The position numbers were made by a program, and so were the translations under genes. The notes under the pieces were generated by a model. It saw nothing but the letters and a program-made list of their open reading frames with translations, searched no databases and had not been told where the DNA came from. This document shows, in pieces, positions 1 to 64,000 of a stretch of DNA of 64,000 nt (positions within the stretch are counted from its first letter, which is position 1; every line of letters begins with the position of its first letter). Source of the DNA: an uncultured Pseudobdellovibrionaceae bacterium (lineage in GTDB: Bacteria > Bdellovibrionota > FAC87 > UBA2466). The stretch lies in the NCBI GenBank assembly GCA_964396165.1, contig CAYNEF010000001.1, positions 65,990 through 129,989 on the forward strand, given 5' to 3'.

Positions 1-368
1 AGTCCAACTTAAGTGTACTTTCTAACGCTGGTCTTCCTATCCTTTTGGATATTGCCTGCCTTAACGCCAATTGGAAAAGCTCTGGAGCAGCATCCCGCAA
101 TTTCGCAGAGACTATATTACTTGATCCCAAACGAGGTCTTGCCGGAATTTTAGGTTCGGGAGGCAGCGGGAACGGCCATGAATACTTCCAAACCATAGGC
201 CGTACTATGGCGACAGCACGAAAACAAATGAATTCCGACAGTCGCACTAATGAAATTGGTCGTGTGATTTGGGCCGCGAAGATCAAAGCAAACAATCAGG
301 ATCGGACATATTGGAATTATTATGGCGATCCGACCTCAAGTATTTGGGAATCAACTATTAGTAACTAA
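1..368 (+). CDS. Hypothetical protein, C-terminal fragment continuing from upstream of the window
   Basis: Frame 3 is open from base 3 with no upstream stop; the listed ORF 45..368 is only the first in-frame Met. No recognisable motif. Confidence 0.35.
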   Translation, partial: SNLSVLSNAGLPILLDIACLNANWKSSGAASRNFAETILLDPKRGLAGILGSGGSGNGHEYFQTIGRTMATARKQMNSDSRTNEIGRVIWAAKIKANNQDRTYWNYYGDPTSSIWESTISN

Positions 369-440
369 AACTTTTTTAATCGTGTTTGGTAGTACATCGT
401 TCGGCACCCCTTAACTCTAAATAAATACAAAGGAGAACTT

Positions 441-1211
441 ATGCGCCTACATAACCTGTTATTCTTAACTATCCTACTTGCCCTTACAAACGGAGTCGCT
501 GCGGAAAACCGTATTGTTGGAGGAACCCCAGCAGCGGCTGGCGAGTTCCCATTCATTGTTTCATTGCAAAGAGGATCGAGCCATTTCTGCGGTGGATCTT
601 TAATCAAAAAAAACTGGGTACTGACTGCCGCTCATTGCGTTCGTTCCGGCACCTCTAGTTTGAGAGTCAAAATCGGGCTACTTAACCTGAAGGACAATAC
701 GGGAGTCGAAACCTTTACGGCAAAACAGGTAATCGTTCACCCTCAGAATAACAGCTCCACAAACGAAAATGACCTGGCACTGATAAATTTAGACGGAGAA
801 TCCAAGTTCGCACCGGTTATTCTCAATAATACAACCATCGATATTCCTGATGAAGAATCAAAGGCGCCTATTGCCACTACAATGGGTTGGGGAACAACTT
901 CGGAAGGGGGAAAGATTTCCCAAAAACTCCTCAAAGTGGATGTGCCGCTCGTAAATAGTAAAAATTGCGCAAATGCTTATCCAGGAAAAACGGACAAGAC
1001 GATGATCTGTGCGGGATACCAAAAAGGTGGAAAAGACTCCTGTCAGGGAGATAGTGGCGGGCCTCTCATTGTTAAGCTTGCTACCGGCGAAACTGTTCTT
1101 GCGGGCGCTGTAAGCTGGGGAATGGGTTGTGCGAGACCCAAAAAATATGGCGTCTATGCCGATGTAAATTTTGGTTTAAGTTGGATCGAAAGCCAGATTG
1201 AAAAAAATTAG
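441..1211 (+). CDS. Secreted trypsin-like serine protease (S1 family)
   Basis: Signal peptide, then IVGG maturation site, TAAHC (His), a DLAL-type Asp and GDSGGPL (Ser) catalytic motifs. RBS aaaggag precedes the ATG. Confidence 0.9.
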   Translation: MRLHNLLFLTILLALTNGVAAENRIVGGTPAAAGEFPFIVSLQRGSSHFCGGSLIKKNWVLTAAHCVRSGTSSLRVKIGLLNLKDNTGVETFTAKQVIVHPQNNSSTNENDLALINLDGESKFAPVILNNTTIDIPDEESKAPIATTMGWGTTSEGGKISQKLLKVDVPLVNSKNCANAYPGKTDKTMICAGYQKGGKDSCQGDSGGPLIVKLATGETVLAGAVSWGMGCARPKKYGVYADVNFGLSWIESQIEKN

Positions 1212-1246
1212 TCTTTCTAATTAAAGAAGAATAGTCGCGTTCTAAA

Positions 1247-1756
1247 TTAATCGCGATAAAGGCAATGTGCGTAGATTACATGGCTGTGGCGCGCTTCATG
1301 AAACCTAAGTTTACTTACTACTTCTTCTTGCAACTTTTCGATTTTCGTCTCATGAAACTCAAAGATCTCGTCGCAATCTATACAAACGATGTGATCATGA
1401 TGGCGGGTAGCGCTGATTTCAAACACTTTTTCTCCAGTGTCCTTAATAAGCGTTTCACTTACAATCCCTGCCTCGGCAAAGATTTGCATAGACCGATAGA
1501 CAGTAGCAGGACCGACATTGGGGAATAACTTCGCAACTCTTGCTATCAGTCCTATTACGGTAAAATGAGACTCGTGCTGCGCAACGATGCTTAGAATTTT
1601 AATCCTGGATTCGCTTTGATGAAGTTTTCTTTCAACGACAAAGAGATCTAGTTTGCTCTTAAGTAATTTAAACCTTTCTTCTTTAGTAGAATACTGTGAT
1701 TCTGCCCAAGAAGGAACTGGGCGACCACATGGAAGCTTGTAAGCTTTAGTTTTCAC
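1247..1756 (-). CDS. Fur-family metal-dependent transcriptional regulator (Fur/Zur-like)
   Basis: Winged-helix N-terminus and HHDHIVCIDCDEIFEF-type metal-site motifs plus a C-terminal HC..Y..D. Last gene of the minus-strand efflux operon. Confidence 0.8.
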   Translation of the reverse strand: MKTKAYKLPCGRPVPSWAESQYSTKEERFKLLKSKLDLFVVERKLHQSESRIKILSIVAQHESHFTVIGLIARVAKLFPNVGPATVYRSMQIFAEAGIVSETLIKDTGEKVFEISATRHHDHIVCIDCDEIFEFHETKIEKLQEEVVSKLRFHEARHSHVIYAHCLYRD

Positions 1757-1786
1757 GGTAAGGACGGCTTGAATGGCTCTAGCACT

Positions 1787-3085
1787 TCAAGACTCCTCTT
1801 CATGGATCTTTTCGGTCTCCACAGAGGCGCCAAGAGATTTTTCAAGCTCGATTCTATCGCTCAAAAATTCATATTTGTAGTTTTCGCGTCTTAACTTTGT
1901 TTCGTAAAGCACTTCGGCCGCTTGCTTTAAGTCGATTGAGTTCTTAATCCCGCGCTTGTACTCGCTCATAACCGCGCGGTAATATTTTTCCGCACGATCC
2001 AAGTTTTTTTCCTCAAGATCCACTCGTTCCTGCACTACTTTTAATTTCCTATAAGCAATATCCATTTGTGTAACAGAGGTAAGAATTGCGTTTTTTAACT
2101 CGGCTTCAGTCTTTAGCCGCTTTGCCTCTCCCTCACGCTTTTCCCAGACAGCATCAAAGCCTGAAAACAGCTCCAATTTAATAATGCCCATCAAACTGAG
2201 ACTTGCCCCCCCTTGTTGCGGTCTTTCGATTAAAGGCAAATAACCAGCTTTTGCCTCGATATCAAATTTTGGGAGCCACTTACTTGTCCAAGTTTTAGAC
2301 TGCACCGACGCTATACTGGCATTCCGTCCCGCTATTAGAACCTGCTCGCTTCTTTCATTCATTTTCTTTATATAATCCATAAGCGAACCTTTAATATGCT
2401 GGTGCTGCAGTTTTCCAATCGGCTCTATTTTCGCGCCTATTTCTTCCCCAAGCAACCTTCTTAAATTAGCCCGGGCAGATTCTAACTCTTGTTGGACTAG
2501 CACAATGTCTGATCTTAGGATGGCATCGCGCAAGTCAAAATCCATGACATCAGACTCACCTGTCATCCCGGCTCCGCGCTTTTGTTTCGCGAGTTTTCTT
2601 AATTCATTGTTAAGTGTGAGCGCCTCGTTTTTGAGGTCTAATTTTCCCTTCGTGAAAATATAAAGGTGGAAAATATTTTCCACATCAAGTCCCACGCGAA
2701 ACTCAGTACGGTTGAGTCTAACTTCCGCCTTTTCAGCTTCTAAACTAGCTATTTGCGACCGGTAGCTATCGGAAAATCCGTTAAATACATTTATATTGCC
2801 ATAAGCATATCCAATCACTGCAGACTCGCTATTATGACTGTCAATTTGATTATCGGCACCACCAGCCACTCCCAATTTCGGGTAGTACGAGCTTCTCACA
2901 CGTCCAACAACGGCCTTTGCCTCTTCCAATGTTTTTCTTAATGCCGTCACCTCATAGTTATGCTCTACAGCGAATTTCTTTGCATCCTCTAGGCCCACCG
3001 TCCCAGTTTGGGAAGAATGACTTGGACTAGAATGGAGAACTTGCGAAAGTCCTAAAAATAACATTAAAACACTTCTCATCTTCAT
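1787..3085 (-). CDS. Outer membrane efflux protein (TolC/CzcC family OMF)
   Basis: Length, coiled-coil-rich repeats typical of OMF. Real start is likely MKMRSVLMLFLGLSQVLHS (signal peptide) at 3085; the track ORF runs further to 3193. Immediately downstream of the His-rich gene. Confidence 0.8.
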   Translation of the reverse strand: MKMRSVLMLFLGLSQVLHSSPSHSSQTGTVGLEDAKKFAVEHNYEVTALRKTLEEAKAVVGRVRSSYYPKLGVAGGADNQIDSHNSESAVIGYAYGNINVFNGFSDSYRSQIASLEAEKAEVRLNRTEFRVGLDVENIFHLYIFTKGKLDLKNEALTLNNELRKLAKQKRGAGMTGESDVMDFDLRDAILRSDIVLVQQELESARANLRRLLGEEIGAKIEPIGKLQHQHIKGSLMDYIKKMNERSEQVLIAGRNASIASVQSKTWTSKWLPKFDIEAKAGYLPLIERPQQGGASLSLMGIIKLELFSGFDAVWEKREGEAKRLKTEAELKNAILTSVTQMDIAYRKLKVVQERVDLEEKNLDRAEKYYRAVMSEYKRGIKNSIDLKQAAEVLYETKLRRENYKYEFLSDRIELEKSLGASVETEKIHEEES

Positions 3086-3086
3086 C

Positions 3087-3641
3087 TCAATCGAGCTCCA
3101 CTTGGATTTTTGCCTTTTTTTCTTCGCCTTCGTATTTTGCCGAAATATTCGCAAAGAAACGAAACGCCTTTTGGGGATCAAAAGCGGCTTCAAAATTCGA
3201 TTCTGTAACTGTTACCTTAACCACTTCCGTTTTCTTTTGACGCGGCAACTCAATGCTTAGGATCACGTCCTTAAAAGCACTGGTAGGAAGACTTGAAAAA
3301 ACTTTTGGGTTTTTGGGGTTTAGAGTAAGGGGGTAAATCTTAACCACCTTTTTTGTGTATACCACTTCAAAGAAAATTTCCGCCTCTTCCTTTTCTTCGT
3401 GGTGCTCATGCCCTTTTTCGGCGTGGTTTTCTTTCGACTCCTCTTTTTTGTCATGGTCATGTTCTTTTTCTGCGTGCCCTCCTCCACCATGTTCGTGTTC
3501 TTCTGCTTCATCATGTTCGGAGGCTTTTACTTCACCACCATGAGGAGCGGCGGGCATAGCACCCGGCATATCGTGGCCCTCGTGAGAAAATACATAAGCT
3601 CCCAGGGTCATCATCAGTAGAATTGACAATTTAAATTTCAT
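3087..3641 (-). CDS. His/Glu-rich periplasmic protein, putative metal-binding, in place of the expected RND adaptor
   Basis: Signal peptide MKFKLSILLMMTLGAYVFS. About 70-aa low-complexity HE/HD/HG-rich segment, then a ~100-aa beta-rich C-terminal domain. Overlaps the RND stop by 4 bp (translational coupling). The antisense ORFs at 3320..3620 are artefacts of its repetitive codons. Confidence 0.6.
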   Translation of the reverse strand: MKFKLSILLMMTLGAYVFSHEGHDMPGAMPAAPHGGEVKASEHDEAEEHEHGGGGHAEKEHDHDKKEESKENHAEKGHEHHEEKEEAEIFFEVVYTKKVVKIYPLTLNPKNPKVFSSLPTSAFKDVILSIELPRQKKTEVVKVTVTESNFEAAFDPQKAFRFFANISAKYEGEEKKAKIQVELD

Positions 3642-6600
3642 GCGTGTTTTTCTCCCTGCTCACGGTGCAATAGCAGTTGCTTTTCAGCGGACTTCTGTCC
3701 GAACTTATAAAACACAGTGGGGGTTACCCACATATCTAACAGAGTCGAGCTAAAAAGGCCGCCAAAGATAACAACGGCTACCGGGTGAAGGATTTCCTTT
3801 CCAGGCTCTCCTTTAGCGAGAATCAACGGGACAAGCGCCAGCATCGCCGTCAAAGCCGTCATTAACACCGGCACTAGTCTCTCAAGAGATCCCCTAATGA
3901 CCATCTCATCGGAAAACTTTTCCTTTTCATGTTCCATAAGATGGAGATAGTGGGAAATCATCATGATGCCGTTTCTAGAGGCAATCCCGCAAAGAGTCAC
4001 AAAAGCCACCATGGAAGCCACGGAAAGAATTCTATCAGATAGGAAAACCGCGACTACGCTTCCAATGAGTGCCATTGGAATATTGAGCATAATCTGAATC
4101 GAGATGAAGGCTGACTTAAAATGCATATAAAGGACGAGGAAGATTCCAACAATAGACAAGCTCCCTAGGATAAGCATCATACGACTTGCTTTTTGCTGAC
4201 TTTCAAATTGACCACCATAGCTAATGAAATAGCCCTCAGGCATTGTGACTTTTGATTTGACGCGTGCTTGGATCTCTTCAATCACGCTATTCAAATCCCT
4301 TCCCGACGTATTGGCTTGTACCACAATACGCCTTTGCATGTTTTCTCGGTTAATCATGTTGGGACCTGTCGTTTCGTAAACATCCGCCACTTCATCCAAA
4401 GTGACTCTTCTCCCATCGGGCATCGTCTTAATAATTAAACTTTGAATGTTCTTTACACTGGATCTTGATTCGTCATCCAAACGCATAAAAACTTCGTATA
4501 TCCTTTGTCCCTCTAACACCTGGGCAGTGACTTCCCCTGCCAATGCCATTTCAAGTTGCGTGGCAAGCTCTCCCACTACCATGTTATATTTGATCACTTC
4601 GTCTCTCATAAATCGAATTTTTATCTTTGGGATCTGCACTTGTTGTTCAATTTGAAGGTCGACTAAACCTTTTACATCTTGAATCTCGCTAAAAACTTGT
4701 GCCGCTAAAGATCGTAATTCACTTTGGTTCGTACCAAAAACCTTAATTGCGATTTGTGCTCTCACGCCAGATAAAAGGTGATCTAACTGGTGAGAAATGG
4801 GTTGCCCAACATTGATAGAGGCTCCTGGCAAATTTTTTACCAACCTCTCACGGATTTCTTCGAGAACAGTATCTCGTTTTCTTCCCTTTAAGTTAAAATC
4901 CACATCGATTTCACTGTTATGAACACCTTCGGCATGCTCATCTAGTTCTGCTCTACCTGTCCGCCTACTGACTGATTTTACTTCTGGGCTTTCAAGGATC
5001 AACTTTTCCGCCTTTGTCCCAATTTCATTCGAATAGTCTAAGCTCACCCCGGGGGTCAGGATTACAGCTATCATGGCGGTACCTTCATTAAACTTAGGCA
5101 GAAATTCTTTTCCCATAAAAGGGATCAGACAAATACTCGCGATAAAAAGACCGCTCACAGTACCTAAAACAAGCTTGGGTTTCTTCAATGCTTTTCTTAA
5201 AATCTTTTCGTCCCATTTTTTTAAGAAGCGTACCAAGAAACCATCGGCTCCGTGCTCCATTTGCTTCATATTAGGCAAAAGGTACGAACAAAGCGCAGGC
5301 GTTACTGTAAGCGAAATCAATAAAGAAGCGACGAGAGAAACCACATAGGCAACCCCCAAAGGGGCAAAAAACCTTCCTTCAAGGCCGCCTAATGAAAAAA
5401 GCGGGATAAAAACTAAAACTACGATAATAGTCGCAAAAACAATCGAATTTCTTACTTCGGATGAGGCTTCGTAAATAATTTGGGTTGCAGGTTTTGGATT
5501 CTCGGCATGTTTATTTTCTTTTAGTCTTCTAAAAACATTCTCTACGTCAACGATAGCGTCATCGACAAGTTCACCAATCGCAACTGCGAGCCCCCCTAGC
5601 GTCATCGTGTTGATATTGAGATCAAAAAACTTAAACACAATGGCAGTAAGTACGAAGGACAATGGGATCGCAGTAAGAGTGATTGCAGTGGTCCTGAAAT
5701 TAAGGAGAAAGAGGAATAAAATGATGGTGACAAGAATTGCGCCGTCTCTTAGCGCCTCTTGAACGTTGTGAACGGCATGCTCAATGAAATCCGCTTGCTT
5801 AAAAAGATCTTTATTAATTTTAACTCCTTTTGGGAGAGTCTTTTGGATGTCTTCAAGGGTCTTCGCAATTTGTTCCGACAGCTCGATCGTCGAAGCCCCA
5901 GGTTGCTTTTGGATACTCATGATGACAGCGGGGGAACCATTGATACTTGCATCGCCGCGCTTAATTCTTGGGCCAAACTGGACTTTTGCGACTTCTTTTA
6001 CCTGGACCGGTCTTCCCAAAGAACTCCCCACTGAAGAGCTCTCCACTTCCTCAAGAGATTTGACCCTGCCAAAATTTTGGATGAGATATTCTTTATTGTT
6101 CAGATTTACGAATCCGCCCGTGGTATTTTGGCTTAAGTGGGTGAGATTATGCTGGACGTCTTCAAGGCCAATGTTTCTTTTTCTCAGCTCTTCGGAAGAT
6201 AATTTGATTTGATATTGTTTTACCATTCCCCCGATCGGAATGACTTGGGCAATTCCCGGCGTTGAAAGCAGCCGAGGCCGAATAACCCAGTCGGCTATTG
6301 TCCTAAGATCCATGGGTGTAATAGCCGGATCTTCCGAAGAAAGCCCGACTAACTGAATTTGGCCCATAATGGAAGAAATCGGACCCATGACAGGACTAAT
6401 CCCTTTTGGAAGAGTCTCTTTTACAAGAGCTAACTTTTCGGCGACAAGTTGGCGGTTTCGAAAGATGTCCGTTCCCCAGCCAAACTCCATGTAAATTGCA
6501 GACAGGCCCACTCCTGAAGTGGAACGGACGCGCTCTAGCCCAGGAGTTCCATTTATGGCCACTTCAACCGGAAGAGTGACAAGGACTTCGACTTCCTCAG

Positions 6601-6772
6601 GGGCAAGTCCCCCGGCTTCTGTCATGATTGTAACGGTAGGACGATTAAGATCAGGAAAAACATCGACCGGCAAGTGAACTATAACCCATCCCCCGTAAGC
6701 AAGAAGCATCGCTGCGCTTGCTAGGACGAAAAGGCGGTTTTTAAGAGAAAACTGGATGATCCGATCAAACAC
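3638..6772 (-). CDS. Heavy-metal efflux RND transporter (CzcA/CusA family)
   Basis: 1044 aa, 12-TM RND architecture. N-terminus MFDRIIQFSLKNRLFVL...VDVFPDL typical of the HME subfamily. Confidence 0.9.
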   Translation of the reverse strand: MFDRIIQFSLKNRLFVLASAAMLLAYGGWVIVHLPVDVFPDLNRPTVTIMTEAGGLAPEEVEVLVTLPVEVAINGTPGLERVRSTSGVGLSAIYMEFGWGTDIFRNRQLVAEKLALVKETLPKGISPVMGPISSIMGQIQLVGLSSEDPAITPMDLRTIADWVIRPRLLSTPGIAQVIPIGGMVKQYQIKLSSEELRKRNIGLEDVQHNLTHLSQNTTGGFVNLNNKEYLIQNFGRVKSLEEVESSSVGSSLGRPVQVKEVAKVQFGPRIKRGDASINGSPAVIMSIQKQPGASTIELSEQIAKTLEDIQKTLPKGVKINKDLFKQADFIEHAVHNVQEALRDGAILVTIILFLFLLNFRTTAITLTAIPLSFVLTAIVFKFFDLNINTMTLGGLAVAIGELVDDAIVDVENVFRRLKENKHAENPKPATQIIYEASSEVRNSIVFATIIVVLVFIPLFSLGGLEGRFFAPLGVAYVVSLVASLLISLTVTPALCSYLLPNMKQMEHGADGFLVRFLKKWDEKILRKALKKPKLVLGTVSGLFIASICLIPFMGKEFLPKFNEGTAMIAVILTPGVSLDYSNEIGTKAEKLILESPEVKSVSRRTGRAELDEHAEGVHNSEIDVDFNLKGRKRDTVLEEIRERLVKNLPGASINVGQPISHQLDHLLSGVRAQIAIKVFGTNQSELRSLAAQVFSEIQDVKGLVDLQIEQQVQIPKIKIRFMRDEVIKYNMVVGELATQLEMALAGEVTAQVLEGQRIYEVFMRLDDESRSSVKNIQSLIIKTMPDGRRVTLDEVADVYETTGPNMINRENMQRRIVVQANTSGRDLNSVIEEIQARVKSKVTMPEGYFISYGGQFESQQKASRMMLILGSLSIVGIFLVLYMHFKSAFISIQIMLNIPMALIGSVVAVFLSDRILSVASMVAFVTLCGIASRNGIMMISHYLHLMEHEKEKFSDEMVIRGSLERLVPVLMTALTAMLALVPLILAKGEPGKEILHPVAVVIFGGLFSSTLLDMWVTPTVFYKFGQKSAEKQLLLHREQGEKHA

Positions 6773-6783
6773 CTAAACTCCGC

Positions 6784-7503
6784 TTAGAGAACGAACCCAA
6801 CACCGAGATCGAAAGACCATCCTTCAAATACTTGTGCCGAGGCAAAGCTACGGTACAGGGTCGAGCCAAGTTGAACACCTTTAAACCATTTGGAAGCTTC
6901 GCTCGTCCCTTCAAAGAGATTTAAATGAGCTGATAACTGATAGGAAGGCACCCAAAACCCTTGTTCAATCCCGTCAAGTTTCCCACTTTGATAAAACCAA
7001 AGAAAGCCGACTGAAGAAGCAATGCCCGGCTTTAAAAAAGAAGCGCCCGGAATACGGTAGTCAATTTGAGCCCCTAGATTTAAAGGAAGGGTATGGACTT
7101 TTAAAACGTCGCTAAATTTCTTTCCCGATTTATTTGTCACTGAAATCAAGCTTTCACGGTAGGAATACCCAGCCGAAGCTAACCCTGAAACCTCAACGCC
7201 ATAAAAAGCCGCTAAGACAGTTCCCACCTCCACCCGTAAAGTGGGAAGGCTTGAACCCGTACTTGCATAAGGCACGGTGTAGTAATCGTTTGATAGTTCA
7301 AATTTCTCAGGGGTAATGTAAGAAAACACGGGCCTTAATATAATCCCGTTTGAAGCATAATTTTCAACTTTAGCTTCCGTGACACTTTCACGGTAAAGCG
7401 TATTGACTAAATCCTTATCCATTTCAAAATCGGATTTAGATTCTGGTTCTGAGCCAAAGGTAGACAAACAAAAAATAGCTAAGACAAACAAAAACCGACT
7501 CAT
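6784..7503 (-). CDS. Secreted protein, possible small outer-membrane beta-barrel
   Basis: Signal peptide. Alternating hydrophobic pattern, aromatic-rich, C-terminal ...GVGFVL. 11 bp upstream of the RND start, so in the same operon. Confidence 0.45.
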   Translation of the reverse strand: MSRFLFVLAIFCLSTFGSEPESKSDFEMDKDLVNTLYRESVTEAKVENYASNGIILRPVFSYITPEKFELSNDYYTVPYASTGSSLPTLRVEVGTVLAAFYGVEVSGLASAGYSYRESLISVTNKSGKKFSDVLKVHTLPLNLGAQIDYRIPGASFLKPGIASSVGFLWFYQSGKLDGIEQGFWVPSYQLSAHLNLFEGTSEASKWFKGVQLGSTLYRSFASAQVFEGWSFDLGVGFVL

Positions 7504-8735
7504 TTATTCACCTCTAAGTTACCCACTTCCCCGAGCGCATCCGCTGCTACTGTCCCTCGGATTACTTTCCGATCTACGTCCGCTTTCACCGTTAAATTGT
7601 AACTTCCCGTTGTTTTTGCAACAAGCTTTCTTGTGTAGTAGTTATATTGAACTTCGCTGAAAGGGAGCTCGAAATACTCAGTAGAACCGAAGGGTCCAAG
7701 ATAAAACCTAACATTACCAGTCACTTTAAGACCGTTGGGGCTTGTCAGATCTTGGGAAGTGACAAAAGCGATCTGCACTCTTTCCGGTAGGTTAGAGTTT
7801 GGATTTGTGTTAACGAACTTACCTTGATAGGTCCCTTTTAAAGCCTCAAAAACATCCCCTGCTCCTGCTGTATCGGGAGGACCAGTTTTTCTAAAAGAAA
7901 TTTTTCCGAGCGTTCCCGTATATTGGCTGGACCATTCGCCAGTGACCTCCCCTTCAGCCCAACTTCCGGAGAGAACGATATCAGTGCCTTCTTGCCTGAA
8001 AATAATTTGCCCCGTAACGGCGTTAAACTGTACTTTATCGAACTTATAGGTCAGATATTCCGATGAGTTCCAGTCGCCGCAGATTAACTTTAAGGTAGCT
8101 GCCGCCTTCAACCCCTCAGGAGGCTGAAAACTCGTCTGAAGGTTAAGCTGGCCTAAATGGTAGAGCTTGCCCTCACGCAAAAGAATACCTTGGTATTCCC
8201 CCTTTAATTGTTCTGCTAACCCATTTGTCGATTGCGTTGCATTGCGATCTAATGAAACTGTCCCGGAACTCACAGAGGTGGGCATCGTCCAAGTTCCCTG
8301 AAGTTTTGACTCTGTTTGAGTGAGCGAAAAAATTATATTTTCCCCAGAGCTCGCGACTACAATATCAAGAGCACTTCGTTTTGGATCAAAATCAGCCTTT
8401 TGTACGGCAAATCCAGGAGAGGTATTCGGATCACATCCTTGACCAAATGTAAAACATAGGTATCCCGTAAGAATTGGGGTCATCACAGGATCGACTTGTC
8501 CTTCAATCGTTGTAGGGATGTCCTTGATTTCAAGACGCAAGGAAACGTTTTGTGTTTTACCGCTGGTCTGCACGAGTTTGCCAGCATACTCCCCTTCGAC
8601 CTGTTTTAACTCAGAACGTTTATTTTCCGACGATGCTCGAAGCTGTTCTCTTTTCAGATCTCTATCGCTAACAGAATTTTTCGAGCAGGAAATAGCAATA
8701 AGACCAAAGAATGCAAGTGCAAGTTTTTTATACAT
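7500..8735 (-). CDS. Lipoprotein built from ~110-aa tandem repeat domains (uncharacterised family)
   Basis: Lipobox LIAISCS. Three to four internal repeats with the L(K/T)G.Y.G...(F/Y)LGPFGS.EY...F..VQ(F/Y)N.Y.R.L motif. Paralogous to 8753..9580. Confidence 0.6.
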   Translation of the reverse strand: MYKKLALAFFGLIAISCSKNSVSDRDLKREQLRASSENKRSELKQVEGEYAGKLVQTSGKTQNVSLRLEIKDIPTTIEGQVDPVMTPILTGYLCFTFGQGCDPNTSPGFAVQKADFDPKRSALDIVVASSGENIIFSLTQTESKLQGTWTMPTSVSSGTVSLDRNATQSTNGLAEQLKGEYQGILLREGKLYHLGQLNLQTSFQPPEGLKAAATLKLICGDWNSSEYLTYKFDKVQFNAVTGQIIFRQEGTDIVLSGSWAEGEVTGEWSSQYTGTLGKISFRKTGPPDTAGAGDVFEALKGTYQGKFVNTNPNSNLPERVQIAFVTSQDLTSPNGLKVTGNVRFYLGPFGSTEYFELPFSEVQYNYYTRKLVAKTTGSYNLTVKADVDRKVIRGTVAADALGEVGNLEVNK

Positions 8736-8752
8736 TAGTACCCTTCCTAACT

Positions 8753-9580
8753 TTATGGATAGTGCGTAAGGGTGGCGTCAGCGACTTGCCCCATCCCATC
8801 GGCAAAAACAGTGCCTGTAAAAATCCCATCGTGACTCATTTTGCCTTTGAAGGTTAAGCCATATTCCATAGTACGCGCCGTCAAATAACGATTGTAAAAA
8901 TTAAACTGCACATCGGTGAGTTTTGTTTCCACATATTCCAAAGAGCCAAAGGGTCCAAGGTAAAGACGCACATTTCCGGAAATGACAATTTTAGGTTCTG
9001 TCCCTGAATTTTCTTGCGTACTCACTAAAGACATTGAAGCACGCTCTGGCAGATTAGACTCGGAGTTGGTGTTTTTTAACTCTCCCCGATAATGTCCGGT
9101 AAGCGTTTTAACTAAAATGCCTTGAGAAGGAGGCGTAGGTTCTACATCTTTAGCAGCGCTGAACTTGCCGACCTTTCCAAGCAACGTCGAATGCCAGTCT
9201 CCCTGAATCGTTCCGGTCTTAAGAAAACCAATCATACTTACGTTATTTTTTTCGCTTCGAAGAGTAATTTGCCGTGTAAGTAAGTTCATTGGCACATCGT
9301 CAAATTCGTAAGTTAAAAATTCATTTGAGTTTTGTTCCCCGAAAAAAATTCTCAAATTTGCTGATATTTTAAGCTGGCCACCACCGACGTTTACGGTGCG
9401 TAGCGTTATGTGCGCATATTGGTAAAATTGGCTGCCGTCATGAAGTAAAACCGCCTTATACAACCCCTGCACCGACTCATCATCCAAAGAATTAGCTTCA
9501 GAACCAAAACTTGCGAATGGCGTCATAAAAGAGAGTACTAAAATACCTAAAAAAAACTTTTTGATGTTTGACTGGAACAC
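8753..9580 (-). CDS. Secreted paralog of the 7500..8735 repeat-domain protein (two repeats)
   Basis: Signal peptide. NLPERASMSLVSTQ...VRLYLGPFGSLEYVE...VQFNFYNRYLTA aligns with NLPERVQIAFVTSQ...VRFYLGPFGSTEYFE...VQYNYYTRKLVA in the neighbouring gene. First gene of the operon. Confidence 0.6.
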   Translation of the reverse strand: MFQSNIKKFFLGILVLSFMTPFASFGSEANSLDDESVQGLYKAVLLHDGSQFYQYAHITLRTVNVGGGQLKISANLRIFFGEQNSNEFLTYEFDDVPMNLLTRQITLRSEKNNVSMIGFLKTGTIQGDWHSTLLGKVGKFSAAKDVEPTPPSQGILVKTLTGHYRGELKNTNSESNLPERASMSLVSTQENSGTEPKIVISGNVRLYLGPFGSLEYVETKLTDVQFNFYNRYLTARTMEYGLTFKGKMSHDGIFTGTVFADGMGQVADATLTHYP

Positions 9581-9653
9581 GAATGCCTCCTATTGGCTTA
9601 AAAAAGGTGCAAATTTGCGCCTACAAATACTTTAGTGGCGGATAACTTATCTT

Positions 9654-9674
9654 TCACTTTAAATTTACTTTAAG
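9654..9674. promoter_or_regulatory. Direct repeat tcACTTTAAa / ttACTTTAAg spaced 11 bp, candidate OmpR-family response-regulator binding site in a divergent promoter region
   Basis: Seen directly in the 9581..9733 intergenic region between the efflux operon and the two-component system. An imperfect palindrome GGTGCAAATTTGCGCC lies at 9607..9622. Confidence 0.3.
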
Positions 9675-9679
9675 ATGCT

Positions 9680-10429
9680 ATGCGCAATAACTTTCCCATG
9701 CTAATTCCCTTATCAAAAGAGAGGGAGCCGAATTTGAAAGGGGAAAAACGTCGTATTTTATTGGTGGAAGACCATATAGACATGGCAGAACCTTTAATAA
9801 AGGGGCTGGAAGAAGAGGGGTTCTACGTAAAACACGTAACTCTTGGGAAAGAAGCCATTCGTGTTTTTAACGAGGTTTGGCAACTAATCATTTTAGATCT
9901 CACGCTTCCCGATGTGCCCGGCGAATCTATTTTAAGCCACTTAAAACAAAAACCCGACTATCCTCCCGTTCTTATCCTCACTGCCCGAAGCAAAGTAGAA
10001 GATAAAGTAGAACTCTTTCGTCAAGGCTGTGACGACTACATGACTAAACCTTTCGCATTTGAAGAGCTTTTAGGACGAGTTCAGGCGCTCCTTCGACGTT
10101 CGCACCGGGTTCTGCCTAATAAAACCACCCTTTTAGATCTGGAATTAGATCCCAGCACTCATGTGCTCTCTAAGAAAAACCTCTCTACGCAACTCACTCC
10201 GAAAGAATCTGCCTTAGTGCAATTTCTTATGGGAGCCGAAGGAAGAGTAGTCTCTAGGAAAGAGTTGTTCTTATATGGTTGGGGACTTGATAAGGAACCT
10301 GACACTAATTTCATCGGGGTTTACCTCTTTAACCTAAGAAAAAAACTTTCTGAAGTAAATTGTGCAGACTGGTTGATGACGCTTCGAGGAACTGGATACC
10401 GCTTTTACGATCCGAAAGAAAAACAATGA
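9680..10429 (+). CDS. OmpR-family response regulator (CzcR/CusR-like)
   Basis: Receiver domain (RILLVEDH...D) plus winged-helix trans_reg_C (LTPKE..LL). Likely true start is TTG at 9734, preceded by gagggag 6 nt upstream, giving M-KGEKRRILLVEDH. Confidence 0.85.
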   Translation: MRNNFPMLIPLSKEREPNLKGEKRRILLVEDHIDMAEPLIKGLEEEGFYVKHVTLGKEAIRVFNEVWQLIILDLTLPDVPGESILSHLKQKPDYPPVLILTARSKVEDKVELFRQGCDDYMTKPFAFEELLGRVQALLRRSHRVLPNKTTLLDLELDPSTHVLSKKNLSTQLTPKESALVQFLMGAEGRVVSRKELFLYGWGLDKEPDTNFIGVYLFNLRKKLSEVNCADWLMTLRGTGYRFYDPKEKQ

Positions 10430-11691
10430 CGACGAAAGTTAGATTCACTCTCACCATTTCGATGGTAGTGGCCCTTTTGGTGGGAGCACTCAGTTCGTTC
10501 GTGTATGTGAGAGTCCGCGCCAAGATGCTTACCCAGGCTTCCCAATCCCTTGCGGACTTCCTTAAGCATGAAGCCGATCATATCGTTCATCCTATGGAAC
10601 AAAATGGGTTAGTGATCGACAAAAATCACTTTGGGGATTTTCTTTTGAAAATAGAATCTGAAAACGAAATCCTTTTTGACGGATTCCCCCAAAAAACCGC
10701 CGAAATTAATTCTCCCAATTACATTGTAAAAAAAGTAGTCCAAGATATTAACGGAAAGCCTTTGACCTTGACGGGGGCTTATAATTTGGCCCCTCTTTAT
10801 CATTACCTCGACTCGCTTCTTCAAACTTTGATGTTAGGGTGGGTGCTTACTGTTGCACTCATCATTCCTATTAGTTATTCCCTTGCACTGGCTTTGCTTA
10901 AACCGTTTAGAAACCTTGCTGCAGTGACGTACGAATTGCGCGCCGAAAGTTTGGAGTTTCGGTTCCCAGTACCCCAATATAAAGACGAAGAAGGTCTATT
11001 AGTAGTTTCTTTCAATGCTCTATTGGAACGTCTTCAGAGGTCCTTCGAAAGCATGAGAAATTTCTCACGTAATGTCTCCCATGAGATTCGAACGCCTGTT
11101 TCCGTCATTATGAGCCAATCCGAGATGGCTTTGCGAAAAAACAGGACTTCCGACGAATACCGTAATGCTTTGGAAAAGTCCTTTGATGAATCAAAAAGGT
11201 TAAAAAGCATTATTGACAACCTTCTCTCGCTTGCTGAAGTTGATAGGATTTATGATGAAAACAGAAAGACCACTTTCCCTGTTTTGCTAAGAATTAAAGA
11301 AATTGTGGCAACTCTTACTCAGCAGAGGAATGAATTGAAAGAAATTGCAATTGACTGCGACGAAAATCTTTTGTTTATCGGAAATGAAGTGGCTTTCACC
11401 TCTATCGTCTCAAATCTGATTGAGAACGCCCTTAAATACGGCGGAAAAAAAGTACGTGTATCCTGCATGGAGCAAGGAGAGCGAGTAGTTTTTCTCATCG
11501 AGGACGATGGCCCTGGGATGGTTAGCGCCACTGCCTTACCAAGCAAAACAAAAATGCCTAAGGGAGAAACAAGTCATGGACTTGGGCTTTCAATTGTAAG
11601 AGCTTTTTCTGAAGCTTATGGAGGAGAACTTATCCTTAAGCAATCTTCCCTAGGTGGGCTTTGCGCGACCACCTCTTTACCCTTGAAATAA
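10426..11691 (+). CDS. Sensor histidine kinase (two TM segments, HAMP, HisKA, HATPase)
   Basis: H-box SHEIRTP, N-box NLIENALKYG, G-boxes DDGPGM and GLGLS. ATG overlaps the response-regulator TGA (ATGA); the track ORF starts earlier, at 10360, in the same frame. Confidence 0.85.
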   Translation: MTTKVRFTLTISMVVALLVGALSSFVYVRVRAKMLTQASQSLADFLKHEADHIVHPMEQNGLVIDKNHFGDFLLKIESENEILFDGFPQKTAEINSPNYIVKKVVQDINGKPLTLTGAYNLAPLYHYLDSLLQTLMLGWVLTVALIIPISYSLALALLKPFRNLAAVTYELRAESLEFRFPVPQYKDEEGLLVVSFNALLERLQRSFESMRNFSRNVSHEIRTPVSVIMSQSEMALRKNRTSDEYRNALEKSFDESKRLKSIIDNLLSLAEVDRIYDENRKTTFPVLLRIKEIVATLTQQRNELKEIAIDCDENLLFIGNEVAFTSIVSNLIENALKYGGKKVRVSCMEQGERVVFLIEDDGPGMVSATALPSKTKMPKGETSHGLGLSIVRAFSEAYGGELILKQSSLGGLCATTSLPLK

Positions 11692-11848
11692 AACTCATGA
11701 CTCACTGCAAATTTGCTGGGAATAAAATAGATTTCACAAGTTCGTAGCTTCAAATTAACAAAGGATAATCAAAGCCGTCAGGACAAAGAACGCAAGATGT
11801 ATTATAATTCAAAAAAAGAATAAAATTTTAATTTCTATTAAAAATCAA

Positions 11849-12778
11849 TTGGGGGAACTAATAATGAGGTACTTTAAAAAAGTTGGCGCGATCTTCTGTC
11901 TGACTATAAGTCTCTTTTCATTTTCTATTTCTGCCAACGAAACAAGCGATAAAGAAGTAGAACGAATTAAACCTGAAGAAGGAAGTTCGAGTCTTTCTGA
12001 TCATCCTTTGCGCGCAGAATCTCAATTCGGAGCCAGCTTGGATCTTAGGCCTTCCTGGTCAGGTAACGAAGGGAGCATGCACACAGAAAACGAACTTGCT
12101 TTGGAGTACCGCCCAACCTCTAGTGCTCACATCGGCTACACCCAAGAATTTCAAACTAACCTCTACAATCCTAATACTGGCGAGACCGACCAAGGGGTTA
12201 GTCCTCATCTACATGACGGGTATCTACGAGGAGAATTTAAAGAAATCTGGAAAAATGGGAATGGCCTATCCTTTACTAATGAAGCACGTGTTTATTTACC
12301 CACCCATGCAGGGGATCGCGAGGCTGGACTCGTAACAGCACTCAGGAATTATTTCAAATTCAATTATGAAGTCTCTGACATGGTAGAGCTTGCAGTGATG
12401 GATGCCCCTATTTTGCATGTTTATAATAAGGCTGGCGTAGTGGACGAAGCAGGAGAAGCTACAGCAAATCCCGTAATTGAAAACAGGCTATTCTTGGTCG
12501 CTGGACTTTCTTTCTTTAAAAAATCACTTAGTCTTAAACTTCCTTTGATAGTTGAAAACGCTCGCCACAGTGATTTTCAAGAAGGGGCAAAATTTAATAA
12601 TAGTTGGAGCCATAAACTTTGGGTTTATCCGGAGCTTACTTATTCCGTGGGGGAATCTACCGCCATTGGAATGGCGTACTACAGTGAAAACCTCGTTAAA
12701 GATGACTTTTCTGAACTAGCATTAAATGCTGGATTTTCAAAAGGAGTTTTCCAAGTCATTCTCCAACAGTCTTTGTAG
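11849..12778 (+). CDS. Secreted protein, possible outer-membrane beta-barrel
   Basis: Signal peptide MRYFKKVGAIFCLTISLFSFSISA, with a probable start at 11864. Beta-rich and aromatic-rich. Sits next to the metal two-component system. Confidence 0.45.
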   Translation: MGELIMRYFKKVGAIFCLTISLFSFSISANETSDKEVERIKPEEGSSSLSDHPLRAESQFGASLDLRPSWSGNEGSMHTENELALEYRPTSSAHIGYTQEFQTNLYNPNTGETDQGVSPHLHDGYLRGEFKEIWKNGNGLSFTNEARVYLPTHAGDREAGLVTALRNYFKFNYEVSDMVELAVMDAPILHVYNKAGVVDEAGEATANPVIENRLFLVAGLSFFKKSLSLKLPLIVENARHSDFQEGAKFNNSWSHKLWVYPELTYSVGESTAIGMAYYSENLVKDDFSELALNAGFSKGVFQVILQQSL

Positions 12779-12804
12779 AAAGTTCAATTACTAATAAAAT
12801 TTAA

Positions 12805-12846
12805 GAAGCTGCTAACCCTTGACTTGGGTCAGCGGCTTCTTTTTTC
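12805..12846 (+). terminator. Rho-independent terminator
   Basis: Hairpin gaagctgctaaccc / gggtcagcggcttc followed by ttttttt. Confidence 0.5.
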
Positions 12847-13048
12847 AGCGATTATCGGCATTATCGGCACAAGGAGTAGCTATGAAACTAATCTTGTAGT
12901 GGTCGGCACCCTTCAGCATCCGCATGAAGGCCGCAAATCTTTTGATTGTTTTTCTGTGCCCAATCTGTCACAAATTTCAATGCTGTTTCACTGGAAAGGC
13001 TTGGGAGATAGCTTGTTGTCTTGATATCCCCGCGACTATTTACTCCAA

Positions 13049-13636
13049 CTATCCATCTAACCTTCGTATTCTTCTCGACATAATAAGCCGCTCCACCAGA
13101 ATCCCCGTAACATAAGCCGCACCATTTTTAGTGATGATGTCATTACTATTGCCTTGTGGTGTACGAGTGACCTTGGAAGTTCCTACACGAAAAACTCCGT
13201 CGTTTCCTCCGCCGCCACCCGGTTTTATGCACCCATATCCTGTTAATGTGAGTTCATCGTCAACGCGAACACGGTTTGTATCTGTATTAATATTTTCGTA
13301 GACCGTTCCTGTCACTGGTTTATCGATCAAGCAAAGCGCCCAATCAGAGGTGCTATTGTTGCTGTATTGAGGGGTACGGGCACAAACGCTATTGTATTGA
13401 TTCGGTCCCACGCTAAAAACGGCTTTGCCGCCGTTTTTCACACAGTGAGAAGCTATCAATAACGTATTAGTTCCAATAACGGTAGCTGAACAACGAGATC
13501 CCGACATAGAAGCATATACAGAGCTAGGCCAATCCTTTGGATCTGCAGGCTCTCCGTTGATTAACCTTCCCTCGAATTCATCCGCTATTGATAGACTTGC
13601 TCCAAAGATTGCAAGCATGCATATTAGATTTTTCAT
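13049..13636 (-). CDS. Secreted degenerate trypsin-like homolog (lacks GDSGG; possible pseudo-protease or fragment)
   Basis: Signal peptide. RLINGEPA and CSATVIGTNTLLIASHC resemble IVGG and TAAHC, but no Ser motif is present. Only 195 aa. Confidence 0.35.
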   Translation of the reverse strand: MKNLICMLAIFGASLSIADEFEGRLINGEPADPKDWPSSVYASMSGSRCSATVIGTNTLLIASHCVKNGGKAVFSVGPNQYNSVCARTPQYSNNSTSDWALCLIDKPVTGTVYENINTDTNRVRVDDELTLTGYGCIKPGGGGGNDGVFRVGTSKVTRTPQGNSNDIITKNGAAYVTGILVERLIMSRRIRRLDG

Positions 13637-13803
13637 AAGCGCACCTTTCTTCGCTATCGCGAATGATTGTTTTTTAATACGTCGAAAGGAGCTTCGACAG
13701 TTTGACTCAGTTACTTAATCCATTTATTTTGCATGCACTGAAACTTATGATCGACTGTTAAGGCTGATTCTTAAATCGAAAAAAATCAAAGGATGATATC
13801 TAT

Positions 13804-14112
13804 CTAATGACTACTTTTCCTTTTTGCCTGAACAACAAAAGTAAAACCCATAGCATCAAGAACTATGTCTATCCCAGTCAGTTCTGAATTTGTACGCTCT
13901 GATAAAATTAGCTCAAGGTGAGGAACTTTTACATTCATGATTTGAGCTACGCGAGCCATGCCGCCAGCACTAACCTCTATCACATCTCGGAGAGCTCGTA
14001 GAAACGTGGGTGTATCGCCAACTTTCAATGCCTCATTCAAATAACTTGCCGCCTCCGAAGGATCTCTAAGAAGGTCCTCTACTAAGTATTGAATGTCGGC
14101 GTTCTCATCCAT
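13804..14112 (-). CDS. HigA-family addiction-module antidote protein (COG3636-type HTH)
   Basis: DPSEAASYLNEALKVGDTPTFLRALRDV...GMARVAQIMNV...LTGIDIVLDAMGFTFVV matches the conserved layout of the 'addiction module antidote' family, judged from memory of family members. Confidence 0.6.
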   Translation of the reverse strand: MDENADIQYLVEDLLRDPSEAASYLNEALKVGDTPTFLRALRDVIEVSAGGMARVAQIMNVKVPHLELILSERTNSELTGIDIVLDAMGFTFVVQAKRKSSH

Positions 14113-14121
14113 ATTTAGTCT

Positions 14122-14787
14122 CTACTTCATAAAACTAAACTGAGGGCACTCTTTATTTACGTTGTTCCAATAAACCTTTCCTTTTTTTGTCATCTCTCTA
14201 TGGTGATCGGAATGTAAAGATTGCAGCTCCTCAAACTTGAGAAGCTCTAGCCACGGGAGTTCAAATTTACCGCCTTTGTGATTCGGTGACTTATAAAGAT
14301 GGTTTTTGACTTTAGTAATTGTAGGGTTCCAATCACCTTCTACCGACCACCATCCGCCAGAAATTGGATAGCAAGCGTCCGTGTATCTACTTTCTTTCGC
14401 TCTTAACCAATCTTCATTCCAGATTTCTACTTCATCCTCAAAATCCTGCGCCTCAGGCACTGCTATTAGGATTGGCCCAGTCAATTTTTCAGTATTGCGA
14501 CCATGCTTGGACATAAAAAATTGAATTTCGCTTTTCTGGGTAGCTTGATCCCAGATCACAAGCTTCTTAAGCCATGTAGAATCCTGTGAAGACAAGTACG
14601 GACCTGCTTTATCGAGAAGCCTTCTATAGTCAATTGCAGAAAACTCTGTGGAATCATAGATAAGCACAAACTTATGCTCTCTAGATTCAGAGGTTCCTTT
14701 CATTATTGCTCGTACCCCTTTTGACGAAAAAGGAACCGCAAGCAAACCAAGTTTTCCAGCCATTATGATTAATTCCCTACGAGTCAT
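14122..14787 (-). CDS. Hypothetical protein with Tat-type signal (TRRELIIMAGKLGLLAVPF), noncanonical partner of the antidote gene
   Basis: Lies 9 bp upstream of the antidote gene, where a ~95-aa RelE/HigB killer would be expected. No RelE-like motifs recognised. Confidence 0.45.
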   Translation of the reverse strand: MTRRELIIMAGKLGLLAVPFSSKGVRAIMKGTSESREHKFVLIYDSTEFSAIDYRRLLDKAGPYLSSQDSTWLKKLVIWDQATQKSEIQFFMSKHGRNTEKLTGPILIAVPEAQDFEDEVEIWNEDWLRAKESRYTDACYPISGGWWSVEGDWNPTITKVKNHLYKSPNHKGGKFELPWLELLKFEELQSLHSDHHREMTKKGKVYWNNVNKECPQFSFMK

Positions 14788-15174
14788 AAACCCTCCTTTA
14801 ATGATTTTTTAATATCGCTCAAAATTAATTTTTCATTAATTTTTGCTTAGCTCGGAACTAAACCTACTCCTCCAGTTAAGCATGCATAGGTTTTTAGCCG
14901 GTTATTCTCAGGTGAAACTGTGATCGTCTGTTAATAAGCCGTCTTGAAAAACGTGCAAAGAAACTTGCTAACGTCTGTTAAGCGATTTCACGAAACAAAA
15001 GCGTTTCGTTTCGGAATAAGCCGATACACTTAAAAGAAATCAAAAGAGTCGGCATGAGTAAATTCAGTCAATGGATGCATTTATTCATTAAAAGAATCTT
15101 AATTTGTGAAAAAGAGATTGCATGATTATGTTAATAACCAGGTGTAGACACTTTAAATATAAATTCTAGCAGCT

Positions 15175-15543
15175 ATGAAAATACAAAAGCAAAAAACGAT
15201 TGTTTCTTTCCGGAAAATCCATTCCCTATTTACTCTACTTGTTCTTTTGTGTCTTTTAACTACAATGTTAAACTTGCAAAAAAACCCTTGTTCCACGAAC
15301 CGGACAAACTTTACAACTCAAAACAGTACTAACTCGTCCCCCTTTTTACCGTTCCGCTACAATAGTGAATCACATGCTCCGTCATGCGATGAATCCTGTA
15401 ATGACTGTTTTCATGCGATTATCCCACAACTGCAAATAGACGCTTCTCAGATTATTACCCTAGTGAAAAACACTTACCTCATGCGTACGCACTCAATTCC
15501 TATTCCACCACCTTTTAGACCTCCCTCTAATTTTTCCGTTTAA
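15175..15543 (+). CDS. Hypothetical small membrane/secreted protein (doubtful)
   Basis: Hydrophobic N-terminus then low-complexity S/T/P-rich sequence. May be non-coding leader DNA of the SulP gene. Confidence 0.2.
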   Translation: MKIQKQKTIVSFRKIHSLFTLLVLLCLLTTMLNLQKNPCSTNRTNFTTQNSTNSSPFLPFRYNSESHAPSCDESCNDCFHAIIPQLQIDASQIITLVKNTYLMRTHSIPIPPPFRPPSNFSV

Positions 15544-15596
15544 TGTTGTAAAAAAGACCCGAACACAAACTAAATACATTATGTTGGAGAAATTTT

Positions 15597-17873
15597 ATGC
15601 AATCAGATGCTCAACCTTTGTCTCAAAAATGGGTAAATTCAATAAAGAAGTCCCCAAACCAGTCTAAAAATAAGACACCCAACCGAAACTTATGGGACTT
15701 GGGATTATTTTCCCTCCTCTCGGATTGGAAACGCCTTTTCTCTTCAGACTGCTTTCGGCAAGATTTTATTTCAGGTCTAGTAGTAGCCTGTGCTGCTGTG
15801 CCTCTCTCTTTAGCTATTGCCCTAGCTTCGGGAGTTACGCCAGCTACGGGGCTCACTACAGCAATCGTAGCTGGGATAGTGTGCGCGTTATTTGGTGGCA
15901 GCCCTCTTTCAGTAAGTGGTCCAGCGGCTGCAATGTCAATTCTCGTAAATACCGCAGTCATTAAATACGGCTTGTCGGGCCTTTTTTTACTCACCTTAGT
16001 ATGCGGCGCCTTGCAGATTTTTAGTGGCGTATTTCGTCTTGGGAAAATTATCCGCTTTGTTCCTGCTCCAGTTATAATGGGTTTCACCGCAGGAATCGGA
16101 GCAATTATTTTTACGGGGCAACTACCTAAAGCTTTAGGACTTCCAGCCGCTGATCCATCCCATGTTTGTGATGTAATCACACATTCTATGGAGATCTTCC
16201 GACAAACAAATCCTATGGAACTATTTCTGTCTTTGCTTACTATTGGCCTTATGTTTACATTCCCTAAGTTTTCTTCCAAAGTTCCAGCCGCCTTAGTGGC
16301 TGTTGTGGTACCTTCAACTCTAGCAATCTTTCTAAAAATACAAGTAGAAGTCATTGGAACAATTCCCACAAGCTTATTACTCCCTACTGTCCCTACCTTG
16401 CCTAAACATGTAGATGAGGGTTTCTTTTTAATGGCGATAACTATTTACGCTCTTGCCTCGCTGGAAACTCTGCTTTCTTCAAGTGCTGTAGATAAAATGA
16501 GTAGAGGAAAAGCACATAACCCTGACCAGGAACTAATAGGCCAGGGCCTCGGTAATATAGCCTCAGCCATGTTAGGCGGAATCCCCATAACCGCGGTAAT
16601 CGCCAGATCTGCACTAAATGTTCAAGCAGGAGCAAAAACTCGAAGATCGTCAATTATTCATTCGTTATTTATAGTGGCCGCTATTTTGTTATTATCTCCC
16701 GTTGTCAGTCGGATCCCAATATCGGTATTAGCCGGGATTCTTCTTTCTACCGCTTTAAGAATGTTAAATCCTAAGGAATTAGTAGAGCTTTGGAAAACCT
16801 CTAAAACCGATGCCGTCGTTTATGCAGTAACTTTTGTCGTAATAGTTCTCGTGGGCTTGCTTGCAGGTGTCCAGGCCGGTATTGCAGCGGCATTGATTAT
16901 CGCAGCTATACGACTTTCGCAGGTACGAATCAACGTGGACGTTCACGAAGGAATGTCGCCTACACGTCTATCATTATCAGGCCCCTTAACTTTTCTTTCG
17001 TCGGGCCAAATGTCCGACTTGCAAAAACGTCTCGAGAATGAACCTATTGACGGCGTACTGCTCGACTTGTCAGCCGTAAGTTATTTTGACCATTCAGGGA
17101 GTGAGCAATTAACAAATTTTATCAATTATTTATTTAGACGAACCTCTAGGTTAGCCGTCTTACACGCTTCCCATGAGCTAAAAAGGAAAATAGAGTTCCA
17201 ACTAGAAGAAGCTACAAAAGAGATTTTTGTTGATACCGAAACTGAGGCACAAATAAAACTCAACGACAAGTTACCGATTCGTCGCCTCTTACAAGGAATA
17301 ACTAGTTATTCGCGCAAGAAACAAAAATATGAATTGCTCTTCGAAAAACTCGCGGAACGGCAAAGCCCTCACACTCTTTTAATCACATGTTGCGACAGCC
17401 GAATCGATCCCACTCTAATTACTTCGACTCATCCAGGTGAACTTTTTGTTTTAAGAAACATAGGGAATCTTGTACCGAAATATGGTTCCACTAGCCATGT
17501 TGGCGAACAGGCTGCCATTGAGTACTCTCTTTCCGTACTAAACGTAAAAGAGGTTGTAGTGTGCGGACACTCGGGATGTGGAGCAGTTCATGCGAAGCTC
17601 AAGGGCGTGCCTAAGACTTTACCCGGAGTGGATAAATGGTTAACCCAAATAAACGATAACGCTTTCTTGGCCACGGACAATGTGGATACAGCATCAAAAA
17701 CAAATGTAGTGCAACAAATGGAAAACCTGATGAGTTATAACATCGTCAAAGAAAAAGTCGAATCAGGTGTCCTACGCCTACATGGGTGGTTTTACGAAAT
17801 TAAAACTGGTGATGTCTCTACTTGGGATAAGTCTTCTGGTTCTTTTGGAAAGCTTTTTCTAAATCGAAATTAG
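15597..17873 (+). CDS. SulP-family anion (bicarbonate/sulfate) permease fused to STAS and C-terminal beta-carbonic anhydrase domains
   Basis: SulP TM core, STAS region, then beta-CA motifs CCDSRIDP and HSGCGAV. Such SulP-CA fusions are known in established knowledge (e.g. mycobacterial Rv3273). Confidence 0.85.
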   Translation: MQSDAQPLSQKWVNSIKKSPNQSKNKTPNRNLWDLGLFSLLSDWKRLFSSDCFRQDFISGLVVACAAVPLSLAIALASGVTPATGLTTAIVAGIVCALFGGSPLSVSGPAAAMSILVNTAVIKYGLSGLFLLTLVCGALQIFSGVFRLGKIIRFVPAPVIMGFTAGIGAIIFTGQLPKALGLPAADPSHVCDVITHSMEIFRQTNPMELFLSLLTIGLMFTFPKFSSKVPAALVAVVVPSTLAIFLKIQVEVIGTIPTSLLLPTVPTLPKHVDEGFFLMAITIYALASLETLLSSSAVDKMSRGKAHNPDQELIGQGLGNIASAMLGGIPITAVIARSALNVQAGAKTRRSSIIHSLFIVAAILLLSPVVSRIPISVLAGILLSTALRMLNPKELVELWKTSKTDAVVYAVTFVVIVLVGLLAGVQAGIAAALIIAAIRLSQVRINVDVHEGMSPTRLSLSGPLTFLSSGQMSDLQKRLENEPIDGVLLDLSAVSYFDHSGSEQLTNFINYLFRRTSRLAVLHASHELKRKIEFQLEEATKEIFVDTETEAQIKLNDKLPIRRLLQGITSYSRKKQKYELLFEKLAERQSPHTLLITCCDSRIDPTLITSTHPGELFVLRNIGNLVPKYGSTSHVGEQAAIEYSLSVLNVKEVVVCGHSGCGAVHAKLKGVPKTLPGVDKWLTQINDNAFLATDNVDTASKTNVVQQMENLMSYNIVKEKVESGVLRLHGWFYEIKTGDVSTWDKSSGSFGKLFLNRN

Positions 17874-18024
17874 TTCCTTATGCGCCAGGTAAAGCCTTAA
17901 CCTAAAATTAATATGAATTAAATTATAAGCTCTGTCAGAATTTAGACTAACTGAAAAGCACCGTGTCTTTTTTTTGAGAAACACTTAAAGGTATCGAATT
18001 AGCTAACCTAGAAAAGGAGCCAAT

Positions 18025-18354
18025 ATGAAATTTGGATGGTTAACTGCGCGTTTATTTTTTCTTGTAATTTTTATGCTGTCCATAAGGACAGCTGACGCTA
18101 ATAGTACAGAAGCTGTTGATACCATTCCAACTGAGGGCAAAATTGTAGCTACTGAATGCGCAGGGATGGATAGCACATGGAACGAAAACGATAGCGCACC
18201 CGAGCTGGATTACGACTGGGTATATCTAGATTGCTTCCATGATTCTGTGGTTAATAAAAAATGTCCACAGACTGCGAAGGCAAAAGGTTACAAATGGGCC
18301 ATGATTAAAGGAGAATGTGCGCGTAGTTATTGGAAGTGTTACGGCTCGATGTAA
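18025..18354 (+). CDS. Small secreted cysteine-rich protein
   Basis: Signal peptide, 6 Cys in ~85 mature residues. Confidence 0.45.
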   Translation: MKFGWLTARLFFLVIFMLSIRTADANSTEAVDTIPTEGKIVATECAGMDSTWNENDSAPELDYDWVYLDCFHDSVVNKKCPQTAKAKGYKWAMIKGECARSYWKCYGSM

Positions 18355-18365
18355 GAAACCTTATC

Positions 18366-18698
18366 CTATCCACACAAATAGGGACGAGAGCTGTTAGGCA
18401 CCTTACACATCCCACTGCATTTTTGCTGCGGATGTGCTACACGACATTCTTGTATCGCGAGATTGCAGGCGTTATTGGGACCGCTGGATGCGCCGGCTAC
18501 GGTATGCCATCCATGTTGGTCATTTTTTGTTTGCACACTACATTTTAGTTGCCAACGTAGTGACTCACTTTCCTCACTAGTTGAAATTTCGTTTGCAAAT
18601 ATATTTCCGGAGATAAAAATAAAGATTAAGCTTATATAGATAGATTTCATGGAATTATTCCTTTGATTGGGTAATGGCGCTTTACTAATCGATTTCAT
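18366..18698 (-). CDS. Small secreted cysteine-rich protein
   Basis: Probable start at the second Met (MKSIYISLIFIFISGNIFA signal peptide). 5 Cys. Confidence 0.45.
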   Translation of the reverse strand: MKSISKAPLPNQRNNSMKSIYISLIFIFISGNIFANEISTSEESESLRWQLKCSVQTKNDQHGWHTVAGASSGPNNACNLAIQECRVAHPQQKCSGMCKVPNSSRPYLCG

Positions 18699-19252
18699 TG
18701 TTTTTGGACATAGGGTTTAGGATGGGACACATCGTAATTTACTATTTCCCACCAGCATTGACAGGGATGTTGAGGACCGTAGTAATTGCATCGGAAAGCT
18801 TTTTTTCCAGTTTCCCTGATATAGAACAAGCTTAAACCACTTTCGGAATCTTTAAAAACATGCGCCTCAAAATTTCTATCCGTCGATGCTCCCCCACACT
18901 TACTTGTGGGGAAATAAAGCTGGGTAGTTCCACTAAATTTATTGCTTTCTGCCGCATCAGGTTTAAGTTTCACCTGAAATGAGGATGTAGCACCCGTAGT
19001 AAACTTACGAATTGCCCTTAGAATATAGCCATCTGATACAGCTTCAATTTTAGCAGGACCTTTAAAGTAGGGGCTTGGCTCTTCCCCATAGAGGTAAAGG
19101 CCAGAAGGGATTTCCGAAACAGGCACTTCCTCGTCTTGGTTGTTTCTCTGTTCAAACAGAGTAACTTCTGCGGTTTCTTGCTGAAAACTTTGAGATGAAC
19201 AAGGAAGGATAATTCCTAGAAAGATTAGTCCCCAGATCTTTAATGTTTTCAT
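18695..19252 (-). CDS. Secreted hypothetical protein
   Basis: Signal peptide. 4-bp overlap with the downstream small gene, suggesting an operon. Confidence 0.5.
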   Translation of the reverse strand: MKTLKIWGLIFLGIILPCSSQSFQQETAEVTLFEQRNNQDEEVPVSEIPSGLYLYGEEPSPYFKGPAKIEAVSDGYILRAIRKFTTGATSSFQVKLKPDAAESNKFSGTTQLYFPTSKCGGASTDRNFEAHVFKDSESGLSLFYIRETGKKAFRCNYYGPQHPCQCWWEIVNYDVSHPKPYVQKQ

Positions 19253-19393
19253 ATTCGCGGCCCCCTATGGTTTGTACTAAGTTAATTCTAATTAATGTTA
19301 AATTTTTACAGAATACAATCCCAACTGCACATTAATTTTTCTTTAACGCCCTTGCCATGGCCATATTAACTCATAGATGTTATTAGAATTGAT

Positions 19394-21622
19394 ATGACGC
19401 AAAAAAACTACGATAAGGCCGGTACTACCTCTCACTTGGAATTAAAGGTTCACGGAATGGATTGCGCTGAAGAAATCTCGGCCCTTAAACGAGAGATACT
19501 GCCTACTCTTGGGGAAAACGGGAATCTTTCCTTTGATCTACTGAACGGGAAAGTGTCCATTACCTCAGAAAAATTTATCCCATTGGAATCCATATTAGCT
19601 GCAATAAAAAAAACCGGGATGAAAGCCGAAATGTGGGACAAGGGACAAAAGCATCCACAAAAAGAATCTTGGTGGCAAAGCCATAGCCGCACAGCATCGA
19701 CATTGGCTAGCGCAACTTCCCTTTTAATTGGCTTTTTGCTCCATGCGCTCACTTCGAAAAATTTCCGGATCGCTTTTGGCGCTGAAGAAACTGGACAAAT
19801 ACATGATGTTCCTTACGCCGTACGCGGCTTTTATCTCTTTGCAATCGTCTCGGGAGGTTGGTTTATCCTTCCCAAGGCTTTTTATTCCTTAAAAAAATTT
19901 CGTCCCGATATGAATCTGCTCATGACCATCGCCGTGTGCGGCGCCATCCTGATTGGTGAATGGTTTGAGGCGGCGACAGTCGCATTTCTCTTCTCGCTTT
20001 CGTTATTGCTGGAATCCTGGAGTGTCGGCAAGGCAAGAAAAGCGATTCAATCTCTTATGGCTCTTACACCCTCTCGAGTGCATCTAAAGGATGTCTCCGG
20101 TGCACTTAAAGAAGTTGAGCCATCTGAAGTCCCTGTTGGATCTATTATTCTCGTTCGCCCCGGGGAAAAATTCGCTCTCGACGGCAAGATCATCTCAGGT
20201 TCTAGTTATGTCAATCAAGCTGCCATCACTGGGGAAAGCATTCCGGTTTTTAAAGATTCAAGCGCTGAAGTATTTGCGGGTACCGTGAATGGCGACGGAG
20301 CGCTTGAAGTAGAAACGACAAAGTTGGTTTCAGACACTATGCTTTCGCGTATTATTGGAATGGTTTCTGAAGCGCAATCGAAAAAGGGCCCTTCGGAGCA
20401 ATGGGTTGATAAATTTGCGGTAATATACACGCCGATAGTCTTAATGTTAGCGTGCGCTGTTTTATTTATCCCGCCACTCTTTCTAGAAGGCAACTGGACA
20501 GATTGGATTTATCGGTCTTTAGTCCTTTTAGTTATCGCTTGCCCATGTGCTTTGGTCATATCGACTCCCGTTAGTATCGTATCTGCATTAGCGGCGGCGG
20601 CTAAAAACGGGATTCTAATAAAAGGTGGAACTTATATAGAGGCCCCAGCTCATTTAAAAGCCATTGCTTTTGATAAGACCGGTACCTTAACCCAAGGCAA
20701 ACCAAGAGTGAGCGAAGTTATTCCCTTGGGAAACCATACTGAGGCTGAACTGCTAGCCCTTGCAGCCGGAATGGAAACGCATAGCGATCATCCCCTTGCG
20801 AAAGCAATAAGGGAACATGCGGAGCAAAGGGGAATTAAGCCTAGTGTCGCAACTGATTTTCAAACCATACAAGGGAAAGGAGCCACAGCTTTAATTAAGG
20901 GTCGAACTTATTGGCTTGGCTCCCACCGTTTTTTGGAAGAAAAGGGGCAGGAAACCCCAGAAGTGCATAAAGCCATAGAGGAGAAATCTTTCTCCGGAAA
21001 AAGTGTAGTAGTACTCGGCAATGAAACGCATGTGTGTGGTTTTATCGCTCTTAACGATTCTTTAAGATCGGGTGCGAGGAAAGCTATTGAAGATCTCAGG
21101 CAAAAAGGCGTTGAACGGCTGGTCATGCTGACTGGAGATAATAGGACAACCGCGAAAAATATTGGTGGGGAAGTCGGCGTTGATGAGGTCTTGTCCGAGT
21201 TACTGCCCTTGGACAAAGTAAAAAGTCTTGAAGCGCTTAATAATAGATACGGAACAACCGCTATGGTCGGGGACGGGATTAACGATGCTCCTGCATTGGC
21301 CGCTGCTACATTAGGTATCGCAATGGGGGTCACAGGAAGTGACGTCGCTCTTGAAACGGCTGATATCGCTCTCATGTCGGATGATCTTTCGAAGCTGCCT
21401 TGGCTTATCGACCACTCCAGAAAAACACTACGGATCATTCGGCAAAACATAACCGCTTCAATTTTTGTCAAAGCTGTCTTTGTGCTCCTTACCTTCCTTG
21501 GATATTCTTCTCTTTGGAGTGCAATCGCAGCAGATATGGGCGTCTCGCTTGCGGTTGTATTTAATGGGTTGCGGCTACTTAGCAATAATGTCGAAAATCA
21601 ATCCCCGATAACACTACGATAG
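19394..21622 (+). CDS. P1B-type heavy-metal ATPase (Zn/Cd/Pb, ZntA/CadA-like)
   Basis: N-terminal HMA-like domain, TM CPCALVISTP, DKTGTLT, SDHPLAKAI, GDGINDAP. The HMA motif is GMDCAEE, with only one Cys. Confidence 0.9.
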   Translation: MTQKNYDKAGTTSHLELKVHGMDCAEEISALKREILPTLGENGNLSFDLLNGKVSITSEKFIPLESILAAIKKTGMKAEMWDKGQKHPQKESWWQSHSRTASTLASATSLLIGFLLHALTSKNFRIAFGAEETGQIHDVPYAVRGFYLFAIVSGGWFILPKAFYSLKKFRPDMNLLMTIAVCGAILIGEWFEAATVAFLFSLSLLLESWSVGKARKAIQSLMALTPSRVHLKDVSGALKEVEPSEVPVGSIILVRPGEKFALDGKIISGSSYVNQAAITGESIPVFKDSSAEVFAGTVNGDGALEVETTKLVSDTMLSRIIGMVSEAQSKKGPSEQWVDKFAVIYTPIVLMLACAVLFIPPLFLEGNWTDWIYRSLVLLVIACPCALVISTPVSIVSALAAAAKNGILIKGGTYIEAPAHLKAIAFDKTGTLTQGKPRVSEVIPLGNHTEAELLALAAGMETHSDHPLAKAIREHAEQRGIKPSVATDFQTIQGKGATALIKGRTYWLGSHRFLEEKGQETPEVHKAIEEKSFSGKSVVVLGNETHVCGFIALNDSLRSGARKAIEDLRQKGVERLVMLTGDNRTTAKNIGGEVGVDEVLSELLPLDKVKSLEALNNRYGTTAMVGDGINDAPALAAATLGIAMGVTGSDVALETADIALMSDDLSKLPWLIDHSRKTLRIIRQNITASIFVKAVFVLLTFLGYSSLWSAIAADMGVSLAVVFNGLRLLSNNVENQSPITLR

Positions 21623-22174
21623 CAAATAATTTTTTACATGGCCCCTAAGCAGCCAGCCCAAGCGAAAGGAAAAGAAGCCTCCTAATAAAGCTCCTAAGGA
21701 CCAAGCTGCAATGAGGCTAGCAGGGATCGTATGTTCCACTTCCCCAACGGATAGAAAAAAACCCAATGACAAAAAAACCAAAAGAGCCCATTGAAGCAGC
21801 GGTGTTTTTCTAATTGCTCGAACTTCGTGCGTTCTCAAAAGAAAAGCTGCGACCAAACCCGTCCCTCCCAAAAAGACAGCTCCACAAGCGAGCATGCACC
21901 CATAAGATCCAAAGCTTGAAAAAAAGCTTAAAAGAAAATCATTTTCTTTGTGGATTGTGACTCCCAATTGTGGGCAGAAGAAAAGCGTGATCACGCCCGC
22001 TATAAAATGAATCGCGAATAACTTGCAGAAAACCTTCCAGATGGGTGGGTTGAGCTCGTCATGCAGTGTCCGTTTAATAAAAGCTGTAACGTCGGAGGGT
22101 GGTGTACTCCGGTCGGATTCCAAAAAGTACTGGTACTCTTTGTTCCAGTCGTCTTTTGAAAAATCTTTTTTCAT
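21614..22174 (-). CDS. Membrane anti-sigma factor (NrsF/DUF1109-like, multi-TM)
   Basis: Overlaps the ECF sigma stop by 4 bp. Cytoplasmic N-terminus followed by ~5 TM helices. Confidence 0.5.
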   Translation of the reverse strand: MKKDFSKDDWNKEYQYFLESDRSTPPSDVTAFIKRTLHDELNPPIWKVFCKLFAIHFIAGVITLFFCPQLGVTIHKENDFLLSFFSSFGSYGCMLACGAVFLGGTGLVAAFLLRTHEVRAIRKTPLLQWALLVFLSLGFFLSVGEVEHTIPASLIAAWSLGALLGGFFSFRLGWLLRGHVKNYLLS

Positions 22175-22794
22175 TTTTTTGCCCTCAATTTCTGTCCGTG
22201 CATTTTCACCTTCTTCAGAGCACGGCTAACCATTTGGCGCGCGTTTACAGGAGTCGTTTCAAGCCGTAACGCAATTTCCTCAAAAGAAAAATCGTTCCCG
22301 TACCTAAGCAGAAGCGCTTGTTTCTGTTCCTCGGAGAGTATTTTTAACCTTGCGGTATCTTCCAATAATACTGGCTCTAAATTGTGTTGTTCAGCCTGCA
22401 CGCTGGTGACAGTAGTTTTAGAAATCTCGATAGTTTTTTTACTTTCCCTCCCTTTGGATCGCAGTGCATCTATCATCACACTTCGACAGATCGTAAAAAG
22501 CCAAGGGAGCAACGGTAGCGGAGTACGATATTGCATGCGGGTCAGGTGAAACTTAAAAAAAGTGCCCTGAAAAATATCGTCCGCGAGCGCACTATCTGAA
22601 ATGCGCTTTCTCAAATAGCCTCGAACTAAATCCGCATTTCGATCGTAAAGCAGGTTGAATGCCATGGAATCCCCTTCCTGGTAGGCAATCATCAACTCCT
22701 CATCGGTTTTGGAACTGTAATCAATTTCACTCATACTTATTACGATCTGAGTCCACTTTTTTGTGACAAACCATTTAGCTACCACGGGAAGCAC
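22171..22794 (-). CDS. ECF-type RNA polymerase sigma-70 factor
   Basis: Region 2 (LLYDRNADLVRGYL...) and region 4 HTH (LLLRYGNDFSFEEIALRLETTPVNARQMVSRALKKV). Start may be the internal MSEIDYS. Confidence 0.8.
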   Translation of the reverse strand: MLPVVAKWFVTKKWTQIVISMSEIDYSSKTDEELMIAYQEGDSMAFNLLYDRNADLVRGYLRKRISDSALADDIFQGTFFKFHLTRMQYRTPLPLLPWLFTICRSVMIDALRSKGRESKKTIEISKTTVTSVQAEQHNLEPVLLEDTARLKILSEEQKQALLLRYGNDFSFEEIALRLETTPVNARQMVSRALKKVKMHGQKLRAKK

Positions 22795-22931
22795 TAAAAA
22801 ATCAAATACTTAGCAAATAATCCACTTTAAGTTAGAAATTCGTCACAAAAGCACACTGCGCTTCGTAACTATCTTCAAGAAGGGAAATCTTCGACAGCCA
22901 TTAACTATGGTTTAGAAGAAACGCTCAAAAA

Positions 22932-23294
22932 ATGCATAAAGGTCTGTTAAAATTTGTGGGAATTCTAGTAGGAAGTTCTCTTTTATTTGCTTATTTGTTT
23001 AGCTTTAAACAGTCTAAAACCGTAAGCAGTGAAAACCTTAAGTCTTCAAATGCTCAAACTTGTCAAATCTCGGAAATGACACCTACGTCTTGCTCAGGGG
23101 ATAAGGACGACCACGCTGGTTCTGCTGAAGATACTTCACACTGTCAAAAGCACTGCGGCCATGTTCATGCCGGACTTCTCTCAGATGCAAATCTGAATCT
23201 CACTTCACCAGACTCTAAAAAATCCATCGATTCCCCCGAAAAAACACCCGAAAACGTAATTCTCGATCCTGGCTCTCGTCCTCCCAATCTTTAA
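22932..23294 (+). CDS. Small membrane-anchored Cys/His-rich protein, possible metal binding
   Basis: N-terminal TM, then TCQISEMTPTSCSGDKDDHAGSAEDTSHCQKHCGHVHAG. Confidence 0.35.
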   Translation: MHKGLLKFVGILVGSSLLFAYLFSFKQSKTVSSENLKSSNAQTCQISEMTPTSCSGDKDDHAGSAEDTSHCQKHCGHVHAGLLSDANLNLTSPDSKKSIDSPEKTPENVILDPGSRPPNL

Positions 23295-23372
23295 AAATTA
23301 GTTTCCTGAAATTTATTAAAAACCAAGTCCATGAGTTTACGGTCATAAATACCTTACTCATAAAAATCAAAA

Positions 23373-23837
23373 TTGGAGATTAAACAAATGAAAACTTTAA
23401 ATCTATTAAGCGTTGGAATAATTATTACTTCTCTTTCAGCAAGCGTCAGCTATGCTCGCACAAGCTCAATCCGAGGTCGATTCGATCATAGCATGCGAAA
23501 ACCAGTACTCACTGACGTAAAGTGGACCGGAACATTCCGTTGTGAGGAGAAAAAACACGCAGTCGATCATGAGAAAAACCATGAATGCGATCTGGAATTT
23601 GTAAATGACGATACAAATGAAGTCTGGAACGTTAAAACCACAAAGGCTCTTGAGTCAATGCACCAACAATATGATGGGCCAATAAAAGCACAAATTGAAG
23701 CAGTGCGTTCCCCCCGTTATTTATTAGGAGGAAGTTATGTGGATATCAAAAATATCAAGCTCATGGACGGTGCGGTAAAAGACGATAAGCTTCCTGAAAG
23801 TAAAGATAACGAGAAAATGAGAAATGGCCGTATTTAA
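23373..23837 (+). CDS. Secreted hypothetical protein
   Basis: Signal peptide. No motif recognised. Confidence 0.45.
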   Translation: MEIKQMKTLNLLSVGIIITSLSASVSYARTSSIRGRFDHSMRKPVLTDVKWTGTFRCEEKKHAVDHEKNHECDLEFVNDDTNEVWNVKTTKALESMHQQYDGPIKAQIEAVRSPRYLLGGSYVDIKNIKLMDGAVKDDKLPESKDNEKMRNGRI

Positions 23838-23975
23838 TAATCAAACCGTTAAAAAATAGGCGTCCGAAAGGACGCTCTAAGGCCACTATTTCTGTCTACG
23901 GAACAGCGGAAATAGTGGCTTCTTTAATGCCATTCCGGCGGTGTTACAACGCTTGTAAAAAGGCAGGGAGAAAAA

Positions 23976-25235
23976 GTGCGTTTAAGCTTATCCAAAATAG
24001 CCAAAATAGTAACCATCCTGTTCTTGGTTTTGCCTCCAGTACGGGCCGAGGAGGAAGTTAAACCTGAAAAATGGACTTTAACCAAATTGCTTGAAAAGGC
24101 TTCGGCCAATTCTGCAACTGTTAAAGCTGCCGAAAAAGATTCTATTTCAGCTGAAAACCAAGCTTACCAAGCAGGCAAATGGGATAATCCGGAGGTCTCA
24201 GCAAACTTTGGCGAAAAATCCGATAGTAGCACTAAAGGAAACGTCTTTCAGGTTTCCCTGCTTCAAACCGTTCCTGTTTTCGGACAAAAAAGCATCTTGG
24301 AAAAAATAGGGAACCAGCAATTCCTCATTTCCCAAACTGAAAAACAAATCCAAAGCCTAATCCTTCAGCATGAGGTCGTAAAACGAGCTTACCGTCTCGC
24401 CGCGGTAGACGAACAAATGAAACATGTTTCCCATCGCAAGGATAAAATTCACCTAGTTGAACAATATTTAAAAAGCCGCCCCTTTGCCTCCCCCTCTCAA
24501 TTAGTGGAAAAAAGCCTGATAGAAAATCGCTTGCGAGAAATAGAAGAGAAATTTGTTCAAATTTCAGCGACAAGGGAAAAAGAATGGCAATCCTTGAACA
24601 TACTGCTCAACTTTTCTTCACCAATTTATCCCGAGCTAAATTGGTTTACCTCTCCTACTCTTCCTAACCGCGAAAGCCTACTTGAAAAAATACAAAAGGA
24701 TAATTTGGAGATCACTAAACAATCAAAGGTGGTTGCGACTTCAGAATTACAGATCGAGCAGGCAGGTAAAAAGGTTTATCCAGAGGTTCGAGTAGGGGGA
24801 GGATACAATCAAGAAATTTTGGGTACTACTGAAAAGTCTTACTATGGAATGCTTCAGCTCAGTATCCCTCTTCTAGACAGGGGGGGCTATGGGCTTGAAG
24901 CAGCAAAAGCCAAACGCGAAGCAGAGACTTACCGATTGGAGCAACAGCGACGCGAGACGGTTAGCAAGTTTGGAGAAGCGTGGGCTGAGCTGACTGAAGG
25001 GACAAGGCGACTAGAATTATTTCCACTGTCACTAGTCCCAAAACTTGAGAATCAAATGAAAGTCACCGAAGCAAATTGGCGAAAGGGATTAGTGCAAGTA
25101 GCGTCATTTCTCGAACTAGAAAACCAAGTACATGAACAAGCTGTAAAAGTATTTGATGCGCAAATGGCTTATGTCGAAGCTCTAAGTCACGTGCTTCTCT
25201 CGTCGGGACAGTCTTTTCCTGTGGAGGGAAAATAA
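23976..25235 (+). CDS. Outer membrane efflux protein (TolC/CzcC family)
   Basis: Signal peptide, OMF-like coiled-coil repeats. Stop is 1 bp before the RND ATG. Confidence 0.8.
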   Translation: MRLSLSKIAKIVTILFLVLPPVRAEEEVKPEKWTLTKLLEKASANSATVKAAEKDSISAENQAYQAGKWDNPEVSANFGEKSDSSTKGNVFQVSLLQTVPVFGQKSILEKIGNQQFLISQTEKQIQSLILQHEVVKRAYRLAAVDEQMKHVSHRKDKIHLVEQYLKSRPFASPSQLVEKSLIENRLREIEEKFVQISATREKEWQSLNILLNFSSPIYPELNWFTSPTLPNRESLLEKIQKDNLEITKQSKVVATSELQIEQAGKKVYPEVRVGGGYNQEILGTTEKSYYGMLQLSIPLLDRGGYGLEAAKAKREAETYRLEQQRRETVSKFGEAWAELTEGTRRLELFPLSLVPKLENQMKVTEANWRKGLVQVASFLELENQVHEQAVKVFDAQMAYVEALSHVLLSSGQSFPVEGK

Positions 25236-25236
25236 A

Positions 25237-28200
25237 ATGCTCAATACTCTTGTGGAATCAGGCCTTCGTAATCGTCTTTGGGTATTTTCCCTTTTTGGCG
25301 CGCTTGCACTCTTAGGAATCGGTGCAGTTATTAGCCTTCCTCTGGATGCTGTTCCAGATATAACGAATGTTCAAGTTGTTGTTAATACGAAAACAAATGC
25401 TTTAGATCCAGGAAAGATAGAAAAGCTCGTTACCTACCCCATCGAAACTGAGCTTTCGGGGATGCCGGGCGTTGAGCAAGTCCGATCTCTTTCCAAATAT
25501 GGGCTCTCCCAAGTAGTCGTTATTTTCGAGGAAGGCACCAATATCTATTTTGCGAGACAACTTGTTTCCGAGCGACTTCAAGGAGCGCGCGAAAATATTC
25601 CAAGCGGGCTCTCCCCCGAAATGGCTCCTGTTACAACCGGCCTTGGCGAAGTACTGATGTATGTGGTGACAGCAAAGCCAGGCTCTGATTTAGCGAAAAA
25701 AACCGAGAAAGAACAACTTTTATACTTGAGAGAGATGCAAGACTTTGTCATTCGCCCACAACTTAAAAAAATTACCGGTGTGGCTGACGTTGACACTAAC
25801 GGAGGATTCCTTAAAGAAGTGCATATCAACTTCGTTCCAGAACGCCTCGCCCACTTTGGGCTATCTTTGGATAAATTCATCACAAAGATCGATTCCCTAG
25901 GAGAAAGTTTCGGCGGAGGCTACATACAAAAAGAAGGGAATCAAGTAATAGTTCGGGCAACGGGCAAGGTGGCCGATCTTGAAACCATTTCCAACTTGCC
26001 ATTAAGTTTAAATGTAAGTGGAAAACCAATTCGGATAAAAGACGTTGCAGATGTAAGCGTTAATAGCGCTCTTCGACTGGGAGCTGCAACTTTTGGGGGT
26101 AAAGAAACGGTACTGGGCACAGTTCTCATGTTAATTGGTGGAAATAGTCGAGAAGTTTCCTCGCAAGCAGAAGACTTTTTAAAAAGAGAAATTCAGCTAC
26201 CGCAAGATGCTGACGTGAACATTGTTTATTCTCGAAGCCACCTTGTGGGCGCCACTATTCATACTATCCTTAAGAATCTCTTTGAAGGGGCGCTGCTAGT
26301 TGTCGTAGTCCTGTTACTTTTATTGGGCAATTTTAGAGCTGCCTTAACCGTTGCGCTTGCTATCCCAATCTCGATGCTTTTTGCGCTTAAAGGCATGGCA
26401 ATTTCCAAAATTTCAGCGAACTTGATGAGCCTTGGGGCAATTGATTTTGGGCTGCTTGTGGATGGTTCTGTCGTTCTCATTGAAAATATCGTTCGAAGAT
26501 TTGAAGAACTTCATGGAAAAGTTATCGATAAAAAAGAAAAACTGGAAATTGTATTAGAAGCAAGCCAAGAGGTTTTAAAACCCATCGTATTTGGACTTTT
26601 AATCATCATGCTAGTCTACGTACCCATCCTTTATTTAGAGGGTGTCGAAGGAAAAATGTTTAGACCAATGGCGGCAACGGTGCTTTTAGCTTTGGGCGCA
26701 AGTCTTATTGTTGCCTTGTTTCTTATGCCTGCATTGGCTTATTTCCTTATCCCCAGCAAAATTAAGGAAACAGAACCCTGGCTCTTTCGTATCATTAAAA
26801 ATCTTTATCAACCGTTGTTGAAGGTTAGTTTAAAGCAACGATGGATAGTCGGCGTTATTACGTTAATTCCAGCCACTCTCGCAATCTTTCTATTTTTTCA
26901 ACTGGGGTCTGATTTCGTGCCTCAGTTGGACGAAGGAGATTTAGTCATTAACCTTGCAAGGGAATCCCGGCAGGGAATAGACGAGTCGGTAATTCGCCAA
27001 AAACAGGCTGAGGAAATTATCGGGAGTTTTAAAGAGGTTGAATCCGTTTTTTCCCGAATGGGCACCCCTGAATCAGCCCTTGATCCTATGGGACCCTATT
27101 TAGCGGATACTTTTGTAATCTTGAAAAAGAATAAAAATGAATGGCCCCAAATATCAGGTAGAACGAGGACAAAAGAAGAACTGTTTGAGGCTATCAAAGT
27201 TGAGCTTGAAAAAAATAACCCGACCCAAGAAGTTTCACCTAATCAGCCCATTGCGATGCGATTTAATGAGATACTTGAGGGATCTCGAGCGGATATTTCC
27301 CTTAGAATTTATGGACCCGATCTGGACAAGCTTGTTGAATATTCAGAAAAGGCGCAAAAGATTTTGTCTGATATGAAAGGAATATCCTCCCTTGAATCAG
27401 ATCCTTTAACAGCCCTGACCAAAGGTCCAGTACTCGATGTGGTCTTGGACTACGAAAAAATGGCGCGCTTCGGACTTTCGCTTCGCGATGTGAATGGCGT
27501 TCTAGAGAGTGCGATGAGCGGACGTGAAGTCGGATCTTTTTACGAGGGAGATAGGAGGTTTGCTATCGTTCTACATCTTAAAGAAAGCTTAAGAAATGAC
27601 ATTTCTCAAATTGCCGCTGTTCCGGTAAGTCTTCCTGATGGGGGAACTATTCCTTTGTCATCCGTCGCTACCATTAGCGAACATGACCAGGTTACAACAG
27701 TCGCAAGAAGCGGTGCCAGAAGATATTCCGCGTTGTCTATTTTTCTTAAGGACAGGGATATTGCGAGTTTCGTTGTGGAAGCAAAAGAGCGAATTAAAAG
27801 CCAGTTGAATTTGGACTCAAATTATACGGTCGAATGGGGAGGACAATTCAAAAACTTGGAAAGAGCCCGCAAAACTCTCTTTATTATTATTCCAATTACA
27901 CTTCTTGTGATCTTTATTCTCCTACTAAAAAGTTTTGGTAACATTCGCCACTCACTGCTGGTTTTTAGCGCGATTCCATTCGCTGTAGTTGGGGGAGTAT
28001 TCGCACTTTATTTTAGAGGAATTAATTTTAGCGTCTCTGCAGCGGTAGGTTTCATTGCTTTAGCGGGTATCGCTACACTGAATAGTATGGTGATGGTAAG
28101 TTTCTTTAATCAACTTCGTGCTAAGGGAGAAGGGATAGAGGATACAATCTTTAAAGGCGCCCTTCTAAGGCTTCGTCCCGTTGCGATGACAGCGCTTGTA

Positions 28201-28392
28201 GCTAGCTTAGGGTTTCTTCCCATGGCATTAAATACCGGCATGGGCGCCGAAGTGCAACGCCCCCTTGCCACCGTTGTCATTGGCGGACTTTTCACCTCAA
28301 CAATTTTGACTCTTATTGTTGTACCTATATTATACGGCTGGATTGAGAAAAAGTTTGGCACGGAGAGTTCCACTCCAGTAGACCGCGTTTAA
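25237..28392 (+). CDS. Heavy-metal efflux RND transporter (CzcA/CusA family)
   Basis: 1051 aa. N-terminus ...DAVPDITNVQVVVNT...VTYPIE matches the HME-RND signature region. Confidence 0.9.
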   Translation: MLNTLVESGLRNRLWVFSLFGALALLGIGAVISLPLDAVPDITNVQVVVNTKTNALDPGKIEKLVTYPIETELSGMPGVEQVRSLSKYGLSQVVVIFEEGTNIYFARQLVSERLQGARENIPSGLSPEMAPVTTGLGEVLMYVVTAKPGSDLAKKTEKEQLLYLREMQDFVIRPQLKKITGVADVDTNGGFLKEVHINFVPERLAHFGLSLDKFITKIDSLGESFGGGYIQKEGNQVIVRATGKVADLETISNLPLSLNVSGKPIRIKDVADVSVNSALRLGAATFGGKETVLGTVLMLIGGNSREVSSQAEDFLKREIQLPQDADVNIVYSRSHLVGATIHTILKNLFEGALLVVVVLLLLLGNFRAALTVALAIPISMLFALKGMAISKISANLMSLGAIDFGLLVDGSVVLIENIVRRFEELHGKVIDKKEKLEIVLEASQEVLKPIVFGLLIIMLVYVPILYLEGVEGKMFRPMAATVLLALGASLIVALFLMPALAYFLIPSKIKETEPWLFRIIKNLYQPLLKVSLKQRWIVGVITLIPATLAIFLFFQLGSDFVPQLDEGDLVINLARESRQGIDESVIRQKQAEEIIGSFKEVESVFSRMGTPESALDPMGPYLADTFVILKKNKNEWPQISGRTRTKEELFEAIKVELEKNNPTQEVSPNQPIAMRFNEILEGSRADISLRIYGPDLDKLVEYSEKAQKILSDMKGISSLESDPLTALTKGPVLDVVLDYEKMARFGLSLRDVNGVLESAMSGREVGSFYEGDRRFAIVLHLKESLRNDISQIAAVPVSLPDGGTIPLSSVATISEHDQVTTVARSGARRYSALSIFLKDRDIASFVVEAKERIKSQLNLDSNYTVEWGGQFKNLERARKTLFIIIPITLLVIFILLLKSFGNIRHSLLVFSAIPFAVVGGVFALYFRGINFSVSAAVGFIALAGIATLNSMVMVSFFNQLRAKGEGIEDTIFKGALLRLRPVAMTALVASLGFLPMALNTGMGAEVQRPLATVVIGGLFTSTILTLIVVPILYGWIEKKFGTESSTPVDRV

Positions 28393-28518
28393 GATACTAT
28401 GTCATTATCTGAACACACTCATTCTAAACTCTAATCTAGGTATTGCAAATTCTTCCTATAGAGAATATGTTCAAAAAAAATCAGGGCCGGGTACAACCTT
28501 CTTGATTTTCAAAGACGG

Positions 28519-28551
28519 AATGGGGGCTATGAAAATAGCTCCCATTTTTTA
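28519..28551 (+). terminator. Rho-independent terminator after the RND gene
   Basis: aatgggggctat-gaaa-atagctcccatt followed by tttttt. Confidence 0.5.
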
Positions 28552-28587
28552 TTAATATCTTAAATAGCAAAAAGTAAGGCTAGAAAA

Positions 28588-28803
28588 TTAGGGACGCTTC
28601 CGTCTCTTTAACCATACTAATACTTCCGAAGTTTGGTACCGTACCGCTCTCCCTATTTTAAAATAGGGAAGTCCGTCATCTACCATGAGTTTATTGATAT
28701 AGCTTACAGAGATAGCTAATCTTTCTGAAAGTTGATCCTTTGTAACCAAAAACTCTGACTCGCTGAATATGGGGCTAGGTTTTTGCACTTCAGTTGAACG
28801 CAT
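28588..28803 (-). CDS. AlpA/Xis-family excisionase-like DNA-binding protein
   Basis: LSERLAISVSYINKLMVDDGLPYFKIGRAVRYQTSEVLVWLKRR resembles the AlpA prophage regulatory HTH. Confidence 0.55.
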   Translation of the reverse strand: MRSTEVQKPSPIFSESEFLVTKDQLSERLAISVSYINKLMVDDGLPYFKIGRAVRYQTSEVLVWLKRRKRP

Positions 28804-29079
28804 TTTATTTCTTCAAAAAAAGATTTTTCACTCATATAGGAATTTATTGGCAACAGAAATCGAAAGTTTACAATTCCTCCCGCAACAACGCAACGAATCA
28901 TACCACCTTTTTATCACTAACTCCTAGCTAAGCGAGCCAAAAGAGAATCCGGAGGACTGAAGTCCTATTAGTTATGGAAGTGCCCGACTTACCTATACAA
29001 ATGAAAAGCACGGAAAGCTGGGTGGCAATTATTGGACTGATTTAAAGACAACTGGCCCGCTAACACTATTTAAGAAATC

Positions 29080-29499
29080 TTAGTCGGAGCTATGCTCCTG
29101 TGCGAAAGCTTCGATTCTGGATTTAAGTTCATCTCGAACTTTTCGAAAACGACTTAACTCTTCTTCTTCAGAGCCCCCTTTGCCAGCAGGATCAGGCAAA
29201 GGCCAATGCACTTTAGTTGCCCTAGAAACCATCTGTGGGCACACTTCTTCCGCGCATAAAGTAATCACATAATTTAAACTAGCAATGAATCCCGGATGCA
29301 AGTCATCGTATGACTTAGAGTGATGACTGGTAATGTCGATACCAATCTCATTCAGCGTCTTTATGGCACTGGGATTTACTTTCGACGGTGCAGATCCCGC
29401 GCTCTCCACTTTCACGCTTTTATCGAATATCTTTTTAGCAAGGCCTTCTGCCATTTGGCTCCTTGCTGAATTTGCGACACACATAAATAGAATATTCAT
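29080..29499 (-). CDS. arsC: Arsenate reductase, LMW-PTP (thioredoxin-coupled) family
   Basis: CX5R P-loop CVANSARS plus downstream Cys pair (LCAEEVCPQ). Confidence 0.85.
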
Positions 29500-30569
29500 A
29501 ATAGTTTCTCCTCAAAGCGTCTTTTTCTCAACCAAAAGGCAGCCTGGACAAGCGAGATCAGTACCGGCACCTCAACCAAAGGTCCTATAACAGTCGCGAA
29601 TGATGCCCCATGCGCTATTCCGAAAGTCGCAATCGCTACCGCAATCGCTAGTTCAAAGTTATTCGAAGCGGCTGTAAAAGATAGACTGGTTGCTTCTCGA
29701 TAATTCGCGCCAGCCTTTTGACTTAATATGAATGATAAAAAGAACATTACTACGAAATAGATGGCGAGTGGAATCGCTATACGTAAGGTGTCTACTGGTA
29801 AGGCGAGGACCGTATCCCCTTTTAAAGAAAACATAACCTCAATTGTGAATAAGAGTGCCGCTAAAGTTATCGGACTGATCCGAGGAATAAACTCCTTGTC
29901 GTACCAATCAATTCCTTTTGTAGGTCGCAAGATAAGTCTTGTAATAAAACCAGCCGAGAAAGGGATGCCTAGGTAAATACCTACTGATTTTGCGATATCC
30001 CAAATCGTTACATGCAATTGTAGACTTTGGAGTCCTAACCAACTTGGAAATAGAGTTAAAAAGAGATAGGCATAGAAAGGAAAGAATAGGATTTGAAAAA
30101 TAGAATTAAGAGCGACGAGCCCGGCGCAGTACTCGGCACTTCCTTCCGCAAGTTCATTCCATACGATAACCATGGCTATGCAACGGGCAATTCCCATTAG
30201 CATTAACCCTGCCATATACTCAGGTTTGTCTTTTAAAAAAATAATGGCCAGAAAAAACATGAGCAAGGGTCCGATAAGCCAATTTTGAATTAGGGAGAGA
30301 GCTAGGATTTTTTTATTACGGAAAACCTCTCCTAATTTTTCGTACTGCACCTTCGCCAAAGGGGGATACATCATAAGGATCAATCCTACGGCGATAGGAA
30401 TTGAAGTCGTTCCCAAACTAAATTGAGTAAGGGCTTTCCCCAGTTGTGGCGCAAATACACTTATGACTAACCCCAGGCCCATGGCCAAAAAAATCCAAAG
30501 GGTTAAGTATCTATCTAAAAAAGAAAGTTTCTTGGTTTTCATGGCAGGTATCATTGGCATTAGCAACAC
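29496..30569 (-). CDS. acr3: Arsenite efflux permease, ACR3 family
   Basis: 357 aa, 10 TM, ACR3-like conserved segments. 4-bp overlap with arsC. Confidence 0.85.
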
Positions 30570-31000
30570 TTAGCGGCTGTTGAACAAGCGTTTGCTTTTG
30601 GAACCAACCTTGGCGGTTCTGTTCCGACCGCGGGTAACTGTTCGTGTACAAAAAAGACTTCCCATGAGTTCCCATCCGGATCTTGAAACCAAAATTTGTC
30701 TTGCTTCGCAAAGCAGCAATCCGTTGCTTCCTCTATCAACGTTGGGATGTTTTTCGCAGAAAGATTTTTTTGCCACTCCTTCACTTCATCAACGCTCTCG
30801 ACCTCAATACCAAGATGGTTCACATGACTTGCTTTTCTGCCATCTACCGCTTCATGCATGGCAAAGTTCAGAGCTAGCGTCTTTAAATCAAATTTTGCAT
30901 AGGTTGCAGATTGTTTTTGAGGTTCTACTCCAAATACAGTTCGATAGAAATCTACTGATTTTTTTAAGTTCAATACATTAATAGATAGATGTGGTCTCAT
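30560..31000 (-). CDS. VOC/glyoxalase-fold protein with vicinal Cys pair (ArsI-like C-As lyase / CadI-like)
   Basis: Start taken at MRPHLSIN with RBS aaggag 6 nt upstream. TDCCFA vicinal cysteines, C-terminal CSTAAKCC. Confidence 0.55.
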
Positions 31001-31010
31001 TCGGTCTCCT

Positions 31011-31409
31011 TTAACAACCTTTTTCAAAGCAATCGAAAATTCGGCACTCTCGCATGGATTGCTCTCCCTCACCGCAAACTTTTGAAAGTCGGAAAAGAGA
31101 AGCTTTCATCTGCTTCAGATCCTCAATCTTTTTACGAATCTCCTGGATCTTCTCATTGGCCTTTTCTTGTACCTGGGCACCAGTAATTTTTCGCTTGGAT
31201 TGTATATCCAAGAGTTCTTTTACTTCCCGTAAGGTAAACCCAAGTTCCTGAGCACGCTTAACAAAGCGAACACGGGAGGCCTCATCGTTTGTATAGAGCC
31301 TAAAACCGCCATCACGGCGTTGGGGCTTTTTGATTAGCCCCTTCCGCTCATAAAAACGAATGGTTTCAACTCCTACACCGGCGAGCTTAGCTAATTTTCC
31401 AATCGTCAT
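31011..31409 (-). CDS. MerR-family metal(loid)-responsive transcriptional regulator
   Basis: HTH MTIGKLAKLAGVGVETIRFYERKGLI, coiled-coil, C-terminal Cys cluster (CGEGEQSMRECRIFDCFEKGC). Start at the internal Met. Confidence 0.75.
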   Translation of the reverse strand: MTIGKLAKLAGVGVETIRFYERKGLIKKPQRRDGGFRLYTNDEASRVRFVKRAQELGFTLREVKELLDIQSKRKITGAQVQEKANEKIQEIRKKIEDLKQMKASLFRLSKVCGEGEQSMRECRIFDCFEKGC

Positions 31410-31430
31410 ATCCACACCTAACACCCTACA

Positions 31431-31450
31431 CTCCGTACCATAGTACGGAG
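31431..31450. promoter_or_regulatory. Perfect 20-bp dyad CTCCGTACCATAGTACGGAG inside a MerR-type promoter (TTGACT, 19-20 bp spacer, TAGGGT)
   Basis: Seen directly in the sequence, 22 bp upstream of the merR-like start. Confidence 0.45.
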
Positions 31451-31665
31451 TCAATGGTAATCTTGATTTGAGCCAATTATTCAGTTTGAAGCAGGAATTG
31501 GACATTGATTCCTACAGAACGTACATTTTACTAGACAAAGACTTTTCCACCACTAGGCACATATTTTCAAATGGAAAGATTGTTTACGCTTCAAACGTGG
31601 GACGATTGCACCGTAGGGTTAGAAGATCAGCTTAATATTATTAGCTTTTGATTTCTAGTATATAT

Positions 31666-32460
31666 CTATTCAAAATGTGAGTGATCAAGTTCATACTTGT
31701 TTGTTATGTTGAAATTAAGACGGCCTGTATTTTCTTCGAAAATAATTAAATTATTTTTAGTTTGGGTTCTTGCGCTTGCATACAAAATGCCTTTATATCC
31801 TTTTTTTCGAGCTACTACACCTAAGATTTGACTAGCACTGGGAATTTCAAATTGTTGGTTAAGATCGAACCACTCATTCATCACAACACTTCTAGGTATT
31901 TTCAGAGCTTTGAATGTCGGATCAGCAGTTAAAACTAATATATTATCCAGATCGACTTCAAATTCAAAAAACCAGTACTTAGGCATTTTAAATTCACTTT
32001 CTATTTCTTCCTTTTTTCTTCCGATTAATTGCGCATAATTATTCTTTTGTATATCTAAATGGAACAGCTCTGCATAACAACATTCTTTACTCTGACTCAA
32101 ATACAAAACTCGATTACGCATTTCTGCAACGTTTTTGTAGTTAAACCGTGAATTTGAAAACAATGATCCTTCACCAGACAAGGGCTCGCTGCTGTATGCT
32201 TCTTTAACAATTCGGAAAAAATTTGTTTTCTTGTCTTTATAAGAGCATTTGGCAGCGGAGGAAAAATCTAGCTCTGATAAGCTATCTAATTCTGCCTTTA
32301 ATCTAAGCTCTTGCCTTTGGAGAAATTTTTTCTTCGATCCCTCTGTTGCGAACTCATCTTCAACATCTGCAACAGTGTTTCGTAAGTACCACTTACAAAA
32401 AGCATCTACCTCTGAGGGATTAGTAAAACACACCCCATCAAGGACACTAAAATCGTACAC
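31666..32460 (-). CDS. RES-domain toxin (ParT/MbcT-like)
   Basis: SNSRFNYKN...VLYLSQSKECCYAELF...GILYASARTQ carries the RES Arg/Glu/Ser signature layout. Immediately downstream of the Xre/ParS antitoxin. Confidence 0.6.
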   Translation of the reverse strand: MYDFSVLDGVCFTNPSEVDAFCKWYLRNTVADVEDEFATEGSKKKFLQRQELRLKAELDSLSELDFSSAAKCSYKDKKTNFFRIVKEAYSSEPLSGEGSLFSNSRFNYKNVAEMRNRVLYLSQSKECCYAELFHLDIQKNNYAQLIGRKKEEIESEFKMPKYWFFEFEVDLDNILVLTADPTFKALKIPRSVVMNEWFDLNQQFEIPSASQILGVVARKKGYKGILYASARTQTKNNLIIFEENTGRLNFNITNKYELDHSHFE

Positions 32461-32462
32461 TA

Positions 32463-32885
32463 TTAACCCAGACGTTGTTCGAGGATATTTCTGACTTGGC
32501 GAGTTTTTCCTTTAAGCATAAATTCTAGCGCACTTTTATCATCAAATTCCGGTCTAGGCATTTTAAGCCAACGCTGCATCTTCACTTTAATGGCAGTGGG
32601 CGCAAGCTCGGATTCTGACTCTCCGATAATTTTAATGATCAAATTAAATATTAATAACCACTGCTTCAGGGTTTGGTTCTGTGACGCGTAAGGATTTTTG
32701 CTTATTTTAGACTCATCTAAATGAAAACTTTCAGCAATCTGCTTTTGCTTTATATCCAATAATTCCGCAAGTCGCTTAAGGTTCACTTCGGTAGGATTTT
32801 CTTGTGTGTATAAGTCTTCTAATACATCTAAATCTTTAAAAGAGTTAGATGTTGAATCCTTAGTGTCTTTCTTGCTCATTTGCAC
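32463..32885 (-). CDS. Xre-HTH / ParS-MbcA type antitoxin (DUF2384-like C-terminus)
   Basis: HTH LKRLAELLDIKQKQIAESFHLDESKISK, then a C-terminal helical domain ending ...ALEFMLKGKTRQVRNILEQRLG. Confidence 0.6.
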   Translation of the reverse strand: MQMSKKDTKDSTSNSFKDLDVLEDLYTQENPTEVNLKRLAELLDIKQKQIAESFHLDESKISKNPYASQNQTLKQWLLIFNLIIKIIGESESELAPTAIKVKMQRWLKMPRPEFDDKSALEFMLKGKTRQVRNILEQRLG

Positions 32886-33385
32886 TCCAAATTCATTAGT
32901 GAATACCTATAACCTACTAGCATCCACATTTCAATATAGGTGCAATTATTGTGCAATTGCATGGCAATACTTTTATAATTTAATTATATCACTAACTAAT
33001 TGATTTTAATGATAATATCATAACACACTGCTCATATAGCACTATATACCATACAAAAACAGTGTCAAATTTCATCATTTTGCCTGTATTTTATACACTA
33101 ATGAGATTGTCTTTTTTAGTGCATTAAAAGAGTAACTTTTAGGAAGAACCTTTTAAGGGCAGTCACTACTTCCGTATCCTTTAATTCTGCTTATGATGAC
33201 AAGTTTACCCTGTTTAATATGGGTGAGCCCGAGGGGAAAAAGATCGTAGATTTTTTCAAGTTTAATAATGTCGAAGTGTCGGTGGCAGCCAAGCTTTATT
33301 CAAACTGCCCTAGATGAAAATAAACGATAGCTTCTATTTTTTTACGAGTTACTGACCCCGACGAGTATTGGAAAACTACCCAAAA

Positions 33386-33420
33386 GGTTGCACCGAGGGT
33401 TGCACCAAGGTTGCACGAGA
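33386..33420. repeat. Three tandem copies of a 12-bp unit GGTTGCACC(G/A)AG
   Basis: Seen directly, ~110 bp upstream of the tRNA-like gene inside an ORF-free AT-rich stretch. Confidence 0.6.
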
Positions 33421-33532
33421 TCCCAAGAAAGACCGAAATTAGCCGAAAAATTCCGAAGGAAGGTACGTTTGACAGACTGGCCTAACCCATAGTAATTATT
33501 GTTTTAAGTTAATTGTATTGGACAGTTAATGA

Positions 33533-33604
<72 letters not shown>

Positions 33605-33676
33605 ATCTTTAACCTTTGAGAAAAACGTCGAATGCAGATATTCCGGTCGAGATCTGCTGCAGGTAAATTACATTCG

Positions 33677-35047
33677 CTAAGGTCTAAAAATACCACCAGT
33701 GTTGATTGTTCCACTGGAATCTTGTCCTCCAAACACTACCATCTTGGTGCCCGTCCATATTGCGGTATGAGCGTTGCGGATAGAGGGAGCAGTCGTAGTA
33801 GTAATTGTCGTCCAGGAGTTAGTAGTAGGATTAAATAGTCCGCCGGTGTTGTTATACACAGTGCTTCCGTCATCCCCTGCAAATACGAGAAGCTGAGTAC
33901 CTGTCCAAATACCTGTATGATAATAACGAATGCTTGGGGCGCCGGTAGTTGTAGTGAGAGTCCAAGAGTTGGCGCTTAAGTCATATACGCCACCTGTATT
34001 GATTCCACTTGTACCGTCCCACCCTCCAAACACCACCATTTTTGTCCCAGTCCAAACAGCACTATGTATCCGACGAATGTCCGGAGCACCTGTAGTGGTA
34101 GACAGCGTCCAGGTATCTGTCGCAGGATCATATGCGCCACCCGTATTTAAGAAAAGGCCCGCGCCTCGATCGCCTCCAAATAGTAAAGCTTTTTCGCCTG
34201 TCCAATTAGCAGTGTGATTTGCACGTATGCCAGGAGCACCTAACGTAGTCGTAGCTGTCCATGTATCGGTTGCGGGATTATATAGTCCACCCGTGTTTAC
34301 CCTCCCACCACCACCTCCTCCTCCGTGCACAAACATTTTACTTCCAGTCCATGTAGCCGTATGTAACCGGCGAATGCTAGGTGCGGCAGTTGTCGAGAGT
34401 GCACTCCAAGTATCAAGTTGCGGATCATAACTGCCACCCGTATTGAGATAAGCCCCATTGTATCCACCAAAGACAAGCATCTTAGAATCTGTCCAAACTG
34501 CAGAATGGTATGCACGAATATCGGGAGCACCGGTTGTAGTAATCTCTGTCCAAGAGTCAGTAGATGGATCGTATGCCCCTCCAGTATTGAGATAACTACT
34601 TGCAACTCCCTGTCCTCCGAACACTAATACTTTTGAGCCTGTCCAGACTGCCGTATGCACATAGCGAATAGCTGGAGCGCCCGTGGTCGTACTGGAAATC
34701 CACTTGGCAAAATAAGTAAATAAACCAGTGCCGGTTCCGCTTTGAGTATCCGGATTAGTAACGGTGATGTCAGCACTTCCTGCCGTGCCGCCTGGAGTTG
34801 TACACGTAATGGTGTAGTAATTGACGATCGTGGGTGAAGTACAGGGACTGCCTGCTACAGTTACTGTTGCATTGAGAGAAAAACCGAGGCCGGTTATTGT
34901 AATAACTGTTCCGCCAAAAGTGGAATCAGTCTCTGGGGTCACGCTAGTTACGGTAGGCGCTGGTGCAATAGTGCTTGATGAACTAGTTACTCCATTGCCA
35001 CAACCAGATATTAGTAAGAGATTTAAAAAAAAATAAACTATCTTCAT
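33677..35047 (-). CDS. Lipoprotein with IPT/TIG domain and about seven Kelch-like beta-propeller repeats
   Basis: Lipobox LISGCG. IPT-like TVTSVTPETDSTFGGTVITITGLGF. Repeats GAP.IR..HTA.WTG.KM.VFGG...NTGG.Y.P.TD.W. Confidence 0.7.
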   Translation of the reverse strand: MKIVYFFLNLLLISGCGNGVTSSSSTIAPAPTVTSVTPETDSTFGGTVITITGLGFSLNATVTVAGSPCTSPTIVNYYTITCTTPGGTAGSADITVTNPDTQSGTGTGLFTYFAKWISSTTTGAPAIRYVHTAVWTGSKVLVFGGQGVASSYLNTGGAYDPSTDSWTEITTTGAPDIRAYHSAVWTDSKMLVFGGYNGAYLNTGGSYDPQLDTWSALSTTAAPSIRRLHTATWTGSKMFVHGGGGGGGRVNTGGLYNPATDTWTATTTLGAPGIRANHTANWTGEKALLFGGDRGAGLFLNTGGAYDPATDTWTLSTTTGAPDIRRIHSAVWTGTKMVVFGGWDGTSGINTGGVYDLSANSWTLTTTTGAPSIRYYHTGIWTGTQLLVFAGDDGSTVYNNTGGLFNPTTNSWTTITTTTAPSIRNAHTAIWTGTKMVVFGGQDSSGTINTGGIFRP

Positions 35048-35325
35048 CATTTCGGTTAGACGCATATTTTTTAAGTCCTGCTTATTTAAAAACTAATGTA
35101 TCTATATCGTCTCCTCGGAGAATCTTATTTATAGTTGGATAATGCGAATATAAACACAATTCTGGTACGAACGGTAGAGCTGCTGTGGGCACCTCAACGG
35201 GGAGGGCAATTACCAAGTTGAGGTGTGAGGTGGTGGGCCGATGTCGATTTTCCTACTCCCGAGCTGCCATGATTTAGACAAGAAGTAATCTTACTAAGGA
35301 CAAAGTCAAAAGATCTAAATCCTGT

Positions 35326-35351
35326 GGTTCAAATCCTACCCCGCAACCAAT
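35326..35351 (+). repeat. 26/27-bp direct repeat of the tRNA 3' end (att-like); partner at 33580..33606
   Basis: GGTTCAAATCCTACC(C)CCGCAACCAAT occurs twice in the same orientation. The second copy lacks a foldable T-stem, so it is a partial copy. Confidence 0.55.
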
Positions 35352-35606
35352 TGACCAAAGCCGCTTAAGTACCAACTACCGGACATTCCTTAACGATTAA
35401 CACTCAAGCTAAACCTTAACCTTGCACGTGCAAGGTAGTTTCACGAAAGAACTGCCGTACCTTTTCATTGTGGTTACAAAACTGTTTTTTTGGCAACTTT
35501 AGCAGTGTGTATTCTTTAGGCGTTTAGTGAATTTCACAGTCTGCACCAGCCTGTTCTATTGGTACTTAACTTGCTCAGCTCTATTTATGGAAATTAGTAG
35601 GAGCAA

Positions 35607-38522
35607 GTGATGCGTAAATTCTTTTTTAATCCCTTAATACTGGTAACACTATTTTTTCTCACTCTAACATCCTTGCAAGTGGCGCAAGCCTGTCAAGACT
35701 GTACGAATGGAGGCTCGGGATCATCTTGTGAGACCTGCGAATACGTCTATAATTCGAATACGGGAAGTTATGACTATATTTGCCAGAGCAATTATAGTTC
35801 CGTTTACTACTACAATTATCTAACTCTAGATGGATACGCGCTGGATGAAAGAACTTCTCTGCCAATTACTCTCGATTACACAAGAGTAAAATTGTATGAT
35901 CGCTACGGACGTCTTCTTGCTACAAGGACAGCTGATTTAGACGGCTATTACGATTTTAATGATTATTACATAACCGATAGTTACAATGTGACTTATTACA
36001 CCGTATGCGCAAGTGCTGGGATCAACTATCCAGAAAAATGCTACGAACGGAGTTTTTATGACTCAGCAAATTCGTATTGTAGTATCTACAACTATCAGAA
36101 TTTTTACCTAAAGGCTCAGCCACCTAAACCGACAAACATTGTTTTCTCTGGAGTAACTCAAACGGGCGCCTCTGTGAGTTGGCAAAACGGCGGTGGCATT
36201 ACAACAGGATTTAAAATAAATTTTGCGGCTGGGAGAGATTACCCCTCTTGTAGCGGGATGGACGTTGGTTTAAGTACTAGTCGCAGCTTTTCTGGGTTAA
36301 AAGACTCCACCCAATATTTATATACAGTATGCGCGTATGACCAATATGGAACGTACTCCTATCCGCTCAATGGGCAACTGATTACGTCAAAAGATCCGTT
36401 AAAGATTTCCATTTCAGCTGGCAGAAATGGGTATGTCGGTATTGACGGAAAAGTTTGGGACTCGGACTCAGGCCTTTACGCTGGATCTACTGGTACTTTC
36501 TCTACAGGTAATTCAATTCAAAACGTGACAGATTCAGAACTTTACCAGTACACGCGCTATGGTCAAAATTTTCAGTATTCGATACCGATGACTAGCGGTA
36601 ACTACTTCGCATTTTTGAAGTTTGCAGAAGTGTATTTCAGCTCGGCAAATGAACGCATTTTCAATGTTTCATTGAATGGGAATACAGTTTTATCAAGTCT
36701 GGATCTTTTTGCGGCAGCGGGAGGCCGCGATAAAGCTGTGGATTACGTCTTTCCTGTGGCTGTAGGAAATGGCATCTTAAAAATGGATCTAGTGGCCTCC
36801 AAAAACAATGCTTCGATTAATGCGATACAGGTACTAGCAGCAGGAAGTGGTAAATCGATTGTCGGCACACCGGCGTTTCCCGCGACTGCCTACGTTTGGA
36901 ACCAATATACAGCAGCAGTTGCAGCACCGACTTATACATTTGGTGCAAGCACTCTTTCGTCACTCCGCTCTTGGATTGGGTACGCGGGAGTTTCGTCAAA
37001 ACAAAATTTTGCTTGGAGCGGTCTCACAGCAGGAAGAACTTATTTCGTCAGTTACTACCCAGCATTTGCTACAGACTCGGTTCCCTACACCGCAAATATT
37101 GTTTCTGGTTCAGCTACAATCCACACGGGCCAAACGTTTGTTCCCAAGCCTCCCATCGCGAATGGAAATTATTATCAAGTGCCGACTCCATGGATGATAG
37201 TGTTCACTGCGAACTCTTCTAACGTGACTTTGCAATTGGGCAATGATCAAACAAGTGGTGCCCATTACATGTATTTGGATTACGTCGAGGGTTCAAATCC
37301 CAATATACCGGCGTTTATTGCGGCTCCTCCGACTCCCACTAACTTTGTTGCTAGCGCAACTACTACGTCTAGTCTTTCCTTTACTTGGAACAGTGCTGGG
37401 GGAACGACACAAGGATTTAAGTTTAGTTCTGCTGCCGGAAATGTTTCTACACTTGGTTGTGAGTCAGGAACGGACTTGGGATCTGCTACAAGTTATACTT
37501 TAGGAAGTTTACAACCAAGTACTACCTACACAGTGGCGCTGTGTTCGTATAACTCTGTTACTACCCTTTCTCAACCAGTTCGGCTTGTACTAAATACAGC
37601 TAATTTGCCATTGCCTAACTCGGGAAGTGTTCTCGTAAATGCAGGGGGAAGTTCCTATACTGCGGCTAACGGAGCAAGGTGGTCCGCAGATTCTGGTTTT
37701 TCCTCTAGTTCCACATACCAAGTATCAAATTCGATATCAAATACGGTTGATCAAAATTTATATCAAACCAGCCGATATGGCTCGAGCTTCACCTATACTG
37801 CAAACGTCACTGATGGTCTTTATGAAATTACTTTAAAGTTTGCAGAGCCCTATGTATCTGGTGTGGGCCAACGTGTGTTTAATACATCGGTAAATGGTAT
37901 CCAGTGGCTTACCAATTTTGATATTTTTAAGGAAAGTGGAGGAAAGTTTGCAGCAGTAGATCGCAGTGGGTACTTTAATGTGACAGGTGGAAAAGTAACG
38001 ATTCAGCTTTCTGCCATAGCAAATAATGCGATGATTAGTGCAGTCCAAATTTCTCCTGTTCCTACACAAAAGCTTGTCATTGGAACACCTGCCTTCCCTT
38101 CAACAGTGGGAGTATGGAACCAGTTTCTCTCTGCTAGCGCTAATGAAAACTATATCGTAGGAACTAGTAATCTCTCCAAAATACGTTCTTGGATAGGCTA
38201 TGCTGGTGCGTCCACTACGCAAAGTTTCACTTGGAACAACTTAAGTGTCGGTAAGAGTTATTATCTGAATTACTACCCTGCATTTGCGACAAACTCTATC
38301 CCATACTTTGCAGAGGTAACTGCAGGAACAGCAACATTAACCAGTGGCGCTACATTTACGCCCCCGTTGTCTTTGTCGACTGGCAATTACTATAATGGTC
38401 AACTTGCTTGGCCAATTCGCTTTGTGGCAGGTTCTCCCTCAATTACGATTCGCATGCGTAACGGACAAACCAGTGGTGCTCAATATATGTATTTAAATTG
38501 GGTAGAGACTGTGAAACCTTGA
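35607..38522 (+). CDS. Large secreted protein: Cys/Tyr-rich N-terminus, CarbopepD-reg-like domain, then tandem duplicated [FN3 - malectin-like carbohydrate-binding - beta domain] module
   Basis: Signal peptide. TRTADLDGYYDF. Two ~400-aa internal copies with FAEVYFSSANERIFNVSLNGN...FAAAGG vs FAEPYVSGVGQRVFNTSVNGI...FKESGG, and GTPAFP...RSWIGYAG...YYPAFAT in both. Confidence 0.7.
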   Translation: MMRKFFFNPLILVTLFFLTLTSLQVAQACQDCTNGGSGSSCETCEYVYNSNTGSYDYICQSNYSSVYYYNYLTLDGYALDERTSLPITLDYTRVKLYDRYGRLLATRTADLDGYYDFNDYYITDSYNVTYYTVCASAGINYPEKCYERSFYDSANSYCSIYNYQNFYLKAQPPKPTNIVFSGVTQTGASVSWQNGGGITTGFKINFAAGRDYPSCSGMDVGLSTSRSFSGLKDSTQYLYTVCAYDQYGTYSYPLNGQLITSKDPLKISISAGRNGYVGIDGKVWDSDSGLYAGSTGTFSTGNSIQNVTDSELYQYTRYGQNFQYSIPMTSGNYFAFLKFAEVYFSSANERIFNVSLNGNTVLSSLDLFAAAGGRDKAVDYVFPVAVGNGILKMDLVASKNNASINAIQVLAAGSGKSIVGTPAFPATAYVWNQYTAAVAAPTYTFGASTLSSLRSWIGYAGVSSKQNFAWSGLTAGRTYFVSYYPAFATDSVPYTANIVSGSATIHTGQTFVPKPPIANGNYYQVPTPWMIVFTANSSNVTLQLGNDQTSGAHYMYLDYVEGSNPNIPAFIAAPPTPTNFVASATTTSSLSFTWNSAGGTTQGFKFSSAAGNVSTLGCESGTDLGSATSYTLGSLQPSTTYTVALCSYNSVTTLSQPVRLVLNTANLPLPNSGSVLVNAGGSSYTAANGARWSADSGFSSSSTYQVSNSISNTVDQNLYQTSRYGSSFTYTANVTDGLYEITLKFAEPYVSGVGQRVFNTSVNGIQWLTNFDIFKESGGKFAAVDRSGYFNVTGGKVTIQLSAIANNAMISAVQISPVPTQKLVIGTPAFPSTVGVWNQFLSASANENYIVGTSNLSKIRSWIGYAGASTTQSFTWNNLSVGKSYYLNYYPAFATNSIPYFAEVTAGTATLTSGATFTPPLSLSTGNYYNGQLAWPIRFVAGSPSITIRMRNGQTSGAQYMYLNWVETVKP

Positions 38523-38545
38523 TCAGTTCGGTTATCATAATCCCC

Positions 38546-39067
38546 ATGCAAATGATCAAATTCATTCTTTTGAGTCTAACCGCAATATTTTTAAGTGCAG
38601 GTTGCGCACATTATCACAGTTCTATAATTGAGGAGCAACCTCTGACAAATAAACTGGAGGCATTTAAGAATATAGTGATTGATGCCTCCTCAGCTGATCC
38701 GAACTCCAAGCAGTTTGAAAATGTATTTTCGACAACGCTTTTTGTTCAATTGAAAGAATCCAAACTCTTTAATTCAGTCACGTATAAGGCAGAACCTTCC
38801 AGTGAGGCAGATCTCATTCTCAAAGCCACGATTTTGGATTCAAGACTTCCGCCGGAAAAAGACGATTCCATTTTTGTGGCAGATAATAGATACGGGTTTA
38901 AAATTAGATACACACTGATTGCCGCAAAAACCAAATCCCCACTTGTTTCCTTTTCCACACAATCGGATTCTGGCCAACGCCACTATTCAGTCGGAACTTC
39001 TGAGGCCGGCTATGGATTTTTGCGCTCCGCTAGAGAAGTAGTAAATTATATAAAATTACACAAATAA
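38546..39067 (+). CDS. Lipoprotein, hypothetical
   Basis: Start taken at MQMIKFILLSLTAIFLSAGC (lipobox), so the track ORF's overlap with the previous gene is not real. Confidence 0.5.
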   Translation: MQMIKFILLSLTAIFLSAGCAHYHSSIIEEQPLTNKLEAFKNIVIDASSADPNSKQFENVFSTTLFVQLKESKLFNSVTYKAEPSSEADLILKATILDSRLPPEKDDSIFVADNRYGFKIRYTLIAAKTKSPLVSFSTQSDSGQRHYSVGTSEAGYGFLRSAREVVNYIKLHK

Positions 39068-39095
39068 GAATTTAAAAAGATTTCGGCCTATCTTA

Positions 39096-40214
39096 TTGGT
39101 GCGAGCTCTAATAATGCATTATAATCATTTGATGAAAAATTATAAAATTCAATTTTCTCTCGCCATCATTGGCTTACAGCATTTATTTTGTTCTGCTTGG
39201 CTATTTGCAGATAGCCCTTCCATTCCCTTCTTTGGAGAGAAATCACTTCTAGTGATTCGTATGGATTTTTCAGATAAACCTGGTTCTCCTGCGACCGAAG
39301 GTGAGATGGCCATACTGACGGGGAAAATCCGTCAGTTTTTTCAAGATAATTCTTACGGCAAAGCCACAGTCAAGCCGATTACTTTTCCGACTATCCGAAT
39401 GCCGCAGCCCTTGTCCTACTATGCGGAAAAAAATGCTAATGGTTCGTTCATCCATTATCAGGAAGTTCGGCGTGATGCCCTGGACGCTTCGCGTGCTGCT
39501 GGCTACCCGCCTGAGAATTATGATCGTCTATTATTCTTTACTCACGTCAGCACCGGACCTTTTGGTAATTTTGCAACCGGGAACAGCGCCTATATAAACG
39601 ACGTGCCGCAAAGTATAGGGGCTTTTATCCATGAGTTAGGACATGCTTTTTCTTTACCCCACGCCCACTTGTTTGGTTATACCGATACCTCGATGACTAA
39701 AGGCGTCCGTGACGAATATGGGAATCCCTTCGACATCATGGGGTTTGGAGGCACCGGCGATAAATTGGCTCACCATTTTAATATCTTTTTCAAATTTGGA
39801 CTTGGTTGGATCACGGATGACGATGTGATTACCGCAAGCGTTGATGGAACTTATCGCATCATGCAACAAGACGCAGCAACGGCCCATGGTCATCGAGCTA
39901 TTCGCATCTTGCTTCCCTCCTCTGCTCCGGCTGATTACTGGATTGAATTCCGTCAAGCCCTAACGGACCATCCATTCGCGATGAATGGAATAGAGATTTA
40001 TCGTGCTAGGGGGGACATGGGCAGCCAAGAACTCTTGCGAGTGATTCCTAACCCCGATCCCAAGGCGGATTGGTACAAGTCGCCATTGAGCATGAATACG
40101 ACTTTCACTGATTCCCAATATGGAATTAAAATCACCCCTTTGCACAAAGTAGGAACGGTTCCGGAAAGCGTAGATATCGCCATCCTCTTTAACTCCTTTT
40201 CGCACAACCACTAG
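39096..40214 (+). CDS. Secreted zinc metalloprotease, metzincin-like (HELGHAFSLPH)
   Basis: HExxHxxxxxH motif with Ser in the Gly position. Signal peptide if the start is MKNYK (39132). Confidence 0.55.
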   Translation: MVRALIMHYNHLMKNYKIQFSLAIIGLQHLFCSAWLFADSPSIPFFGEKSLLVIRMDFSDKPGSPATEGEMAILTGKIRQFFQDNSYGKATVKPITFPTIRMPQPLSYYAEKNANGSFIHYQEVRRDALDASRAAGYPPENYDRLLFFTHVSTGPFGNFATGNSAYINDVPQSIGAFIHELGHAFSLPHAHLFGYTDTSMTKGVRDEYGNPFDIMGFGGTGDKLAHHFNIFFKFGLGWITDDDVITASVDGTYRIMQQDAATAHGHRAIRILLPSSAPADYWIEFRQALTDHPFAMNGIEIYRARGDMGSQELLRVIPNPDPKADWYKSPLSMNTTFTDSQYGIKITPLHKVGTVPESVDIAILFNSFSHNH

Positions 40215-40221
40215 TTAACCG

Positions 40222-41202
40222 TTAGCGGAACTTCTGGCAGCTCACTTCGCCGCCTACCATGTAATACATTCCGGCTATTTGCTGTATAATTCTGTTTACA
40301 ACTACGGGACTATTTTTGTCTTTAGCCACGTTCATTCTTAGTGGGCCATCAAAATCGCTTTCAACCTCTACATCACGGGTAACGCCAATCCCGTGCTTGG
40401 GCATGGTTAAGTCTGGTTCTAAAAATCTCGTTAGACTGATAATGGGTTGCAATCCCGCCACTATTAATTGGTAGTAAATTTTTCCAGCCTCATTGTAGCG
40501 GTAATATGCAATTTCGTTATTAGACCGGCATAACTCTACATTTTGCGTAGGTAGCCCCTGCCCAATGGGAATCAATTGCGCATCTGAAAAAACGGAAGCT
40601 GTTACCTTACGTGTTCGGACAGCAGTCGACTCTCCCCCTTTATCGCGCAACAACCGATAAAAAGCCTCGTGAAAATAAAGTGCGGCCTTACTAACATTGT
40701 CCATTTTGCTAATAATGCGCATATTCTTATAAATTTTATTTGTTTTATCGTTCCAGGAAATGGCACCTTCTAGTGGACAGCCTTCCATCGTTAATTCGTG
40801 TTCCATATCGTTAGGCGGAGCGATACCAACTCCTATAGGCAGTGAGATTCCCTCATTTTGGATTTTTAAAAGCAGTGGACGTAAGGCTTGAGACAGGGGA
40901 CTGCCGAGTGCGCTAGTCACGAGCGGGTCAGAAGCTCGTTGAACTTTTGCAAGGGCATCTTCCAGTAATTGCGCCACTGTAGCTTTGCTTTGCATGGGGA
41001 CTAAGGAATAGAGGTTTTCTCCCTCGAATAAATCAAGAAGCTTTACTGACTGAACTCCGCCGTTTCCGTCGCGACAAACAAAGGCACCTCCACTATTGGA
41101 TTCATGACCGCCATCCAAAGCGGCGTCCGTGACACTGCCTAAAGAAACGGCGGACAATAGAAAGTTGAAAGAGAGAAAAAGTAGTTTTACGTTAATTTTC
41201 AT
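40222..41202 (-). CDS. Secreted hypothetical protein
   Basis: Signal peptide MKINVKLLFLSFNFLLSAVSLG at the internal Met. No motif recognised. Confidence 0.5.
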   Translation of the reverse strand: MKINVKLLFLSFNFLLSAVSLGSVTDAALDGGHESNSGGAFVCRDGNGGVQSVKLLDLFEGENLYSLVPMQSKATVAQLLEDALAKVQRASDPLVTSALGSPLSQALRPLLLKIQNEGISLPIGVGIAPPNDMEHELTMEGCPLEGAISWNDKTNKIYKNMRIISKMDNVSKAALYFHEAFYRLLRDKGGESTAVRTRKVTASVFSDAQLIPIGQGLPTQNVELCRSNNEIAYYRYNEAGKIYYQLIVAGLQPIISLTRFLEPDLTMPKHGIGVTRDVEVESDFDGPLRMNVAKDKNSPVVVNRIIQQIAGMYYMVGGEVSCQKFR

Positions 41203-41930
41203 TTTATTTCCTTCATTGCTGAGGTTTCCTTGCCCTAGAATTAAAGAGGGCGAGAGTAATGGCAAGGCGCTTTGGACACTAAGTGTGTTCCAAACAATAT
41301 CTTTTCAAAAATCTAACCAAAACAAAAAACACCAAATGCTTATTTTCATATTGGCAAAATTTTTGCACTGATTTTCGTGCTTTAACATTAAAAACCTTTT
41401 TTTCGAGGAAGCAGCATCTTATGAAACAGCAACTGGATAAGCTCTCCACAAGGAGGAAAACGTGTGTTTTGCTTTTTTCACATATCCTCTATTTACTTAA
41501 AAAAGTTTTAACGCTTACTTGGCAACTTACAATATTTATATTGGTTCTAGTCTGTTCTTTAGAAAATTTTCATTCGCCCGCGAAAAACAGAGCAGAACTA
41601 TCTGAGGGAAATGTTCCCTACATGCACAAAAGAGCTCACCAAATATGGCAATTAACGACATTTAACCAAAGATATAAGAAGGAGCAACCATAACAGCTAA
41701 ACTCATTATTGAAGAAATCCCGTCGTCCGCTAGAAAAGAAGAAATATACGAATTCTTCTCGGCATCGTATACAGACCGCGTCGCAGACCACAGCATTGCT
41801 AAGCACCAAATTGAACAAAAATCAGGCAAATCGAGTGTCGTATAAGAAAGTTTATGTTTAGGGCAGGTGTAGAATACCCCGTTAATAACTCTTATCCCTT
41901 AGACCGCTTGATGCCGTTAGCGGAGGGAAT

Positions 41931-42836
41931 TTATTTTCGGCCTCTTTTCATTTTGTCTACGTCTGATTTCCATCTCCAGACGTCGGCTCGTCCGGTGTTA
42001 TGGAAAATGATTAGGCAATTGTCAGAGAGAGGGGAGTTTTTCTCGAGTAGCCGCGCGGGCCAAGTGGCATCGTTCCTCAGTTCTTTAAATGCAGCCTTTA
42101 GTGTCTTAAAATATTTTGCTTCCAACTTTCTTTCATACGCAATTCCCCGATTTAATTCTTTCTTAGAAATATTTTCTGGGGCATCATTGTCCATGAAAAA
42201 AGTTTCGGCTGAATGTTCCGCGATTTCATCTGTTAGGGATTCGGGAGGCCTGAACCCAAAGCGTGTCCAATCATTCAGTCCCCAAGCCTTACTGTCTGGC
42301 CAGTAAGACATTTGTTTGCCGCCTAAGTCTCCATTTGCAAGATAGGCGTATTTTTTTACATCTCTAAACAAGGCGTCTTCCATTTCTTGACGTTGTTGCT
42401 TGGGAATGGACATGTCGTAAATGAAAGACTGATAGGATATTGCGTTGGGTGGAATCCGATCCACCAGCGCATAGGTAAAAGGCAGGTGCTTATGTACCTT
42501 TGTGTGAAGTACACCCTCCCTTTCTAAAATAGGGGCGCTTTCTACCATCAGATTCAGAAAGAATGTTGGGTTAAGCTCCCTATATGCCGGCTTTGGAATC
42601 CTAAGAACTTTACCCGGGAATTCTTTCACGGAATAAACCCGTGTCGTATTTCCACTGCCGAGAAACTCATCGATAGTAAAAGTACTATTGTCTGAAAATT
42701 TTAGGACTGTTCCTTTGCTTAATTCGAATTGCGAAATATTTCTTGGGCTCTTGACGAAGATGACCTCTGGCTCGAGTTCTTGCTCGGCTCCAAGAAAGGC
42801 ACAAAAAAGAAGTACGAAAAGGTACAAGTGTCGCAT
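41931..42836 (-). CDS. Secreted protein with protein-kinase-like motifs (atypical kinase fold?)
   Basis: Signal peptide. Gly-rich LGSGNTTRVYSV, KVLRIPK, NGDLGGKQ (HGDL-like), LNDWTRFGF (DFG/IDxE-like). Confidence 0.4.
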   Translation of the reverse strand: MRHLYLFVLLFCAFLGAEQELEPEVIFVKSPRNISQFELSKGTVLKFSDNSTFTIDEFLGSGNTTRVYSVKEFPGKVLRIPKPAYRELNPTFFLNLMVESAPILEREGVLHTKVHKHLPFTYALVDRIPPNAISYQSFIYDMSIPKQQRQEMEDALFRDVKKYAYLANGDLGGKQMSYWPDSKAWGLNDWTRFGFRPPESLTDEIAEHSAETFFMDNDAPENISKKELNRGIAYERKLEAKYFKTLKAAFKELRNDATWPARLLEKNSPLSDNCLIIFHNTGRADVWRWKSDVDKMKRGRK

Positions 42837-43540
42837 GATACTTTTTCGGAATATCTGTAGTTAAAGGTAAGAACTATATACTGGGAGCGTTAGCCAATTG
42901 TGGTTAAAAATGCACAATCTCACTGGAATGGGGATCTCCTTATGCAAAGGACGAGATTGCTTCGTCGGCTGACGCCTCCTCGTAAGGATAAGAAATTTAA
43001 TCTACCAAAGGAAAGAAAAAAGGCCTGTAGTCTGTTAAGACTGCAGGCCTCTTCGGTGCTAGGGAACCCCGTTTTATCTTTAGGAACCATTTACCTGTAA
43101 CAATACGCATCTGATACGCGAGTCTTTTACGCGGCATTAGAAAGTAGAATATGAATTTCGGAACAGGTAAGCACCAAAGTAGAATAAATTGTAAAAATCT
43201 GCTAATTAATTTTGCGAAGTTGACCGTAAAAAATTGCAGTCATGCCCAATGACCGTTTTCGACAGGCGCCGGGGTCAAAACAGAATTACGCTTCTGAAAA
43301 TATAAGAACGGCCTCTCGAAAAACGAAAGCCAGAAGATTCGATCGGAACGCGACTTCGAACTGATTGGGGCAGTTACCATAAGAAACACACGAAAGTTTA
43401 AAAGTCTTTCCTTATGAGAGAGCAAAGTAGTGATAGTTTCCAAGCACTGAATTCGTACAGGTAAATGATCAATATCCTTCCCCTAAGTTGCCTGAAGATC
43501 CGCTAAGGGGTAAGACTATTATCTTGAGGTAAATACCCTG

Positions 43541-44992
43541 ATGGGAAGTACTGTATCTGATAAAAACTACGGTTTTCAATTTGAGAATAGCTATGTGCGA
43601 CTACCAGGCGAATTTTATTCTCATGAAAACCCTATAGCCGTAAGCGCCCCCAGTACCATTGTCTTTAATAATACTCTCGCCAAAGAGTTAGACTTGGATA
43701 TGGAATCTTTGCAAAAAGATTGCGCTTCTGTTTTCTCAGGCAACAAAAAGATACCGGGCACTGAAACTATAGCTCAGGCATATGCGGGGCACCAATACGG
43801 ACATCTCACCATGCTCGGAGATGGACGCGCCATTTTACTAGGCGAACATTTAACTAAAAAAGGGCAACGCTATGATTTGCAATTAAAAGGAAGCGGGCAA
43901 ACTGTTTACTCTCGTCGTGGGGATGGGAGAGCAGCCCTTGGTCCTATGTTGCGTGAATATATTGTAAGCGAAGCCATGCACGCATTAGGCATCCCCTCCA
44001 CTCGAAGCCTTGCCGTAGTATCGACAGGGGAAACAGTATACCGAGATGAAATGCTTGCAGGCGCTGTGCTTGCAAGAGTGGCGTCTAGTCATATTCGCGT
44101 CGGCACTTTTGAGTACGCCTATCACTACGGAATGGCATACCAAAAACCACAACTCGTGAAACTTCTCGCAGATTATACAATTGCACGCCACTACCCTGAC
44201 TCTAAAGAGCAACAAAACCCTTATTTGTCTTTTCTAAAAGAAGTCTCTACTCGACAAGCTCTTCTCATCGCAAAATGGATGAGTTTTGGTTTCATTCATG
44301 GAGTGATGAATACGGACAATATGGCGGTTAGTGGTGAGACAATTGATTATGGCCCTTGCGCATTTATGGATGCTTACTCCAGCGATAAAGTTTTTAGTTC
44401 TATCGATAGTGGCGGCCGTTACTCTTACCAAAACCAGCCTGTGATAGCTCAATGGAATATCGCGCGCTTGGCAGAATGTCTTTTACCTCTACTCGATGAC
44501 GACAAGACAAAGGCCACAGAAAAAGCAAACGAAGTCTTAACTTATTTTATGCAACAATACCATTCGCAGTGGTTGCGAGTGATGAGAAATAAACTTGGAA
44601 TTTACAATGAAGAAGAAGCGGATTTTAAACTCATTGATTCACTCTTAAAGAAAATGCAAGAATCGCACGCTGACTTCACAAATACATTTCGCACAATTCA
44701 CTTGATATCTAATCAGACTGAATGGCATTTAGAGTGGAAGGCGCGTTTAAGTAGGCAAAAAGAAAGTGAAAGCCAGGTACAGTCTTTGATGCACAAGAGT
44801 AACCCTTATGTAATTCCTAGAAATCACCGGATAGAAGAAGTGATTCGTTCAGCATACCAAAATAATTTTGCTCCGCTTTATAAAATGATCGAAGCGATGC
44901 GTGTACCTTTTGAAGAAAATACGCAATTTGAAGAATATACAAAGCCACCTACTGACGATGAGCTTGTCACGATGACCTTTTGTGGTACGTGA
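43541..44992 (+). CDS. selO: Protein adenylyltransferase SelO (YdiU/UPF0061)
   Basis: GHQYGHLTMLGDGRAILLGE, QLKGSGQT.YSRRGDGRA, MNTDNMAVSGETIDYGPCAFMD. Confidence 0.9.
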   Translation: MGSTVSDKNYGFQFENSYVRLPGEFYSHENPIAVSAPSTIVFNNTLAKELDLDMESLQKDCASVFSGNKKIPGTETIAQAYAGHQYGHLTMLGDGRAILLGEHLTKKGQRYDLQLKGSGQTVYSRRGDGRAALGPMLREYIVSEAMHALGIPSTRSLAVVSTGETVYRDEMLAGAVLARVASSHIRVGTFEYAYHYGMAYQKPQLVKLLADYTIARHYPDSKEQQNPYLSFLKEVSTRQALLIAKWMSFGFIHGVMNTDNMAVSGETIDYGPCAFMDAYSSDKVFSSIDSGGRYSYQNQPVIAQWNIARLAECLLPLLDDDKTKATEKANEVLTYFMQQYHSQWLRVMRNKLGIYNEEEADFKLIDSLLKKMQESHADFTNTFRTIHLISNQTEWHLEWKARLSRQKESESQVQSLMHKSNPYVIPRNHRIEEVIRSAYQNNFAPLYKMIEAMRVPFEENTQFEEYTKPPTDDELVTMTFCGT

Positions 44993-44998
44993 CAGTTC

Positions 44999-45559
44999 TT
45001 ACGTGTTTTTTTTACGGTAGCGGCGCACTAAATTTGGCACAACCATCATGAGTACCAAGATGATGATCGTCGTCCAGGTACCATCCCCTAAAATATTATT
45101 GAGCCAAAGTGTAGAAGCCATAATGAGGCAAAAATAAATCATGTCTCCCGCGATGGCGAACATCCATCCGATGAGAAAACCATGTCCAGCGGCTGCAGCA
45201 ACAGCCCGGCCTGTCATCGGATCCACTCCAAAGGCAACAGTGATAAGGGCGAGCGGCCCCAAGTGTGTTCCATAATGGGCAGTTGTTTTTTTCATTGTTT
45301 CTTTAAAAGCCTCACTGAAGCGTGCTACTTTTGAGGAACGCTTTGCTAACATAATCACAAGCAGAACAACCGGCTCGAGCACACAGGCAAGTATGATATC
45401 GGAAATAAAATATAAAATGACTGTGATGGGCCATTGAATGCTGCGGCTTCGCGCAAGAAGAACTCCTGCAGGAATCCCGCCTCCAATCGGTATCAGAAAA
45501 ACAGCTAAGACTCCCCACATGTTAGAAAGCGCATGCAAAAAACTGTTTTCATTACCCAT
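44999..45559 (-). CDS. Small integral membrane protein (possibly small multidrug-export-like, COG2426)
   Basis: About 5 TM helices. GGIPAG-type motif. Confidence 0.4.
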   Translation of the reverse strand: MGNENSFLHALSNMWGVLAVFLIPIGGGIPAGVLLARSRSIQWPITVILYFISDIILACVLEPVVLLVIMLAKRSSKVARFSEAFKETMKKTTAHYGTHLGPLALITVAFGVDPMTGRAVAAAAGHGFLIGWMFAIAGDMIYFCLIMASTLWLNNILGDGTWTTIIILVLMMVVPNLVRRYRKKNT

Positions 45560-45719
45560 TACGGCTAATTATCGAGTGGAAAGGCTAAATAACGCAAGAT
45601 CAAATAGGATAAATATAACGTAATAAGTGACAAATAATCCCTTTCACCTCGATTGTGTATGACTCTCAAGCTTAGGCATCAAGATTGCTATACAGCAGGA
45701 CTATTAGAAGGAGGCATAT

Positions 45720-47405
45720 ATGCCGAAAACATTCGTTACATTTGTTCTATTAACTGCATCTTTATTTTCCTTTGGAGCCACACGAACTCTAAACACCCAA
45801 TTATCCGAAAAAGAGAAAGCGGAGCTAACTGCTCGGCTAAATGCTTTTCATCAGAAAACAAAGGTGCAAAACCCAATGGATATGAGAATTGGCAAAATGG
45901 ACGTTCTTTCAGAAGAATGGACCGAGCCCAATCCGCTCTTAAAACAAACCATGCCTCATACTGATCCGCTGTTACAATCCGCCGGAAAAAAATTGATGCC
46001 TCAGTTTCTAAAATCCCGCTGTGAACAAATATTTAAAAAGAAGTATCCATTTCTTGAGTGCCAAACCAAAGAAGCATGGAACTTTGTGGCTACAGATGAA
46101 ACAGAATCAGAAAATTCTTTTGAAGGCCTTTTAAAAACCTGGATGCCAACAGAAGCCATCGTTCGTAATTTAACCCAGATACCCGTACAAGCAGAAATTG
46201 CCCAGACAGTATGGTCTGGTGATTATTGGAGAATGCGTTGGGGGCTAACCTCTTACCGTTATTCAGATCCTAGATCTTTTGCCACATATAGTGAAGCAGT
46301 AGACTCGTATCATCAACCAGGAGAGTGGCTATCTGCAACAGCAAGTCATACAACTGCAGAGTTAAGCAACATCGCCGTAAAGTGGTCTCCTGCAGAAAAA
46401 TATGACTTGTTAGCCGGAGACGAAAATATGACTTTGACTCAACAACAAAAACAAGAAGGTTCTTATAATCTTGGAGAAGATGGAAATGTGGAATCCTGGT
46501 TTGGCATCTGTCATGGTTGGGCTCCAGCATCTTTTATGGTTCCTTCGCCAAATTTTCCGGTTCACGCCATCAGTGCAAGAGGAGCTGACGTAGTTTGGTA
46601 TCCAGACGATGTAAGAGCAATGGCCACTCTTGCTTGGGCGAATGGAAATTTTCAAACCAATTTTATCGGCGGCAGATGTAATCAGAAACAACCTGAGCGC
46701 TACCCTAACGGACGACTGTCCCAACCAGAGTGTTTCGACAACAATCCGGTCAGTTTTCACTTAGCACTTGGCAATATGATTGGGATTCAAAAAACTCCTG
46801 TCATTATGGACGCCGCATTCGACTATCAAGTGTGGAACCAACCGATTCTTGCCTATGAATTTGAATACTATAACCCTCTTGATTTGCAACAAAAGGGAAA
46901 AGATTGGCAGAAATATGTTGTAACTTACAACGAAGCATTTAAATCAAATGACCGTTTTCAACAGCCTTTGACTCGTGGAAAAAAACAAAGCAACGGAAAA
47001 TATGATGATTCACGCATCACAGGTGTAGTCGGCGTAACTGCTACGGTAATTTACCTGGCGGAAACGACTGCAACACACACTACAACACCTTCGCGTAATA
47101 ACACTGTTCGTGTGACCTACACCTATGACCTCGAATTTGAGTCGCAGAATGGAACGCTCATTCCTACAGGTGGAGAATGGCATGAAAACCGTCATCCGGA
47201 TTTTCTTTGGGTTCCAGAAAAAGGAAGCATAGCTAAATTAAATTACGATGCTACTGCGCTCAATGTAGATCTTTTGCGTAAACCTGAACCACTAACTACT
47301 ACAACTGCAACTCAAGCAAGCAGTTCAGGGTACCCACTCTGTCAGGTATTGGAAAAGGTAGTACGCAGTGCGAATCCACAGGGCAGTTATCAATGCACTC
47401 ATTGA
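45720..47405 (+). CDS. Secreted hypothetical protein with a Cys/His segment (FGICHGWAPASF), possible papain-like fold
   Basis: Signal peptide. No firm family assignment. Confidence 0.5.
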   Translation: MPKTFVTFVLLTASLFSFGATRTLNTQLSEKEKAELTARLNAFHQKTKVQNPMDMRIGKMDVLSEEWTEPNPLLKQTMPHTDPLLQSAGKKLMPQFLKSRCEQIFKKKYPFLECQTKEAWNFVATDETESENSFEGLLKTWMPTEAIVRNLTQIPVQAEIAQTVWSGDYWRMRWGLTSYRYSDPRSFATYSEAVDSYHQPGEWLSATASHTTAELSNIAVKWSPAEKYDLLAGDENMTLTQQQKQEGSYNLGEDGNVESWFGICHGWAPASFMVPSPNFPVHAISARGADVVWYPDDVRAMATLAWANGNFQTNFIGGRCNQKQPERYPNGRLSQPECFDNNPVSFHLALGNMIGIQKTPVIMDAAFDYQVWNQPILAYEFEYYNPLDLQQKGKDWQKYVVTYNEAFKSNDRFQQPLTRGKKQSNGKYDDSRITGVVGVTATVIYLAETTATHTTTPSRNNTVRVTYTYDLEFESQNGTLIPTGGEWHENRHPDFLWVPEKGSIAKLNYDATALNVDLLRKPEPLTTTTATQASSSGYPLCQVLEKVVRSANPQGSYQCTH

Positions 47406-47422
47406 AAATTGATTAGTTTATT

Positions 47423-47463
47423 AAAAAAACTCCCGGAGTCTTTCGGCACCGGGAGTTTTTTTA
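47423..47463. terminator. Bidirectional rho-independent terminator
   Basis: aaaaaaa-CTCCCGG-agtctttcggcac-CCGGGAG-ttttttt lies between the convergent genes. Confidence 0.6.
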
Positions 47464-47838
47464 TCTCTCGATTAATTCTACTTTATACCCATCCGGATCT
47501 TCCACAAAAGCGATTACCGATGTTCCATGTTTCATCGGTCCAGGTTGGCGAGTGACTTTTCCCCCGGCTTCCACCAGTTTTTTACACGCGCCATAAATAT
47601 CTTTCACACCGAAGGCCATATGACCGTAGGCATTTCCTAATTCGTATTTGGAAGTTTCCCAATTGTGTGTCAACTCCAAGAAGGGTTCGCTATCTCCCCC
47701 TGCGCCTAAAAACACCAAAGTAAACTTCCCCTCGGGATATTCCTTTCGGTTGTGCAATTTTAATCCAAGCACTTCCGTATAGAAGTGTATCGATTTTTCC
47801 AAATCCACTACCCGAATCATTGTGTGTAAATAGCGCAT
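47461..47838 (-). CDS. gloA: Glyoxalase I (lactoylglutathione lyase)
   Basis: HTMIRVVDLEKSI.FYT.VLGM...ELTHNW...YGHMAFGV...DPDGYKVELIE. Confidence 0.85.
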   Translation of the reverse strand: MRYLHTMIRVVDLEKSIHFYTEVLGLKLHNRKEYPEGKFTLVFLGAGGDSEPFLELTHNWETSKYELGNAYGHMAFGVKDIYGACKKLVEAGGKVTRQPGPMKHGTSVIAFVEDPDGYKVELIER

Positions 47839-47966
47839 GCTTTACTCCTTAAACTGTTTGCCTGAGTGAAACACAAAATTGACAGGCACTCAACTCTTTG
47901 GGAAGAAAAGCTAAAAAAAGAATTAAACCGCCGATTACCTCCCTGGTTTCCTAGATAAGCAGTCCT

Positions 47967-48956
47967 TTAAATTTTTGCAAAAGCGTTAAGGCACGAAGGT
48001 GATACTTTCGTTACCTGTGCTTTACGTGTAACTGGTATATCAGAAAGTAATTCTTTACCGCGAAGAGATAAGGGACTGTCCATCAGTTCCATTTTAAAAA
48101 GACGATCCCCGTTCACAGTCATATAGTTTCCTTCTGAATCACGACGCCATTGCATCTTTTCCAAGCTTTCGCTAACAGGAGTACCGGTCACTTTTTCTCG
48201 GCGTGTAACTTCTTCCACTAATCCCGCAAGATAAAACATTCTATCGCGAAGGCGGCTAAATCTCGTTTCAGATATGCGTGCAAGAGCCGGCAAATTCTTT
48301 TCAGTCGCCGCATCCAATGTTTCCTGATTTGACTCTAAAAACTTTACCTGTTTGCCAGAGGCACTTACCGCCCATTTGTAAGGAATGTAAATCACATGCC
48401 CTTCTCTTTCTGTAGGCGCAGTATTGGTCATGATATCTTCGACCAAGTAGGCATCTTCGGCTTCGGCCCCCAATACTTTTGCGAGACTTTTTACAATTTT
48501 TGGTCTCTGTGATTTGGGAAGTGAAGTATCAATTTCTGTGCGAGTGTCATTCGGATCCAGGTTTAATCCATCTTTATTGGAAAATACTTTGCCGCCTGCT
48601 TTTTCTACTGCGCTTAAAACGCTTTCGCCGTTAGGCATACATATTTGAGAAAGCGCACTGCGGTTACGAGTTTCATTTCCAAAACTAAAAAAATGCACTT
48701 TCCATCCATTTTGAATCAGCCATTGCACAAGCTCTGGAAATCCATCGGAGACTCTGTACCGATTGACTCTCGCGGCAGTATCCCCACCGCTTTGCAAATC
48801 TGTTTTTACTTCAATTGTTTTTTCAAGATTGCTTTCATTATTCGCATGAAACAGAACTACACCGTCTAAATCAAACACGATAGATTTTTGGCCAGCTCTG
48901 GATTTGGGTAAAAAGAGTACGGAGAGAAGAACTATTATTTTTAGTGTGTGTTTCAT
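47967..48956 (-). CDS. Secreted HAD-superfamily-like phosphatase
   Basis: Signal peptide. Motif I IVFDLDGVVL. Confidence 0.4.
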   Translation of the reverse strand: MKHTLKIIVLLSVLFLPKSRAGQKSIVFDLDGVVLFHANNESNLEKTIEVKTDLQSGGDTAARVNRYRVSDGFPELVQWLIQNGWKVHFFSFGNETRNRSALSQICMPNGESVLSAVEKAGGKVFSNKDGLNLDPNDTRTEIDTSLPKSQRPKIVKSLAKVLGAEAEDAYLVEDIMTNTAPTEREGHVIYIPYKWAVSASGKQVKFLESNQETLDAATEKNLPALARISETRFSRLRDRMFYLAGLVEEVTRREKVTGTPVSESLEKMQWRRDSEGNYMTVNGDRLFKMELMDSPLSLRGKELLSDIPVTRKAQVTKVSPSCLNAFAKI

Positions 48957-49055
48957 AACTACCTCACTTGAAGAAGCGACGCAGTCAGAAGAAAAGGCTC
49001 ATTTGGGTAATTAAAAAAACGTACTCTGAAGGAATACAAATGAGAATAACTAGGG

Positions 49056-50786
49056 CTAGTATCGTTTAAACTTGATGACACGTTGTAAACGGCCTGCGGT
49101 ACCGGTGTACCCACCGAGTAAAGCGCCCTCGATTCCGTAATCCGTTATCTTACCCAGAATGGTTTGATCAGCATCCAACGACAGTAAGATTGTCCCTGTA
49201 TAAAAATCTACGATTCCTGATTGTACAACACCGTACACAGTGCTGCTTCCGCAATAGAGCTCAGCGGTTCCAGTCAATGTGAAAGGAAAATAGGAAGGAA
49301 CATGGTTATTTGAATTACTGATTGCCATCATCGTCAGATTGAAATCCATCGAGAAGCAGCTATTATTTGGCCGTGAAATATTGGCCGTATATTTTCCTTG
49401 CACAGGTTTAGGCAAATGCACACCATTAAAAATGGCCACATCCGGGTTTTCCCCTTTTACAAACTCAACTGTACCCACCTTGCCGTAACTTTTTGAGTAA
49501 AGAATACCTTTTAGTCCCTGCTCTCCCCATTCTGTTATTTTTAAGATCTGATCGCCTGTGCTATCCAAAAGCAATTCTTTGAATTTACCCAGAGCTAATT
49601 GAGTGGGCACAAAAGCTATCGAAATGGAACTATCCGTGTCTGTATCTGTACCATGATCGGTAGAAGGGAAAATTCTTCCCACCATAGAAACCATCTTCTG
49701 CCAGGAACGGTGATCGGAGTTTTCTACAGGAGCTCCTGAAAGCGCAATTTCTAAAGACATAATTTTATAGATATTACGTTCTTCTAAATGCAACACGCCG
49801 TAGTATTCCCCTTCTATATTCGAACGATCCTTTGTAGGAAAAATATGGTTTTCTATCTGTTCAATCCCCTTCAGATGGTGTTCTCGTGATTTTTTACTGC
49901 ACTTGTACTTCACCATGTACTCGTCCAACGAATCGGGTGCGGAAGCAAGGCGTGTGAATTCGCATCTGTTGCCGCATTTAATCGAATCGCCCTTTACGTG
50001 ACAGGATTCTTCCGCAGCAGGAAGTAAAAGAACTGCAGAATAAGGATTGTAACTTGCCCCTAACCACGTGCCGAAGATAGTACTATTCCCCGCAAGAGTG
50101 GAAAAACGTGAGTAGCCCAATGTGCGGGCTCGGATCTGTACCCCTTGCAGTGTATTGATCTTATCCCGACTGGAATCTTCCAATTTACTTGCTTCGAGTT
50201 GCAAGGTGATGTCTTTGCCCTCGCATCTGCCTTTGTACTCACCAGTCAAAGACTTAACCATCGGGATATTAGGAAATATTGCGTTCACTTTTTCAAAGTC
50301 ATCGGGAGTGGGGGTATAAACCAATTCAGCATGACCCCTAATAACACCACCACGGGTGCTTCTGATTTTGCCTGTAATTTTATTTCCATCATCCAGCACC
50401 ATGCCTTGCCAGAATGTAAGATCTGTTCCAAATCCAGAGAGCATTCCATCCAAAACAATCTCTGAAGAATCCCAAAGATAATCTTCTACTACATAGTAAT
50501 GGCTGACGTATTCGTGGGTGGTAAAACCCCCTAACTTTAACTTTAAAAAAGCAATAAGTTGGGACTTGCCGTCCACTGTATCTCTTCTTTCAAACTCGAT
50601 ACACAATCCTACTTTTTCCGTGCGCCCTTCGAAAGTCACAAACCCGATATAGGTACCTATCTTTGGACCAGCGGCGAAAAGGCGAGTGGTCAGAATTAGA
50701 ATGAGAAAAAATGCTTTGAAAATCCGTGTATTTTGCAAGGGAAAGACTCCTAAAAAGTGTGCTTTTTTAGCATTTTTAAGAGCCAA
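49056..50786 (-). CDS. Large secreted hypothetical protein
   Basis: Hydrophobic N-terminus, beta-rich. No motif recognised. Confidence 0.5.
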   Translation of the reverse strand: MALKNAKKAHFLGVFPLQNTRIFKAFFLILILTTRLFAAGPKIGTYIGFVTFEGRTEKVGLCIEFERRDTVDGKSQLIAFLKLKLGGFTTHEYVSHYYVVEDYLWDSSEIVLDGMLSGFGTDLTFWQGMVLDDGNKITGKIRSTRGGVIRGHAELVYTPTPDDFEKVNAIFPNIPMVKSLTGEYKGRCEGKDITLQLEASKLEDSSRDKINTLQGVQIRARTLGYSRFSTLAGNSTIFGTWLGASYNPYSAVLLLPAAEESCHVKGDSIKCGNRCEFTRLASAPDSLDEYMVKYKCSKKSREHHLKGIEQIENHIFPTKDRSNIEGEYYGVLHLEERNIYKIMSLEIALSGAPVENSDHRSWQKMVSMVGRIFPSTDHGTDTDTDSSISIAFVPTQLALGKFKELLLDSTGDQILKITEWGEQGLKGILYSKSYGKVGTVEFVKGENPDVAIFNGVHLPKPVQGKYTANISRPNNSCFSMDFNLTMMAISNSNNHVPSYFPFTLTGTAELYCGSSTVYGVVQSGIVDFYTGTILLSLDADQTILGKITDYGIEGALLGGYTGTAGRLQRVIKFKRY

Positions 50787-50899
50787 TAATCAATACTCTT
50801 CAAGCGTGATGAAAGGTGACATTTATTGTCAAAAAAAAGAGGCGATCCTTTGGATGGATCGCCTCCTCTTCTTAAGTGAAAGGTTTTTAAAGCGCGCAA

Positions 50900-51463
50900 T
50901 TAAGCGTGGCAATAAGCCCAGTTCAATTGCACTGCTGCATGTGGAATCTGGTTCAAGAAAAGTTGAACCATTGGCAAGATGACCAGTAATGCTTGAATGA
51001 CTGGTGCATATTGAGGAGCAATGACAGCAATGATTGGCGCTACTTGATTTAAAATAGCGATAATAGCGCTGATGTCTATCTGGCCTCCTGCTGCTACTCC
51101 ACTAAATTGAGAAGCAAGCGACAGTGCTAGCGTCAATGCGCTGTTCGCATTTCCACCGGATACTGTATTTAGAACTGTAGACAAAGAAGCTAAATTGGAA
51201 GGATCCACTTTGATCTGACCAGAAGCAGCCATGGTGGAAATCAGTTGCATCAACTGAGCATAATCCACTGGTACTTTTGGGACAGAGGGAACTTTTGGTT
51301 TTTTAGAGAACAAACCACTTCTTGAATTGTCACTTTCGGTAGCAGTACCACCGTTTAAGACATCAAGTGCCTGTTGTTCTGACATTTGCGTTTCGACTTT
51401 TTCTTTACCGCAAGCGCTGAGTAATAACAAAGCGATGGCGAGTGTAGATAGGGACTTTTTCAT
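50900..51463 (-). CDS. Lipoprotein, low-complexity Ala/Gln/Leu-rich
   Basis: Lipobox LLSACG. Confidence 0.5.
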   Translation of the reverse strand: MKKSLSTLAIALLLLSACGKEKVETQMSEQQALDVLNGGTATESDNSRSGLFSKKPKVPSVPKVPVDYAQLMQLISTMAASGQIKVDPSNLASLSTVLNTVSGGNANSALTLALSLASQFSGVAAGGQIDISAIIAILNQVAPIIAVIAPQYAPVIQALLVILPMVQLFLNQIPHAAVQLNWAYCHA

Positions 51464-51636
51464 AGGGACCTCCGAGAGAGTTGTTTTTAGTTATTTATTG
51501 GAGGTAACGTGCAGCTATCGAAGAGAGTGGTTTTTAGGATGCGAAAAACCACTGAAATATCTTCTGTAATTCCAGTATTACTCTTGAATTAAGTTAGGAG
51601 TTTCCCGCAAAAATGAAATTAACGGCATACTTGAAA

Positions 51637-52875
51637 TTAACGGGGGCCGCGAAACCATTTCAGTATTTTCGTGTGTTTAGCCTCGGCAATACGTTGTGTT
51701 TTGTAGATACCTTTATGCCCTGAAAAATAAAAGCTTACGTAACACGCAACCAATGCATAAGGCGCAATCTGAAATCCAAAAATTTCCACAGCCATAATAG
51801 AACACGCAAGCGGGGTATTCGCGGCTGCACCAAATACGGCAGCAAAGCCGACTGCAGCAAGCAGACTTGCAGAAACAGGAAGTAAAGTACTAAGAGCACT
51901 TCCTAAAGTAGAACCGATAAATACCAAGGGAATAAATTCTCCTCCCTTAAATCCGGATCCCACAGTAAGAGCTGTGAAAATAAATTTATAAAGCGGAAAC
52001 GAATAGGGAGAAACGTGGTTTAGCGAATCCTGTATTGTAGAAATTCCAAGCCCTGCATAACGGTATGTCCCTTCCCAGTAATACAAGAGCACTAACAAGA
52101 TTCCCGCAACAAAGGGTCTTAAATAAGAAAGAGAAATGTATTTACTTTGCATTTTTTCTATCGTGTGTGTCGTTTTGGAAAATAACATTGCAGTGATTCC
52201 AAAAAGTATTCCTGCGATTGATACCCAAAGGAAAGACTGCAGTTGAAAAGGCCCTATTTCAATATTCGGGTAAACAGAGTGGGGCGCGTGCAACACGACT
52301 GCGGTGTAATAGGCAGTAAAGGAAGCCAGAAAACATTCAACGACTGCAAAGGGTCTTAACTTTCCAATCTGAATCACTTCCATTCCAAATACGACTCCCG
52401 CCCAAGGTGTCCCGATGGCGGCGCCAAATCCAGCGCCTGCTCCTGCCACAAGTAGAATTTTTCTTTCTTCCTTTTCTATTTTAAAAAAGTGCGAAAGCTG
52501 ATCGGAAAGCGATGCCCCCATTTGCACGGCAGTTCCTTCTCGCCCTGCCGATCCGCCAAATAAGTGCGTCACTACGGTCCCCAATAAAACAAGCGGAGCC
52601 ATGACAAAAGGAATGGTATTTTTCGGATCGTGAATCTGTTCGAGGATAAGATTATTCCCTCGAGCCACTTCTTTTCCGAATCGGTGGTACAGCCAACCAA
52701 TCGTAAGTCCAGCAAGCGGCAGAAACCAAATAAGAGATAGGTGTGCTTCTCGCGTTTTAGTCGCTATATCCAACAGAAAAAGAAAAACGGTTGCAGCAAG
52801 GCCAGAGAACAAACCCGACAATAAACTAAGTAAAATCCATTTAAGGGTGGGACGTCGTTTTTTACTGGGCTTCAT
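51637..52875 (-). CDS. CLC-family fluoride/proton antiporter (CLC-F, EriC-F)
   Basis: GNNLI and GREGT motifs replace GSGIP/GREGP. No CBS domains, 412 aa. RBS ggag 8 nt upstream. Confidence 0.75.
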   Translation of the reverse strand: MKPSKKRRPTLKWILLSLLSGLFSGLAATVFLFLLDIATKTREAHLSLIWFLPLAGLTIGWLYHRFGKEVARGNNLILEQIHDPKNTIPFVMAPLVLLGTVVTHLFGGSAGREGTAVQMGASLSDQLSHFFKIEKEERKILLVAGAGAGFGAAIGTPWAGVVFGMEVIQIGKLRPFAVVECFLASFTAYYTAVVLHAPHSVYPNIEIGPFQLQSFLWVSIAGILFGITAMLFSKTTHTIEKMQSKYISLSYLRPFVAGILLVLLYYWEGTYRYAGLGISTIQDSLNHVSPYSFPLYKFIFTALTVGSGFKGGEFIPLVFIGSTLGSALSTLLPVSASLLAAVGFAAVFGAAANTPLACSIMAVEIFGFQIAPYALVACYVSFYFSGHKGIYKTQRIAEAKHTKILKWFRGPR

Positions 52876-53478
52876 ATGCAGGCTCCATTATAACCAATTA
52901 GTGAGTCGCAGACTAAAATTTCTCTGTCTTTTACTTTATCTGCAACTTTACCCAATCTGTTTCGCTGCTGCCAAAAGAACTCCTGTAAATCCTCCGCAAG
53001 TTCTTTTTGAATTGGGAACTTTGCTCGACACTCCAAATTTTTCAATCCTCTGGCACCTGGAATTTGGAGCTTGTCTTGTAAACAATATCCATGGCTGTCT
53101 GGGGATTCATGCCGCTTATAGAACGGAAAATAACGACGCAAATACCTACCCCGTCTTTCCCGTTTTTATCTCTTATGAGCAAAGTTTCGATAAATACTTA
53201 AGAGACTTTTCTGTCAGTACGTTGATAGGACAAAACAGCCGCGGATCAGCGGGCCAAATTGATTCTCTCTTTCTTCTCGGGTGGAGGTGGGTGAATCCAC
53301 TTCTACATACAAATTTAGCTGTCGGTGTCGGGCCCAGATTGATACTGCTCGGTGAATCTAGCGTTTCGGGAGTATTGACGATAAAAATGGGTTATTCACT
53401 ATAATGCATTGCAACACTGCTCTAACCGCTAGAGTGCATCCTTGAATTATCCTGCTATTAGCTTTATAAATCAGATAG

Positions 53479-54549
53479 ATGAAAAATATTCTTATCCTCG
53501 GGGGAAGCGGGTTTGTCGGTTCTCAACTGGCAAAACGTCTCAAATCCCATAATCCCAAAGCCTCTATTCTAGCGATAGATAATTTAAAACGAAGAGGATC
53601 GGAATTAAATCTCGCCGACTTTAAGAAACTCGGCATTGATTTTTCCCATGCCGATATTCGAGTAAGCAGCGACTTATTCGATCTCTCAGGCAATTTTGAT
53701 TTAGTAATCGATTGTTCTGCAGAGCCAAGTGTCCTTGCCGGACTTAACTCGGCACCTAATTATCTTTTGCAGACAAATCTAATGGGTACCCTCAATGTGC
53801 TTGAGTTTGTACGTCAACGAGCTAAAAAACTTTTATTCTTATCCACGTCACGCGTGTATTCGATACAACCACTTACCGAAATAAAGCTGAATGAATCAGA
53901 AAGCCGTTTTGATGCGAATGCGAAACAAGAAATAGCAGGAGTAAATAACCAAGGAATCAGTGAAATCTTTCCGACACATCTTGCCCGTTCGCTTTACGGA
54001 GCAAGCAAACTTTGTTCAGAGCAATTGATTCAAGAGTATAACTACACGTATGGTACAGAAACACTTATCAACCGATGTGGCGTAATTGCAGGCCCGGGAC
54101 AATTTGGAAAAACGGATCAAGGCGTGTTTACTCTTTGGGTAGCGAAACATTTCTTTAAAGGGCAACTTACCTATACGGGTTTTGGCGGTCAGGGAAAACA
54201 AGTCCGTGATTTGTTACACCCAGAAGATCTCTTTGACCTTGTTGTAAAACAAATCAACGATTCAAAACCCTGGAAAGCCGAAACGTACAATGTCGGTGGT
54301 GGACTTGCTTGCAGTACTTCCTTAAAAGAGCTGACACAACTTGCGATTGAAAGTACGGGAAATAAAATTTCTATTGAATCAAAACCTACGACAACCAGTG
54401 TGGATATCCCCTGGTATGTAACGGACAGTACTAAAGCGAGTAAGTATTACCAATGGAGTCCCAAACACACAGCTAAATCAATTGTCGGAGATATCACCAA
54501 CTGGATTCGCGAGAACCAACGCTCTCTCGAACCGCTTTTCATGAATTAG
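53479..54549 (+). CDS. NAD-dependent epimerase/dehydratase (SDR, CDP-paratose 2-epimerase-like)
   Basis: GGSGFVGS Rossmann motif, YxxxK (YGASK). Confidence 0.8.
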
Positions 54550-54556
54550 GATTAAT

Positions 54557-55624
54557 ATGAGTATTGCGCTAGTAACAGGATCTTCGGGTTTAATTGGAAG
54601 TGAAACCTGTAAGTTTTTTCACGAAAAAGGAATGAAAATAGTCGGGATCGACAATGATCTTCGCAAATATTTTTTTGGTGCTGACGCTTCCACTAACTGG
54701 AACACATCACAACTACAAAAATCTTTAAAAAACTTCACACACCATGCTATCGATATCCGGGATCAAGAAGGTATTTTCAAACTTTTTAAAGAATATAAAA
54801 GCGAAATTAAGGCAGTCATCCATACTGCTGCACAACCCAGCCACGACTGGGCTGCCAAAGAGCCTTTTACCGACTTTACTGTTAACGCTAACGGCACGCT
54901 CGTGATGCTGGAAGCAACCAGACAATTTTGCCCGGATGCCGCATTTATTTTTACTTCTACCAATAAGGTTTATGGTGACACACCTAATTTTCTTCCTCTA
55001 GTCGAGAAAGATAGACGCTGGGAACTGGACGCCTCACACAGGTACTCTGAATTTGGAATTGATGAATCGATGAGTATTGATTCTTCCAAACACAGTATAT
55101 TCGGCGCGAGTAAAGTGGCGGCGGATGTCATGGTACAGGAATACGGACACTATTTTGGAATGCACACTTCTGTTTTTAGAGGCGGGTGTTTGACAGGCCC
55201 TGCGCATTCAGGCGCCGAATTGCACGGCTTTTTGGCTTATCTGGTAAAATGCGCAATCACTGGAAAGCAATATAATATTTTCGGTTATAAGGGAAAACAG
55301 GTTCGCGACAATATCCACTCCTATGACTTGGTAAACGCGTTTTGGCATTTCTTTGAAAAACCAAAAAGTGCATCCGTATACAATATGGGTGGATCTCGCC
55401 ACAGTAATTGCTCGGTTTTAGAAGCAATTGATCTTCTGGAAACCATGACCAATAAAAAGTTCAATTACACCGTAACGGATACAGCGCGCTCAGGGGATCA
55501 TATCTGGTGGATAAGTGATGTCAGACGTTTTCAAAAAGACTATCCGGGCTGGAAATACAAATACGATTTAAAAACTATCTTAAGCGAAATTGTAGCTGCC
55601 ACAATAGAGCGCTCAAAAAACTAA
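54557..55624 (+). CDS. NAD-dependent epimerase/dehydratase (CDP-paratose/tyvelose 2-epimerase-like), tandem paralog
   Basis: [29 protein letters not shown]. Confidence 0.8.
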
Positions 55625-55627
55625 TAC

Positions 55628-56428
55628 ATGAAAAAACTTGCCGTTGTTTTTCTATTCTTCAGCTCCATTGCTCTACCTGCAGCTGTTGACTATTTCTCAG
55701 ACGCTCCCAGAGCTTTCAAATCACTTCTTGCAGATCCGAGAGAAGCGCAATTTCGGGTTGGCTATTTAAAAACGGGTGAAAAAAACTCCTACCTGGATAT
55801 GGTAATGGGGGGGCAGTTAAACATAGTGAACATCATTCTTGAAAACGGACATATTTTAAATATCGGATTAAAAGGGCTCATTTCTTCCCGTTTTCAGTTT
55901 GCCTCCAAATCATTTGATCTTCAAAACTCGGATTACATCGGTGGGCTAACAGTTGTCTTTGGCAGAAACACTACATTTTTGGAACTTTTCCATTCACACC
56001 AGAGCTCTCACTTTGGAGACGATCTTGTAGCAAGTAATCCCGCTATTTTTAAAAATTATAGTTATGAATCTGTCAGACTTCTCTTCTCAAAAGAATTCGT
56101 ATTTCCGTTGCGTGTATATGGTGGTCCTAAACTTATTTATCGCGCGGATCCGGAAGAGTTACTAATGAAATCGCACATTATCTTGGGCGCCACTTATTTT
56201 CCCGAACTCATAAATGATCTGTATTTCGCTCTCAACTTTGAATCTAAACAGGAAAATGACTGGACTGTAGACTCAGCATTTACGGTTGGATATATGTTAG
56301 GAGAAGGTGCAAAAGTGCAACGCAGACAAAGATTATTTTTAGAGATTTACAATGGTTACTCACCCATGGGGCAATTGTCTAAGATAAGAGAATTTTCTGT
56401 GCTAGCGGGTTTCGCGTTCACTCTTTAA
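55628..56428 (+). CDS. Secreted beta-rich hypothetical protein
   Basis: Signal peptide. C-terminal ...LAGFAFTL. Confidence 0.45.
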   Translation: MKKLAVVFLFFSSIALPAAVDYFSDAPRAFKSLLADPREAQFRVGYLKTGEKNSYLDMVMGGQLNIVNIILENGHILNIGLKGLISSRFQFASKSFDLQNSDYIGGLTVVFGRNTTFLELFHSHQSSHFGDDLVASNPAIFKNYSYESVRLLFSKEFVFPLRVYGGPKLIYRADPEELLMKSHIILGATYFPELINDLYFALNFESKQENDWTVDSAFTVGYMLGEGAKVQRRQRLFLEIYNGYSPMGQLSKIREFSVLAGFAFTL

Positions 56429-57172
56429 ATATATCCACTCGGGGTTTTGCTCTCTAAAATTTGTTAGAAGATCGGCGATACCACCTTCTGCTTTTTCCAT
56501 TCCTATCTGTGTACCTTCAATTTCATTTTCAATCAGAACAGAAGTGACGCTCTCTGATAGCGATTCAAGCAGAATTTTTCCCTTCCAATAGCCTATGTGC
56601 TTTGTACCCTTGATTTTTTGGTATTGGATTTCCACCTTCTTCGTTTCGAAAGATTTCCCTTCAAACAAATGCATAAAGGCTATTACCCAGCGTTGCTTGA
56701 ACATAGATGGGCCTGCCGAATAATTTGCTTCAAAAAAAAACGGGGTTGAGGGATCCTGCACTTTGCTTAAACCATCCATATTGGCATCACGCCACTTCAC
56801 ACCTAATGCGCTATGCGAAACGGCCCAGGTTTCAGTCATTGGCCGATATACGCAACCGCCCCCTTTTGCAAAGTACCGCTCTTCTGTTGCATGCTTATCG
56901 ATAATCATCGGCTCAATACTTACCCACGTTTTTTGTGTAGCATCATATTTACAGACGGTAGTGGATAACTCCGTTTTCTTGTTTGGATCTATTTGGGTAC
57001 TGGGGCTAGATTCTGGTTCTTTGATAAATGGTGTGTCATCTCCGTCTTGAGAACCGCAGCCACTTAAGAAAAATACAATAAGAAGATAAAGTATGGGCAC
57101 AGGCGCTATGTTAGCATCTCGCGCGCCTTTAGTGCAACCTCGCGAGCGGTGTCTACTTTGTCTGCGAGGCAA
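56402..57172 (-). CDS. Lipoprotein, hypothetical
   Basis: FFLSGCGSQ lipobox after a long n-region. The true start may be internal. Confidence 0.45.
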   Translation of the reverse strand: MPRRQSRHRSRGCTKGARDANIAPVPILYLLIVFFLSGCGSQDGDDTPFIKEPESSPSTQIDPNKKTELSTTVCKYDATQKTWVSIEPMIIDKHATEERYFAKGGGCVYRPMTETWAVSHSALGVKWRDANMDGLSKVQDPSTPFFFEANYSAGPSMFKQRWVIAFMHLFEGKSFETKKVEIQYQKIKGTKHIGYWKGKILLESLSESVTSVLIENEIEGTQIGMEKAEGGIADLLTNFREQNPEWIYLKSERETR

Positions 57173-58251
57173 GTAATGTGTCCCATTTTTCTACCAGGTC
57201 TTGCCTGCTCTTTTCCATACAGGTGCAAATAAACATCAGGAAGGTCGAGTACTTTTTTCCAGTTTGGCTCACCCTTTGCCCAAACATCGCCGAGTAAATT
57301 TACCATCGCTGCCGGCCTGTGCATTTTAGTAGAGCCTAAGGGAAGTCCTGTTACTGCTCTTAGTTGCTGTTCGAACTGAGAAGTTACGGATGCTTCAATC
57401 GTCAGATGCCCGGAGTTGTGTGGACGTGGTGCAAGTTCATTCACAATCAATTTTTGATCTTTTGTAACAAAAAATTCGATGCAGAAGGTTCCGACTACTC
57501 CCAGTTTTTCCGTGATTTTCTTTCCCAGAAGAACAGCTTGATCCGCTACGCTCTCAGTCACTTTCGCAGGACAAATCGTCAGGTCCAGTACATGGTTTTT
57601 ATGCACATTTTCAAACAGATTCCAATGCACAAAATTTCCAGACTTGGATCTGGCACAGACAAGGGAAATCTCTTTGTCGAACTGGACAAAAGATTCTAAC
57701 ACTGAAGCCGTCACGGTGTTCGTGCTTAAGAAAAATTGCAATTCCACTTCATTTTGAAACTTTGTCTGCCCTTTTCCGTCATACCCAAAACCAGCCGTTT
57801 TTAAAATACACGGAAAACCCAACTGTTTTGCAGAGTTCATGAGCGAATCATTGCTGGACACTTCTCGAAAAGGAGCGAGAGGGAAATTATTATCGAGCAA
57901 AAACTTTTTTTCTCTCAAACGGTGTTGCGTTGTTTGCAGCACCTGAGTGCTGGGGTATACGGGCACTAACTCTTCCAGGCGACTTGTTGTTAGGGCTGGG
58001 ATATTTTCGAACTCAAGTGTTACGACTTTTACCTGAGATGCAAACTTGGCAAGGCTGTCCATATCCTCATACTCTGCCTGTATGTGTTCTGCTACTTGAG
58101 ATAGAGGAGGATCTTTTTCCGGCGAATAACCGATTACTTTGTACCCAAGTCGTGCGGCGCTCATTGCCAGCATTCGCCCCAACTGTCCACCGCCAAGCAC
58201 TCCAATTGTTTCACCGGGTAAAACAATTTTGTTTTTGGAAGCGTCGATCAT
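57106..58251 (-). CDS. purK: N5-carboxyaminoimidazole ribonucleotide synthase (ATP-grasp)
   Basis: [13 protein letters not shown]-grasp layout. 4-bp overlap with purE. Confidence 0.9.
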
Positions 58252-58742
58252 TTTAATTTTTCTTTAAGTACTTTGGAAGTTTGCTTGTTTCTAAATTGTT
58301 TAATTTTTTGATTTAATTTTGAATCCTGCAAAGAAAGAATCTGAATAGCGAGAAGGGCCGCATTTTTTGCACCGGCTTTTCCAATCGCAAGGGAGCCTAC
58401 TGGAATGCCTGCAGGCATTTGTACAATGGAAAGCAGGGAATCTAAACCATGCAAAGTTTTGCTTTCTACCGGAACTCCGAGTACTGGAAGCGTCGTTTCT
58501 GCCGCAATCATCCCTGGCAAATGGGCAGATCCACCGGCACCGGCAATAATTACTTGTATCCCGCGCGACTCTGCCGTTTCTGCAAATTCTCTTAAAAGTT
58601 TTGGAGTTCTGTGGGCTGAAACAATTCCACACTCATGGGGAACGCCGAATTCCTTCAAAATTGCAGCCGTTTCCTTCATGGTTTCCCAATCCGACTTGCT
58701 TCCCATGACAATCGCCACCAAAACTTTTGAATTCTTTTTCAC
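58248..58742 (-). CDS. purE: N5-CAIR mutase
   Basis: [20 protein letters not shown]. Confidence 0.9.
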
Positions 58743-58894
58743 GCCCCAGTTCTACACCAAATCCCCCCCATAAGTCCACCCACAGACCCAAAACCAAAAG
58801 CCCACATATTTTCAAATGAATCAGGAGTACAAACGAGCAGAGTCACAATCATCTGGTGTTTTAATTGGGAAGAAATTTAGAGCAATGGCAGGGA

Positions 58895-58976
58895 GTAAAG
58901 GGAAGTGCCTAGGGGGAGAGGGAACGCGACTTCGGGGTTGGAGCGCTTCCCTCTCCCCCTAGGCACTTCCCTTTAC
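58895..58976. repeat. 30-bp perfect inverted repeat (GTAAAGGGAAGTGCCTAGGGGGAGAGGGAA ... 22-nt loop ... reverse complement)
   Basis: Seen directly. Lies between purE and the ABC transporter gene. Confidence 0.65.
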
Positions 58977-59006
58977 GGACTACTAAAAGCAACCAACATA
59001 CTTAAC

Positions 59007-59819
59007 TCAAGCAGCAACAACTTTAATCACATTCTTATACTCAGAAATAATTTCACGCGGCTTCCCAACATTCACAATTTCCCCATCCGCCATATAAATA
59101 CATTTATGACAAATTCTCTCAATTGCATCCATATCATGGCTGACAAAAAGAATCGTGCGTCCGTTACCAGCAATTTTCTCTGTCTTCTCAAGACACTTCT
59201 TCTGAAAAGCATTATCCCCGACAGCAAGCACTTCATCGATCATCAAAACTTGCTGGTTTAAATGGGCAGCAACCGCGAAAGCAAGTCGCACGTACATCCC
59301 AGAGGAATATCTTTTTACCGGAGTATCAATAAACTGCCCGATTTCGGAAAAATCGACGATCTGATCAAATTGCCTGTCAATTTCCCTTTTTCGCATCCCT
59401 AAAATCGCGCCATTCAAATAAATATTTTCTCTCCCCGATAATTCCCCATGAAATCCTGTGCCCACTTCAAGTAACGAAGATACGCGGCCGCGAATGATGG
59501 CATGTCCACTGGAAGGCTCGGTAATGCGAGATAAGATTTTAAGCAAAGTAGATTTTCCGCAACCGTTGTTCCCTACAATCCCGATGATTTCACCTGCATC
59601 CACATTAAAGGAAACATCTTTCAATGCCCACATGGAATTAGGATAAGGCCCTTGTCTGCCGCCATGAGAATTAGGAGGCGCAAGCTGAGAAGACCTATCA
59701 CGGAATTTGAGCCACGCTCTGTCAATCGTTTCTCTTAGCGTATGCGAACCAATAATGCCAAGATTGTACAACTTTGAAAGATGGTGCACTTCGATAATAT
59801 GTTTTTTAGTTTGTGTCAT
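59007..59819 (-). CDS. ABC transporter ATP-binding protein (polysaccharide/O-antigen export type, Wzt/TagH-like)
   Basis: Walker A GNNGCGKST, signature SGMYVRLAFA, Walker B LMIDE. Confidence 0.85.
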   Translation of the reverse strand: MTQTKKHIIEVHHLSKLYNLGIIGSHTLRETIDRAWLKFRDRSSQLAPPNSHGGRQGPYPNSMWALKDVSFNVDAGEIIGIVGNNGCGKSTLLKILSRITEPSSGHAIIRGRVSSLLEVGTGFHGELSGRENIYLNGAILGMRKREIDRQFDQIVDFSEIGQFIDTPVKRYSSGMYVRLAFAVAAHLNQQVLMIDEVLAVGDNAFQKKCLEKTEKIAGNGRTILFVSHDMDAIERICHKCIYMADGEIVNVGKPREIISEYKNVIKVVAA

Positions 59820-59820
59820 T

Positions 59821-60711
59821 TTATACTGTGTCGATGAAAGATTTTTCTGTTTTGGAAAATGCGGATAATCCTAAAATGAGTAAAGTGACAGAAATCAAAA
59901 TGGCGCTATAAAAACAACGGTCAGAGAAATAACCATAGCCTAAGAATGCATAGCGCACTCCTTCTACTACGGTTGCCATTGGATTTAAAAACACAAGGAA
60001 TCTCCACTTAACCGGGAACTGGGAAACCGGGAAAATAATGGGGGTCGCGTACATCCAGAGCTGGATGATAAAGCCAGTCATGTGTACCAAGTCTCTATAT
60101 TTAGCAGTAGCGGCTGCCATAAGCAGACCTGCGCCCAAGCTCAAACAGATAGAGATTAAAAATAAAATGGGCACCATAAAGACGAAGTTTGTGAAATGTA
60201 AGTGTGCGCCACTTACCGTGAAAAACTTGTAATAGAAATACACTAAGATGAACATTCCAAATTGAATGAAGAACATCATGAGTTTAGAAGCAATCGCAGC
60301 TAGAGGAGCTGTAAGTCTTGGGAAATAGACTTTACTCATTAGATGCGCGTTGAGTACTAATGAATTGGCAGCACCTTCAAAAGAGTGCCCGAAGTATCCC
60401 CACGTTGCGAGGCCGCAGAGATAAAATAAAATAGGTGGCACACCATCTGTAGGCAATTGAGCGATATTGCTAAATACGAGATTAAAAATTCCAGAGAGAA
60501 GAAGCGGTTGTAGCACATACCACAACGGACCTAATATAGTTTGTCTGTATTTGGAAATGAACTCTCTTTGCACAAATAGAAAAAGCAGATCTCTGTACTG
60601 CCAAACCTCGAAGAGGTTTGGAAACGTGATTCCTCGCTTGGGAGCGATACGAATCTCGTACTCTGCTGATTTTCTTTTAAATCGTTTAAGCATGGTTATA
60701 AGAGTTCTCAT
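59821..60711 (-). CDS. ABC-2 type transporter permease (Wzm-like)
   Basis: 6 TM. 1-bp gap to the ATPase gene. Confidence 0.8.
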   Translation of the reverse strand: MRTLITMLKRFKRKSAEYEIRIAPKRGITFPNLFEVWQYRDLLFLFVQREFISKYRQTILGPLWYVLQPLLLSGIFNLVFSNIAQLPTDGVPPILFYLCGLATWGYFGHSFEGAANSLVLNAHLMSKVYFPRLTAPLAAIASKLMMFFIQFGMFILVYFYYKFFTVSGAHLHFTNFVFMVPILFLISICLSLGAGLLMAAATAKYRDLVHMTGFIIQLWMYATPIIFPVSQFPVKWRFLVFLNPMATVVEGVRYAFLGYGYFSDRCFYSAILISVTLLILGLSAFSKTEKSFIDTV

Positions 60712-60751
60712 TTAATTTATCGGCACAATTATCAAGATTTCTTAACAATCT

Positions 60752-62500
60752 TTATTTTAGAAGTGACACAGTGAATCGACAGCCGATAGGATTTACGGAA
60801 GGTAAGTAGAGGAATTGCTTGGCGGGGAGTGTATAAGTCTGCTTTGTAGCCTCAGAATACAACTCAATGCGTTTAACATCATTAGGCAATTTAAACGCAG
60901 CATAATTATTTTTTGCATTGCATGAATTAATTTCTTTTTCACCCTCTTTGAAAACCAGAGCGGTTGCGTCAGGTAAATTGCTCACTGAAACTGCTTTTTT
61001 AGGATCTAACAAAGAACCATCCGGCAGTTGCGAGCGGAGTATATGAAAGCCACTAGTATGAGTTTGCAGAGAAAGTGTAGGGTAAGAATCCAGGTAATCG
61101 AATGCAACATTTGTACGCAGCCAAAAAACAGTGGGAACTAAGGCTTCCTCTGAATGTGCTTCTTTTCCAAAAAATCGGCTGGGGCCTAAGAGCACACTTC
61201 TTTCAGAGTAAAAGGGGATTTCCAAGTGCCCAATAGAGTCTGAGTGGTAGTAAATCAACTCAGTCGGCTCCGTCATGGATTTCAAGGTCAAGATCTCAGA
61301 AATCTGAGGGCGAAAATCATGGTAGATAATTCCCAAAATAGAATCCAAATGTTTTATCCGCCAACCGAAAACAAATACCATCAAAGAGAGTGAGACATAG
61401 AGCAAGAGCTTTTTTCGTACAGTCATCAAGGAGGCCATCCCGATACCCGCCAACACAAAAATATAAGGCGTTTCGGTAATAAAATAATAATCGTGGTGTA
61501 CATGAATATTAAATAAAATGAGAACAGGGATAAAGATTACGAGTAGCAGTATCAAGCGTGAAACCACATATTTTCTCGTCGCAAGAATTGCAAAAAGAAA
61601 AGGCAACACTAAAAAATCAGAAAGAATACTTCTTCCAACTATATTGAAAAGCCTCACCCATCTCCATCCTTCAATGCGCTGGTAAAGTTCTCCAAAAAAC
61701 CATCTTGGAGCATTAAAATCACCGGTAATGCCTAATACATGAGTAGACCACTTCATCCAAGAAAAGCCGATAATCCCCTGTAAGCAAAGTGAGTAGATGA
61801 GATACTTGTGCTTTTCTAATTTTTCTTTTTGATAAAATAAGCAATAGCACAAGTAGAAAAAAGCAGTGAGTCCCACGGAAAACCAGACAGTCACTTTTCC
61901 CGTACTGGCAAGAATTCCAAACAAAACAGAAAGAATGAAATTCTTTTTCTTGGATTCGTTTACTTCGAGACAAACAAGGTAATACGCACTCATCAAACAA
62001 AAACACTGCACCATCAAATCAATAAGTACGGTACGGGAATAAACAATATTAAACGGCGAAATGGTATAAAAAACAAACGACCAGAGGGCAATCTCTTTAG
62101 AGAAAATTTTCTCTGTGATTTTGTATAAATAAATTGACCCGACAAAGAAGAATAAAACACTGATAAGCCGACCAGTCATCTCAAGCGAAAAGCCCAGCTG
62201 CATGGCGTGTGCAACAAGCCACTGGTAGAGCGGAAACTCTATCACGTAATTCCATAGTTTCCCTCCGTAAGGAGATCGGTAATCAAAGACTGTTCCAAAC
62301 CCCTTATTGAAATAATACGCAGTTAAGGCAGTTTGATTTTGTCTCCAAGGATGAGGCTCAATCAAAGGATTATTTAAGTCATAAAATCTAGGATGCAGAG
62401 TGAGCGGCAGGATTAAAAAAGCGATAAACGACCAGGTGTAATAACTTACTAGACTTGAAAAATCACTCTTCTTTGGTAAGTGTATCCGCATTAATTGCAT
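60752..62500 (-). CDS. GT-C fold glycosyltransferase (ArnT/PMT-like, GT39/83)
   Basis: About 12 TM, 582 aa. YTISPFNIVYSRTVLIDLM segment. Confidence 0.5.
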   Translation of the reverse strand: MQLMRIHLPKKSDFSSLVSYYTWSFIAFLILPLTLHPRFYDLNNPLIEPHPWRQNQTALTAYYFNKGFGTVFDYRSPYGGKLWNYVIEFPLYQWLVAHAMQLGFSLEMTGRLISVLFFFVGSIYLYKITEKIFSKEIALWSFVFYTISPFNIVYSRTVLIDLMVQCFCLMSAYYLVCLEVNESKKKNFILSVLFGILASTGKVTVWFSVGLTAFFYLCYCLFYQKEKLEKHKYLIYSLCLQGIIGFSWMKWSTHVLGITGDFNAPRWFFGELYQRIEGWRWVRLFNIVGRSILSDFLVLPFLFAILATRKYVVSRLILLLVIFIPVLILFNIHVHHDYYFITETPYIFVLAGIGMASLMTVRKKLLLYVSLSLMVFVFGWRIKHLDSILGIIYHDFRPQISEILTLKSMTEPTELIYYHSDSIGHLEIPFYSERSVLLGPSRFFGKEAHSEEALVPTVFWLRTNVAFDYLDSYPTLSLQTHTSGFHILRSQLPDGSLLDPKKAVSVSNLPDATALVFKEGEKEINSCNAKNNYAAFKLPNDVKRIELYSEATKQTYTLPAKQFLYLPSVNPIGCRFTVSLLK

Positions 62501-62617
62501 CGCATCATTAATAAGTTTTAATCTAATCTTCTACAGCCGATTACTTGTATTTTGTTTGCTATAATATCTGTTTATAACCAATAAGAATATTGAATTTTCC
62601 TATCGATAAGAGGACTT

Positions 62618-64000
62618 ATGGGACAAAGTAAACAGAAGCAAATCTTAAACGCACAACAAAGCGGTTCCATTAAGTACCAATGGCCGCTGCATTTACTCAC
62701 TGTTTTTGTATTAATCGGCATCGGAATCGGCGGTTATTTAACCTGGCACCACGAAAACGAATTGTACGGCGATAGCTCGGTTTCTCTCGTAAATTGCCCA
62801 GAGAACGCAACTATTAACTGCGAAGTAGTGAACACAAGCAAGTACTCAGAATTTCTCGGAGTACCTATTGCGGTCTTTGCGATCCCCACTTACCTGCTCA
62901 TACTTGCGCTCATTCTTTTTAGAAAAAAACAAAAAAATGCGCTGCAATCCGTCTTTTTTATCGGCTTAATGACAAGTGCGTATTCGGGTTATCTTTACTA
63001 TATTTCGACGGTAAAGGTCGGCTATCTTTGCCTTTGGTGTTTCAGACTCTATCTCATCAATCTTTCGATCCCGATCCTTTCTGGAATCGCACTATGGGAA
63101 AACCCTCTTCAACACTTTAAGAAATGGGCTGAGCTGTTTGATTTCAAGCAAGCAACCACGAAATTTGCAATGACAACTTTTTCCGTATGCATGGTCGTCA
63201 CACTCATTGGTCAAAAAGTTTACCGCACTTCTCTTGTGAAAACAGGCAAGAGTGCTTCACTTCCTGGAGCACAAGATGGTGAATCGGTTGTGAACTGGAA
63301 TAAAGGTGCTTTTGTCGTGCCCTCTAAATTAAAAATGGTGAAAAGCAACGGACACGAATTAGAAACTGTGGATTTCGATATACAAAGTAAATTTGGAAAA
63401 GGAAAACCGGTTGCCTTATTCTTTCACTCTCCTGGTTACGGTTTTTCTGAAAGCACACTTTTGGAAACAGAAAAATACATTCGTGAAAACAACAAAAATA
63501 CGGAGTTTTACGTCGTTGTCGGCAGAGGCGGTGATTACCGATTAGAAAGCGCGTGGGAATCCATCAAGTCCCTGCCCCTTCCTAAAGACGTTACCATTCT
63601 TATCGATGAAGAACATGAGGCAATGAAACAATTAAACATTCAAGAGACACCAAATTTAACTCTTGTAGGCGGTGATGGAACCCTTGTCGCATTAAGATTA
63701 AGAGCTTTGAACGCCTTACTTCCCGGAGATGAGAAGAAGACGACAAAAGAAGTTCTTGCTCAAGTTGAAGCAGGCCAGTCTAGCCCCCAATACAAAATTA
63801 CCCCCCAGTATTTTCCCTCTTCACAACTTGTAGGAAAATGCGCGCCCAATTTTACATTGAACGACATCACAAGTGGCATTCCCTATAAATTCACGGGAAA
63901 GTCTGCCAATGGGAAGCCGACATTACTCGTCTTCTGGTCCTCTACCTGCAAACACTGCCAGAAAGAAATCCCAGAAATTGTTAGACACATGAAAGCAAAT
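62618..64000 (+). CDS. VKOR-domain protein fused to thioredoxin-like domains (DsbB analogue), 3' end outside the window
   Basis: Not in the ORF track because it has no stop inside the window. VKOR loop C-x7-C, SKYSEFLGVPIAVFAIPTY, TM CXXC (LCLWCF), C-terminal Trx CXXC (STCKHCQ). RBS aagagga. Confidence 0.7.
   Translation, partial: MGQSKQKQILNAQQSGSIKYQWPLHLLTVFVLIGIGIGGYLTWHHENELYGDSSVSLVNCPENATINCEVVNTSKYSEFLGVPIAVFAIPTYLLILALILFRKKQKNALQSVFFIGLMTSAYSGYLYYISTVKVGYLCLWCFRLYLINLSIPILSGIALWENPLQHFKKWAELFDFKQATTKFAMTTFSVCMVVTLIGQKVYRTSLVKTGKSASLPGAQDGESVVNWNKGAFVVPSKLKMVKSNGHELETVDFDIQSKFGKGKPVALFFHSPGYGFSESTLLETEKYIRENNKNTEFYVVVGRGGDYRLESAWESIKSLPLPKDVTILIDEEHEAMKQLNIQETPNLTLVGGDGTLVALRLRALNALLPGDEKKTTKEVLAQVEAGQSSPQYKITPQYFPSSQLVGKCAPNFTLNDITSGIPYKFTGKSANGKPTLLVFWSSTCKHCQKEIPEIVRHMKAN

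Follow-up and report, generated by a model that had tools for sequence, protein, structure and literature searches.

A heavy-metal RND efflux operon from a Pseudobdellovibrionaceae bacterium that encodes a His-rich periplasmic protein and no adaptor

Background

The closest described counterparts of the operon reported here are CzcCBA and CusCFBA of Cupriavidus metallidurans and Escherichia coli, heavy-metal RND systems in which the genes stand in the order C-(F)-B-A next to OmpR-type two-component regulators, with CzcB or CusB as the adaptor (MFP) and, in CusCFBA, with CusF as a small periplasmic metal-handling protein encoded in the operon. Adaptor and pump genes are normally adjacent, and the gene for the outer-membrane channel (OMF) often lies elsewhere. 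To our knowledge, all tripartite RND pumps studied so far need an adaptor, and cryo-EM of AcrAB-TolC and MexAB-OprM shows no contact between the RND and the OMF. Further precedents come from Helicobacter pylori, where one operon (crdA-crdB-czcB-czcA) combines the small periplasmic metal protein CrdA with an HME-RND pump and an OMF; from CopC, in which the mature N-terminal His is a metal ligand; and from AcrD of E. coli, an RND that has no adaptor gene of its own and uses AcrA in trans.

Organization of the operon

We analyzed a window of 64 kb, the whole stretch of DNA considered here, from an uncultured Pseudobdellovibrionaceae bacterium. It carries a seven-gene minus-strand operon (9580-1247) with a divergent pair of two-component regulators:

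9580-8753, minus strand: protein B, ORF of 275 aa, the first operon gene in all syntenic loci
8735-7500, minus strand: lipoprotein A, ORF of 411 aa with the lipobox AISC
7503-6784, minus strand: OMP-like protein, ORF of 239 aa
6772-3638, minus strand: HME-type RND permease (RND1), ORF of 1044 aa
3641-3087, minus strand: His-rich periplasmic protein (HisR), ORF of 184 aa
3085-1787, minus strand: TolC-type OMF, about 432 aa from the ATG at 3085
1756-1247, minus strand: Fur-family regulator, 169 aa with a 40-residue N-terminal extension
9581..9679: divergent intergenic region of 99 bp between B and the response regulator
9680..10429, plus strand: OmpR/PhoB-type response regulator, 249 aa
10426..11691, plus strand: sensor histidine kinase, about 421 aa, with HAMP, HisKA and HATPase_c domains

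The ORFs agree with a preliminary description of this DNA in gene content, order and strand, including the His-rich periplasmic protein between the RND and the OMF. Its statement that every junction is at most 18 bp or overlapping holds for all but the last: the B-A gap is 17 nt, the OMP start lies within the stop of A (a 4-nt ATGA overlap), the OMP-RND gap is 11 nt, the RND stop and the HisR start share 4 nt, and start-codon analysis leaves 1 nt between HisR and the OMF, whereas the OMF and the Fur-family gene are 30 nt apart. About 10 more loci, taken from MAGs of Pseudobdellovibrionaceae and Bacteriovoracaceae, share this gene order, so the arrangement is not due to chance.

The response regulator combines Response_reg and Trans_reg_C domains and scores 156.5 bits on the heavy-metal response regulator model TIGR01387, under its cut-off of 279; the kinase scores 164 bits on the heavy-metal sensor kinase model TIGR01386, under its cut-off of 292. 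Taking the kinase from its ATG gives a 4-nt overlap with the stop of the response regulator; as called mechanically, the ORF begins at 10360. Because this divergent synteny is kept in loci L001, L004-L007, L009, L010, L013 and L097, the pair is the likely regulator of the operon, as had been suggested from the sequence alone. The 99-bp region between B and the response regulator is presumably the promoter/operator, and a consensus scan of it found no sigma-70-like site. The Fur-family protein (PF01475, 98.7 bits against a cut-off of 23.1) falls under every NCBIfam equivalog cut-off, and its gene occurs at this position in no syntenic locus; those loci that extend past the OMF have a gene for a 530-550-aa A-like protein in its place. 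We regard it as a lineage-specific regulatory add-on.

Absence of an adaptor gene and its correlate

Unlike the Czc and Cus systems, this operon has no gene for a CzcB or CusB counterpart, and its core order is RND-HisR-OMF. Profile searches for HlyD, CusB and Biotin_lipoyl gave no match among the 39 window proteins. MFP domains (HlyD_D23, HlyD_3, Biotin_lipoyl_2, CusB) were found neither in the operon proteins at E <= 0.1 nor in the other 30 scanned window proteins, for which the reporting limit was E <= 0.01 or 0.001, and a purpose-built MFP HMM, which recognized 78 adaptors in related loci as a check of its sensitivity, had no match at E <= 10 when all six frames of the 64 kb were scanned. 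Thus, the window is without an adaptor gene, as had been noted before for the operon, and none of the three proteins encoded upstream of the pump matches an adaptor profile. About 465 kb of HisR-positive loci hold just one adaptor gene, which lies beside a doubtful HisR-like protein.

A further OMF-RND pair lies in the window at 23976-28392 (RND2 at 25237-28392) and likewise comes without an adaptor; the preliminary description had missed it. RND2 is only 29% identical to RND1 and has no HisR. Two unrelated pumps without adaptors are likewise present in L012 and L024.

Across 98 related RND genes, adaptor and HisR never occur together (0/98): 72 have an MFP next to them but no HisR, 19 have HisR but no MFP, and seven have neither; for five of these seven, the upstream sequence is shorter than 1 kb. 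HisR thus goes consistently with the lack of an adaptor. All 19 pumps linked to HisR fall into a single clade (87/100 NJ bootstrap replicates) nested among adaptor-bearing sisters, and their RND-HisR architecture is stable across pumps that are 57-94% identical. Four further RND-HisR contexts lie outside the subclade with the B-A-OMP genes (seven loci: L095/L096, L099/L100, L102, L103) and a fifth, L097/L098, lies inside it; no MFP was found in any of the five. An OMF gene is adjacent in most HisR loci (exceptions include L024, L046 and L102), as against about 6 of 68 adaptor-bearing sisters.

The pump and the channel

On TIGR00914 (CusA/CzcA; cut-off 701) the RND reaches 826 bits over residues 1-1031, and on ACR_tran it reaches 871 bits; with a TIGR00914 score above the cut-off, a TolC-family OMF and adjacent OmpR-type regulators, the system resembles CzcCBA and CusCFBA. 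Its TM4 motif, AIGELVDDAIVDVEN, which carries an AcrB-like DD pair, is neither the CzcA type (DFG..DGA..VEN) nor that of CusA; the CzcA-type motif is equally missing from RND2, which has DFGLLVDGSVVLIEN. The periplasmic Met triad of CusA (M573/M623/M672) is absent as well, its equivalents being A, N and H, which sets RND1 apart from Cu(I)/Ag(I) pumps of the CusA type. His at the M672 position is shared by 18/19 members of the clade and by 66/68 of the sisters, and the HisR-linked clade does not differ from its sisters in the TM4 motif. The clade retains 259 of 264 conserved columns, with no insertion or extension and no clade-specific indels relative to the adaptor-bearing sisters, and mean column identity of the RND is 80% across many lineages. 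However, three docking-domain positions that are conserved in the sisters are relaxed in the clade, which could reflect loss of adaptor contact.

The OMF is not a lipoprotein and matches OEP (PF02321) with 134 bits over two repeats, as expected of the TolC family. Its tips, ..AGM..SDVMD and EYKRGIKNS.DL, align to the VGL and VGT motifs of TolC, and both the Gly motifs of the tips and the Tyr/Lys/Asp residues of the gate are kept as in orthologues encoded beside adaptors. Since both pump and channel look canonical, nothing points to a re-engineered junction, and their sequences would fit continued use of a classical adaptor.

HisR resembles the N-terminal domain of long adaptors

HisR consists of a signal peptide (residues 1-19), a mature N-terminus HEGHDMPGAMPAAPHGG (residues 20-36, nt 3584-3534), a disordered His/Glu-rich linker (residues 37-87) and an Ig-like beta-sandwich (residues 88-184). 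This last domain falls among the cupredoxin-like or Ig-like sandwich folds and resembles CrdA and CopC in fold; there is no similarity to these at the sequence level, no match to the CopC Pfam family or to a PDB sequence, and, unlike in them, the N-terminal His motif is set off from the sandwich by the disordered linker. The crdA operon also differs in that it still has its CzcB adaptor. To CusF, which it parallels as a small, probably metal-handling, periplasmic protein, HisR is unrelated. Judged by its sequences, HisR is a stand-alone family with 155 cluster representatives at E <= 1e-3, all of 127-244 aa save a few fragments and one 568-aa protein. Of 164 members, 151 have a mature chain that starts with H-x(1-3)-H, and 96 carry a GG 15 residues further on.

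The long adaptors beside sister pumps, which belong to the same superclade as the HisR-linked ones, show the same design: an HEGHDH start right after the signal peptide, followed by a beta-domain of similar length (CzcB_N, PF25971). An hhalign comparison of HisR with these N-domains gave a probability of 71% for an alignment running end to end (E 3.6e-5, 102 columns; controls 0.3-3%), and one HisR member, P0181, has a weak precomputed CzcB_N match on record. There was no HMMER-level cross-match between the two sets; the Pfam copy searched apparently lacked PF25971, and CzcB-type models recorded for the MFP of L003 were not returned. HisR differs from such adaptors in standing alone, without their barrel-sandwich, beta-barrel and membrane-proximal domains, and in being encoded after rather than before the RND. 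Hence, the N-terminal domain of the long CzcB-type adaptors seems to exist here as a separate protein, HisR, with homology that the weak sequence match supports only moderately. The preliminary description had noticed neither this relationship nor the link of HisR to adaptor absence.

The B-A-OMP module

Protein B is secreted, with a signal peptide and no lipobox, and is a paralogue of A (phmmer E about 1e-48). Lipoprotein A has the lipobox ...AIS-C17, a helix at residues 24-43 and three 8-stranded up-and-down beta-barrels (residues 48-164, 179-282 and 301-410), in keeping with the earlier view of an all-beta repeat lipoprotein without a coiled-coil hairpin. Its length ranges from 167 to 687 aa across loci as the number of barrels varies. 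It has a single His, and apart from the lipobox Cys none of its His, Cys or Met residues is invariant, so metal binding is unlikely. We considered A as an MFP and rejected it: in place of the barrel-sandwich (lipoyl), 6-stranded beta-barrel and membrane-proximal domains it has its three 8-stranded barrels. These were also compared with avidin/calycin-like 8-stranded barrels (the Cap15 barrel, streptavidin, TbpB/fHbp), with no sequence relationship; A and B differ from them in forming tandem arrays of 2-5 barrels with no known ligand site. The third protein has a signal peptide, ends in ...GVGFVL and shows about 10-12 conserved amphipathic alternating segments, features that suggest a putative small outer-membrane beta-barrel; it had no Pfam match in 13 members and no PDB sequence match. 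None of the three proteins matches Pfam or NCBIfam at E <= 0.1.

The preliminary description had offered A, B and the OMP-like protein as a new periplasmic partner set replacing the adaptor, and to this we now give very little credence. In L003 and L011 the module is accompanied by one or two adaptors of the CzcB type, and it is missing from most adaptor-less HisR-type relatives (L015, L016, L018, L021, L024, L025, L046 and L074, and likewise L095, L099, L102 and L103). A length as variable as that of A is unlike a fixed-length bridge, and its Ser at +2 relative to the lipidated Cys suggests sorting to the outer membrane by E. coli rules, which may not hold in this phylum. These points outweigh what had made the idea attractive, namely that A is adaptor-sized, lipid-anchored and elongated (a helix and three barrels), and that the module is co-operonic and translationally coupled with the pump genes in an arrangement kept in about 10 loci. 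B-A-OMP would rather be a separate envelope module of non-metal-binding beta-barrels that accompanies such pumps with or without an adaptor.

How pump and channel might be bridged

If the upstream proteins are set aside, the RND, HisR and OMF might themselves be a complete adaptor-free pump, with the docking domain touching the OMF and HisR as a minimal collar or activator, or with HisR oligomers as the adaptor ring. We think this somewhat less likely than an adaptor encoded elsewhere, although the perfect MFP/HisR anticorrelation, the single clade of HisR-linked pumps with its stable architecture and relaxed docking positions, the tight RND-HisR-OMF coupling, the frequent adjacency of the OMF and the co-occurrence of unrelated adaptor-less pumps in one genome all speak for it. 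Every tripartite RND pump studied to date requires an adaptor; the RND has gained no extension and keeps nearly all conserved columns; the OMF tip is unchanged; and HisR, with a roughly 100-residue Ig-like domain and its N-terminus, is too small to span the gap filled by an adaptor hexamer. Furthermore, RND2 has no HisR, and HisR therefore cannot be a general adaptor substitute. More doubtful still is an uncoupled pump, in which the RND would work in the inner membrane by itself, either on some other substrate or to bring metal into the periplasm or shift it within that compartment, with HisR as a CusF/CrdA-like chaperone or buffer and an independent OMF, or in which the operon would be a decaying remnant. 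The HisR loci without an adjacent OMF, the chaperone-like fold of HisR and the AcrB-like DD pair in TM4 are consistent with it; however, the genes are intact, tightly coupled and strongly conserved, most loci do have the adjacent OMF, and the conserved closed-state gating residues of the OMF imply a partner that opens it.

On balance, we tentatively assume that an adaptor encoded elsewhere in the genome bridges pump and channel in trans, much as AcrD borrows AcrA; the preliminary description had named this alternative as well. The parallel with AcrD lies in the lack of an adjacent adaptor gene. AcrD is, however, a solitary multidrug RND without a neighboring OMF or chaperone, and it shares the adaptor of a close paralogue, whereas the present pump has an OMF in its operon and the two adaptor-less pumps are highly divergent. 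Several observations run against an adaptor in trans: keeping the OMF with the RND and HisR but not the adaptor reverses the usual pattern; with RND2 also adaptor-less, either a shared adaptor would need to fit pumps that differ greatly or there would have to be several orphan adaptors; the HisR-positive loci are nearly devoid of adaptor genes; and the docking domain is relaxed at three positions.

A model for the operon

Taken together, we cautiously propose a metal-inducible heavy-metal RND efflux operon in which HisR, instead of an adaptor, is encoded next to the pump and the bridging adaptor comes from a gene at another genomic location. The switch for the operon would be the divergent OmpR-type two-component system. 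HisR would then take up periplasmic metal through its mature N-terminus (H-E-G-H ... P-H-G-G, with His as the first residue), the His/Glu-rich linker perhaps providing extra metal capacity in this lineage, and would deliver the metal to the RND trimer at its periplasmic entrance or else activate the pump. Such a hand-off would parallel those of CusF, CrdA and the apparently homologous N-terminal domain of long CzcB-type adaptors. The pump, probably proton-driven as its TM4 motif ELVDDAIVDVEN suggests, would expel its substrate through the TolC-like OMF; divalent cations are the most likely substrate because the Met triad is absent. The operon belongs to a distinct, monophyletic sub-branch of these pumps, whose operons lack the CzcB-type adaptor gene and in which HisR directly follows the pump gene.

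Operon structure and the search for an adaptor gene

The operon consists of seven consecutive ORFs on the minus strand (window 9580-1247), with a two-component system transcribed divergently from it, and its gene content and order are those that the preliminary description had claimed:

Genes of the operon and of the divergent two-component system
9580-8753, minus: B, 275 aa
8735-7500, minus: lipoprotein A, 411 aa, lipobox AIS-C
7503-6784, minus: OMP-like protein, 239 aa
6772-3638, minus: RND permease, 1044 aa; TIGR00914 (CusA/CzcA) at 826 bits against a curated cut-off of 701
3641-3087, minus: HisR, His-rich secreted protein, 184 aa
3085-1787, minus: TolC-type OMF, about 432 aa; clear match to OEP (134 bits)
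1756-1247, minus: Fur-family protein, 169 aa; clear match (99 bits)
9680-10429, plus, divergent from the operon: OmpR-type response regulator
10426-11691, plus, divergent from the operon: histidine kinase

Successive genes are separated by 17 nt (B-A), 11 nt (OMP-RND), 1 nt (HisR-OMF) and 30 nt (OMF-Fur), and A/OMP and RND/HisR overlap by 4 nt each; thus, the earlier statement that all of them overlap or are at most 18 bp holds for every junction but the 30-nt gap between the OMF and Fur. B, A and the OMP-like protein have no match in Pfam or NCBIfam. The last of these, also without a match among PDB sequences, is a putative OMP: it carries a signal peptide, some 10-12 of its amphipathic segments are conserved, and its C-terminus resembles a beta-signal.

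In RND systems, the adaptor (MFP) is the bridge between pump and channel and opens the outer channel; RND pumps spanning both membranes are generally considered unable to do without it. None of the operon proteins matches any HlyD, CusB or Biotin_lipoyl model (E <= 0.1), and 30 further window proteins likewise lack adaptor-model matches, which were reported down to E <= 0.01 or 0.001. A custom HMM, built from CzcB-type adaptors of related loci and E. coli CusB, recognized 78 adaptors in the DNA of related loci and, run against the entire 64 kb translated in six frames, returned zero matches at E <= 10. Hence, the claim that the operon encodes no CusB/CzcB-type adaptor stands: the permease is a member of the HME-RND family, but the operon-encoded adaptor, a defining feature of tripartite systems, is absent.

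HisR and its probable kinship to long adaptors

HisR comprises a signal peptide, a mature N-terminus, HEGHDMPGAMPAAPHGG, called invariant, a disordered His/Glu-rich linker, and an Ig-like sandwich that is modelled confidently (residues 88-184). A profile search of 1.84 billion proteins recovered only 155 cluster representatives; nearly all are 127-244 aa long, the exceptions being one protein of 568 aa and a few fragments. The mature chain starts with H-x(1-3)-H in 151 of 164 family members, specifically with HEGH in 91, and a GG follows 15 residues further on in 96 of the 164. One subfamily has a Cys in place of the mature N-terminal His, in the lipobox-like context ...LAC-D/E...PGALPPAPNGG (e.g., a gene at 5043-5651 of the related metagenomic locus L006, and the members P0104, P0105, P0139, P0141, P0143 and P0148); its members lack the His tip and are probably anchored by a lipid.

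Many adaptors of sister pumps, i.e., the related RND pumps beside adaptor genes, are long (520-630 aa), with the signal peptide followed by HEGHDHG...APR...FELVAV...IYLDRF and then the adaptor core. These CzcB-type proteins (in L047, L060, L067, L072, L087, L094 and others) have an odd layout, with a CzcB_N-like domain, a hydrophobic segment and often a second HEGH motif between signal peptide and core. In hhalign comparisons, HisR aligns end to end with the long-adaptor N-domain over 102 columns, at a probability of 71% (E 3.6e-5) as against 0.3-3% in controls, and one family member has a weak precomputed match to Pfam CzcB_N. We accordingly hold, with moderate confidence, that HisR represents a free-standing CzcB_N-like domain. 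The idea that it is a truncated full adaptor or an adaptor fragment was rejected: no relative of adaptor size turned up among the 1.84 billion proteins, the sole match above 244 aa being the 568-aa protein, a repeat protein unlike an adaptor, and hhalign gave a probability of 1% against a whole-adaptor alignment. Likewise, kinship to ZrgA or ZIP-like proteins was rejected, the weak matches being confined to the low-complexity His-rich linker.

HisR instead of an adaptor gene beside one clade of pumps

A metagenome scan with the RND alignment provided 80 further loci with pumps 48-63% identical to that of the window. The tally of neighbours covers 98 RND genes, all at least 900 aa long: 72 have an adaptor and no HisR, 19 have HisR and no adaptor, none has both, and seven have neither. 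Five of these seven are uninformative because less than 1 kb of upstream sequence is available; the other pair consists of the second pump of the window and its orthologue in L012. In an NJ tree, all 19 pumps linked to HisR fall into a single clade (bootstrap 87/100) surrounded by sisters that have an adaptor. Five more RND-HisR contexts (L095/L096, L097/L098, L099/L100, L102 and L103) also lack an adaptor, with an OMF adjoining in three of them; overall, most HisR loci have the OMF next to them, as against about 6 of 68 adaptor-bearing sisters. Thus, HisR presence tracks adaptor absence, and these pumps constitute an evolutionarily coherent group in which HisR is always present and no adaptor gene stands beside the pump in any locus examined.

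The HisR-clade RNDs display no clade-specific indels relative to the 68 adaptor-bearing sisters, which leaves no candidate for an adaptor-replacing insertion. Of the 264 columns conserved to 90% or more among the sisters, they retain 259; the TM4 motif AIGELVDDA(I/V)VDVEN is common to both groups, as is the His that takes the place of CusA-M672. Three of the five relaxed columns lie in the docking domain (CusA-equivalent positions 209, 737 and 797), at most a weak hint that an adaptor contact was lost. The window RND, with an acidic TM4 and no Met triad, conforms to neither of the CusA and CzcA motif types. The OMF keeps its tip glycine motifs and Tyr/Lys/Asp gating residues, identical in style to those of orthologues beside adaptors in L003 and L011, and an altered tip was not found. 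Pump and channel sequences give no indication that the RND-OMF junction was re-engineered. The closed-state gate of the OMF, in turn, implies that some partner is needed to open the channel.

The B-A-OMP module and its genomic settings

The A family numbers 55 proteins among 5.8 billion clusters, its named members coming from Bdellovibrionota or Deltaproteobacteria MAGs. Loci found via A or its neighbours, from Pseudobdellovibrionaceae, Bacteriovoracaceae and related MAGs, repeat the order of response regulator/histidine kinase divergent from B-A-OMP-RND-HisR-OMF, with the Fur position usually taken by an A-like protein of about 530-550 aa. Among relatives whose sequence reaches beyond the OMF (L001/L002, L005, L006 and L008-L010), such a protein (about 535-550 aa) comes next, followed in L001/L002, L005 and L006 by two or three paralogous 170-205-aa proteins without a Pfam match (L001 16873-19498; L005, L006 16900-20340), which are absent from the window. 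In the window, Fur fills the usual A-like place, and a distant relative of the 520-550-aa A-like proteins (576 aa, 49056-50786, minus; E ~1e-14 to 1e-16) sits 45 kb from the operon. L001 also encodes a ZnuABC-type zinc uptake system (1958-4415) a few kb past the two-component genes, from which four unannotated ORFs separate it; this hints at a zinc-related role of the locus in that genome.

A second adaptor-less pump in a potential metal-resistance island

The window also encodes a second heavy-metal pump without an adaptor (23976-28392, plus), directly preceded by two small secreted proteins:

Genes of the second pump and its upstream neighbours
22932-23294, plus: small secreted Cys/His-rich protein, 120 aa
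23373-23837, plus: small secreted Cys/His-rich protein, 154 aa
23976-25235, plus: OMF, 419 aa
starting 1 nt after the OMF, plus: CzcA-type RND, 1051 aa, TM4 DFGLLVDGSVVLIEN

No MFP lies between this OMF and RND or nearby. L012 contains the same OMF-RND pair, as L024 probably does; the nearest relatives that come with an adaptor are those of L003, L011 and L064. The small Cys/His-rich proteins have no Pfam match and no similarity to HisR; L005 and L003 encode weak relatives, and small Cys/His-rich ORFs of this kind lie upstream of pumps in L012 and L099.

Window 19394-22794 carries a heavy-metal P-type ATPase (742 aa; E1-E2_ATPase, weak HMA domain) adjoined by an ECF-type sigma factor (22171-22794); an unannotated 186-aa ORF (21614-22174) may, because of its position, be the anti-sigma factor. 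An arsenic-resistance-like cluster (29080-31072, minus) comprises an LMWPc-type ArsC, an ACR3/SBF-family permease and a glyoxalase-family protein. With the pumps, the P-type ATPase and this cluster, the first 31 kb of the window look like a metal-resistance island. At its edge, a RES-domain protein (264 aa) beside a 140-aa upstream ORF (31666-32885, minus) resembles a RES-Xre-type toxin-antitoxin pair. A 758-aa fusion of a SulP-family transporter, a STAS domain and a beta-carbonic anhydrase is encoded at 15597-17873 (plus).

Proposed mechanism and alternatives

We propose that the two-component system switches the operon on, and that HisR would capture periplasmic metal via its N-terminal His motif and either pass it to the RND or activate it; in the Cus system, the CusB N-terminal region and CusF deliver metal to, or activate, the RND. 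The pump would then expel its substrates, most likely divalent cations as judged from its sequence, through the OMF.

As to what bridges the two membranes, an adaptor encoded elsewhere in the genome is plausible, if somewhat short of an even chance: AcrD-AcrA is a precedent for an adaptor supplied in trans, the canonical pump and channel sequences favour it, and we know of no exception to the adaptor requirement. The last two of these points count against RND, HisR and OMF being complete by themselves, a possibility that we regard as rather doubtful; nevertheless, the MFP/HisR anticorrelation is perfect, the three genes are tightly coupled, the OMF but not the adaptor is kept in the operon, and the window's second adaptor-less pump is only 29% identical to the first. 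That A and B serve as the adaptor, as the preliminary description had entertained for A/B as a new partner set, is highly improbable: L003 and L011 have B-A-OMP immediately next to an OMF, an RND and one or two CzcB-type adaptors, and the module is wholly missing from most adaptor-less relatives found later. It is therefore an accessory module associated with such pumps, whether an adaptor is present or not. It is also improbable, if less so, that the pump is uncoupled across the envelope or the system is decaying.

Relation to known systems and implications

Like the HisR operon, H. pylori crdA-crdB-czcB-czcA includes a small periplasmic metal protein, but it keeps its adaptor; AcrD, like the window RND, comes without its own adaptor but stands alone as a gene. 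We found no literature on adaptor-less HME pumps in Bdellovibrionota and no paper on the RND-HisR-OMF architecture. HisR, the A/B barrel repeats and the small OMP add three uncharacterised protein families, and RND-HisR-OMF is a three-gene set directly testable in E. coli. If the adaptor is borrowed, this would be an unusual heavy-metal pump operon that kept its channel gene while the adaptor gene moved out; if none is used, the assembly model of tripartite pumps needs an exception. We tentatively raise the possibility, on balance an unlikely one, that in Bdellovibrionota and related uncultured bacteria a whole heavy-metal RND branch spans both membranes without a classical adaptor, its sole periplasmic partner being a His-tipped, free-standing CzcB_N-like protein of about 130-190 residues; if true, this branch would be an exception to the rule by which an MFP hexamer is required in tripartite RND pumps.

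Follow-up and report, generated by a model that had tools for sequence, protein, structure and literature searches.

What is the role of a small histidine-rich protein whose gene lies between a heavy-metal RND transporter gene and an outer-membrane factor (OMF) gene, where an adaptor (MFP) gene could be looked for? MFP and RND genes are as a rule co-transcribed, and the question is raised by a short gene of the window, i.e., the whole stretch of 64,000 nucleotides analysed here (Table 1). The reading preferred here, with a probability of about 0.55, is that it encodes a secreted, dedicated metal capture and hand-off partner of a heavy-metal RND clade specific to Bdellovibrionota.

The gene, its product and its family

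A preliminary description of this DNA had placed a 184-aa ORF between the RND and OMF genes and proposed its translational coupling to the RND gene. Both statements hold, since the two neighbours were identified by profile and the ATG of the small gene (3641-3639) overlaps the TGA stop of the RND gene (3640-3638), forming ATGA on the minus strand. Its own TGA stop (3089-3087) is separated by a 1-nt gap from the OMF start codon. Homologues sharing 22-75% identity retain the reading frame and the gene position; the ORF is thus a real gene and not a chance ORF. No tandem DNA repeat was found within the coding region, and an origin of the His tract by repeat slippage was rejected on this ground. 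Between the RND, small and OMF genes, searches for an internal promoter or terminator were uninformative, as consensus matches did not exceed the shuffle expectation.

Table 1. Features of the operon, its surroundings and the small protein (positions in the window)
Feature	Coordinates	Strand	Match or basis
Fur-family regulator gene	1247..1756	minus	PF01475, E 3e-28
Outer-membrane factor, 432 aa from ATG at 3085	1787..3085	minus	PF02321 OEP, E 5e-39
Small His-rich RND-partner ORF	3087..3641	minus	184 codons + TGA stop; ORF list, sequence, conserved homologues
C-terminal 97-aa beta-sandwich domain (modelled), residues 88-184	3090..3380	minus	
Disordered His/Glu/Lys-rich linker, residues 37-87	3381..3533	minus	AF2 pLDDT, composition
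Predicted mature N-terminal motif, residues 20-36, H-E-G-H-D-M-P-G-A-M-P-A-A-P-H-G-G	3534..3584	minus	Family conservation
Predicted signal peptide, residues 1-19 (MKFKLSILLMMTLGAYVFS)	3585..3641	minus	Leader read from sequence; -1/-3 rule across family
Partner HME-RND transporter, 1044 aa	3638..6772	minus	TIGR00914
Three operon-head genes, function not assigned	6784..9580	minus	Conserved; none an MFP
u239, secreted beta-rich protein	6784-7503	minus	
u411, lipoprotein	7500-8735	minus	
u275	8753-9580	minus	
Divergent OmpR-type response regulator + histidine kinase	9680..11691	plus	Pfam matches

The protein begins with a Sec-type leader (K2 and K4 in the n-region, a hydrophobic core, then V-F-S ahead of H20). 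Cleavage by SPase I before His20, a rule-based assignment from the residues at -1 and -3 rather than the output of a dedicated predictor, would leave a mature protein of about 165 aa beginning at a histidine (HEGHDMPGAMPAAPHGG). Of the 132 members whose leader extends for 12 aa or more ahead of the motif, 126 have A, G or S at -1; residue -3 is small or aliphatic, and the median position of the first His is 21. The periplasmic location proposed earlier agrees with this leader, read by rule, and with the family-wide SPase I context. The N-terminal motif of the predicted mature protein joins three His to a Pro-rich core. PG(A)(L/M)PP(A)PxGG is conserved in about 100% of 91 sequences, H20 and H23 in about 81%, and the motif is a candidate metal-binding site.

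Ten of the 13 His fall in the following linker, a low-complexity insertion that varies between lineages. AF2 gives residues 35-83 a pLDDT below 50 and the N-terminal motif one of about 55. The low-complexity text quoted in the preliminary description (HEGHDMPG...HEHHEEKEE) is found in the translation and the His-richness is genuine, but the count of about 20 His is not: there are 13, all within residues 20-87. This still represents a strong enrichment for 68 residues (binomial P of about 3e-9 at a background of 2.2%). Across the 133 His-type members, the segment from His1 to the domain start measures 20-121 aa and carries 2-28 His; that of the window protein (66 aa, 13 His) ranks 5 of 133.

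Residues 88-184 are devoid of His, Met, Cys and Trp. As modelled by AF2 (pLDDT above 90), this C-terminal domain is an Ig-like beta-sandwich of the CopC type, nearest to CrdA/CopC, CrdA being the best PDB match by two methods. The OB fold as in CusF, suggested beforehand for this part of the protein, is excluded by the AF2 secondary structure and by both fold searches. Nor does the domain belong to an unrelated family, as had also been considered, CrdA/CopC being a related functional class. Residues E92, F115, R134, R161, F162, Q180 and E182 of the domain are invariant in the family.

Sequence comparisons give the family no known relative. It has no Pfam/NCBIfam assignment (17 members lack any Pfam match at E <= 0.01), and a profile search of all PDB sequences gave no link to solved structures at E <= 10, CopC and CrdA chains included. 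Pfam scans found neither CopC (PF04234) nor MmpS, which is also absent from the top-ranked structural matches; for CusF (PF11604), nothing but a weak, compositional match to ZIP appeared at E <= 1. The matches to ZrgA, ZIP, ZnuA and the Na/Ca-exchanger are compositional, lie in the His/Glu tract and fall far below cut-off: ZrgA (NF047873) scores 23 bits against 185 and ZIP 14.8 against 35.1, both being confined to residues 33-97. Among 1.84 billion representatives searched exhaustively with HMMER, only small proteins of the same family were retrieved, the 568-aa P0203 being a false positive with FN3-like repeats. The family comprises about 100-170 small proteins, and all members of named source belong to Bdellovibrionota. 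No paper was found on it or on MFP-less HME pumps in Bdellovibrionota. This undescribed family is probably the pump's own metal-handling partner, which proposes a role for some 100-170 “hypothetical” proteins.

Two types can be distinguished. The window protein, of the His type (type 1), has a predicted cleavable leader and no anchor, a lipobox being found only in type-2 relatives. The latter are lipoproteins (C-D-A-D-D-E...PNGG) that lack His and keep the PGALPPAPxGG motif and the domain. Their gene adjoins its own LspA paralogue, and they carry Asp at +2, which in E. coli is the rule for retention of lipoproteins in the inner membrane. The proposed family signature consists of a leader, H-x-x-H (or lipo-Cys-Asp), PGALPPAPxGG and a sandwich with E92, R134, R161, F162, Q180 and E182, with the gene immediately 3' of an RND of the DDA/His-cluster clade. 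The window protein displays each of these features, and its RND falls in the clade.

The His-rich tract, likened beforehand to a metal sponge or chaperone, is not what the family conserves at its core; invariance is confined to the H-x-x-H...PGALPPAPxGG motif and to a few sandwich residues. The tract is variable and almost absent in compact members (P0216, L013), which keep the gene position. Since the linker is not conserved (2-28 His), a “sponge” capacity cannot be the core function of the family. As type-2 partners without His keep motif and domain, the invariant features may serve docking or assembly and not metal binding. A free periplasmic metal buffer of the PcoE/SilE kind, making no specific contact with the pump, would agree with the 13 His and 22 Glu/Asp of the mostly disordered residues 20-87, with the 24-31 His of some relatives, with co-expression with a metal pump and with the weak ZrgA, ZIP and ZnuA matches, all located in the His/Glu region. 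However, it would put the function in the least conserved part, one that P0216 and L013 nearly do without at the same gene position, and a sponge needs neither a folded, conserved C-terminal domain nor a Pro-rich motif. Furthermore, the absolute tie to one RND clade and the His covariation (see below) point to a specific partnership, and such a buffer is held to be improbable.

Operons lacking an adaptor gene

In 20 of 20 non-redundant contexts, including that of a compact 136-aa member scoring just E 1e-4, the small gene lies directly 3' of an RND gene of the same HME clade, and the codons at this junction usually overlap or abut. None of these contexts contains an MFP gene within about 10 kb on each side. 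Neither the small ORF nor its neighbours match MFP domains (HlyD_D23, PF25973, PF25954, PF25975) in Pfam/NCBIfam, tblastn with two CzcB queries from Bdellovibrionota found nothing in the whole window or in loci L001-L013, and Pfam revealed no MFP or czcB-like ORF among the ORFs of the two RND regions and ten larger ORFs (40-64 kb). The presence of an MFP elsewhere in the window was dismissed after this Pfam scan of selected ORFs and the whole-window tblastn. MFPs are readily detected elsewhere in the same phylum. For example, the MFP-containing HME operon L014 encodes CzcB-type MFPs with His-rich tails (GVGHGEHGHGESGGHDED and DDHDHAEVDDHGE).

The small protein itself is not a degenerate MFP, as shown by its size, its fold and its lack of matches; the multi-domain MFP architecture (alpha-hairpin, lipoyl, beta-barrel and membrane-proximal domains, about 330-400 aa) is absent. 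The preliminary statement that its gene sits where czcB normally lies holds only loosely: the gene does lie between those of the RND and the OMF, yet the arrangement is RND-X-OMF instead of OMF-MFP-RND. With the adaptor gene absent from all loci examined, either it is unlinked, which would be unusual, or these pumps assemble differently.

Beside the RND gene, the operons often include one for an OMF, which is syntenic in type-1 loci. The Fur-family gene, 30 nt downstream of the OMF gene, belongs to the window lineage only and is missing from other loci. The three genes at the operon head (u275, u411 and u239) are candidate metal-efflux components in predatory bacteria. The operon lies within a metal-resistance island, and a divergent two-component system found there likely regulates it. 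This divergent arrangement is also seen in L019 and L022; in L015, a two-component system lies some 1 kb downstream. Most type-2 operons have an ArsR-type cytoplasmic regulator and no neighbouring kinase. The small protein could then be imagined as a signalling accessory that presents periplasmic metal to the divergent sensor kinase or modulates induction. Besides the OmpR-type systems adjoining the operons of the window, L015, L019 and L022, this idea has a precedent in PmcY, a transporter-linked periplasmic Zn chaperone proposed to feed the sensor CzcS (bioRxiv 10.1101/2025.05.19.654957). Nevertheless, the gene is coupled to that of the RND and not to that of the kinase, most type-2 operons keep the partner with an ArsR-type regulator and no adjacent kinase, and the covariation involves residues of the pump. 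This role is therefore very improbable.

The lack of an MFP gene in loci of a phylum where MFPs are easily found lends more weight to a structural accessory or mini-adaptor, i.e., an obligatory assembly subunit of an MFP-less RND, the His being secondary. By analogy with MmpS4/MmpS5 for MmpL4/MmpL5, such a subunit might stabilise the trimer or link the pump to the OMF or the envelope. It is consistent with the small gene being strictly syntenic, one to one, with that of the RND and translationally coupled to it, as well as with the non-ligand nature of the most conserved elements (PGALPPAPxGG, F115, R134, R161, F162). The type-2 lipoprotein, with Asp at +2 and a gene beside an LspA paralogue, suggests membrane anchoring near the pump, and MmpS5 provides a precedent for a small co-encoded protein that is essential for its RND (PMC12122801). 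However, a sandwich of 97 aa with a disordered tail cannot build the hexameric tube of about 10 nm formed by MFPs, the type-1 protein is soluble and unanchored, and an MFP gene could lie in the genome beyond the roughly 10 kb viewed on each side. A purely structural role also leaves unexplained the conserved N-terminal His and their covariation with the pump His cluster; it is possible but unlikely.

In a bolder form, which is speculative and likewise rather unlikely, a whole heavy-metal RND clade would work without any MFP, the small beta-sandwich protein being its obligatory periplasmic subunit. The partner may then be soluble in operons bearing an OMF gene and lipid-anchored in operons without one, and may join substrate loading to any coupling that the pump requires. 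If this is true, such a pump would be a new architecture of Gram-negative RND efflux, comparable to mycobacterial MmpS-MmpL.

Covariation with the pump and a proposed hand-off

The partner transporter belongs to the CusA/CzcA family (TIGR00914, E 4.5e-248, 826 bits against a cut-off of 701), and its closest PDB relative is CusA. Its TM4 (AIGELVDDAIVDVEN) carries the motif DDA, like that of AcrB, CusA having DAA and CzcA DGA. The RNDs of the clade share 63-81% identity with one another and 28-34% with MFP-type RNDs of the same phylum. The Met triad of CusA (M573, M623, M672) is not retained, these positions aligning to A, N and H in the window RND. The pump has instead a periplasmic His cluster (H208, H212, H613, H618, H661, H665) that is kept in orthologues, and every type-1 RND orthologue preserves the flanking motifs DEHAEGVHNSE and ISHxLDHLL. 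In the alignment, the cluster of the pump cleft takes the place of the methionine triad.

Partner and pump vary together. Partners of the His type are paired with pumps bearing the invariant periplasmic His cluster at the CusA Met-triad site, and pumps with a type-2 partner have K, S/V, F, N, E and F in place of the six periplasmic His, five non-periplasmic His being retained. Changes from His to non-His account for 4 of the 29 fixed differences between type-1 and type-2 pumps, against about 0.25 expected. In essence, this covariation stems from a single divergence of two clades and so amounts to one evolutionary event. Judged from these sequences, it is what a metal hand-off model predicts. 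The earlier idea of a protein that delivers metal to the pump is indirectly supported as regards a pump-linked secreted protein: in 20 of 20 contexts the gene is 3' of one RND clade, and the His of the partner track the His cluster of the pump.

In the capture and hand-off mechanism preferred here, the N-terminus of the mature chain (H1-E-G-H4-...-P-H15-G-G) would capture a divalent transition-metal ion in the periplasm, assisted in this lineage by about 10 extra His and many Glu/Asp in the flexible 50-residue linker. Zn(II), Ni(II), Co(II) or Cu(II) would suit this His/carboxylate chemistry. The CrdA/CopC-like sandwich, perhaps with the invariant PGA(L/M)PPAP segment, would then dock on the pump, and ligand exchange would pass the metal from the partner to the pump cleft (H613, H618, H661, H665), after which the RND would expel it via the co-encoded OMF. 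The small protein may, in addition, take on part of the role of the missing adaptor. The His type and the Asp/lipoprotein type, a natural variant pair co-varying with the pump, could serve to probe how metal selectivity is transferred from chaperone to transporter.

Comparison with known systems

Several known proteins share some traits with the window protein. Like the N-terminus of CusB and the His-rich tails of CzcB proteins, it would bring a flexible His-/Met-rich type of segment to the periplasmic entry of the pump. However, these tails belong to MFPs of 330-400 aa with barrel-sandwich hybrid (BSH), beta-barrel and C-terminal domains, which the window protein lacks. The proposed likeness to CusF or to a CzcB N-terminus thus survives as a functional analogy, illustrated by the tails of L014, and not as homology, given the profile and fold searches.

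The sponges PcoE and SilE bind several metal ions and are induced along with metal-resistance genes (PMC9182242). Their disordered, ligand-rich low-complexity sequence recalls the linker, but they are wholly disordered until metal-bound, use Met/His motifs and are not tied to an RND gene, whereas the low-complexity part of the window protein is a variable insertion beside a folded and conserved domain.

MmpS4 and MmpS5 are small (about 140 aa), co-encoded with MmpL4 and MmpL5 and essential for the RND; their systems lack a classical MFP (PMC12122801). Their periplasmic domain, linker and membrane anchor can be compared with the type-2 lipoprotein variant. The likeness is only an analogy, as MmpS-MmpL involves another RND family with other substrates (siderophores, drugs), an anchor made of a transmembrane helix and a gene located upstream of the RND, unlike that of the window protein.

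The CopC-like domains of CopC, PcoC and YcnJ (PF04234) also begin with His1 in the mature protein, as predicted here. In CopC, His1 supplies the amino-terminal Cu(II) site. H-D-M-P-G-A-M of the window protein bears a loose resemblance to the CopC loop M-x-x-M-P-G-M. Nevertheless, CopC leads straight from His1 into strand 1 whereas 20-121 residues separate them in this family, in-domain His/Asp/Met ligands in register are absent, and the usual partner of CopC is CopD, not an RND. The canonical in-domain sites of CopC and CrdA, formed by His1/Asp/His for Cu(II) or by a Met-rich loop for Cu(I), are absent from this domain without His and Met, and the conserved His1 lies on a detached segment; its possible fold-back onto the conserved E92, Q180 and E182 concerns a segment modelled with a pLDDT of only about 55.

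CrdA (HP1326), encoded in the crdAB-czcBA RND operon of H. pylori, is a CopC-like periplasmic protein that binds Cu/Ag and is a proposed export chaperone (PMC9182242). Like the window protein, it is a small secreted protein from an HME-RND/OMF operon, but the two have no detectable sequence similarity. CrdA has no His and binds metal through an in-domain Met-rich loop (MMxEMPGMxxMxEM), whereas the candidate ligands of the window protein are on its N-terminal extension. Furthermore, the CrdA operon contains an MFP (CzcB), unlike those of this family.

CusF, the Cu(I)/Ag(I) chaperone of the E. coli cusCFBA operon, is also a small periplasmic protein encoded within an HME-RND operon, and its delivery of metal to the pump is the functional model taken, by analogy, for the window protein. 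CusF folds as a five-stranded OB barrel, carries a Met2His(Trp) site and passes its metal to the MFP CusB; the window protein has a modelled Ig-like sandwich, candidate His/carboxylate ligands and no MFP as receiver. It is best read as a putative functional analogue of CusF or CrdA for a divalent metal. To our knowledge, periplasmic metallochaperones that feed an RND are found in very few systems, CusF and probably CrdA. If the hand-off is true, this family would be a third, sequence-unrelated solution, in which metal would pass from an N-terminal His motif to a His cluster rather than from Met to Met.

The small gene and the anatomy of its product

The small protein is read here as a periplasmic carrier that would capture metal, dock on the RND pump encoded beside it and hand the metal to the pump cleft, a reading to which we give a probability of about 0.55. 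Its ATG (3641-3639) shares bases with the TGA of the RND gene (3640-3638) in an ATGA overlap, and a GGAG, read from the sequence, lies 10 nt 5' of this ATG. The RND gene encodes a 1044-aa protein of the CusA/CzcA family (TIGR00914, 826 bits for a cut-off of 701; PF00873, E 1e-261). After the TGA of the small gene (3089-3087), the next ATG, at 3085, begins one base later and opens a gene that Pfam and NCBIfam scans assign to the OEP-family outer-membrane factors (OMFs). On the same strand, 30 nt past the OMF stop, a Fur-family regulator gene apparently closes the efflux operon; its product falls under every NCBIfam equivalog cut-off (best Fur 88 bits vs 146), and the gene was not found at the other loci.

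The preliminary description spoke loosely of a "czcB position" and counted about 20 His, where there are 13, all in residues 20-87; the rest of this observation is confirmed, and the low-complexity text that it quoted is found in the protein. Such a density, 13 His per 68 residues, greatly exceeds what chance would give (P about 3e-9 for a 2.2% background), no DNA tandem repeats were found underlying the tract, and residues 88-184 contain zero His, Met, Cys or Trp.

In the 132 relatives whose leader reaches 12 aa or more, H-x-x-H begins at a median position of 21; it is preceded at -1 by A, G or S in 126 of them and at -3 by a small or aliphatic residue, which makes His20 the very probable start of the mature protein. 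The motif that follows has the consensus PGALPPAPxGG. In a 91-sequence alignment P26, G27, P30, P33, G35 and G36 are 97-100% conserved and H20 and H23 about 81%, while both Met of this segment are peculiar to the subclade of the window, most relatives having Ile and Leu.

Coordinates of the features discussed (nucleotides of the window unless residues or another locus are named)
Feature	Position	Strand	Remark
Small-protein ORF	3087-3641	minus	184 codons
Sec-type leader	residues 1-19		cleavage placed by the -3/-1 rule
Conserved N-terminal motif HEGHDMPGAMPAAPHGG	residues 20-36		
His/Glu/Lys-rich linker	residues 37-87		predicted disordered; pLDDT <50 at residues 35-83
Eight-strand beta-sandwich	residues 88-184		predicted, pLDDT 85-96
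Fur-family regulator gene	1247-1756	minus	
u275, u411, u239	6784-9580	minus	
SulP-STAS-carbonic anhydrase fusion gene	15597-17873	plus	
Putative resistance island, first part	19394-21622	plus	
Putative resistance island, second part	29080-31505	minus	
Small secreted ORFs	22932-23294; 23373-23837		
Second OMF-RND pair	23976-28392	plus	
L003 split RND gene	6881-10011		
L014 CzcB-type MFPs	12820-13821; 17795-18784		
Type-2 operon, L015	5963-11780		
Type-2 operon, L017	6355-11661		
Type-2 operon, L018	5912-11712		
Type-2 operon, L020	2505-8771		

Across 133 His-type relatives, the segment from the first His to the domain ranges from 20 to 121 aa in length (median 36) and from 2 to 28 in His content (median 6), the window protein ranking fifth with 66 aa and 13 His; compact members such as the 136-aa P0216 are essentially without linker. 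The tract formerly taken as a metal sponge and defining feature is therefore, as judged from these relatives, a lineage-variable accessory insertion and not the family core. That the protein is simply a free buffer like PcoE/SilE is quite improbable.

In the predicted domain, conservation across the family alignment reaches 95% or more at E92, F115, R134, R161, F162, Q180 and E182. The OB fold suggested earlier is excluded by the fold evidence: Foldseek places this beta-sandwich closest to CrdA, with the apo form first (the sole match at E ≤1e-3) and CrdA-Ag second. Searching the complete set of PDB chains with a profile gave nothing relevant at E ≤10, and hence no sequence-level link, and Pfam and NCBIfam gave sub-threshold compositional matches only.

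Family spread and operon types

A profile search of a 5.8-billion-sequence collection gave 90 clusters. The C-domain profile, run exhaustively with HMMER on 1.84 billion representatives, returned 97 proteins; apart from one FN3 false positive, these are all small proteins of this family. Both searches together gathered about 170 sequences. Members with a named source all come from Bdellovibrionota MAGs (Pseudobdellovibrionaceae, Bdellovibrionaceae, Bacteriovoracaceae), and in 20 of 20 non-redundant genomic contexts an RND gene directly precedes the small gene. The small protein founds an unannotated family, confined to a single phylum and a single clade of pumps.

Two operon types occur. In type 1, that of the window, a divergent OmpR-type two-component system precedes u275, then the lipoprotein u411 or, in its place, a shorter paralogue, and then u239, the RND, the small protein and the OMF; a ~530-aa paralogue of u275/u411 often ends the series. 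A sensor-kinase chaperone role has a precedent in PmcY (bioRxiv 10.1101/2025.05.19.654957) and is very unlikely for the small protein. One MAG holds three paralogous type-1 operons (L003, L004, L008), in one of which two ORFs (775 aa and 260 aa) stand in place of an intact RND gene, owing to a frameshift or to an assembly error.

Type 2 runs from an ArsR-type regulator and a dedicated LspA (signal peptidase II, Peptidase_A8) paralogue to the RND and the small protein, and on through an 87-aa ORF to a CDF transporter, with no OMF in these operons. Its small protein is a lipoprotein with the mature end C-D-A-D-D-E-L-PGALPPAPNGG, devoid of His. Asp at +2 is an inner-membrane retention signal in E. 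coli lipoproteins; by analogy, the type-2 protein, with Cys-Asp at +1/+2, would sit beside the pump.

Upstream in the window, u275, u411 and the secreted beta-rich u239 are conserved genes that open the operon; BLAST shows u275 and the ~530-aa proteins to be paralogues of u411. This set is syntenic in most type-1 loci and also accompanies a classical cluster of adaptor (membrane fusion protein, MFP), OMF and RND genes in L014, a pattern that suggests an accessory module of HME pumps specific to Bdellovibrionota.

Elsewhere in the window, a putative metal/metalloid resistance island carries a P1B-type ATPase with an ACPCALVISTP motif, presumably resembling ZntA/CadA, and an ars-like cluster (LMW-phosphatase-type ArsC, ACR3-like permease (PF01758), glyoxalase-fold protein, MerR regulator). 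A 758-aa fusion joins SulP-family permease, STAS and beta-carbonic anhydrase domains (Pfam).

Partner pumps and the absent adaptor gene

No MFP gene was found at the loci examined, within about 10 kb on each side, by Pfam and NCBIfam scans (precomputed Pfam listings for L015-L022), or by a tblastn comparison of the window and L001-L013 with two CzcB proteins from Bdellovibrionota. MFPs are readily seen in further HME operons of the phylum: L014 has two CzcB genes, and in L011 an HMBD+HlyD_D23 protein adjoins a CusA-type RND. This absence is therefore not a detection problem. It is notable because MFP and RND co-transcription is the norm (PMC10872679). The MFP may be encoded unlinked, beyond these flanks. 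In L014, where MFPs are present, the His-rich segment sits on the MFP itself (GVGHGEHGHGESGGHDED near the N-terminus, DDHDHAEVDDHGE at the C-terminus). As a hidden adaptor u411 was rejected, its AF2 model (pLDDT 85) consisting of three tandem avidin/calycin-like eight-stranded barrels.

The small protein could instead be an MmpS-like structural subunit or mini-adaptor, for which MmpS is a precedent (PMC12122801). This is unlikely, and that the RND-OMF system dispenses with an MFP, the small protein standing in its stead, is likewise doubtful. Both the mini-adaptor and the free buffer are compatible with metal capture and hand-off. The window also holds a second pair, an OMF (PF02321) and a CzcA-type RND (DFGLLVDGSVVLIEN) starting 2 nt past the OMF stop, with no MFP gene between or nearby; the two small secreted ORFs 5' of it have no Pfam match, and their homologues lie close to the type-1 operons of L004 and L010.

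The RNDs linked to the small gene form one clade, with 63-81% identity among themselves and 28-34% to the MFP-associated RNDs of the phylum or the second RND of the window. All carry AIGELVDDAIVDVEN in TM4, an Asp-Asp pair of the AcrB kind, CusA having DAA and CzcA DGA. M573, M623 and M672, the Cu(I) triad of CusA, align to A, N and H in the window RND, and the flanking motifs GRAELDEHAEGVHNSE and GQPISHxLDHLLSG are kept in every type-1 orthologue. Type-1 pumps have near-invariant periplasmic His at 208, 212, 613, 618, 661 and 665, where type-2 pumps have K, S/V, F, N, E and F; five conserved non-periplasmic His are retained in both. Such His losses make up 4 of the 29 fixed differences between the types (about 0.25 expected), and type-2 pumps have about ten extra periplasmic Met; the loss of the His cluster and the gain of Met together suggest a different metal. 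His-type partners therefore pair with His-cluster pumps and Asp/lipoprotein partners with cluster-less ones, as a ligand-exchange hand-off predicts. Since the split is essentially one phylogenetic event, this covariation between sequences is suggestive evidence for hand-off and no statistical proof.

Proposed role and known systems

In the proposed hand-off, a borderline divalent metal would be captured by the amino-terminal His1/His4/His15 motif of the mature protein, the His/carboxylate chemistry of partner and pump making Zn, Ni, Co or Cu(II) the candidates. The His/Glu linker would add low-affinity extra capacity in the window lineage. Docking on the pump would fall to the beta-sandwich, perhaps with the Pro-rich segment, and the metal would then move to the His cluster of the cleft and leave through the OMF. 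The preliminary description is partly supported: its pump-linked periplasmic metal-handling role is plausible, backed by synteny and covariation, and the OB fold and the His tract as core are not borne out.

By membership tests, the protein belongs neither to CusF nor, at sequence level and apparently by its ligands, to CopC/CrdA, nor to the MFPs or MmpS. By analogy, it would work most like CusF or CrdA, as a periplasmic metal-delivery protein of an HME-RND operon. CrdA, CopC-like, rich in Met and free of His, is a periplasmic protein of the crdAB-czcBA RND operon and is thought to be a copper chaperone (PMC9182242); its functional class therefore matches that of the small protein, whereas the ligand set and the ligand location appear to differ.

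Follow-up and report, generated by a model that had tools for sequence, protein, structure and literature searches.

The window analysed here, a 64,000-nucleotide stretch of DNA from an uncultured Pseudobdellovibrionaceae bacterium, encodes three secreted proteins (A, B and C) that are predicted to be made only of tandem 8-stranded barrels, and which represent three paralog classes of a family restricted, among labelled sources, to Bdellovibrionota. Because these genes lie next to a Zn/Co/Cd-type efflux pump in all of the loci compared, the proteins are probably unrecognised envelope parts of this metal pump. We tentatively propose, with a probability of about 0.35 by analogy with a known duct-bound lipoprotein, that they provide protein–protein scaffolding in the outer envelope, on a non-acylated TolC-like duct, without binding metal themselves. 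The open reading frames of A and B are adjacent, leftwards-transcribed, and exactly where the initial annotation of this DNA had placed them:

8753..9580, minus strand: protein B, 275 aa, from the open reading frame list, a secreted S-H protein
about 9503-9580, minus strand: B signal peptide, aa 1-26
9131-9499, minus strand: B1 barrel, S type, aa 28-150
8756-9130, minus strand: B2 barrel, H type with the NLPER motif, aa 151-275
7500..8735, minus strand: protein A, 411 aa, from the open reading frame list, a predicted lipoprotein
8685-8687, minus strand: A lipobox Cys17
8607-8666, minus strand: conserved helix of A, aa 24-43
8220-8618, minus strand: A1 barrel, N type, divergent, aa 40-172
7857-8219, minus strand: A2 barrel, S type, aa 173-293
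7503-7856, minus strand: A3 barrel, H type, aa 294-411

The internal repeats of A and B greatly exceed chance expectation: with 300 shuffles as the reference, Smith-Waterman z-scores are 17 for A2/A3, 10 for B1/B2, 35 for A2/B1, 39 for A3/B2 and 5.8 for A1/A2, and for each of the five unit pairs none of the 300 shuffles reached the observed score. The initial annotation counted four copies in A and two in B of a ~110-aa unit; B does contain two (residues 28-150 and 151-275), but profile hits and an AlphaFold model with three sets of eight strands give A three units and not four, with unit lengths of 118-133 aa. Each protein has the quoted motif NLPER...YLGPFGS.EY...VQ(F/Y)N just once, in its C-terminal H unit (A3 or B2). 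The features common to all unit types are weaker: strand 1 has G.Y.G, G...S.EY lies between strands 3 and 4, and a G.W comes late in the unit. Tandem duplication followed by divergence, as had been suggested, accounts well for the A and B genes, although the unit that they share is better described as a two-barrel S-H module, with A2 corresponding to B1 and A3 to B2. Residues 175-406 of A and 35-268 of B share 38.6% aa identity (E 1e-51), and A exceeds B by an extra N-type barrel and the helix. At the DNA level the similarity survives only as a 50-nt remnant (72% identity), and the duplication is therefore old.

The AlphaFold2 model of A (pLDDT 84.9) contains three 8-stranded domains and is all-beta except for a single 20-residue helix; each unit is modelled as a compact 8-stranded up-and-down beta-barrel with a calycin-like fold. 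The antiparallel up-and-down topology is that of lipocalins and other calycins, but strand 1 carries G.Y.G and not G-x-W, there is no helix after strand 8, and Pfam scans of the proteins, and of 45 single units, return no lipocalin match even at E <= 10. There is likewise no match to the YceI profile (PF04264). Scanning A, B, C and two products of neighbouring genes (OMP239 and His184, below) against Pfam and NCBIfam, and the 45 single units against Pfam (E up to 10), gave only noise, and searching PDB sequences with profiles of whole proteins and of single units returned nothing below E 0.1, the best match (4zgf, an uncharacterised protein) aligning over one strand pair only. With no match in Pfam, NCBIfam or PDB sequences, the domain was rightly described as uncharacterised. 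A Foldseek search of the three-domain A model against the PDB gave no match at E <= 1e-3. In ligand-binding calycins conserved residues gather at one 'open' end, and the same had been expected of the head barrel; the loops at both barrel ends are, however, conserved as much as, or more than, the strands, and the argument was dropped for this reason.

The leader of A ends in ...IAIS-C17, a bacterial lipobox, and the assignment of A as a lipoprotein is supported by the invariance of Cys17 in 35 A orthologs, acylation being predicted; S23, R25, D26, K39, R40, E42 and L43 are also invariant in this set, and the helix following the lipobox ranks among the best-conserved stretches of the protein. 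B appears to be a plain secreted protein with a leader of the signal-peptidase-I type, as annotated, and all 23 of the B-type proteins examined have the S-H architecture. The +2 position of the A lipobox is S/A/G/T, an outer-membrane signal by the E. coli rule. The +3/+4 positions (K/R and N/S) resemble the Pseudomonas inner-membrane signal, as in MexA.

A third paralog in the window, identified by tblastn, was missed in the initial annotation, which had only the two proteins:

49056..50786, minus strand: protein C, 576 aa, secreted

C matches the unit profile (E 1.7e-15) and has four divergent units at residues 39-156, 176-257, 320-444 and 458-557, with hhalign probabilities of 98.9, 88, 98.7 and 74% respectively. 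It is located 40 kb from the operon in the window, and in other genomes its gene follows a TolC-like gene. The family comprises 445 clusters among 1.84 billion representatives, none of them named, with all labelled sources being metagenome-derived genomes of Bdellovibrionota, and cluster look-ups for ten distant members returned no names either. A search of 185,579 species genomes gave only ten loci, of which eight are labelled as Bdellovibrionota (three as families of the phylum and one as 'Deltaproteobacteria'), the remaining two carrying only 'Proteobacteria bacterium' and 'bacterium'. In class A proteins a lipid anchor and the helix are followed by an N barrel, 0-3 middle barrels and, in most cases, an H 'head' barrel at the C-terminus, and the barrel number ranges from 1 to 5; class B is a soluble S-H pair, and class C a soluble four-barrel protein. 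The size of the family, its clear N/S/H grammar and the confident structure model merit a domain entry.

The genes flanking A and B are as follows:

9680..11691, plus strand: two-component system (Pfam), divergently transcribed
9680-10429, plus strand: OmpR-type response regulator
about 10426-11691, plus strand: sensor kinase, with its best NCBIfam match to a heavy-metal sensor kinase subfamily, below cutoff
6784..7503, minus strand: OMP239, a small outer-membrane barrel with an N-terminal helix and 8 long strands
3638..6772, minus strand: RND permease of the heavy-metal type, 1044 aa (Pfam ACR_tran, 1e-261)
3087..3641, minus strand: His184, secreted and His-rich
1787..3193, with a probable start near 3085, minus strand: TolC-like outer-membrane efflux protein, OEP (Pfam OEP, 6e-39)
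1247..1756, minus strand: Fur-family regulator, the last gene of the string (Pfam FUR, 3e-28; NCBIfam)

The RND permease belongs to TIGR00914 (CusA/CzcA; 826 bits, cutoff 701), and its PDB relatives are CusA (E 5e-147) and ZneA (E 5e-133), with multidrug pumps at 1e-80 or weaker. In the alignment the methionine triad of CusA, a Cu(I) pump, is absent and the ZneA-like acidic/His positions are present. Together with the ZnuABC, CDF, ArsR and Fur-family genes that neighbour the pump clusters, these features indicate that the pump is of the divalent-metal (Zn/Co/Cd) type. OMP239 is an OmpA/NspA-like barrel, having the signal peptide and the 8 long transmembrane strands of OmpA, OmpX and NspA; its loop motif WFYQSGKLDGIEQGFWVP is almost invariant (15 of 18 positions invariant or nearly so), and its start codon overlaps the A stop codon here and in L001, L002, L004 and L005. 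The mature N-terminus of His184, HEGH..PGA.P.APHGG, is followed by a His/Glu-rich linker and a ~100-aa beta domain. The His184 gene is translationally coupled to the RND gene, which it follows in the loci without CzcB, and its family consists of 33 unnamed clusters. The OEP has no lipobox, and the N-termini of 14 orthologs similarly lack a lipobox Cys. Promoter and terminator scans inside the operon gave results no better than those with shuffles.

B, A and OMP239 are adjacent in 16 of the 16 loci compared, always inside clusters encoding a heavy-metal RND pump and an OEP, and this strict synteny upholds the suggested tie to efflux. In L018 a single block B-A-OMP-OEP-C is set apart from RND-His184, and L017, which starts inside the OEP gene such that the upstream part falls outside the locus, has the same OEP-C and RND-His184 arrangements. 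It is this L018 block, with which L017 is consistent, that links the family to the outer-membrane channel. The homologous cluster of L018 also contains a gene for a lipoprotein signal peptidase.

We favour a reading in which B, A and C together with OMP239 would form a fixed envelope module of divalent-metal RND efflux clusters, usually under two-component control. A, lipid-tethered and expressed in coordination with OMP239, would sit on or stabilise the TolC-like duct, which has no acyl anchor of its own, on the model of YbjP, a lipoprotein on E. coli TolC, and B and C would be soluble partners using the same conserved barrel-end loops. YbjP sits on the periplasmic surface of the non-acylated E. 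coli TolC; its fold is that of DUF3828, and efflux under laboratory conditions does not require it (PMC13082787). Fixed contacts are favoured because the loops at both barrel ends and the post-lipobox helix of A are well conserved. Several points count against scaffolding: a barrel number of 1 to 5 in A is odd for a part in a fixed geometry, the YbjP precedent has a different fold (A and B have no DUF3828 match in Pfam, and theirs is a beta-barrel) and is not needed for efflux in the laboratory, C lies far from the operon, and the window contains a second RND/OEP pair that no family member adjoins.

It is possible, if doubtful, that the proteins instead assist the adjacent two-component system in sensing or feedback, similar to NlpE-OmpA-CpxA or to CpxP and ZraP, which are divergently encoded: either A and OMP239 would signal stress in the envelope or from metal, or the kinase would be damped by B. 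In the first of these systems OmpA has a lipoprotein partner, NlpE, with a lipocalin-like barrel. The OmpA-like nature of OMP239 and the best match of the kinase, to a heavy-metal sensor kinase subfamily, are compatible with such an arrangement, as is the position of B as the first gene divergent from the regulator-kinase pair both here and in 11 other loci, the pair adjoining the B-A-OMP239 triad in 12 of 16. However, the triad is also found without a neighbouring two-component system in L001, L014 and L015, and an ArsR-type regulator is present in L017 and L018; moreover, the genes are predicted to be co-transcribed with the pump and not with the regulators.

A role as a periplasmic metal buffer or metallochaperone of the CusF/CzcE/ZraP kind is unlikely. 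Here the loop carboxylates (the E of S.EY, the E of NLPER and the D/E of DALGE) would bind divalent cations and either hand them to the pump or sequester them, and the location of the genes in the operon of a divalent-metal RND pump fits this, as do a Glu that is nearly invariant across all unit types and several acidic residues conserved in the H unit. Carboxylates also serve as sites in ZneA-type pumps, whose residue numbers were compared with the alignment. A, B and C are nonetheless so poor in His and Cys that metal binding appears unlikely: mature A contains one His, the median His and Cys contents of its orthologs are 0.7% and 0%, and neither the A orthologs nor the unit types have a conserved His, Cys or Met column or a CusF- or ZinT-type site. 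Acidity or His content had been expected to support metal binding and the opposite was found, the proteins being not particularly acidic (pI 5.8-6.1). In addition, the operon already encodes an obvious metal binder in His184, and the Gly, Pro and aromatic positions that are conserved seem to serve the structure.

In the usual view, tripartite RND pumps comprise a pump, an adaptor and an exit duct, with a few small metal chaperones in addition, and the absence of a CzcB/HlyD-family gene from the operon, from the 64-kb window, and from within 10 kb in 14 of the 16 loci raises the question of whether A, B and C replace the membrane fusion protein, bridging the RND pump and the TolC-like duct; A is a lipoprotein, like many adaptors. 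Precomputed Pfam lists for L002-L005, L017 and L018 contain no such gene, and a CzcB profile run against the six-frame window and all loci matched in L001 and L014 only. In these two, though, the same triad precedes clusters with two CzcB genes, and the second RND/OEP pair in the window lacks a fusion protein gene without having A, B or C. The variable barrel number seems unsuited to a fixed bridge, the alpha-hairpin, lipoyl and MP domains of adaptors are absent from A, B and C, as is any HlyD/CzcB Pfam match, the unit profile aligns with CzcB at an hhalign probability of 0.1% (the His184 profile is likewise unrelated to CzcB adaptors), and an adaptor may be encoded elsewhere in the genome. 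We thus regard such a replacement as improbable, and see little chance that the heavy-metal RND pumps of this lineage work without a HlyD/CzcB adaptor, with A, B, C, OMP239 and the His-rich protein as a new form of periplasmic pump-duct coupling. The literature on heavy-metal RND pumps with lipocalin-like proteins, or on RND pumps without adaptors, offered nothing useful. That the proteins are lipocalin-like binders of a small hydrophobic ligand (a lipid, isoprenoid or cofactor), merely co-regulated with the pump, is also improbable, as they have no sequence membership in such families, and strict synteny and translational coupling with pump genes point to a role in the pump's own machine.

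A conserved envelope set of three tandem-barrel paralogs, an OmpA-like barrel and a His-rich protein travels with a heavy-metal RND pump across Bdellovibrionota; its proteins are undescribed, and most of the clusters have no recognisable adaptor gene. The calycin-type barrels (lipocalins, avidins, YceI, the Cap15 barrel and the giant-haemoglobin linker barrel) have no sequence match to the units, and calycins have G.W in strand 1 and a C-terminal helix where the A and B units have G.Y.G and no such helix; the units also differ in being in tandem (2-5 per protein) with loops conserved at both ends. A shares a lipobox and barrels with TbpB, LbpB, fHbp, HpuA and hemophilin, but the A model has no handle domain, there is no host-protein or haem context, and none of the 16 loci contains a Slam or TonB-dependent partner gene. 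CusF, CzcE, CzcI and ZraP are, like A, B and C, secreted, non-enzymatic and encoded in or beside heavy-metal RND or two-component loci, but they use Met, His or Cys for metal, of which A, B and C have almost none, and differ in fold and size. The NlpE-OmpA-CpxA system resembles the triad and its neighbouring kinase in combining a barrel lipoprotein, an OmpA-type 8-stranded barrel and a sensor kinase, although there is no NlpE sequence match or listed structural match, and the triad goes with the pump, also where no kinase gene is adjacent. CzcB, CusB and AcrA compare with A in operon position beside RND and OEP genes and in the lipid anchor of A, but their four domains are absent from A, B and C, there is no profile similarity, and they coexist with the triad in L001 and L014; if the barrels did replace the adaptor, they would be an exception to the textbook tripartite architecture. 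YbjP is similar to A as a lipoprotein encoded or found with a TolC-family duct that lacks N-terminal acylation, and differs from it in its DUF3828 fold, in having no beta-barrel repeat and in a gene outside any efflux operon; the likeness to A and its OEP is a functional model only. If the barrels do decorate or stabilise the duct, the very recent YbjP-TolC finding would be extended to another fold and another phylum.

The repeat proteins A and B are encoded by the first two genes of a tight string of minus-strand genes (B, A, OMP239, RND, His184, OEP, Fur), and their two ORFs coincide exactly with the limits assigned in the initial annotation.

Genes of the efflux operon and those divergent from it
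8753–9580, minus: B, secreted repeat protein, 275 aa, complete ORF
7500–8735, minus: A, repeat lipoprotein, 411 aa, complete ORF
6784–7503, minus: OMP239, small outer-membrane barrel, 239 aa; its ATG overlaps the A stop codon
3638–6772, minus: RND permease
3087–3641, minus: His184, His-rich secreted protein, 184 aa; overlaps the end of the RND gene
1787–3193, minus: TolC-like outer-membrane efflux protein (OEP)
1247–1756, minus: Fur-family regulator
From 9680, divergent from the operon: OmpR-type response regulator and sensor kinase

Straight after the sensor kinase lies a gene for a 309-residue secreted protein (11849–12778, plus strand) that has no match in Pfam or NCBIfam; its alternating sequence pattern could fit an outer-membrane barrel.

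The repeat noted within and between A and B is real. Residues 175–406 of A align with residues 35–268 of B (38.6% identity, E 1e-51), and a second alignment, of the C-terminal portion of A with the N-terminal portion of B (E 1e-7), betrays an internal repeat. After division of both proteins into units, every pair was compared, with Smith-Waterman alignments scored against 300 residue shuffles. The pairs A2/B1 (35% identity, E 2e-23, z = 35), A3/B2 (44% identity, E 2e-30, z = 39), A2/A3 (E 9e-11, z = 17), B1/B2 (E 2e-7, z = 10) and A1/A2 (E 2e-3, z = 5.8) all align, and none of the 300 shuffles scored as high as observed for any of the five. A1 is the weak member, and is confirmed as a unit by two profile searches and the structure model: a profile built from A2, A3, B1 and B2 only finds an A1-type unit in a dozen orthologs (E 1e-4 to 1e-7), a 45-unit profile matches A1 itself (E 4e-29), and its modelled fold is the same as that of the other units. 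A thus has three units and B two, so that the original count of 4+2 was one too many, and the units measure 118–133 aa rather than ~110 aa. The proposed core motif NLPER...YLGPFGS.EY...VQ(F/Y)N is present in both proteins, but only once in each, in the last unit; G.Y.G (strand 1), G...S.EY (between strands 3 and 4) and G.W (late in the unit) are all that the unit types share. The duplications are old, as only a 50-nt remnant of DNA-level similarity is left between the repeats.

The window has a third paralog, C (49056–50786, minus strand; 576 aa, secreted; unit profile E 1.7e-15), 40 kb from the operon, and the unit profile matches no other window ORF. C is the counterpart of a gene for a protein of ~530 aa placed after the TolC-like gene in other genomes, and profile-profile alignment places four divergent units in it, at residues 39–156 (98.9% probability), 176–257 (88%), 320–444 (98.7%) and 458–557 (74%), giving nine barrels in the three proteins. 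Units were typed with profiles as N (A1-like), S (A2/B1-like) or H (A3/B2-like). All B-type proteins are S-H, and the A-type lipoproteins are mostly N-S-H with N-H, N-S-S-H and N-S-H-S-H variants, reduced to the N barrel alone in two loci (L015 and L016). The last position therefore always belongs to the H unit, and the constant part of A is the N unit together with the helix before it; this post-lipobox helix is among the best-conserved stretches, with S23, R25, D26, K39, R40, E42 and L43 invariant. The five-barrel A-type proteins (N-S-H-S-H, ~670 aa; locus L001 9968–12028, P0004, P0005 and P0102–P0112) give the impression of a B-like S-H module added by fusion, with a separate B gene still present.

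A word-indexed search of 5.8 billion proteins yields 55 clusters, none with a Pfam domain or informative name. With a single-unit profile, exhaustive HMMER searching across 1.84 billion representatives retrieves 445 proteins when the cutoff is E ≤ 1e-3 and 300 when it is E ≤ 1e-10, the 150 matches listed falling into length classes of 290–680, 260–300 and 510–590 aa; cluster look-up of ten distant members gave no name for any. A one-genome-per-species scan of 185,579 species found ten loci, all in metagenome-assembled genomes. The labels of eight read Pseudobdellovibrionaceae, Bdellovibrionaceae, Bacteriovoracaceae or 'Deltaproteobacteria'; those of the other two ('Proteobacteria bacterium', 'bacterium') are uninformative.

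The family had not been recognised from sequence, and it matches nothing named: A, B and C have no match in Pfam or NCBIfam, 45 single units have none in Pfam even at E ≤ 10, and profile searches against PDB sequences gave none. An AlphaFold2 model of A, made from an alignment with 34 orthologs, is confident (mean pLDDT 84.9, pTM 0.66) and consists of a signal peptide, lipobox Cys17, a 20-residue helix (24–43) and three domains (48–164, 179–282 and 301–410), each of eight consecutive antiparallel strands. Foldseek, which had been suggested as a check, returned no match to this model at E ≤ 1e-3. Folds listed beside it are the giant-haemoglobin linker barrel domain, the Cap15 barrel, a quinohaemoprotein amine dehydrogenase domain, designed barrels, avidins, OmpA-like barrels, TbpB/fHbp/HpuA barrels, PliC, YceI and lipocalins. 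The fold class of the units is thus known and common and the sequence family is not known; we class A, B and C as probable accessory proteins of the envelope part of tripartite efflux systems, with calycin-like barrels as their building blocks.

Homologous loci, 16 at first and later 18, were compared. B, A and an OMP239 homologue are adjacent in 16 of 16, always within a cluster holding an RND permease and a TolC-like protein, and the A/OMP239 gene overlap recurs in L001, L002, L004 and L005. Ten loci have the order B-A-OMP-RND-His184-OEP, with a C-type gene after OEP in nine and upstream of B in L015, and three further short contigs keep the order up to the RND gene, where the sequence ends. 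In L018 an ArsR-type gene and one for a lipoprotein signal peptidase intervene between the block B-A-OMP-OEP-C and RND-His184, and L017, which starts inside the OEP gene, has OEP-C and RND-His184 arranged likewise, suggesting that the outer-membrane half of the system is where the family belongs. The L018 peptidase gene (Peptidase_A8, 6336–6836), flanked by the ArsR-type regulator and the RND gene, is reminiscent of the pbr lead-resistance operon, which has a signal peptidase of its own, and CDF and CadD-type genes lie nearby in the L017 and L018 flanks. Frequent neighbours of the clusters are ZnuABC, CDF transporters and ArsR-type regulators. Neither the sequence family, nor the N/S/H grammar, nor the constant association with an OmpA-like barrel in heavy-metal RND clusters is described in the libraries and literature searched. 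OMP239 resembles OmpA and NspA: it is an 8-stranded outer-membrane barrel, carries a periplasmic helix at its N-terminus and has a loop motif, WFYQSGKLDGIEQGFWVP, that is almost invariant. Pfam gives no match for it, and its homologues form only 13 clusters in the word-indexed search.

The RND protein scores above the curated CusA/CzcA family threshold and is much nearer to CusA and ZneA than to multidrug pumps. The three Cu(I)-binding methionines of CusA align with A, S and H, and ZneA positions 602, 610, 654 and 658 with E, D, H and H; a divalent metal is thus the likely substrate. His184 lies always directly 3' of this RND clade; its conserved mature N-terminus (HEGH..PGA.P.APHGG) leads into a His/Glu-rich linker, after which comes a beta domain of ~100 aa, and its family comprises 33 clusters, all unnamed, with no Pfam or PDB match for His184. 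Other metal-related genes are also present, and the window looks like a metal/metalloid resistance island.

Other metal, metalloid and ion genes, including a second metal efflux set (22171–28392)
15597–17873: SulP transporter fused to carbonic anhydrase
19394–21622: P-type ATPase
22171–22794, minus: ECF sigma factor
22932–23294: small secreted protein, 120 aa, Cys/His-containing
23373–23837: small secreted protein, 154 aa
23976–25235: TolC-like protein of the second set
25237–28392: CzcA-type RND protein, motif AIDFGLLVDGSVVLIEN
29080–30569, minus: ArsC-like phosphatase (ArsC-like by sequence reading only), then SBF/ACR3-type carrier

Further genes at 441–1211, 31666–32460, 33677–38522 and 45720–47405 include those for a secreted trypsin-family protease and for RES-domain toxin-like, TIG+Kelch, fn3+malectin and transglutaminase-elicitor-like proteins, a secreted repertoire that fits a predatory Bdellovibrio-like organism.

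We tentatively propose, with a probability of roughly 0.35, that A, B and C scaffold or stabilise the outer part of the efflux apparatus, judging from gene order, composition and analogy. In this scheme A, anchored by its lipid, would be produced together with OMP239, and B and C would be soluble partners. The variable number of barrels and the location of A, which may sit in either membrane, count against this. In 12 of the 16 loci the upstream neighbours are a divergent response regulator and kinase, and B is the first divergent gene in most, as would suit an accessory sensor or feedback component of the two-component system, like NlpE-OmpA-CpxA or CpxP/ZraP; however, the B-A-OMP239 triad also occurs without a neighbouring kinase, and we consider such a role rather unlikely.

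Mature A has a single His, the median content in its orthologs is 0.7% for His and zero for Cys, the pI is 5.8–6.1, and no His, Cys or Met column is conserved in the alignments, so that metal binding by these proteins seems unlikely; the obvious metal binder of the operon is His184. Apart from one Glu per barrel, conservation falls mostly on Gly, Pro and aromatic residues, and an enzymatic role finds no support. That the proteins act as a carboxylate-based metal chaperone is a doubtful proposition.

The operon (1247–9580) has no gene matching the HlyD/CzcB-family membrane fusion proteins; with a CzcB profile, neither the window translated in six frames nor 14 of 16 homologous loci give a match, and Pfam scans of the other large window ORFs reveal no membrane fusion protein. 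Such genes are lacking from the window operon, L002–L013 and L015–L018, and are found only in L001 and L014 (two each), whose RND proteins are only 33% identical to that of the window and which have no His184 homologue. Adaptor absence is therefore a feature of these clusters, and it could be imagined that A, B and C replace the membrane fusion protein in an adaptor-free RND coupling. This is improbable: L001 and L014 have both the triad and CzcB genes, and the triad is missing beside the second TolC-like and RND pair (23976–28392; classic CzcA motif), which has neither an adaptor gene nor an adjoining family member; adaptor absence thus does not track the presence of A and B. A role unconnected with efflux, as binders of a small hydrophobic ligand, is equally improbable; ligand-binding calycins differ from A, B and C, whose loops are conserved at both barrel ends.

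These loops, conserved as much as the strands or more, suggest fixed inter-barrel or protein-protein contacts. None of the TolC-like proteins of these clusters has a lipobox. [quoted passage not shown] The conserved loops, the scarcity of His and Cys, the non-acylated OEP and this precedent lead us to favour a scaffolding role, in which A would stand to its TolC-like protein much as YbjP stands to TolC.

What the first reader, a model, noticed from the sequence alone, without database searches (positions are those of the whole stretch)
13804..14787. HigA-family antidote gene paired with a 221-aa Tat-signal protein instead of a RelE/HigB killer
The 102-aa protein matches the COG3636 addiction-module antidote family. 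Established knowledge: that family is almost always preceded by a ~95-aa RelE-like killer. Here the upstream gene, 9 bp away on the same strand, encodes a 221-aa protein with a twin-arginine-like N-terminus (TRRELII then a hydrophobic stretch) and no RelE features. This is a candidate novel toxin or effector partner, or a repurposed regulator controlling an exported protein.
Basis: partly seen in the sequence, partly recalled or inferred. Interest (0 to 1): 0.6.

Follow-up and report, generated by a model that had tools for sequence, protein, structure and literature searches.

The report
Orphan antitoxin-like gene beside exported protein
A small gene descended from a toxin-antitoxin "antidote" has lost its toxin and now sits behind a conserved exported protein of predatory-type (Bdellovibrionota) bacteria; it is most likely a leftover reused as a small regulator, not a new poison-antidote pair.

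Summary
On the minus strand, a 221-aa ORF (14787..14122) with an N-terminal twin-arginine motif lies 9 bp upstream of a 102-aa ORF (14112..13804). The 102-aa protein matches the HI1420/COG3636 antidote family, but only at the Pfam cut-off (27.1 vs 27.0 bits).

The "novel toxin" reading is not supported. The 221-aa protein belongs to a small, strongly constrained family from Bdellovibrionota (dN/dS about 0.03). It has a conserved RR signal, a thioredoxin-like domain without CxxC, and an uncharacterised His-rich C-terminal module (WWSVEGDWNP...HSDHHRE). That module also occurs in more than 200 secreted thioredoxin-domain proteins. Only 3 of 12 distinct loci carry an HI1420-like neighbour, and these are the three closest relatives. 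In one of them a trypsin gene separates the two genes.

The nearest HI1420 relatives outside this clade do have an overlapping Gp49/RelE-like toxin, or a relic of one. The window has no such toxin. The 102-aa gene is still under selection (dN/dS about 0.16) and matches a phage repressor family, but it has lost the canonical DNA-reading residues.

Best reading: a solo antitoxin homologue reused as a small regulator or partner in a lineage-specific operon. Orphan HI1420 genes are common, so interest is low to moderate.

The parts
14122..14787 (-). 221-aa exported protein. It has a twin-arginine-type signal (residues 1 to about 27, ...VRA|I), a thioredoxin-like domain without CxxC (about residues 40-130), and a conserved His-rich C-terminal module (about 139-215: CYPISGGWWSVEGDWNPT...H163...H170...LHSDHHREM...C214).
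13804..14112 (-). 102-aa orphan HI1420/COG3636-type (HigA-like) antidote homologue. It is predicted to be all-helical with an Xre-like helix-turn-helix. The recognition helix has diverged.
   Evidence: PF21716 at 27.1 bits and TIGR02684 at 25.1 bits. phrog_4268 'transcriptional repressor' at 52 bits. AF2 pLDDT 77; Foldseek E-values are non-significant but Xre HTH proteins recur in the list. The alignment with canonical members shows R/S/Y/R replaced by V/H/E/L. dN/dS is 0.16.
14113..14121 (-). 9-nt spacer between the two genes (AGACTAAAT). It contains no terminator and no strong SD sequence. L001 has a spacer of the same length.
14821..14843 (.). Perfect palindrome AAAATTAAT-N5-ATTAATTTT, 34-56 nt upstream of the ATG of the 221-aa gene. 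It lies inside a 25-nt block that is identical in L001. Candidate operator or promoter element.
   Evidence: Synonymous sites between the two genomes are near saturation, so this conservation is informative.
14900..14981 (-). Two copies of TTAACAGACG (14981-14972 and 14934-14925). The proximal copy extends to TTAACAGACGATCACAGTTTCAC and is conserved in L001.
13738..13761 (-). Third copy of the motif (TTAACAGTCGATCATAAGTTTCAG), between the 102-aa gene and the trypsin-like gene. It suggests shared control of the cluster.
12888..13636 (-). Trypsin-like serine protease gene downstream on the same strand. It is frameshifted just before the catalytic GDSGG. It is a neighbour of the 221-aa family gene in 3 of 12 loci.

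Best explanation
This is not a toxin-antitoxin module. The 102-aa gene is a solo descendant of a Gp49(RelE/HigB-like)-HI1420 addiction module. It has lost its toxin and has been kept, under selection, in one Bdellovibrionota lineage as the distal gene of a small operon. The first gene of that operon encodes a conserved exported protein.

Proposed working, with each step marked as shown or inferred. (1) Shown: the two genes are co-directional and 9 nt apart. There is a strong SD sequence only before the 221-aa gene, no terminator between the genes, and the same layout in a genome whose synonymous sites are near saturation relative to the window. (2) Inferred: both genes are transcribed from a promoter in the conserved 14,830-14,940 region. 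(3) Inferred from sequence: the 221-aa pre-protein is exported by the Tat pathway (possibly Sec), and the signal is cleaved near VRA27. The mature protein works in the periplasm or outside the cell. It combines a redox-inactive thioredoxin-fold domain with a His-rich module (H163, H170, H192, D194, H196) that probably binds a metal or another ligand. (4) Inferred: the 102-aa protein stays in the cytoplasm and acts as a small regulator. Most probably it binds the conserved palindrome AAAATTAAT-N5-ATTAATTTT, as HigA-type antitoxins auto-repress their own operons, and it may also act on the neighbouring trypsin-like gene, which shares an upstream motif. Because its recognition helix has lost the canonical R/S/Y/R residues, it may instead work through protein-protein contacts.
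For: 1. Canonical ancestry. The nearest relatives outside the clade (P0177, P0181; 39-45% identity) have a 110-111-aa Gp49-like gene upstream, overlapping by 4 bp. L018 keeps only a toxin relic, which shows that toxin loss happens in this family.
2. No toxin here. tblastn with those toxins finds nothing in the 64 kb (best E 2.9). There is no candidate small ORF and no Rfam hit.
3. The pairing is lineage-specific. An HMM scan of all loci finds an HI1420-like gene beside the 221-aa family only in the window (also in L015/L016, where the shared proteins are 100% identical to the window's), L001 (87% identity) and L002 (59%, gene order 215aa-trypsin-HI1420). It is absent within 5-6 kb in 9 other distinct loci.
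4. The 221-aa protein looks like an ordinary exported protein. The RR motif is present in 27/32 members. 114/131 remote relatives have a hydrophobic N-terminal segment (crude hydropathy test), and thioredoxin-family Pfam domains were detected in up to 15 of the 131 per model. One is named thiol-disulfide isomerase by JGI. GC content is uniform. There are no hits in viral contigs.
5. Both genes are functional: dN/dS 0.03 and 0.16.
6. Regulator-like character of the 102-aa protein: phrog_4268 transcriptional repressor, E 1e-13, and Xre-type HTH proteins recurring among the Foldseek matches, none of them significant.
7. Upstream blocks are conserved despite dS above 1, and the palindrome is a perfect inverted repeat.
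8. Literature: solo antitoxins are abundant and have been proposed to act as regulators (PMC2701414). HI1420-domain orphans are the most frequent class among the re-annotated hypothetical orphan antitoxins (PMC12654330).
Against: 1. The residues that canonical family members use in the recognition helix (R-x-S-x-Y-R/K) are replaced by V-P-H-L-E-L in the window, V-E-H-V-E-L in L001 and K-E-E-I-L-Q in L002. The window and L001 proteins are acidic (pI about 4.6-4.7; L002's is 6.3). DNA binding may therefore be lost.
2. The HTH_3 model is not detected in the window protein, although it is in canonical relatives.
3. Foldseek E-values are non-significant.
4. The palindrome is one of 13 such repeats in the window, against about 3 expected. 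It is not found upstream in L002.
5. No promoter or terminator on the minus strand was picked up by the consensus scan.
6. Co-transcription, export and binding are all untested.
7. A partner toxin could lie outside the 64-kb window.
Confidence: 0.55

Rival explanations
1. Trans-acting or 'anti-addiction' antitoxin. The 102-aa protein still neutralises a Gp49/RelE-type toxin encoded elsewhere in the genome or on an invading element. Its position behind the 221-aa gene is incidental.
For: The gene is under purifying selection. The N-terminal half, which in this family is thought to contact the toxin (from my own knowledge of HigA2-type antitoxins, not tested here), is the best-conserved part: DPS.AASYLNEAL...FL.ALRDV. 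Loss of DNA-reading residues would not matter for this role. Trans neutralisation is discussed in PMC2701414.
Against: No Gp49-like toxin is present in the 64-kb window or in the flanks of L001 and L002. The gene keeps the same operon-like linkage to the 221-aa/trypsin cluster in three genomes that have diverged to 37-67% identity. PF21716 scores drop from 49-61 bits in paired members to 27-37 bits in this clade, which suggests changed constraints.
Confidence: 0.15
2. One reading: the 221-aa protein is a new toxin or effector whose activity is held in check by the 102-aa antidote homologue. This could happen, for example, by binding the folded pre-protein in the cytoplasm before Tat export.
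For: The 9-nt spacing is conserved in L001. Tat substrates fold in the cytoplasm, so a cytoplasmic binder is conceivable. The antidote homologue has lost its canonical DNA-reading residues. Remote relatives of the C-terminal module occur fused to an Endonuclease_NS domain, and two show weak, sub-threshold similarity to a Peptidase_C39-like domain.
Against: 9 of 12 distinct family loci have no HI1420-like gene within 5-6 kb. In L002 a trypsin gene separates the two genes. The family is vertically inherited in housekeeping contexts with dN/dS 0.03. The superfamily consists of secreted thioredoxin-domain proteins. There is no PADLOC or PHROG match.
Confidence: 0.05
3. The 102-aa ORF is a non-functional remnant of a degraded TA locus that has not yet been deleted.
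For: Borderline HMM scores. The toxin is lost. The neighbouring trypsin gene is itself frameshifted, so the locus does tolerate decay.
Against: The ORF is intact in three lineages, although synonymous sites are near saturation. dN/dS is 0.16 against L001 and 0.31 against L002. 30 columns are invariant across the three proteins.
Confidence: 0.05

Closest known systems
HI1419/HI1420-type type II TA modules (Gp49/RelE-like toxin PF05973 or COG3657 with HTH antidote PF21716, TIGR02684 or COG3636)
   Same: The 102-aa protein aligns over its full length to the antidote family. Its size and helical architecture are the same, and it is the downstream gene of a tight pair.
   Different: The upstream gene is not a toxin of about 100 aa overlapping by 4 bp, as it is in L017 and L019. 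It is a 221-aa exported protein. The recognition-helix residues are replaced and HMM scores are at or below the cut-offs.
Solo (orphan) antitoxin homologues reused as transcription factors
   Same: An antitoxin-family gene without a cognate toxin, retained under selection next to unrelated genes. Such genes are common (PMC2701414, PMC12654330).
   Different: DNA binding is not shown here and is in doubt because of the acidic, non-basic recognition helix.
Secreted thioredoxin-fold proteins (periplasmic thiol-disulfide oxidoreductases) and redox-inactive thioredoxin-like domains (KaiB/SasA-N, PDI b domains)
   Different: The window protein has no CxxC; EFSA aligns with the CLSC and CRKC of relatives. 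It carries a C-terminal WWSV...HSD(D/H)H module that has no Pfam, NCBIfam or PDB counterpart. It has an RR-type signal rather than a Sec-type signal.

Membership tests
PF21716 / TIGR02684 / COG3636 (HI1420-type antidote) | Score at or above the curated family cut-off | tested here: inconclusive
   Pfam gives 27.1 bits against a cut-off of 27.0, which just passes. TIGR02684 gives 25.1 against 53.7, which fails. Homology is clear from the profile search.
PF21716 / TIGR02684 / COG3636 (HI1420-type antidote) | Located immediately downstream of a Gp49/HI1419 (RelE/HigB-like) toxin gene | tested here: not met
   The upstream gene is the 221-aa exported protein. There is no Gp49-like sequence in 64 kb and no small ORF. 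Canonical relatives do have the toxin.
PF21716 / TIGR02684 / COG3636 (HI1420-type antidote) | Xre-type helix-turn-helix with the conserved recognition helix (R-x-S-x-Y-R/K-x-LS) | tested here: not met
   The helical layout is kept and Xre proteins recur among the Foldseek matches, none of them significant. However, R/S/Y/R are replaced by V/H/E/L, and there is no HTH_3 hit.
PF21716 / TIGR02684 / COG3636 (HI1420-type antidote) | Neutralises its cognate toxin | not testable with these tools
   Requires co-expression assays.
Type II toxin-antitoxin module | The two genes co-occur as a unit across homologues | tested here: not met
   3 of 12 distinct loci of the 221-aa family have an HI1420-like neighbour. 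In L002 the two genes are not adjacent.
Type II toxin-antitoxin module | Small cytoplasmic toxin of a recognised or plausible toxin fold | tested here: not met
   The protein is 221 aa with a conserved export signal and a thioredoxin-like fold. It has no match to any toxin family.
Type II toxin-antitoxin module | Toxicity relieved by the partner | not testable with these tools
   Experimental.
Tat (twin-arginine) substrates | S/T-R-R-x-F-L-K-like motif followed by a moderately hydrophobic h-region and an AxA-type site | tested here: met
   The window protein reads MTRRELII-MAGKLGLLAVPF-SSKGVRA. RRx-hydrophobic-hydrophobic is present in 27/32 members, several of them as NRRxFLK. The match is by motif only; no TAT_signal HMM hit was returned.
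Tat (twin-arginine) substrates | Export depends on TatABC and on the RR pair | not testable with these tools
   Needs RR-to-KK mutants and a tat mutant.
Thioredoxin superfamily | Thioredoxin fold | tested here: inconclusive
Thioredoxin superfamily | CxxC redox motif at the N-terminus of helix 1 | tested here: not met
   The window protein has no CxxC. The CLSC and CRKC of relatives align to EFSA, residues 48-51.

The most novel reading that the evidence does not exclude
In this Bdellovibrionota lineage, the antidote homologue has lost both its toxin and its canonical DNA-reading residues. It may have been recruited as a cytoplasmic protein-binding partner, such as a holdase, an export-proofreading factor or an inhibitor, for the Tat-exported 221-aa protein or the adjacent secreted trypsin-like protease. 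That would be a partner switch from toxin to exported protein. Separately, the WWSV...H...H...HSD(D/H)H module would be a new extracytoplasmic metal-binding domain that works with thioredoxin folds.
Probability: 0.1. Interest if true: 0.6.

Novelty: new member of a known kind. Interest (0 to 1): 0.27.

Why it matters
If the best reading is right, this is one more case of a toxin-antitoxin antidote being reused after toxin loss. It is useful mainly as a caution: an antidote-family hit next to an unusual gene does not mark a new toxin.

The by-product of more general interest is the 221-aa protein. It defines an uncharacterised family restricted to Bdellovibrionota. Its His-rich C-terminal module is shared by more than 200 cluster representatives of secreted thioredoxin-domain proteins and has no Pfam, NCBIfam or PDB counterpart. 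Working out its ligand or metal could reveal a new periplasmic redox or metal-handling function.

Tried and rejected
1. Sequence searches of the 221-aa protein found nothing informative in Pfam, NCBIfam, PADLOC, PHROGs or PDB, either with the single sequence or with the family profile.
3. A hidden or degraded RelE/Gp49 toxin was sought in three ways: tblastn with the toxins of the nearest canonical relatives, short-ORF listing and Rfam. All were negative.
4. Recent horizontal transfer or a mobile element was considered. GC content is uniform and there are no viral-contig relatives. Only one distant family member (L011) sits in a phage-like stretch.
5. The trypsin-like protease was considered as the truly conserved partner. 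It is a neighbour in only 3 of 12 loci and is absent from L001, so this was rejected as a family-wide link.
6. The consensus promoter and terminator scan gave nothing on the coding strand.
7. A literature search for the module's motifs returned nothing.
8. The metagenome scan added only one full-length locus that was already known, plus remote fragments.

Full report
**Observation**

The two ORFs exist as described, both on the minus strand. The 221-aa ORF runs 14787..14122 and the 102-aa ORF runs 14112..13804, separated by 9 nt. The 221-aa ORF is preceded by a strong ribosome-binding site, AAAGGAGGG.

The 102-aa protein matches PF21716 (dnstrm_HI1420, 'probable addiction module antidote') over nearly its whole length, but only at the gathering threshold (27.1 vs 27.0 bits). 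It falls far below the TIGR02684 cut-off (25.1 vs 53.7).

The 221-aa protein begins MTRRELIIMAGKLGLLAVPFSSKGVRA. It has no hit in Pfam, NCBIfam, PADLOC, PHROGs or PDB sequences.

**The 221-aa protein**

A word-index search found 31 homologues, all unnamed. Genome hits come from MAGs labelled Pseudobdellovibrionaceae, Bdellovibrionota, 'Proteobacteria bacterium' and Oligoflexales.

The alignment shows three features.
- **N-terminus:** a conserved M-(N/D/T/K)-R-R-x-(L/F)-(L/I/F)-K motif in 27 of 32 members. Of the other five, four look truncated or mis-started and one (P0028) has a Sec-like signal.
- **Middle region:** variable.
- **C-terminal module:** very strongly conserved, reading CYPISGGWWSVEGDWNPT..KV..HL..SPNH..G.F...WL.LL.FEELQSLHSDHHREM...GKV.W..VN.ECP.

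An exhaustive profile search of 1.84 billion cluster representatives found 218 proteins at E below 1e-3 and 21 below 1e-30. The distant ones share only the C-terminal module. Among 131 of these distant proteins:
- thioredoxin-family Pfam domains are by far the most frequent partner domains (Thioredoxin_2 in 15, Thioredoxin in 10, and others);
- 114 have a hydrophobic N-terminal segment, by a crude hydropathy test;
- 38 have a CxxC motif upstream of the module, many of them CPxC;
- one cluster is named 'thiol-disulfide isomerase/thioredoxin' by JGI.

Positions nearly invariant across the superfamily are Y140, P141, W147, H163, H170, L188, L191, H192, D194 and H196. This pattern suggests a metal or ligand site; that is inference. 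In pairwise alignments, the CLSC and CRKC of relatives align with E48-F49-S50-A51 of the window protein. The window protein's thioredoxin-like domain is therefore redox-inactive. No Pfam or NCBIfam model covers the C-terminal module, and the literature search for its motifs was empty.

**Is the pairing conserved?**

I collected 12 distinct loci encoding full-length family members, counting the window, and scanned them with an HMM of the HI1420 clade.

An HI1420-like gene lies nearby only in three cases:
- the window (also seen in L015 and L016, where the shared proteins are 100% identical to the window's);
- L001 (221-aa protein 87% identical; same 9-nt spacer);
- L002 (59% identical; gene order 215aa - trypsin - HI1420-like).

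It is absent within 5-6 kb in the nine other loci. The neighbours there are heterogeneous and ordinary: RecQ, IleRS, MetRS, Hsp33, poly(A) polymerase and assorted histidine kinases. GC content around the pair is uniform at about 0.40, and the family is absent from viral contigs.

dN/dS between the window and L001 is 0.03 for the 221-aa gene, with synonymous sites near saturation.

Taken together, the protein is exported, strongly constrained, vertically inherited and usually lacks the 'antidote'. It is not behaving as a TA toxin.

**The 102-aa protein**

A profile of the three clade members retrieved 13 relatives, all PF21716. The nearest ones outside the clade are canonical.
- In L017 and L019, a 110-111-aa Gp49/PF05973-like gene overlaps the antidote start by 4 bp.
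- In L018, only the first 22 and last 13 residues of such a toxin survive upstream of the antidote. This shows directly that toxin decay leaves orphans in this family.

Using these toxins as tblastn queries finds nothing in the 64-kb window (best E 2.9) or in the flanks of L001 and L002. No small ORF or Rfam element is hidden around the pair.

The orphan is not decaying. It is intact in three lineages, with dN/dS 0.16 and 0.31. It matches phrog_4268 ('transcriptional repressor') at E 1e-13. Its AF2 model (pLDDT 77) is a six-helix protein. No Foldseek match is significant, but Xre-type HTH proteins (HipB, DdrO, ClgR, C.Esp1396I, HicB) recur among the hits, aligned over about 60 residues at 2.5-3.2 Å.

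The clade has diverged, however. PF21716 scores are 27-37 bits, against 49-61 bits in paired relatives. The recognition-helix residues R-x-S-x-Y-R/K of canonical members are replaced by V-P-H-L-E-L, V-E-H-V-E-L and K-E-E-I-L-Q in the three clade members. The window and L001 proteins are acidic, with pI about 4.6-4.7; L002's pI is 6.3. DNA binding is therefore plausible by ancestry but unproven.

**Cis elements**

Although synonymous sites are near saturation, the region upstream of the 221-aa gene keeps conserved blocks between the window and L001.
- **Distal block:** TTAACA..CGATCAC..TTTCAC....AATAACC.
- **Proximal block:** a 25-nt identical stretch, AAAAATTAATGAAAAATTAATTTTG. It contains a perfect palindrome, AAAATTAAT-N5-ATTAATTTT (14821-14843), 34-56 nt upstream of the ATG.

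The palindrome is one of 13 perfect inverted repeats of at least 9 nt in the window, against about 3 expected.

The decamer TTAACAG[AT]CG occurs three times in 64 kb, against 0.24 expected, and all three copies lie around this gene pair. Two are upstream of the 221-aa gene and one lies between the 102-aa gene and the trypsin-like gene. This suggests common control of the small cluster. Which factor binds these sites is unknown.

**Mechanism proposed**

The layout points to a two-gene operon: 9-nt spacing, no terminator, and one strong SD sequence. Co-transcription is inferred, not shown. The operon would encode (i) an exported, redox-inactive thioredoxin-fold protein with a His-rich module and (ii) a cytoplasmic solo antitoxin homologue. 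The latter most likely regulates the operon, and perhaps the trypsin gene, as HigA-type antitoxins regulate their own promoters. A protein-binding role is the alternative, given the altered recognition helix.

I put about 0.9 on 'not a toxin-antitoxin pair' and about 0.55 on the full explanation, including the regulatory role.

**Comparison with known systems, and novelty**

Makarova et al. 2009 (PMC2701414) list COG3657 (RelE) with COG3636 (HTH) as a TA pair. They also report that over 50% of genes in the largest families are solo and suggest these act as regulators. A 2025 survey (PMC12654330) found dnstrm_HI1420 proteins to be the largest class among re-annotated hypothetical orphan antitoxins, 150 of 527. 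An orphan HI1420 gene is therefore ordinary.

The window gene fails the defining contextual feature of the family (no upstream toxin) and the recognition-helix signature. It should be called an HI1420-derived orphan rather than an antidote.

The 221-aa protein is an uncharacterised family. It has modest independent interest as a conserved Bdellovibrionota exported protein carrying an undescribed module.

**Verdict**

- The toxin interpretation is not supported.
- The 'repurposed regulator next to an exported protein' interpretation is the best supported.
- Interest is low to moderate.

Noticed in passing
window 13636..12888 (-): The trypsin-like serine protease gene is frameshifted at about 13115-13125, just before the catalytic GDSGG. 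The 195-aa ORF ends at 13049, while the rest (...CYGDSGGAAYYVEKNT...CRPLQD*) continues in another frame to 12888. An independent Logan contig (L015) has the same 195-aa ORF. The L002 orthologue is an intact 251 aa.
   Followed up: partly
window 14981-14972, 14934-14925, 13761-13752 (minus-strand copies): The motif TTAACAG[AT]CG occurs 3 times in 64 kb (0.24 expected), and all copies flank the 221/102 gene pair. Two copies extend to TTAACAGwCGATCA(N1-2)AGTTTCA, and one is conserved in L001. It may be a shared regulator or promoter element for the 221-aa operon and the trypsin gene.
   Followed up: partly
L018 2887-2995: A relic of a Gp49/RelE-like toxin (only residues 1-22 and 96-108) lies directly upstream of an HI1420 homologue (P0180). 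This is a snapshot of toxin decay producing an orphan antidote.
   Followed up: partly
loci L001, L002, L003, L005, L006, L013 and window 10360-11691: A sensor histidine kinase lies within about 6 kb of the 221-aa family gene in 7 of 12 distinct loci. The kinases are of different types (HAMP, PAS, PilS-like, ETR1_N copper-binding type), so this may be chance or a loose functional link.
   Followed up: partly
P0078, P0133, P0138 (remote relatives of the C-terminal module): The WWSV...HSD(D/H)H module also occurs at the C-terminus of larger secreted proteins. One carries an Endonuclease_NS domain plus a weak (sub-threshold) thioredoxin match. Two show weak Peptidase_C39-like similarity.
   Followed up: no
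L011 1-12627: One distant family member (P0021) sits among many short unannotated ORFs together with an N6/N4 DNA methyltransferase and DUF6948. This looks like a prophage or other mobile region, unlike the other loci.
   Followed up: no
window 15597-17873 (+): A 758-aa fusion of a SulP-family anion transporter (Sulfate_transp + STAS) with a beta-carbonic anhydrase lies divergently upstream of the pair. Just before it is a 122-aa Cys-rich membrane ORF (15175-15543).
   Followed up: no
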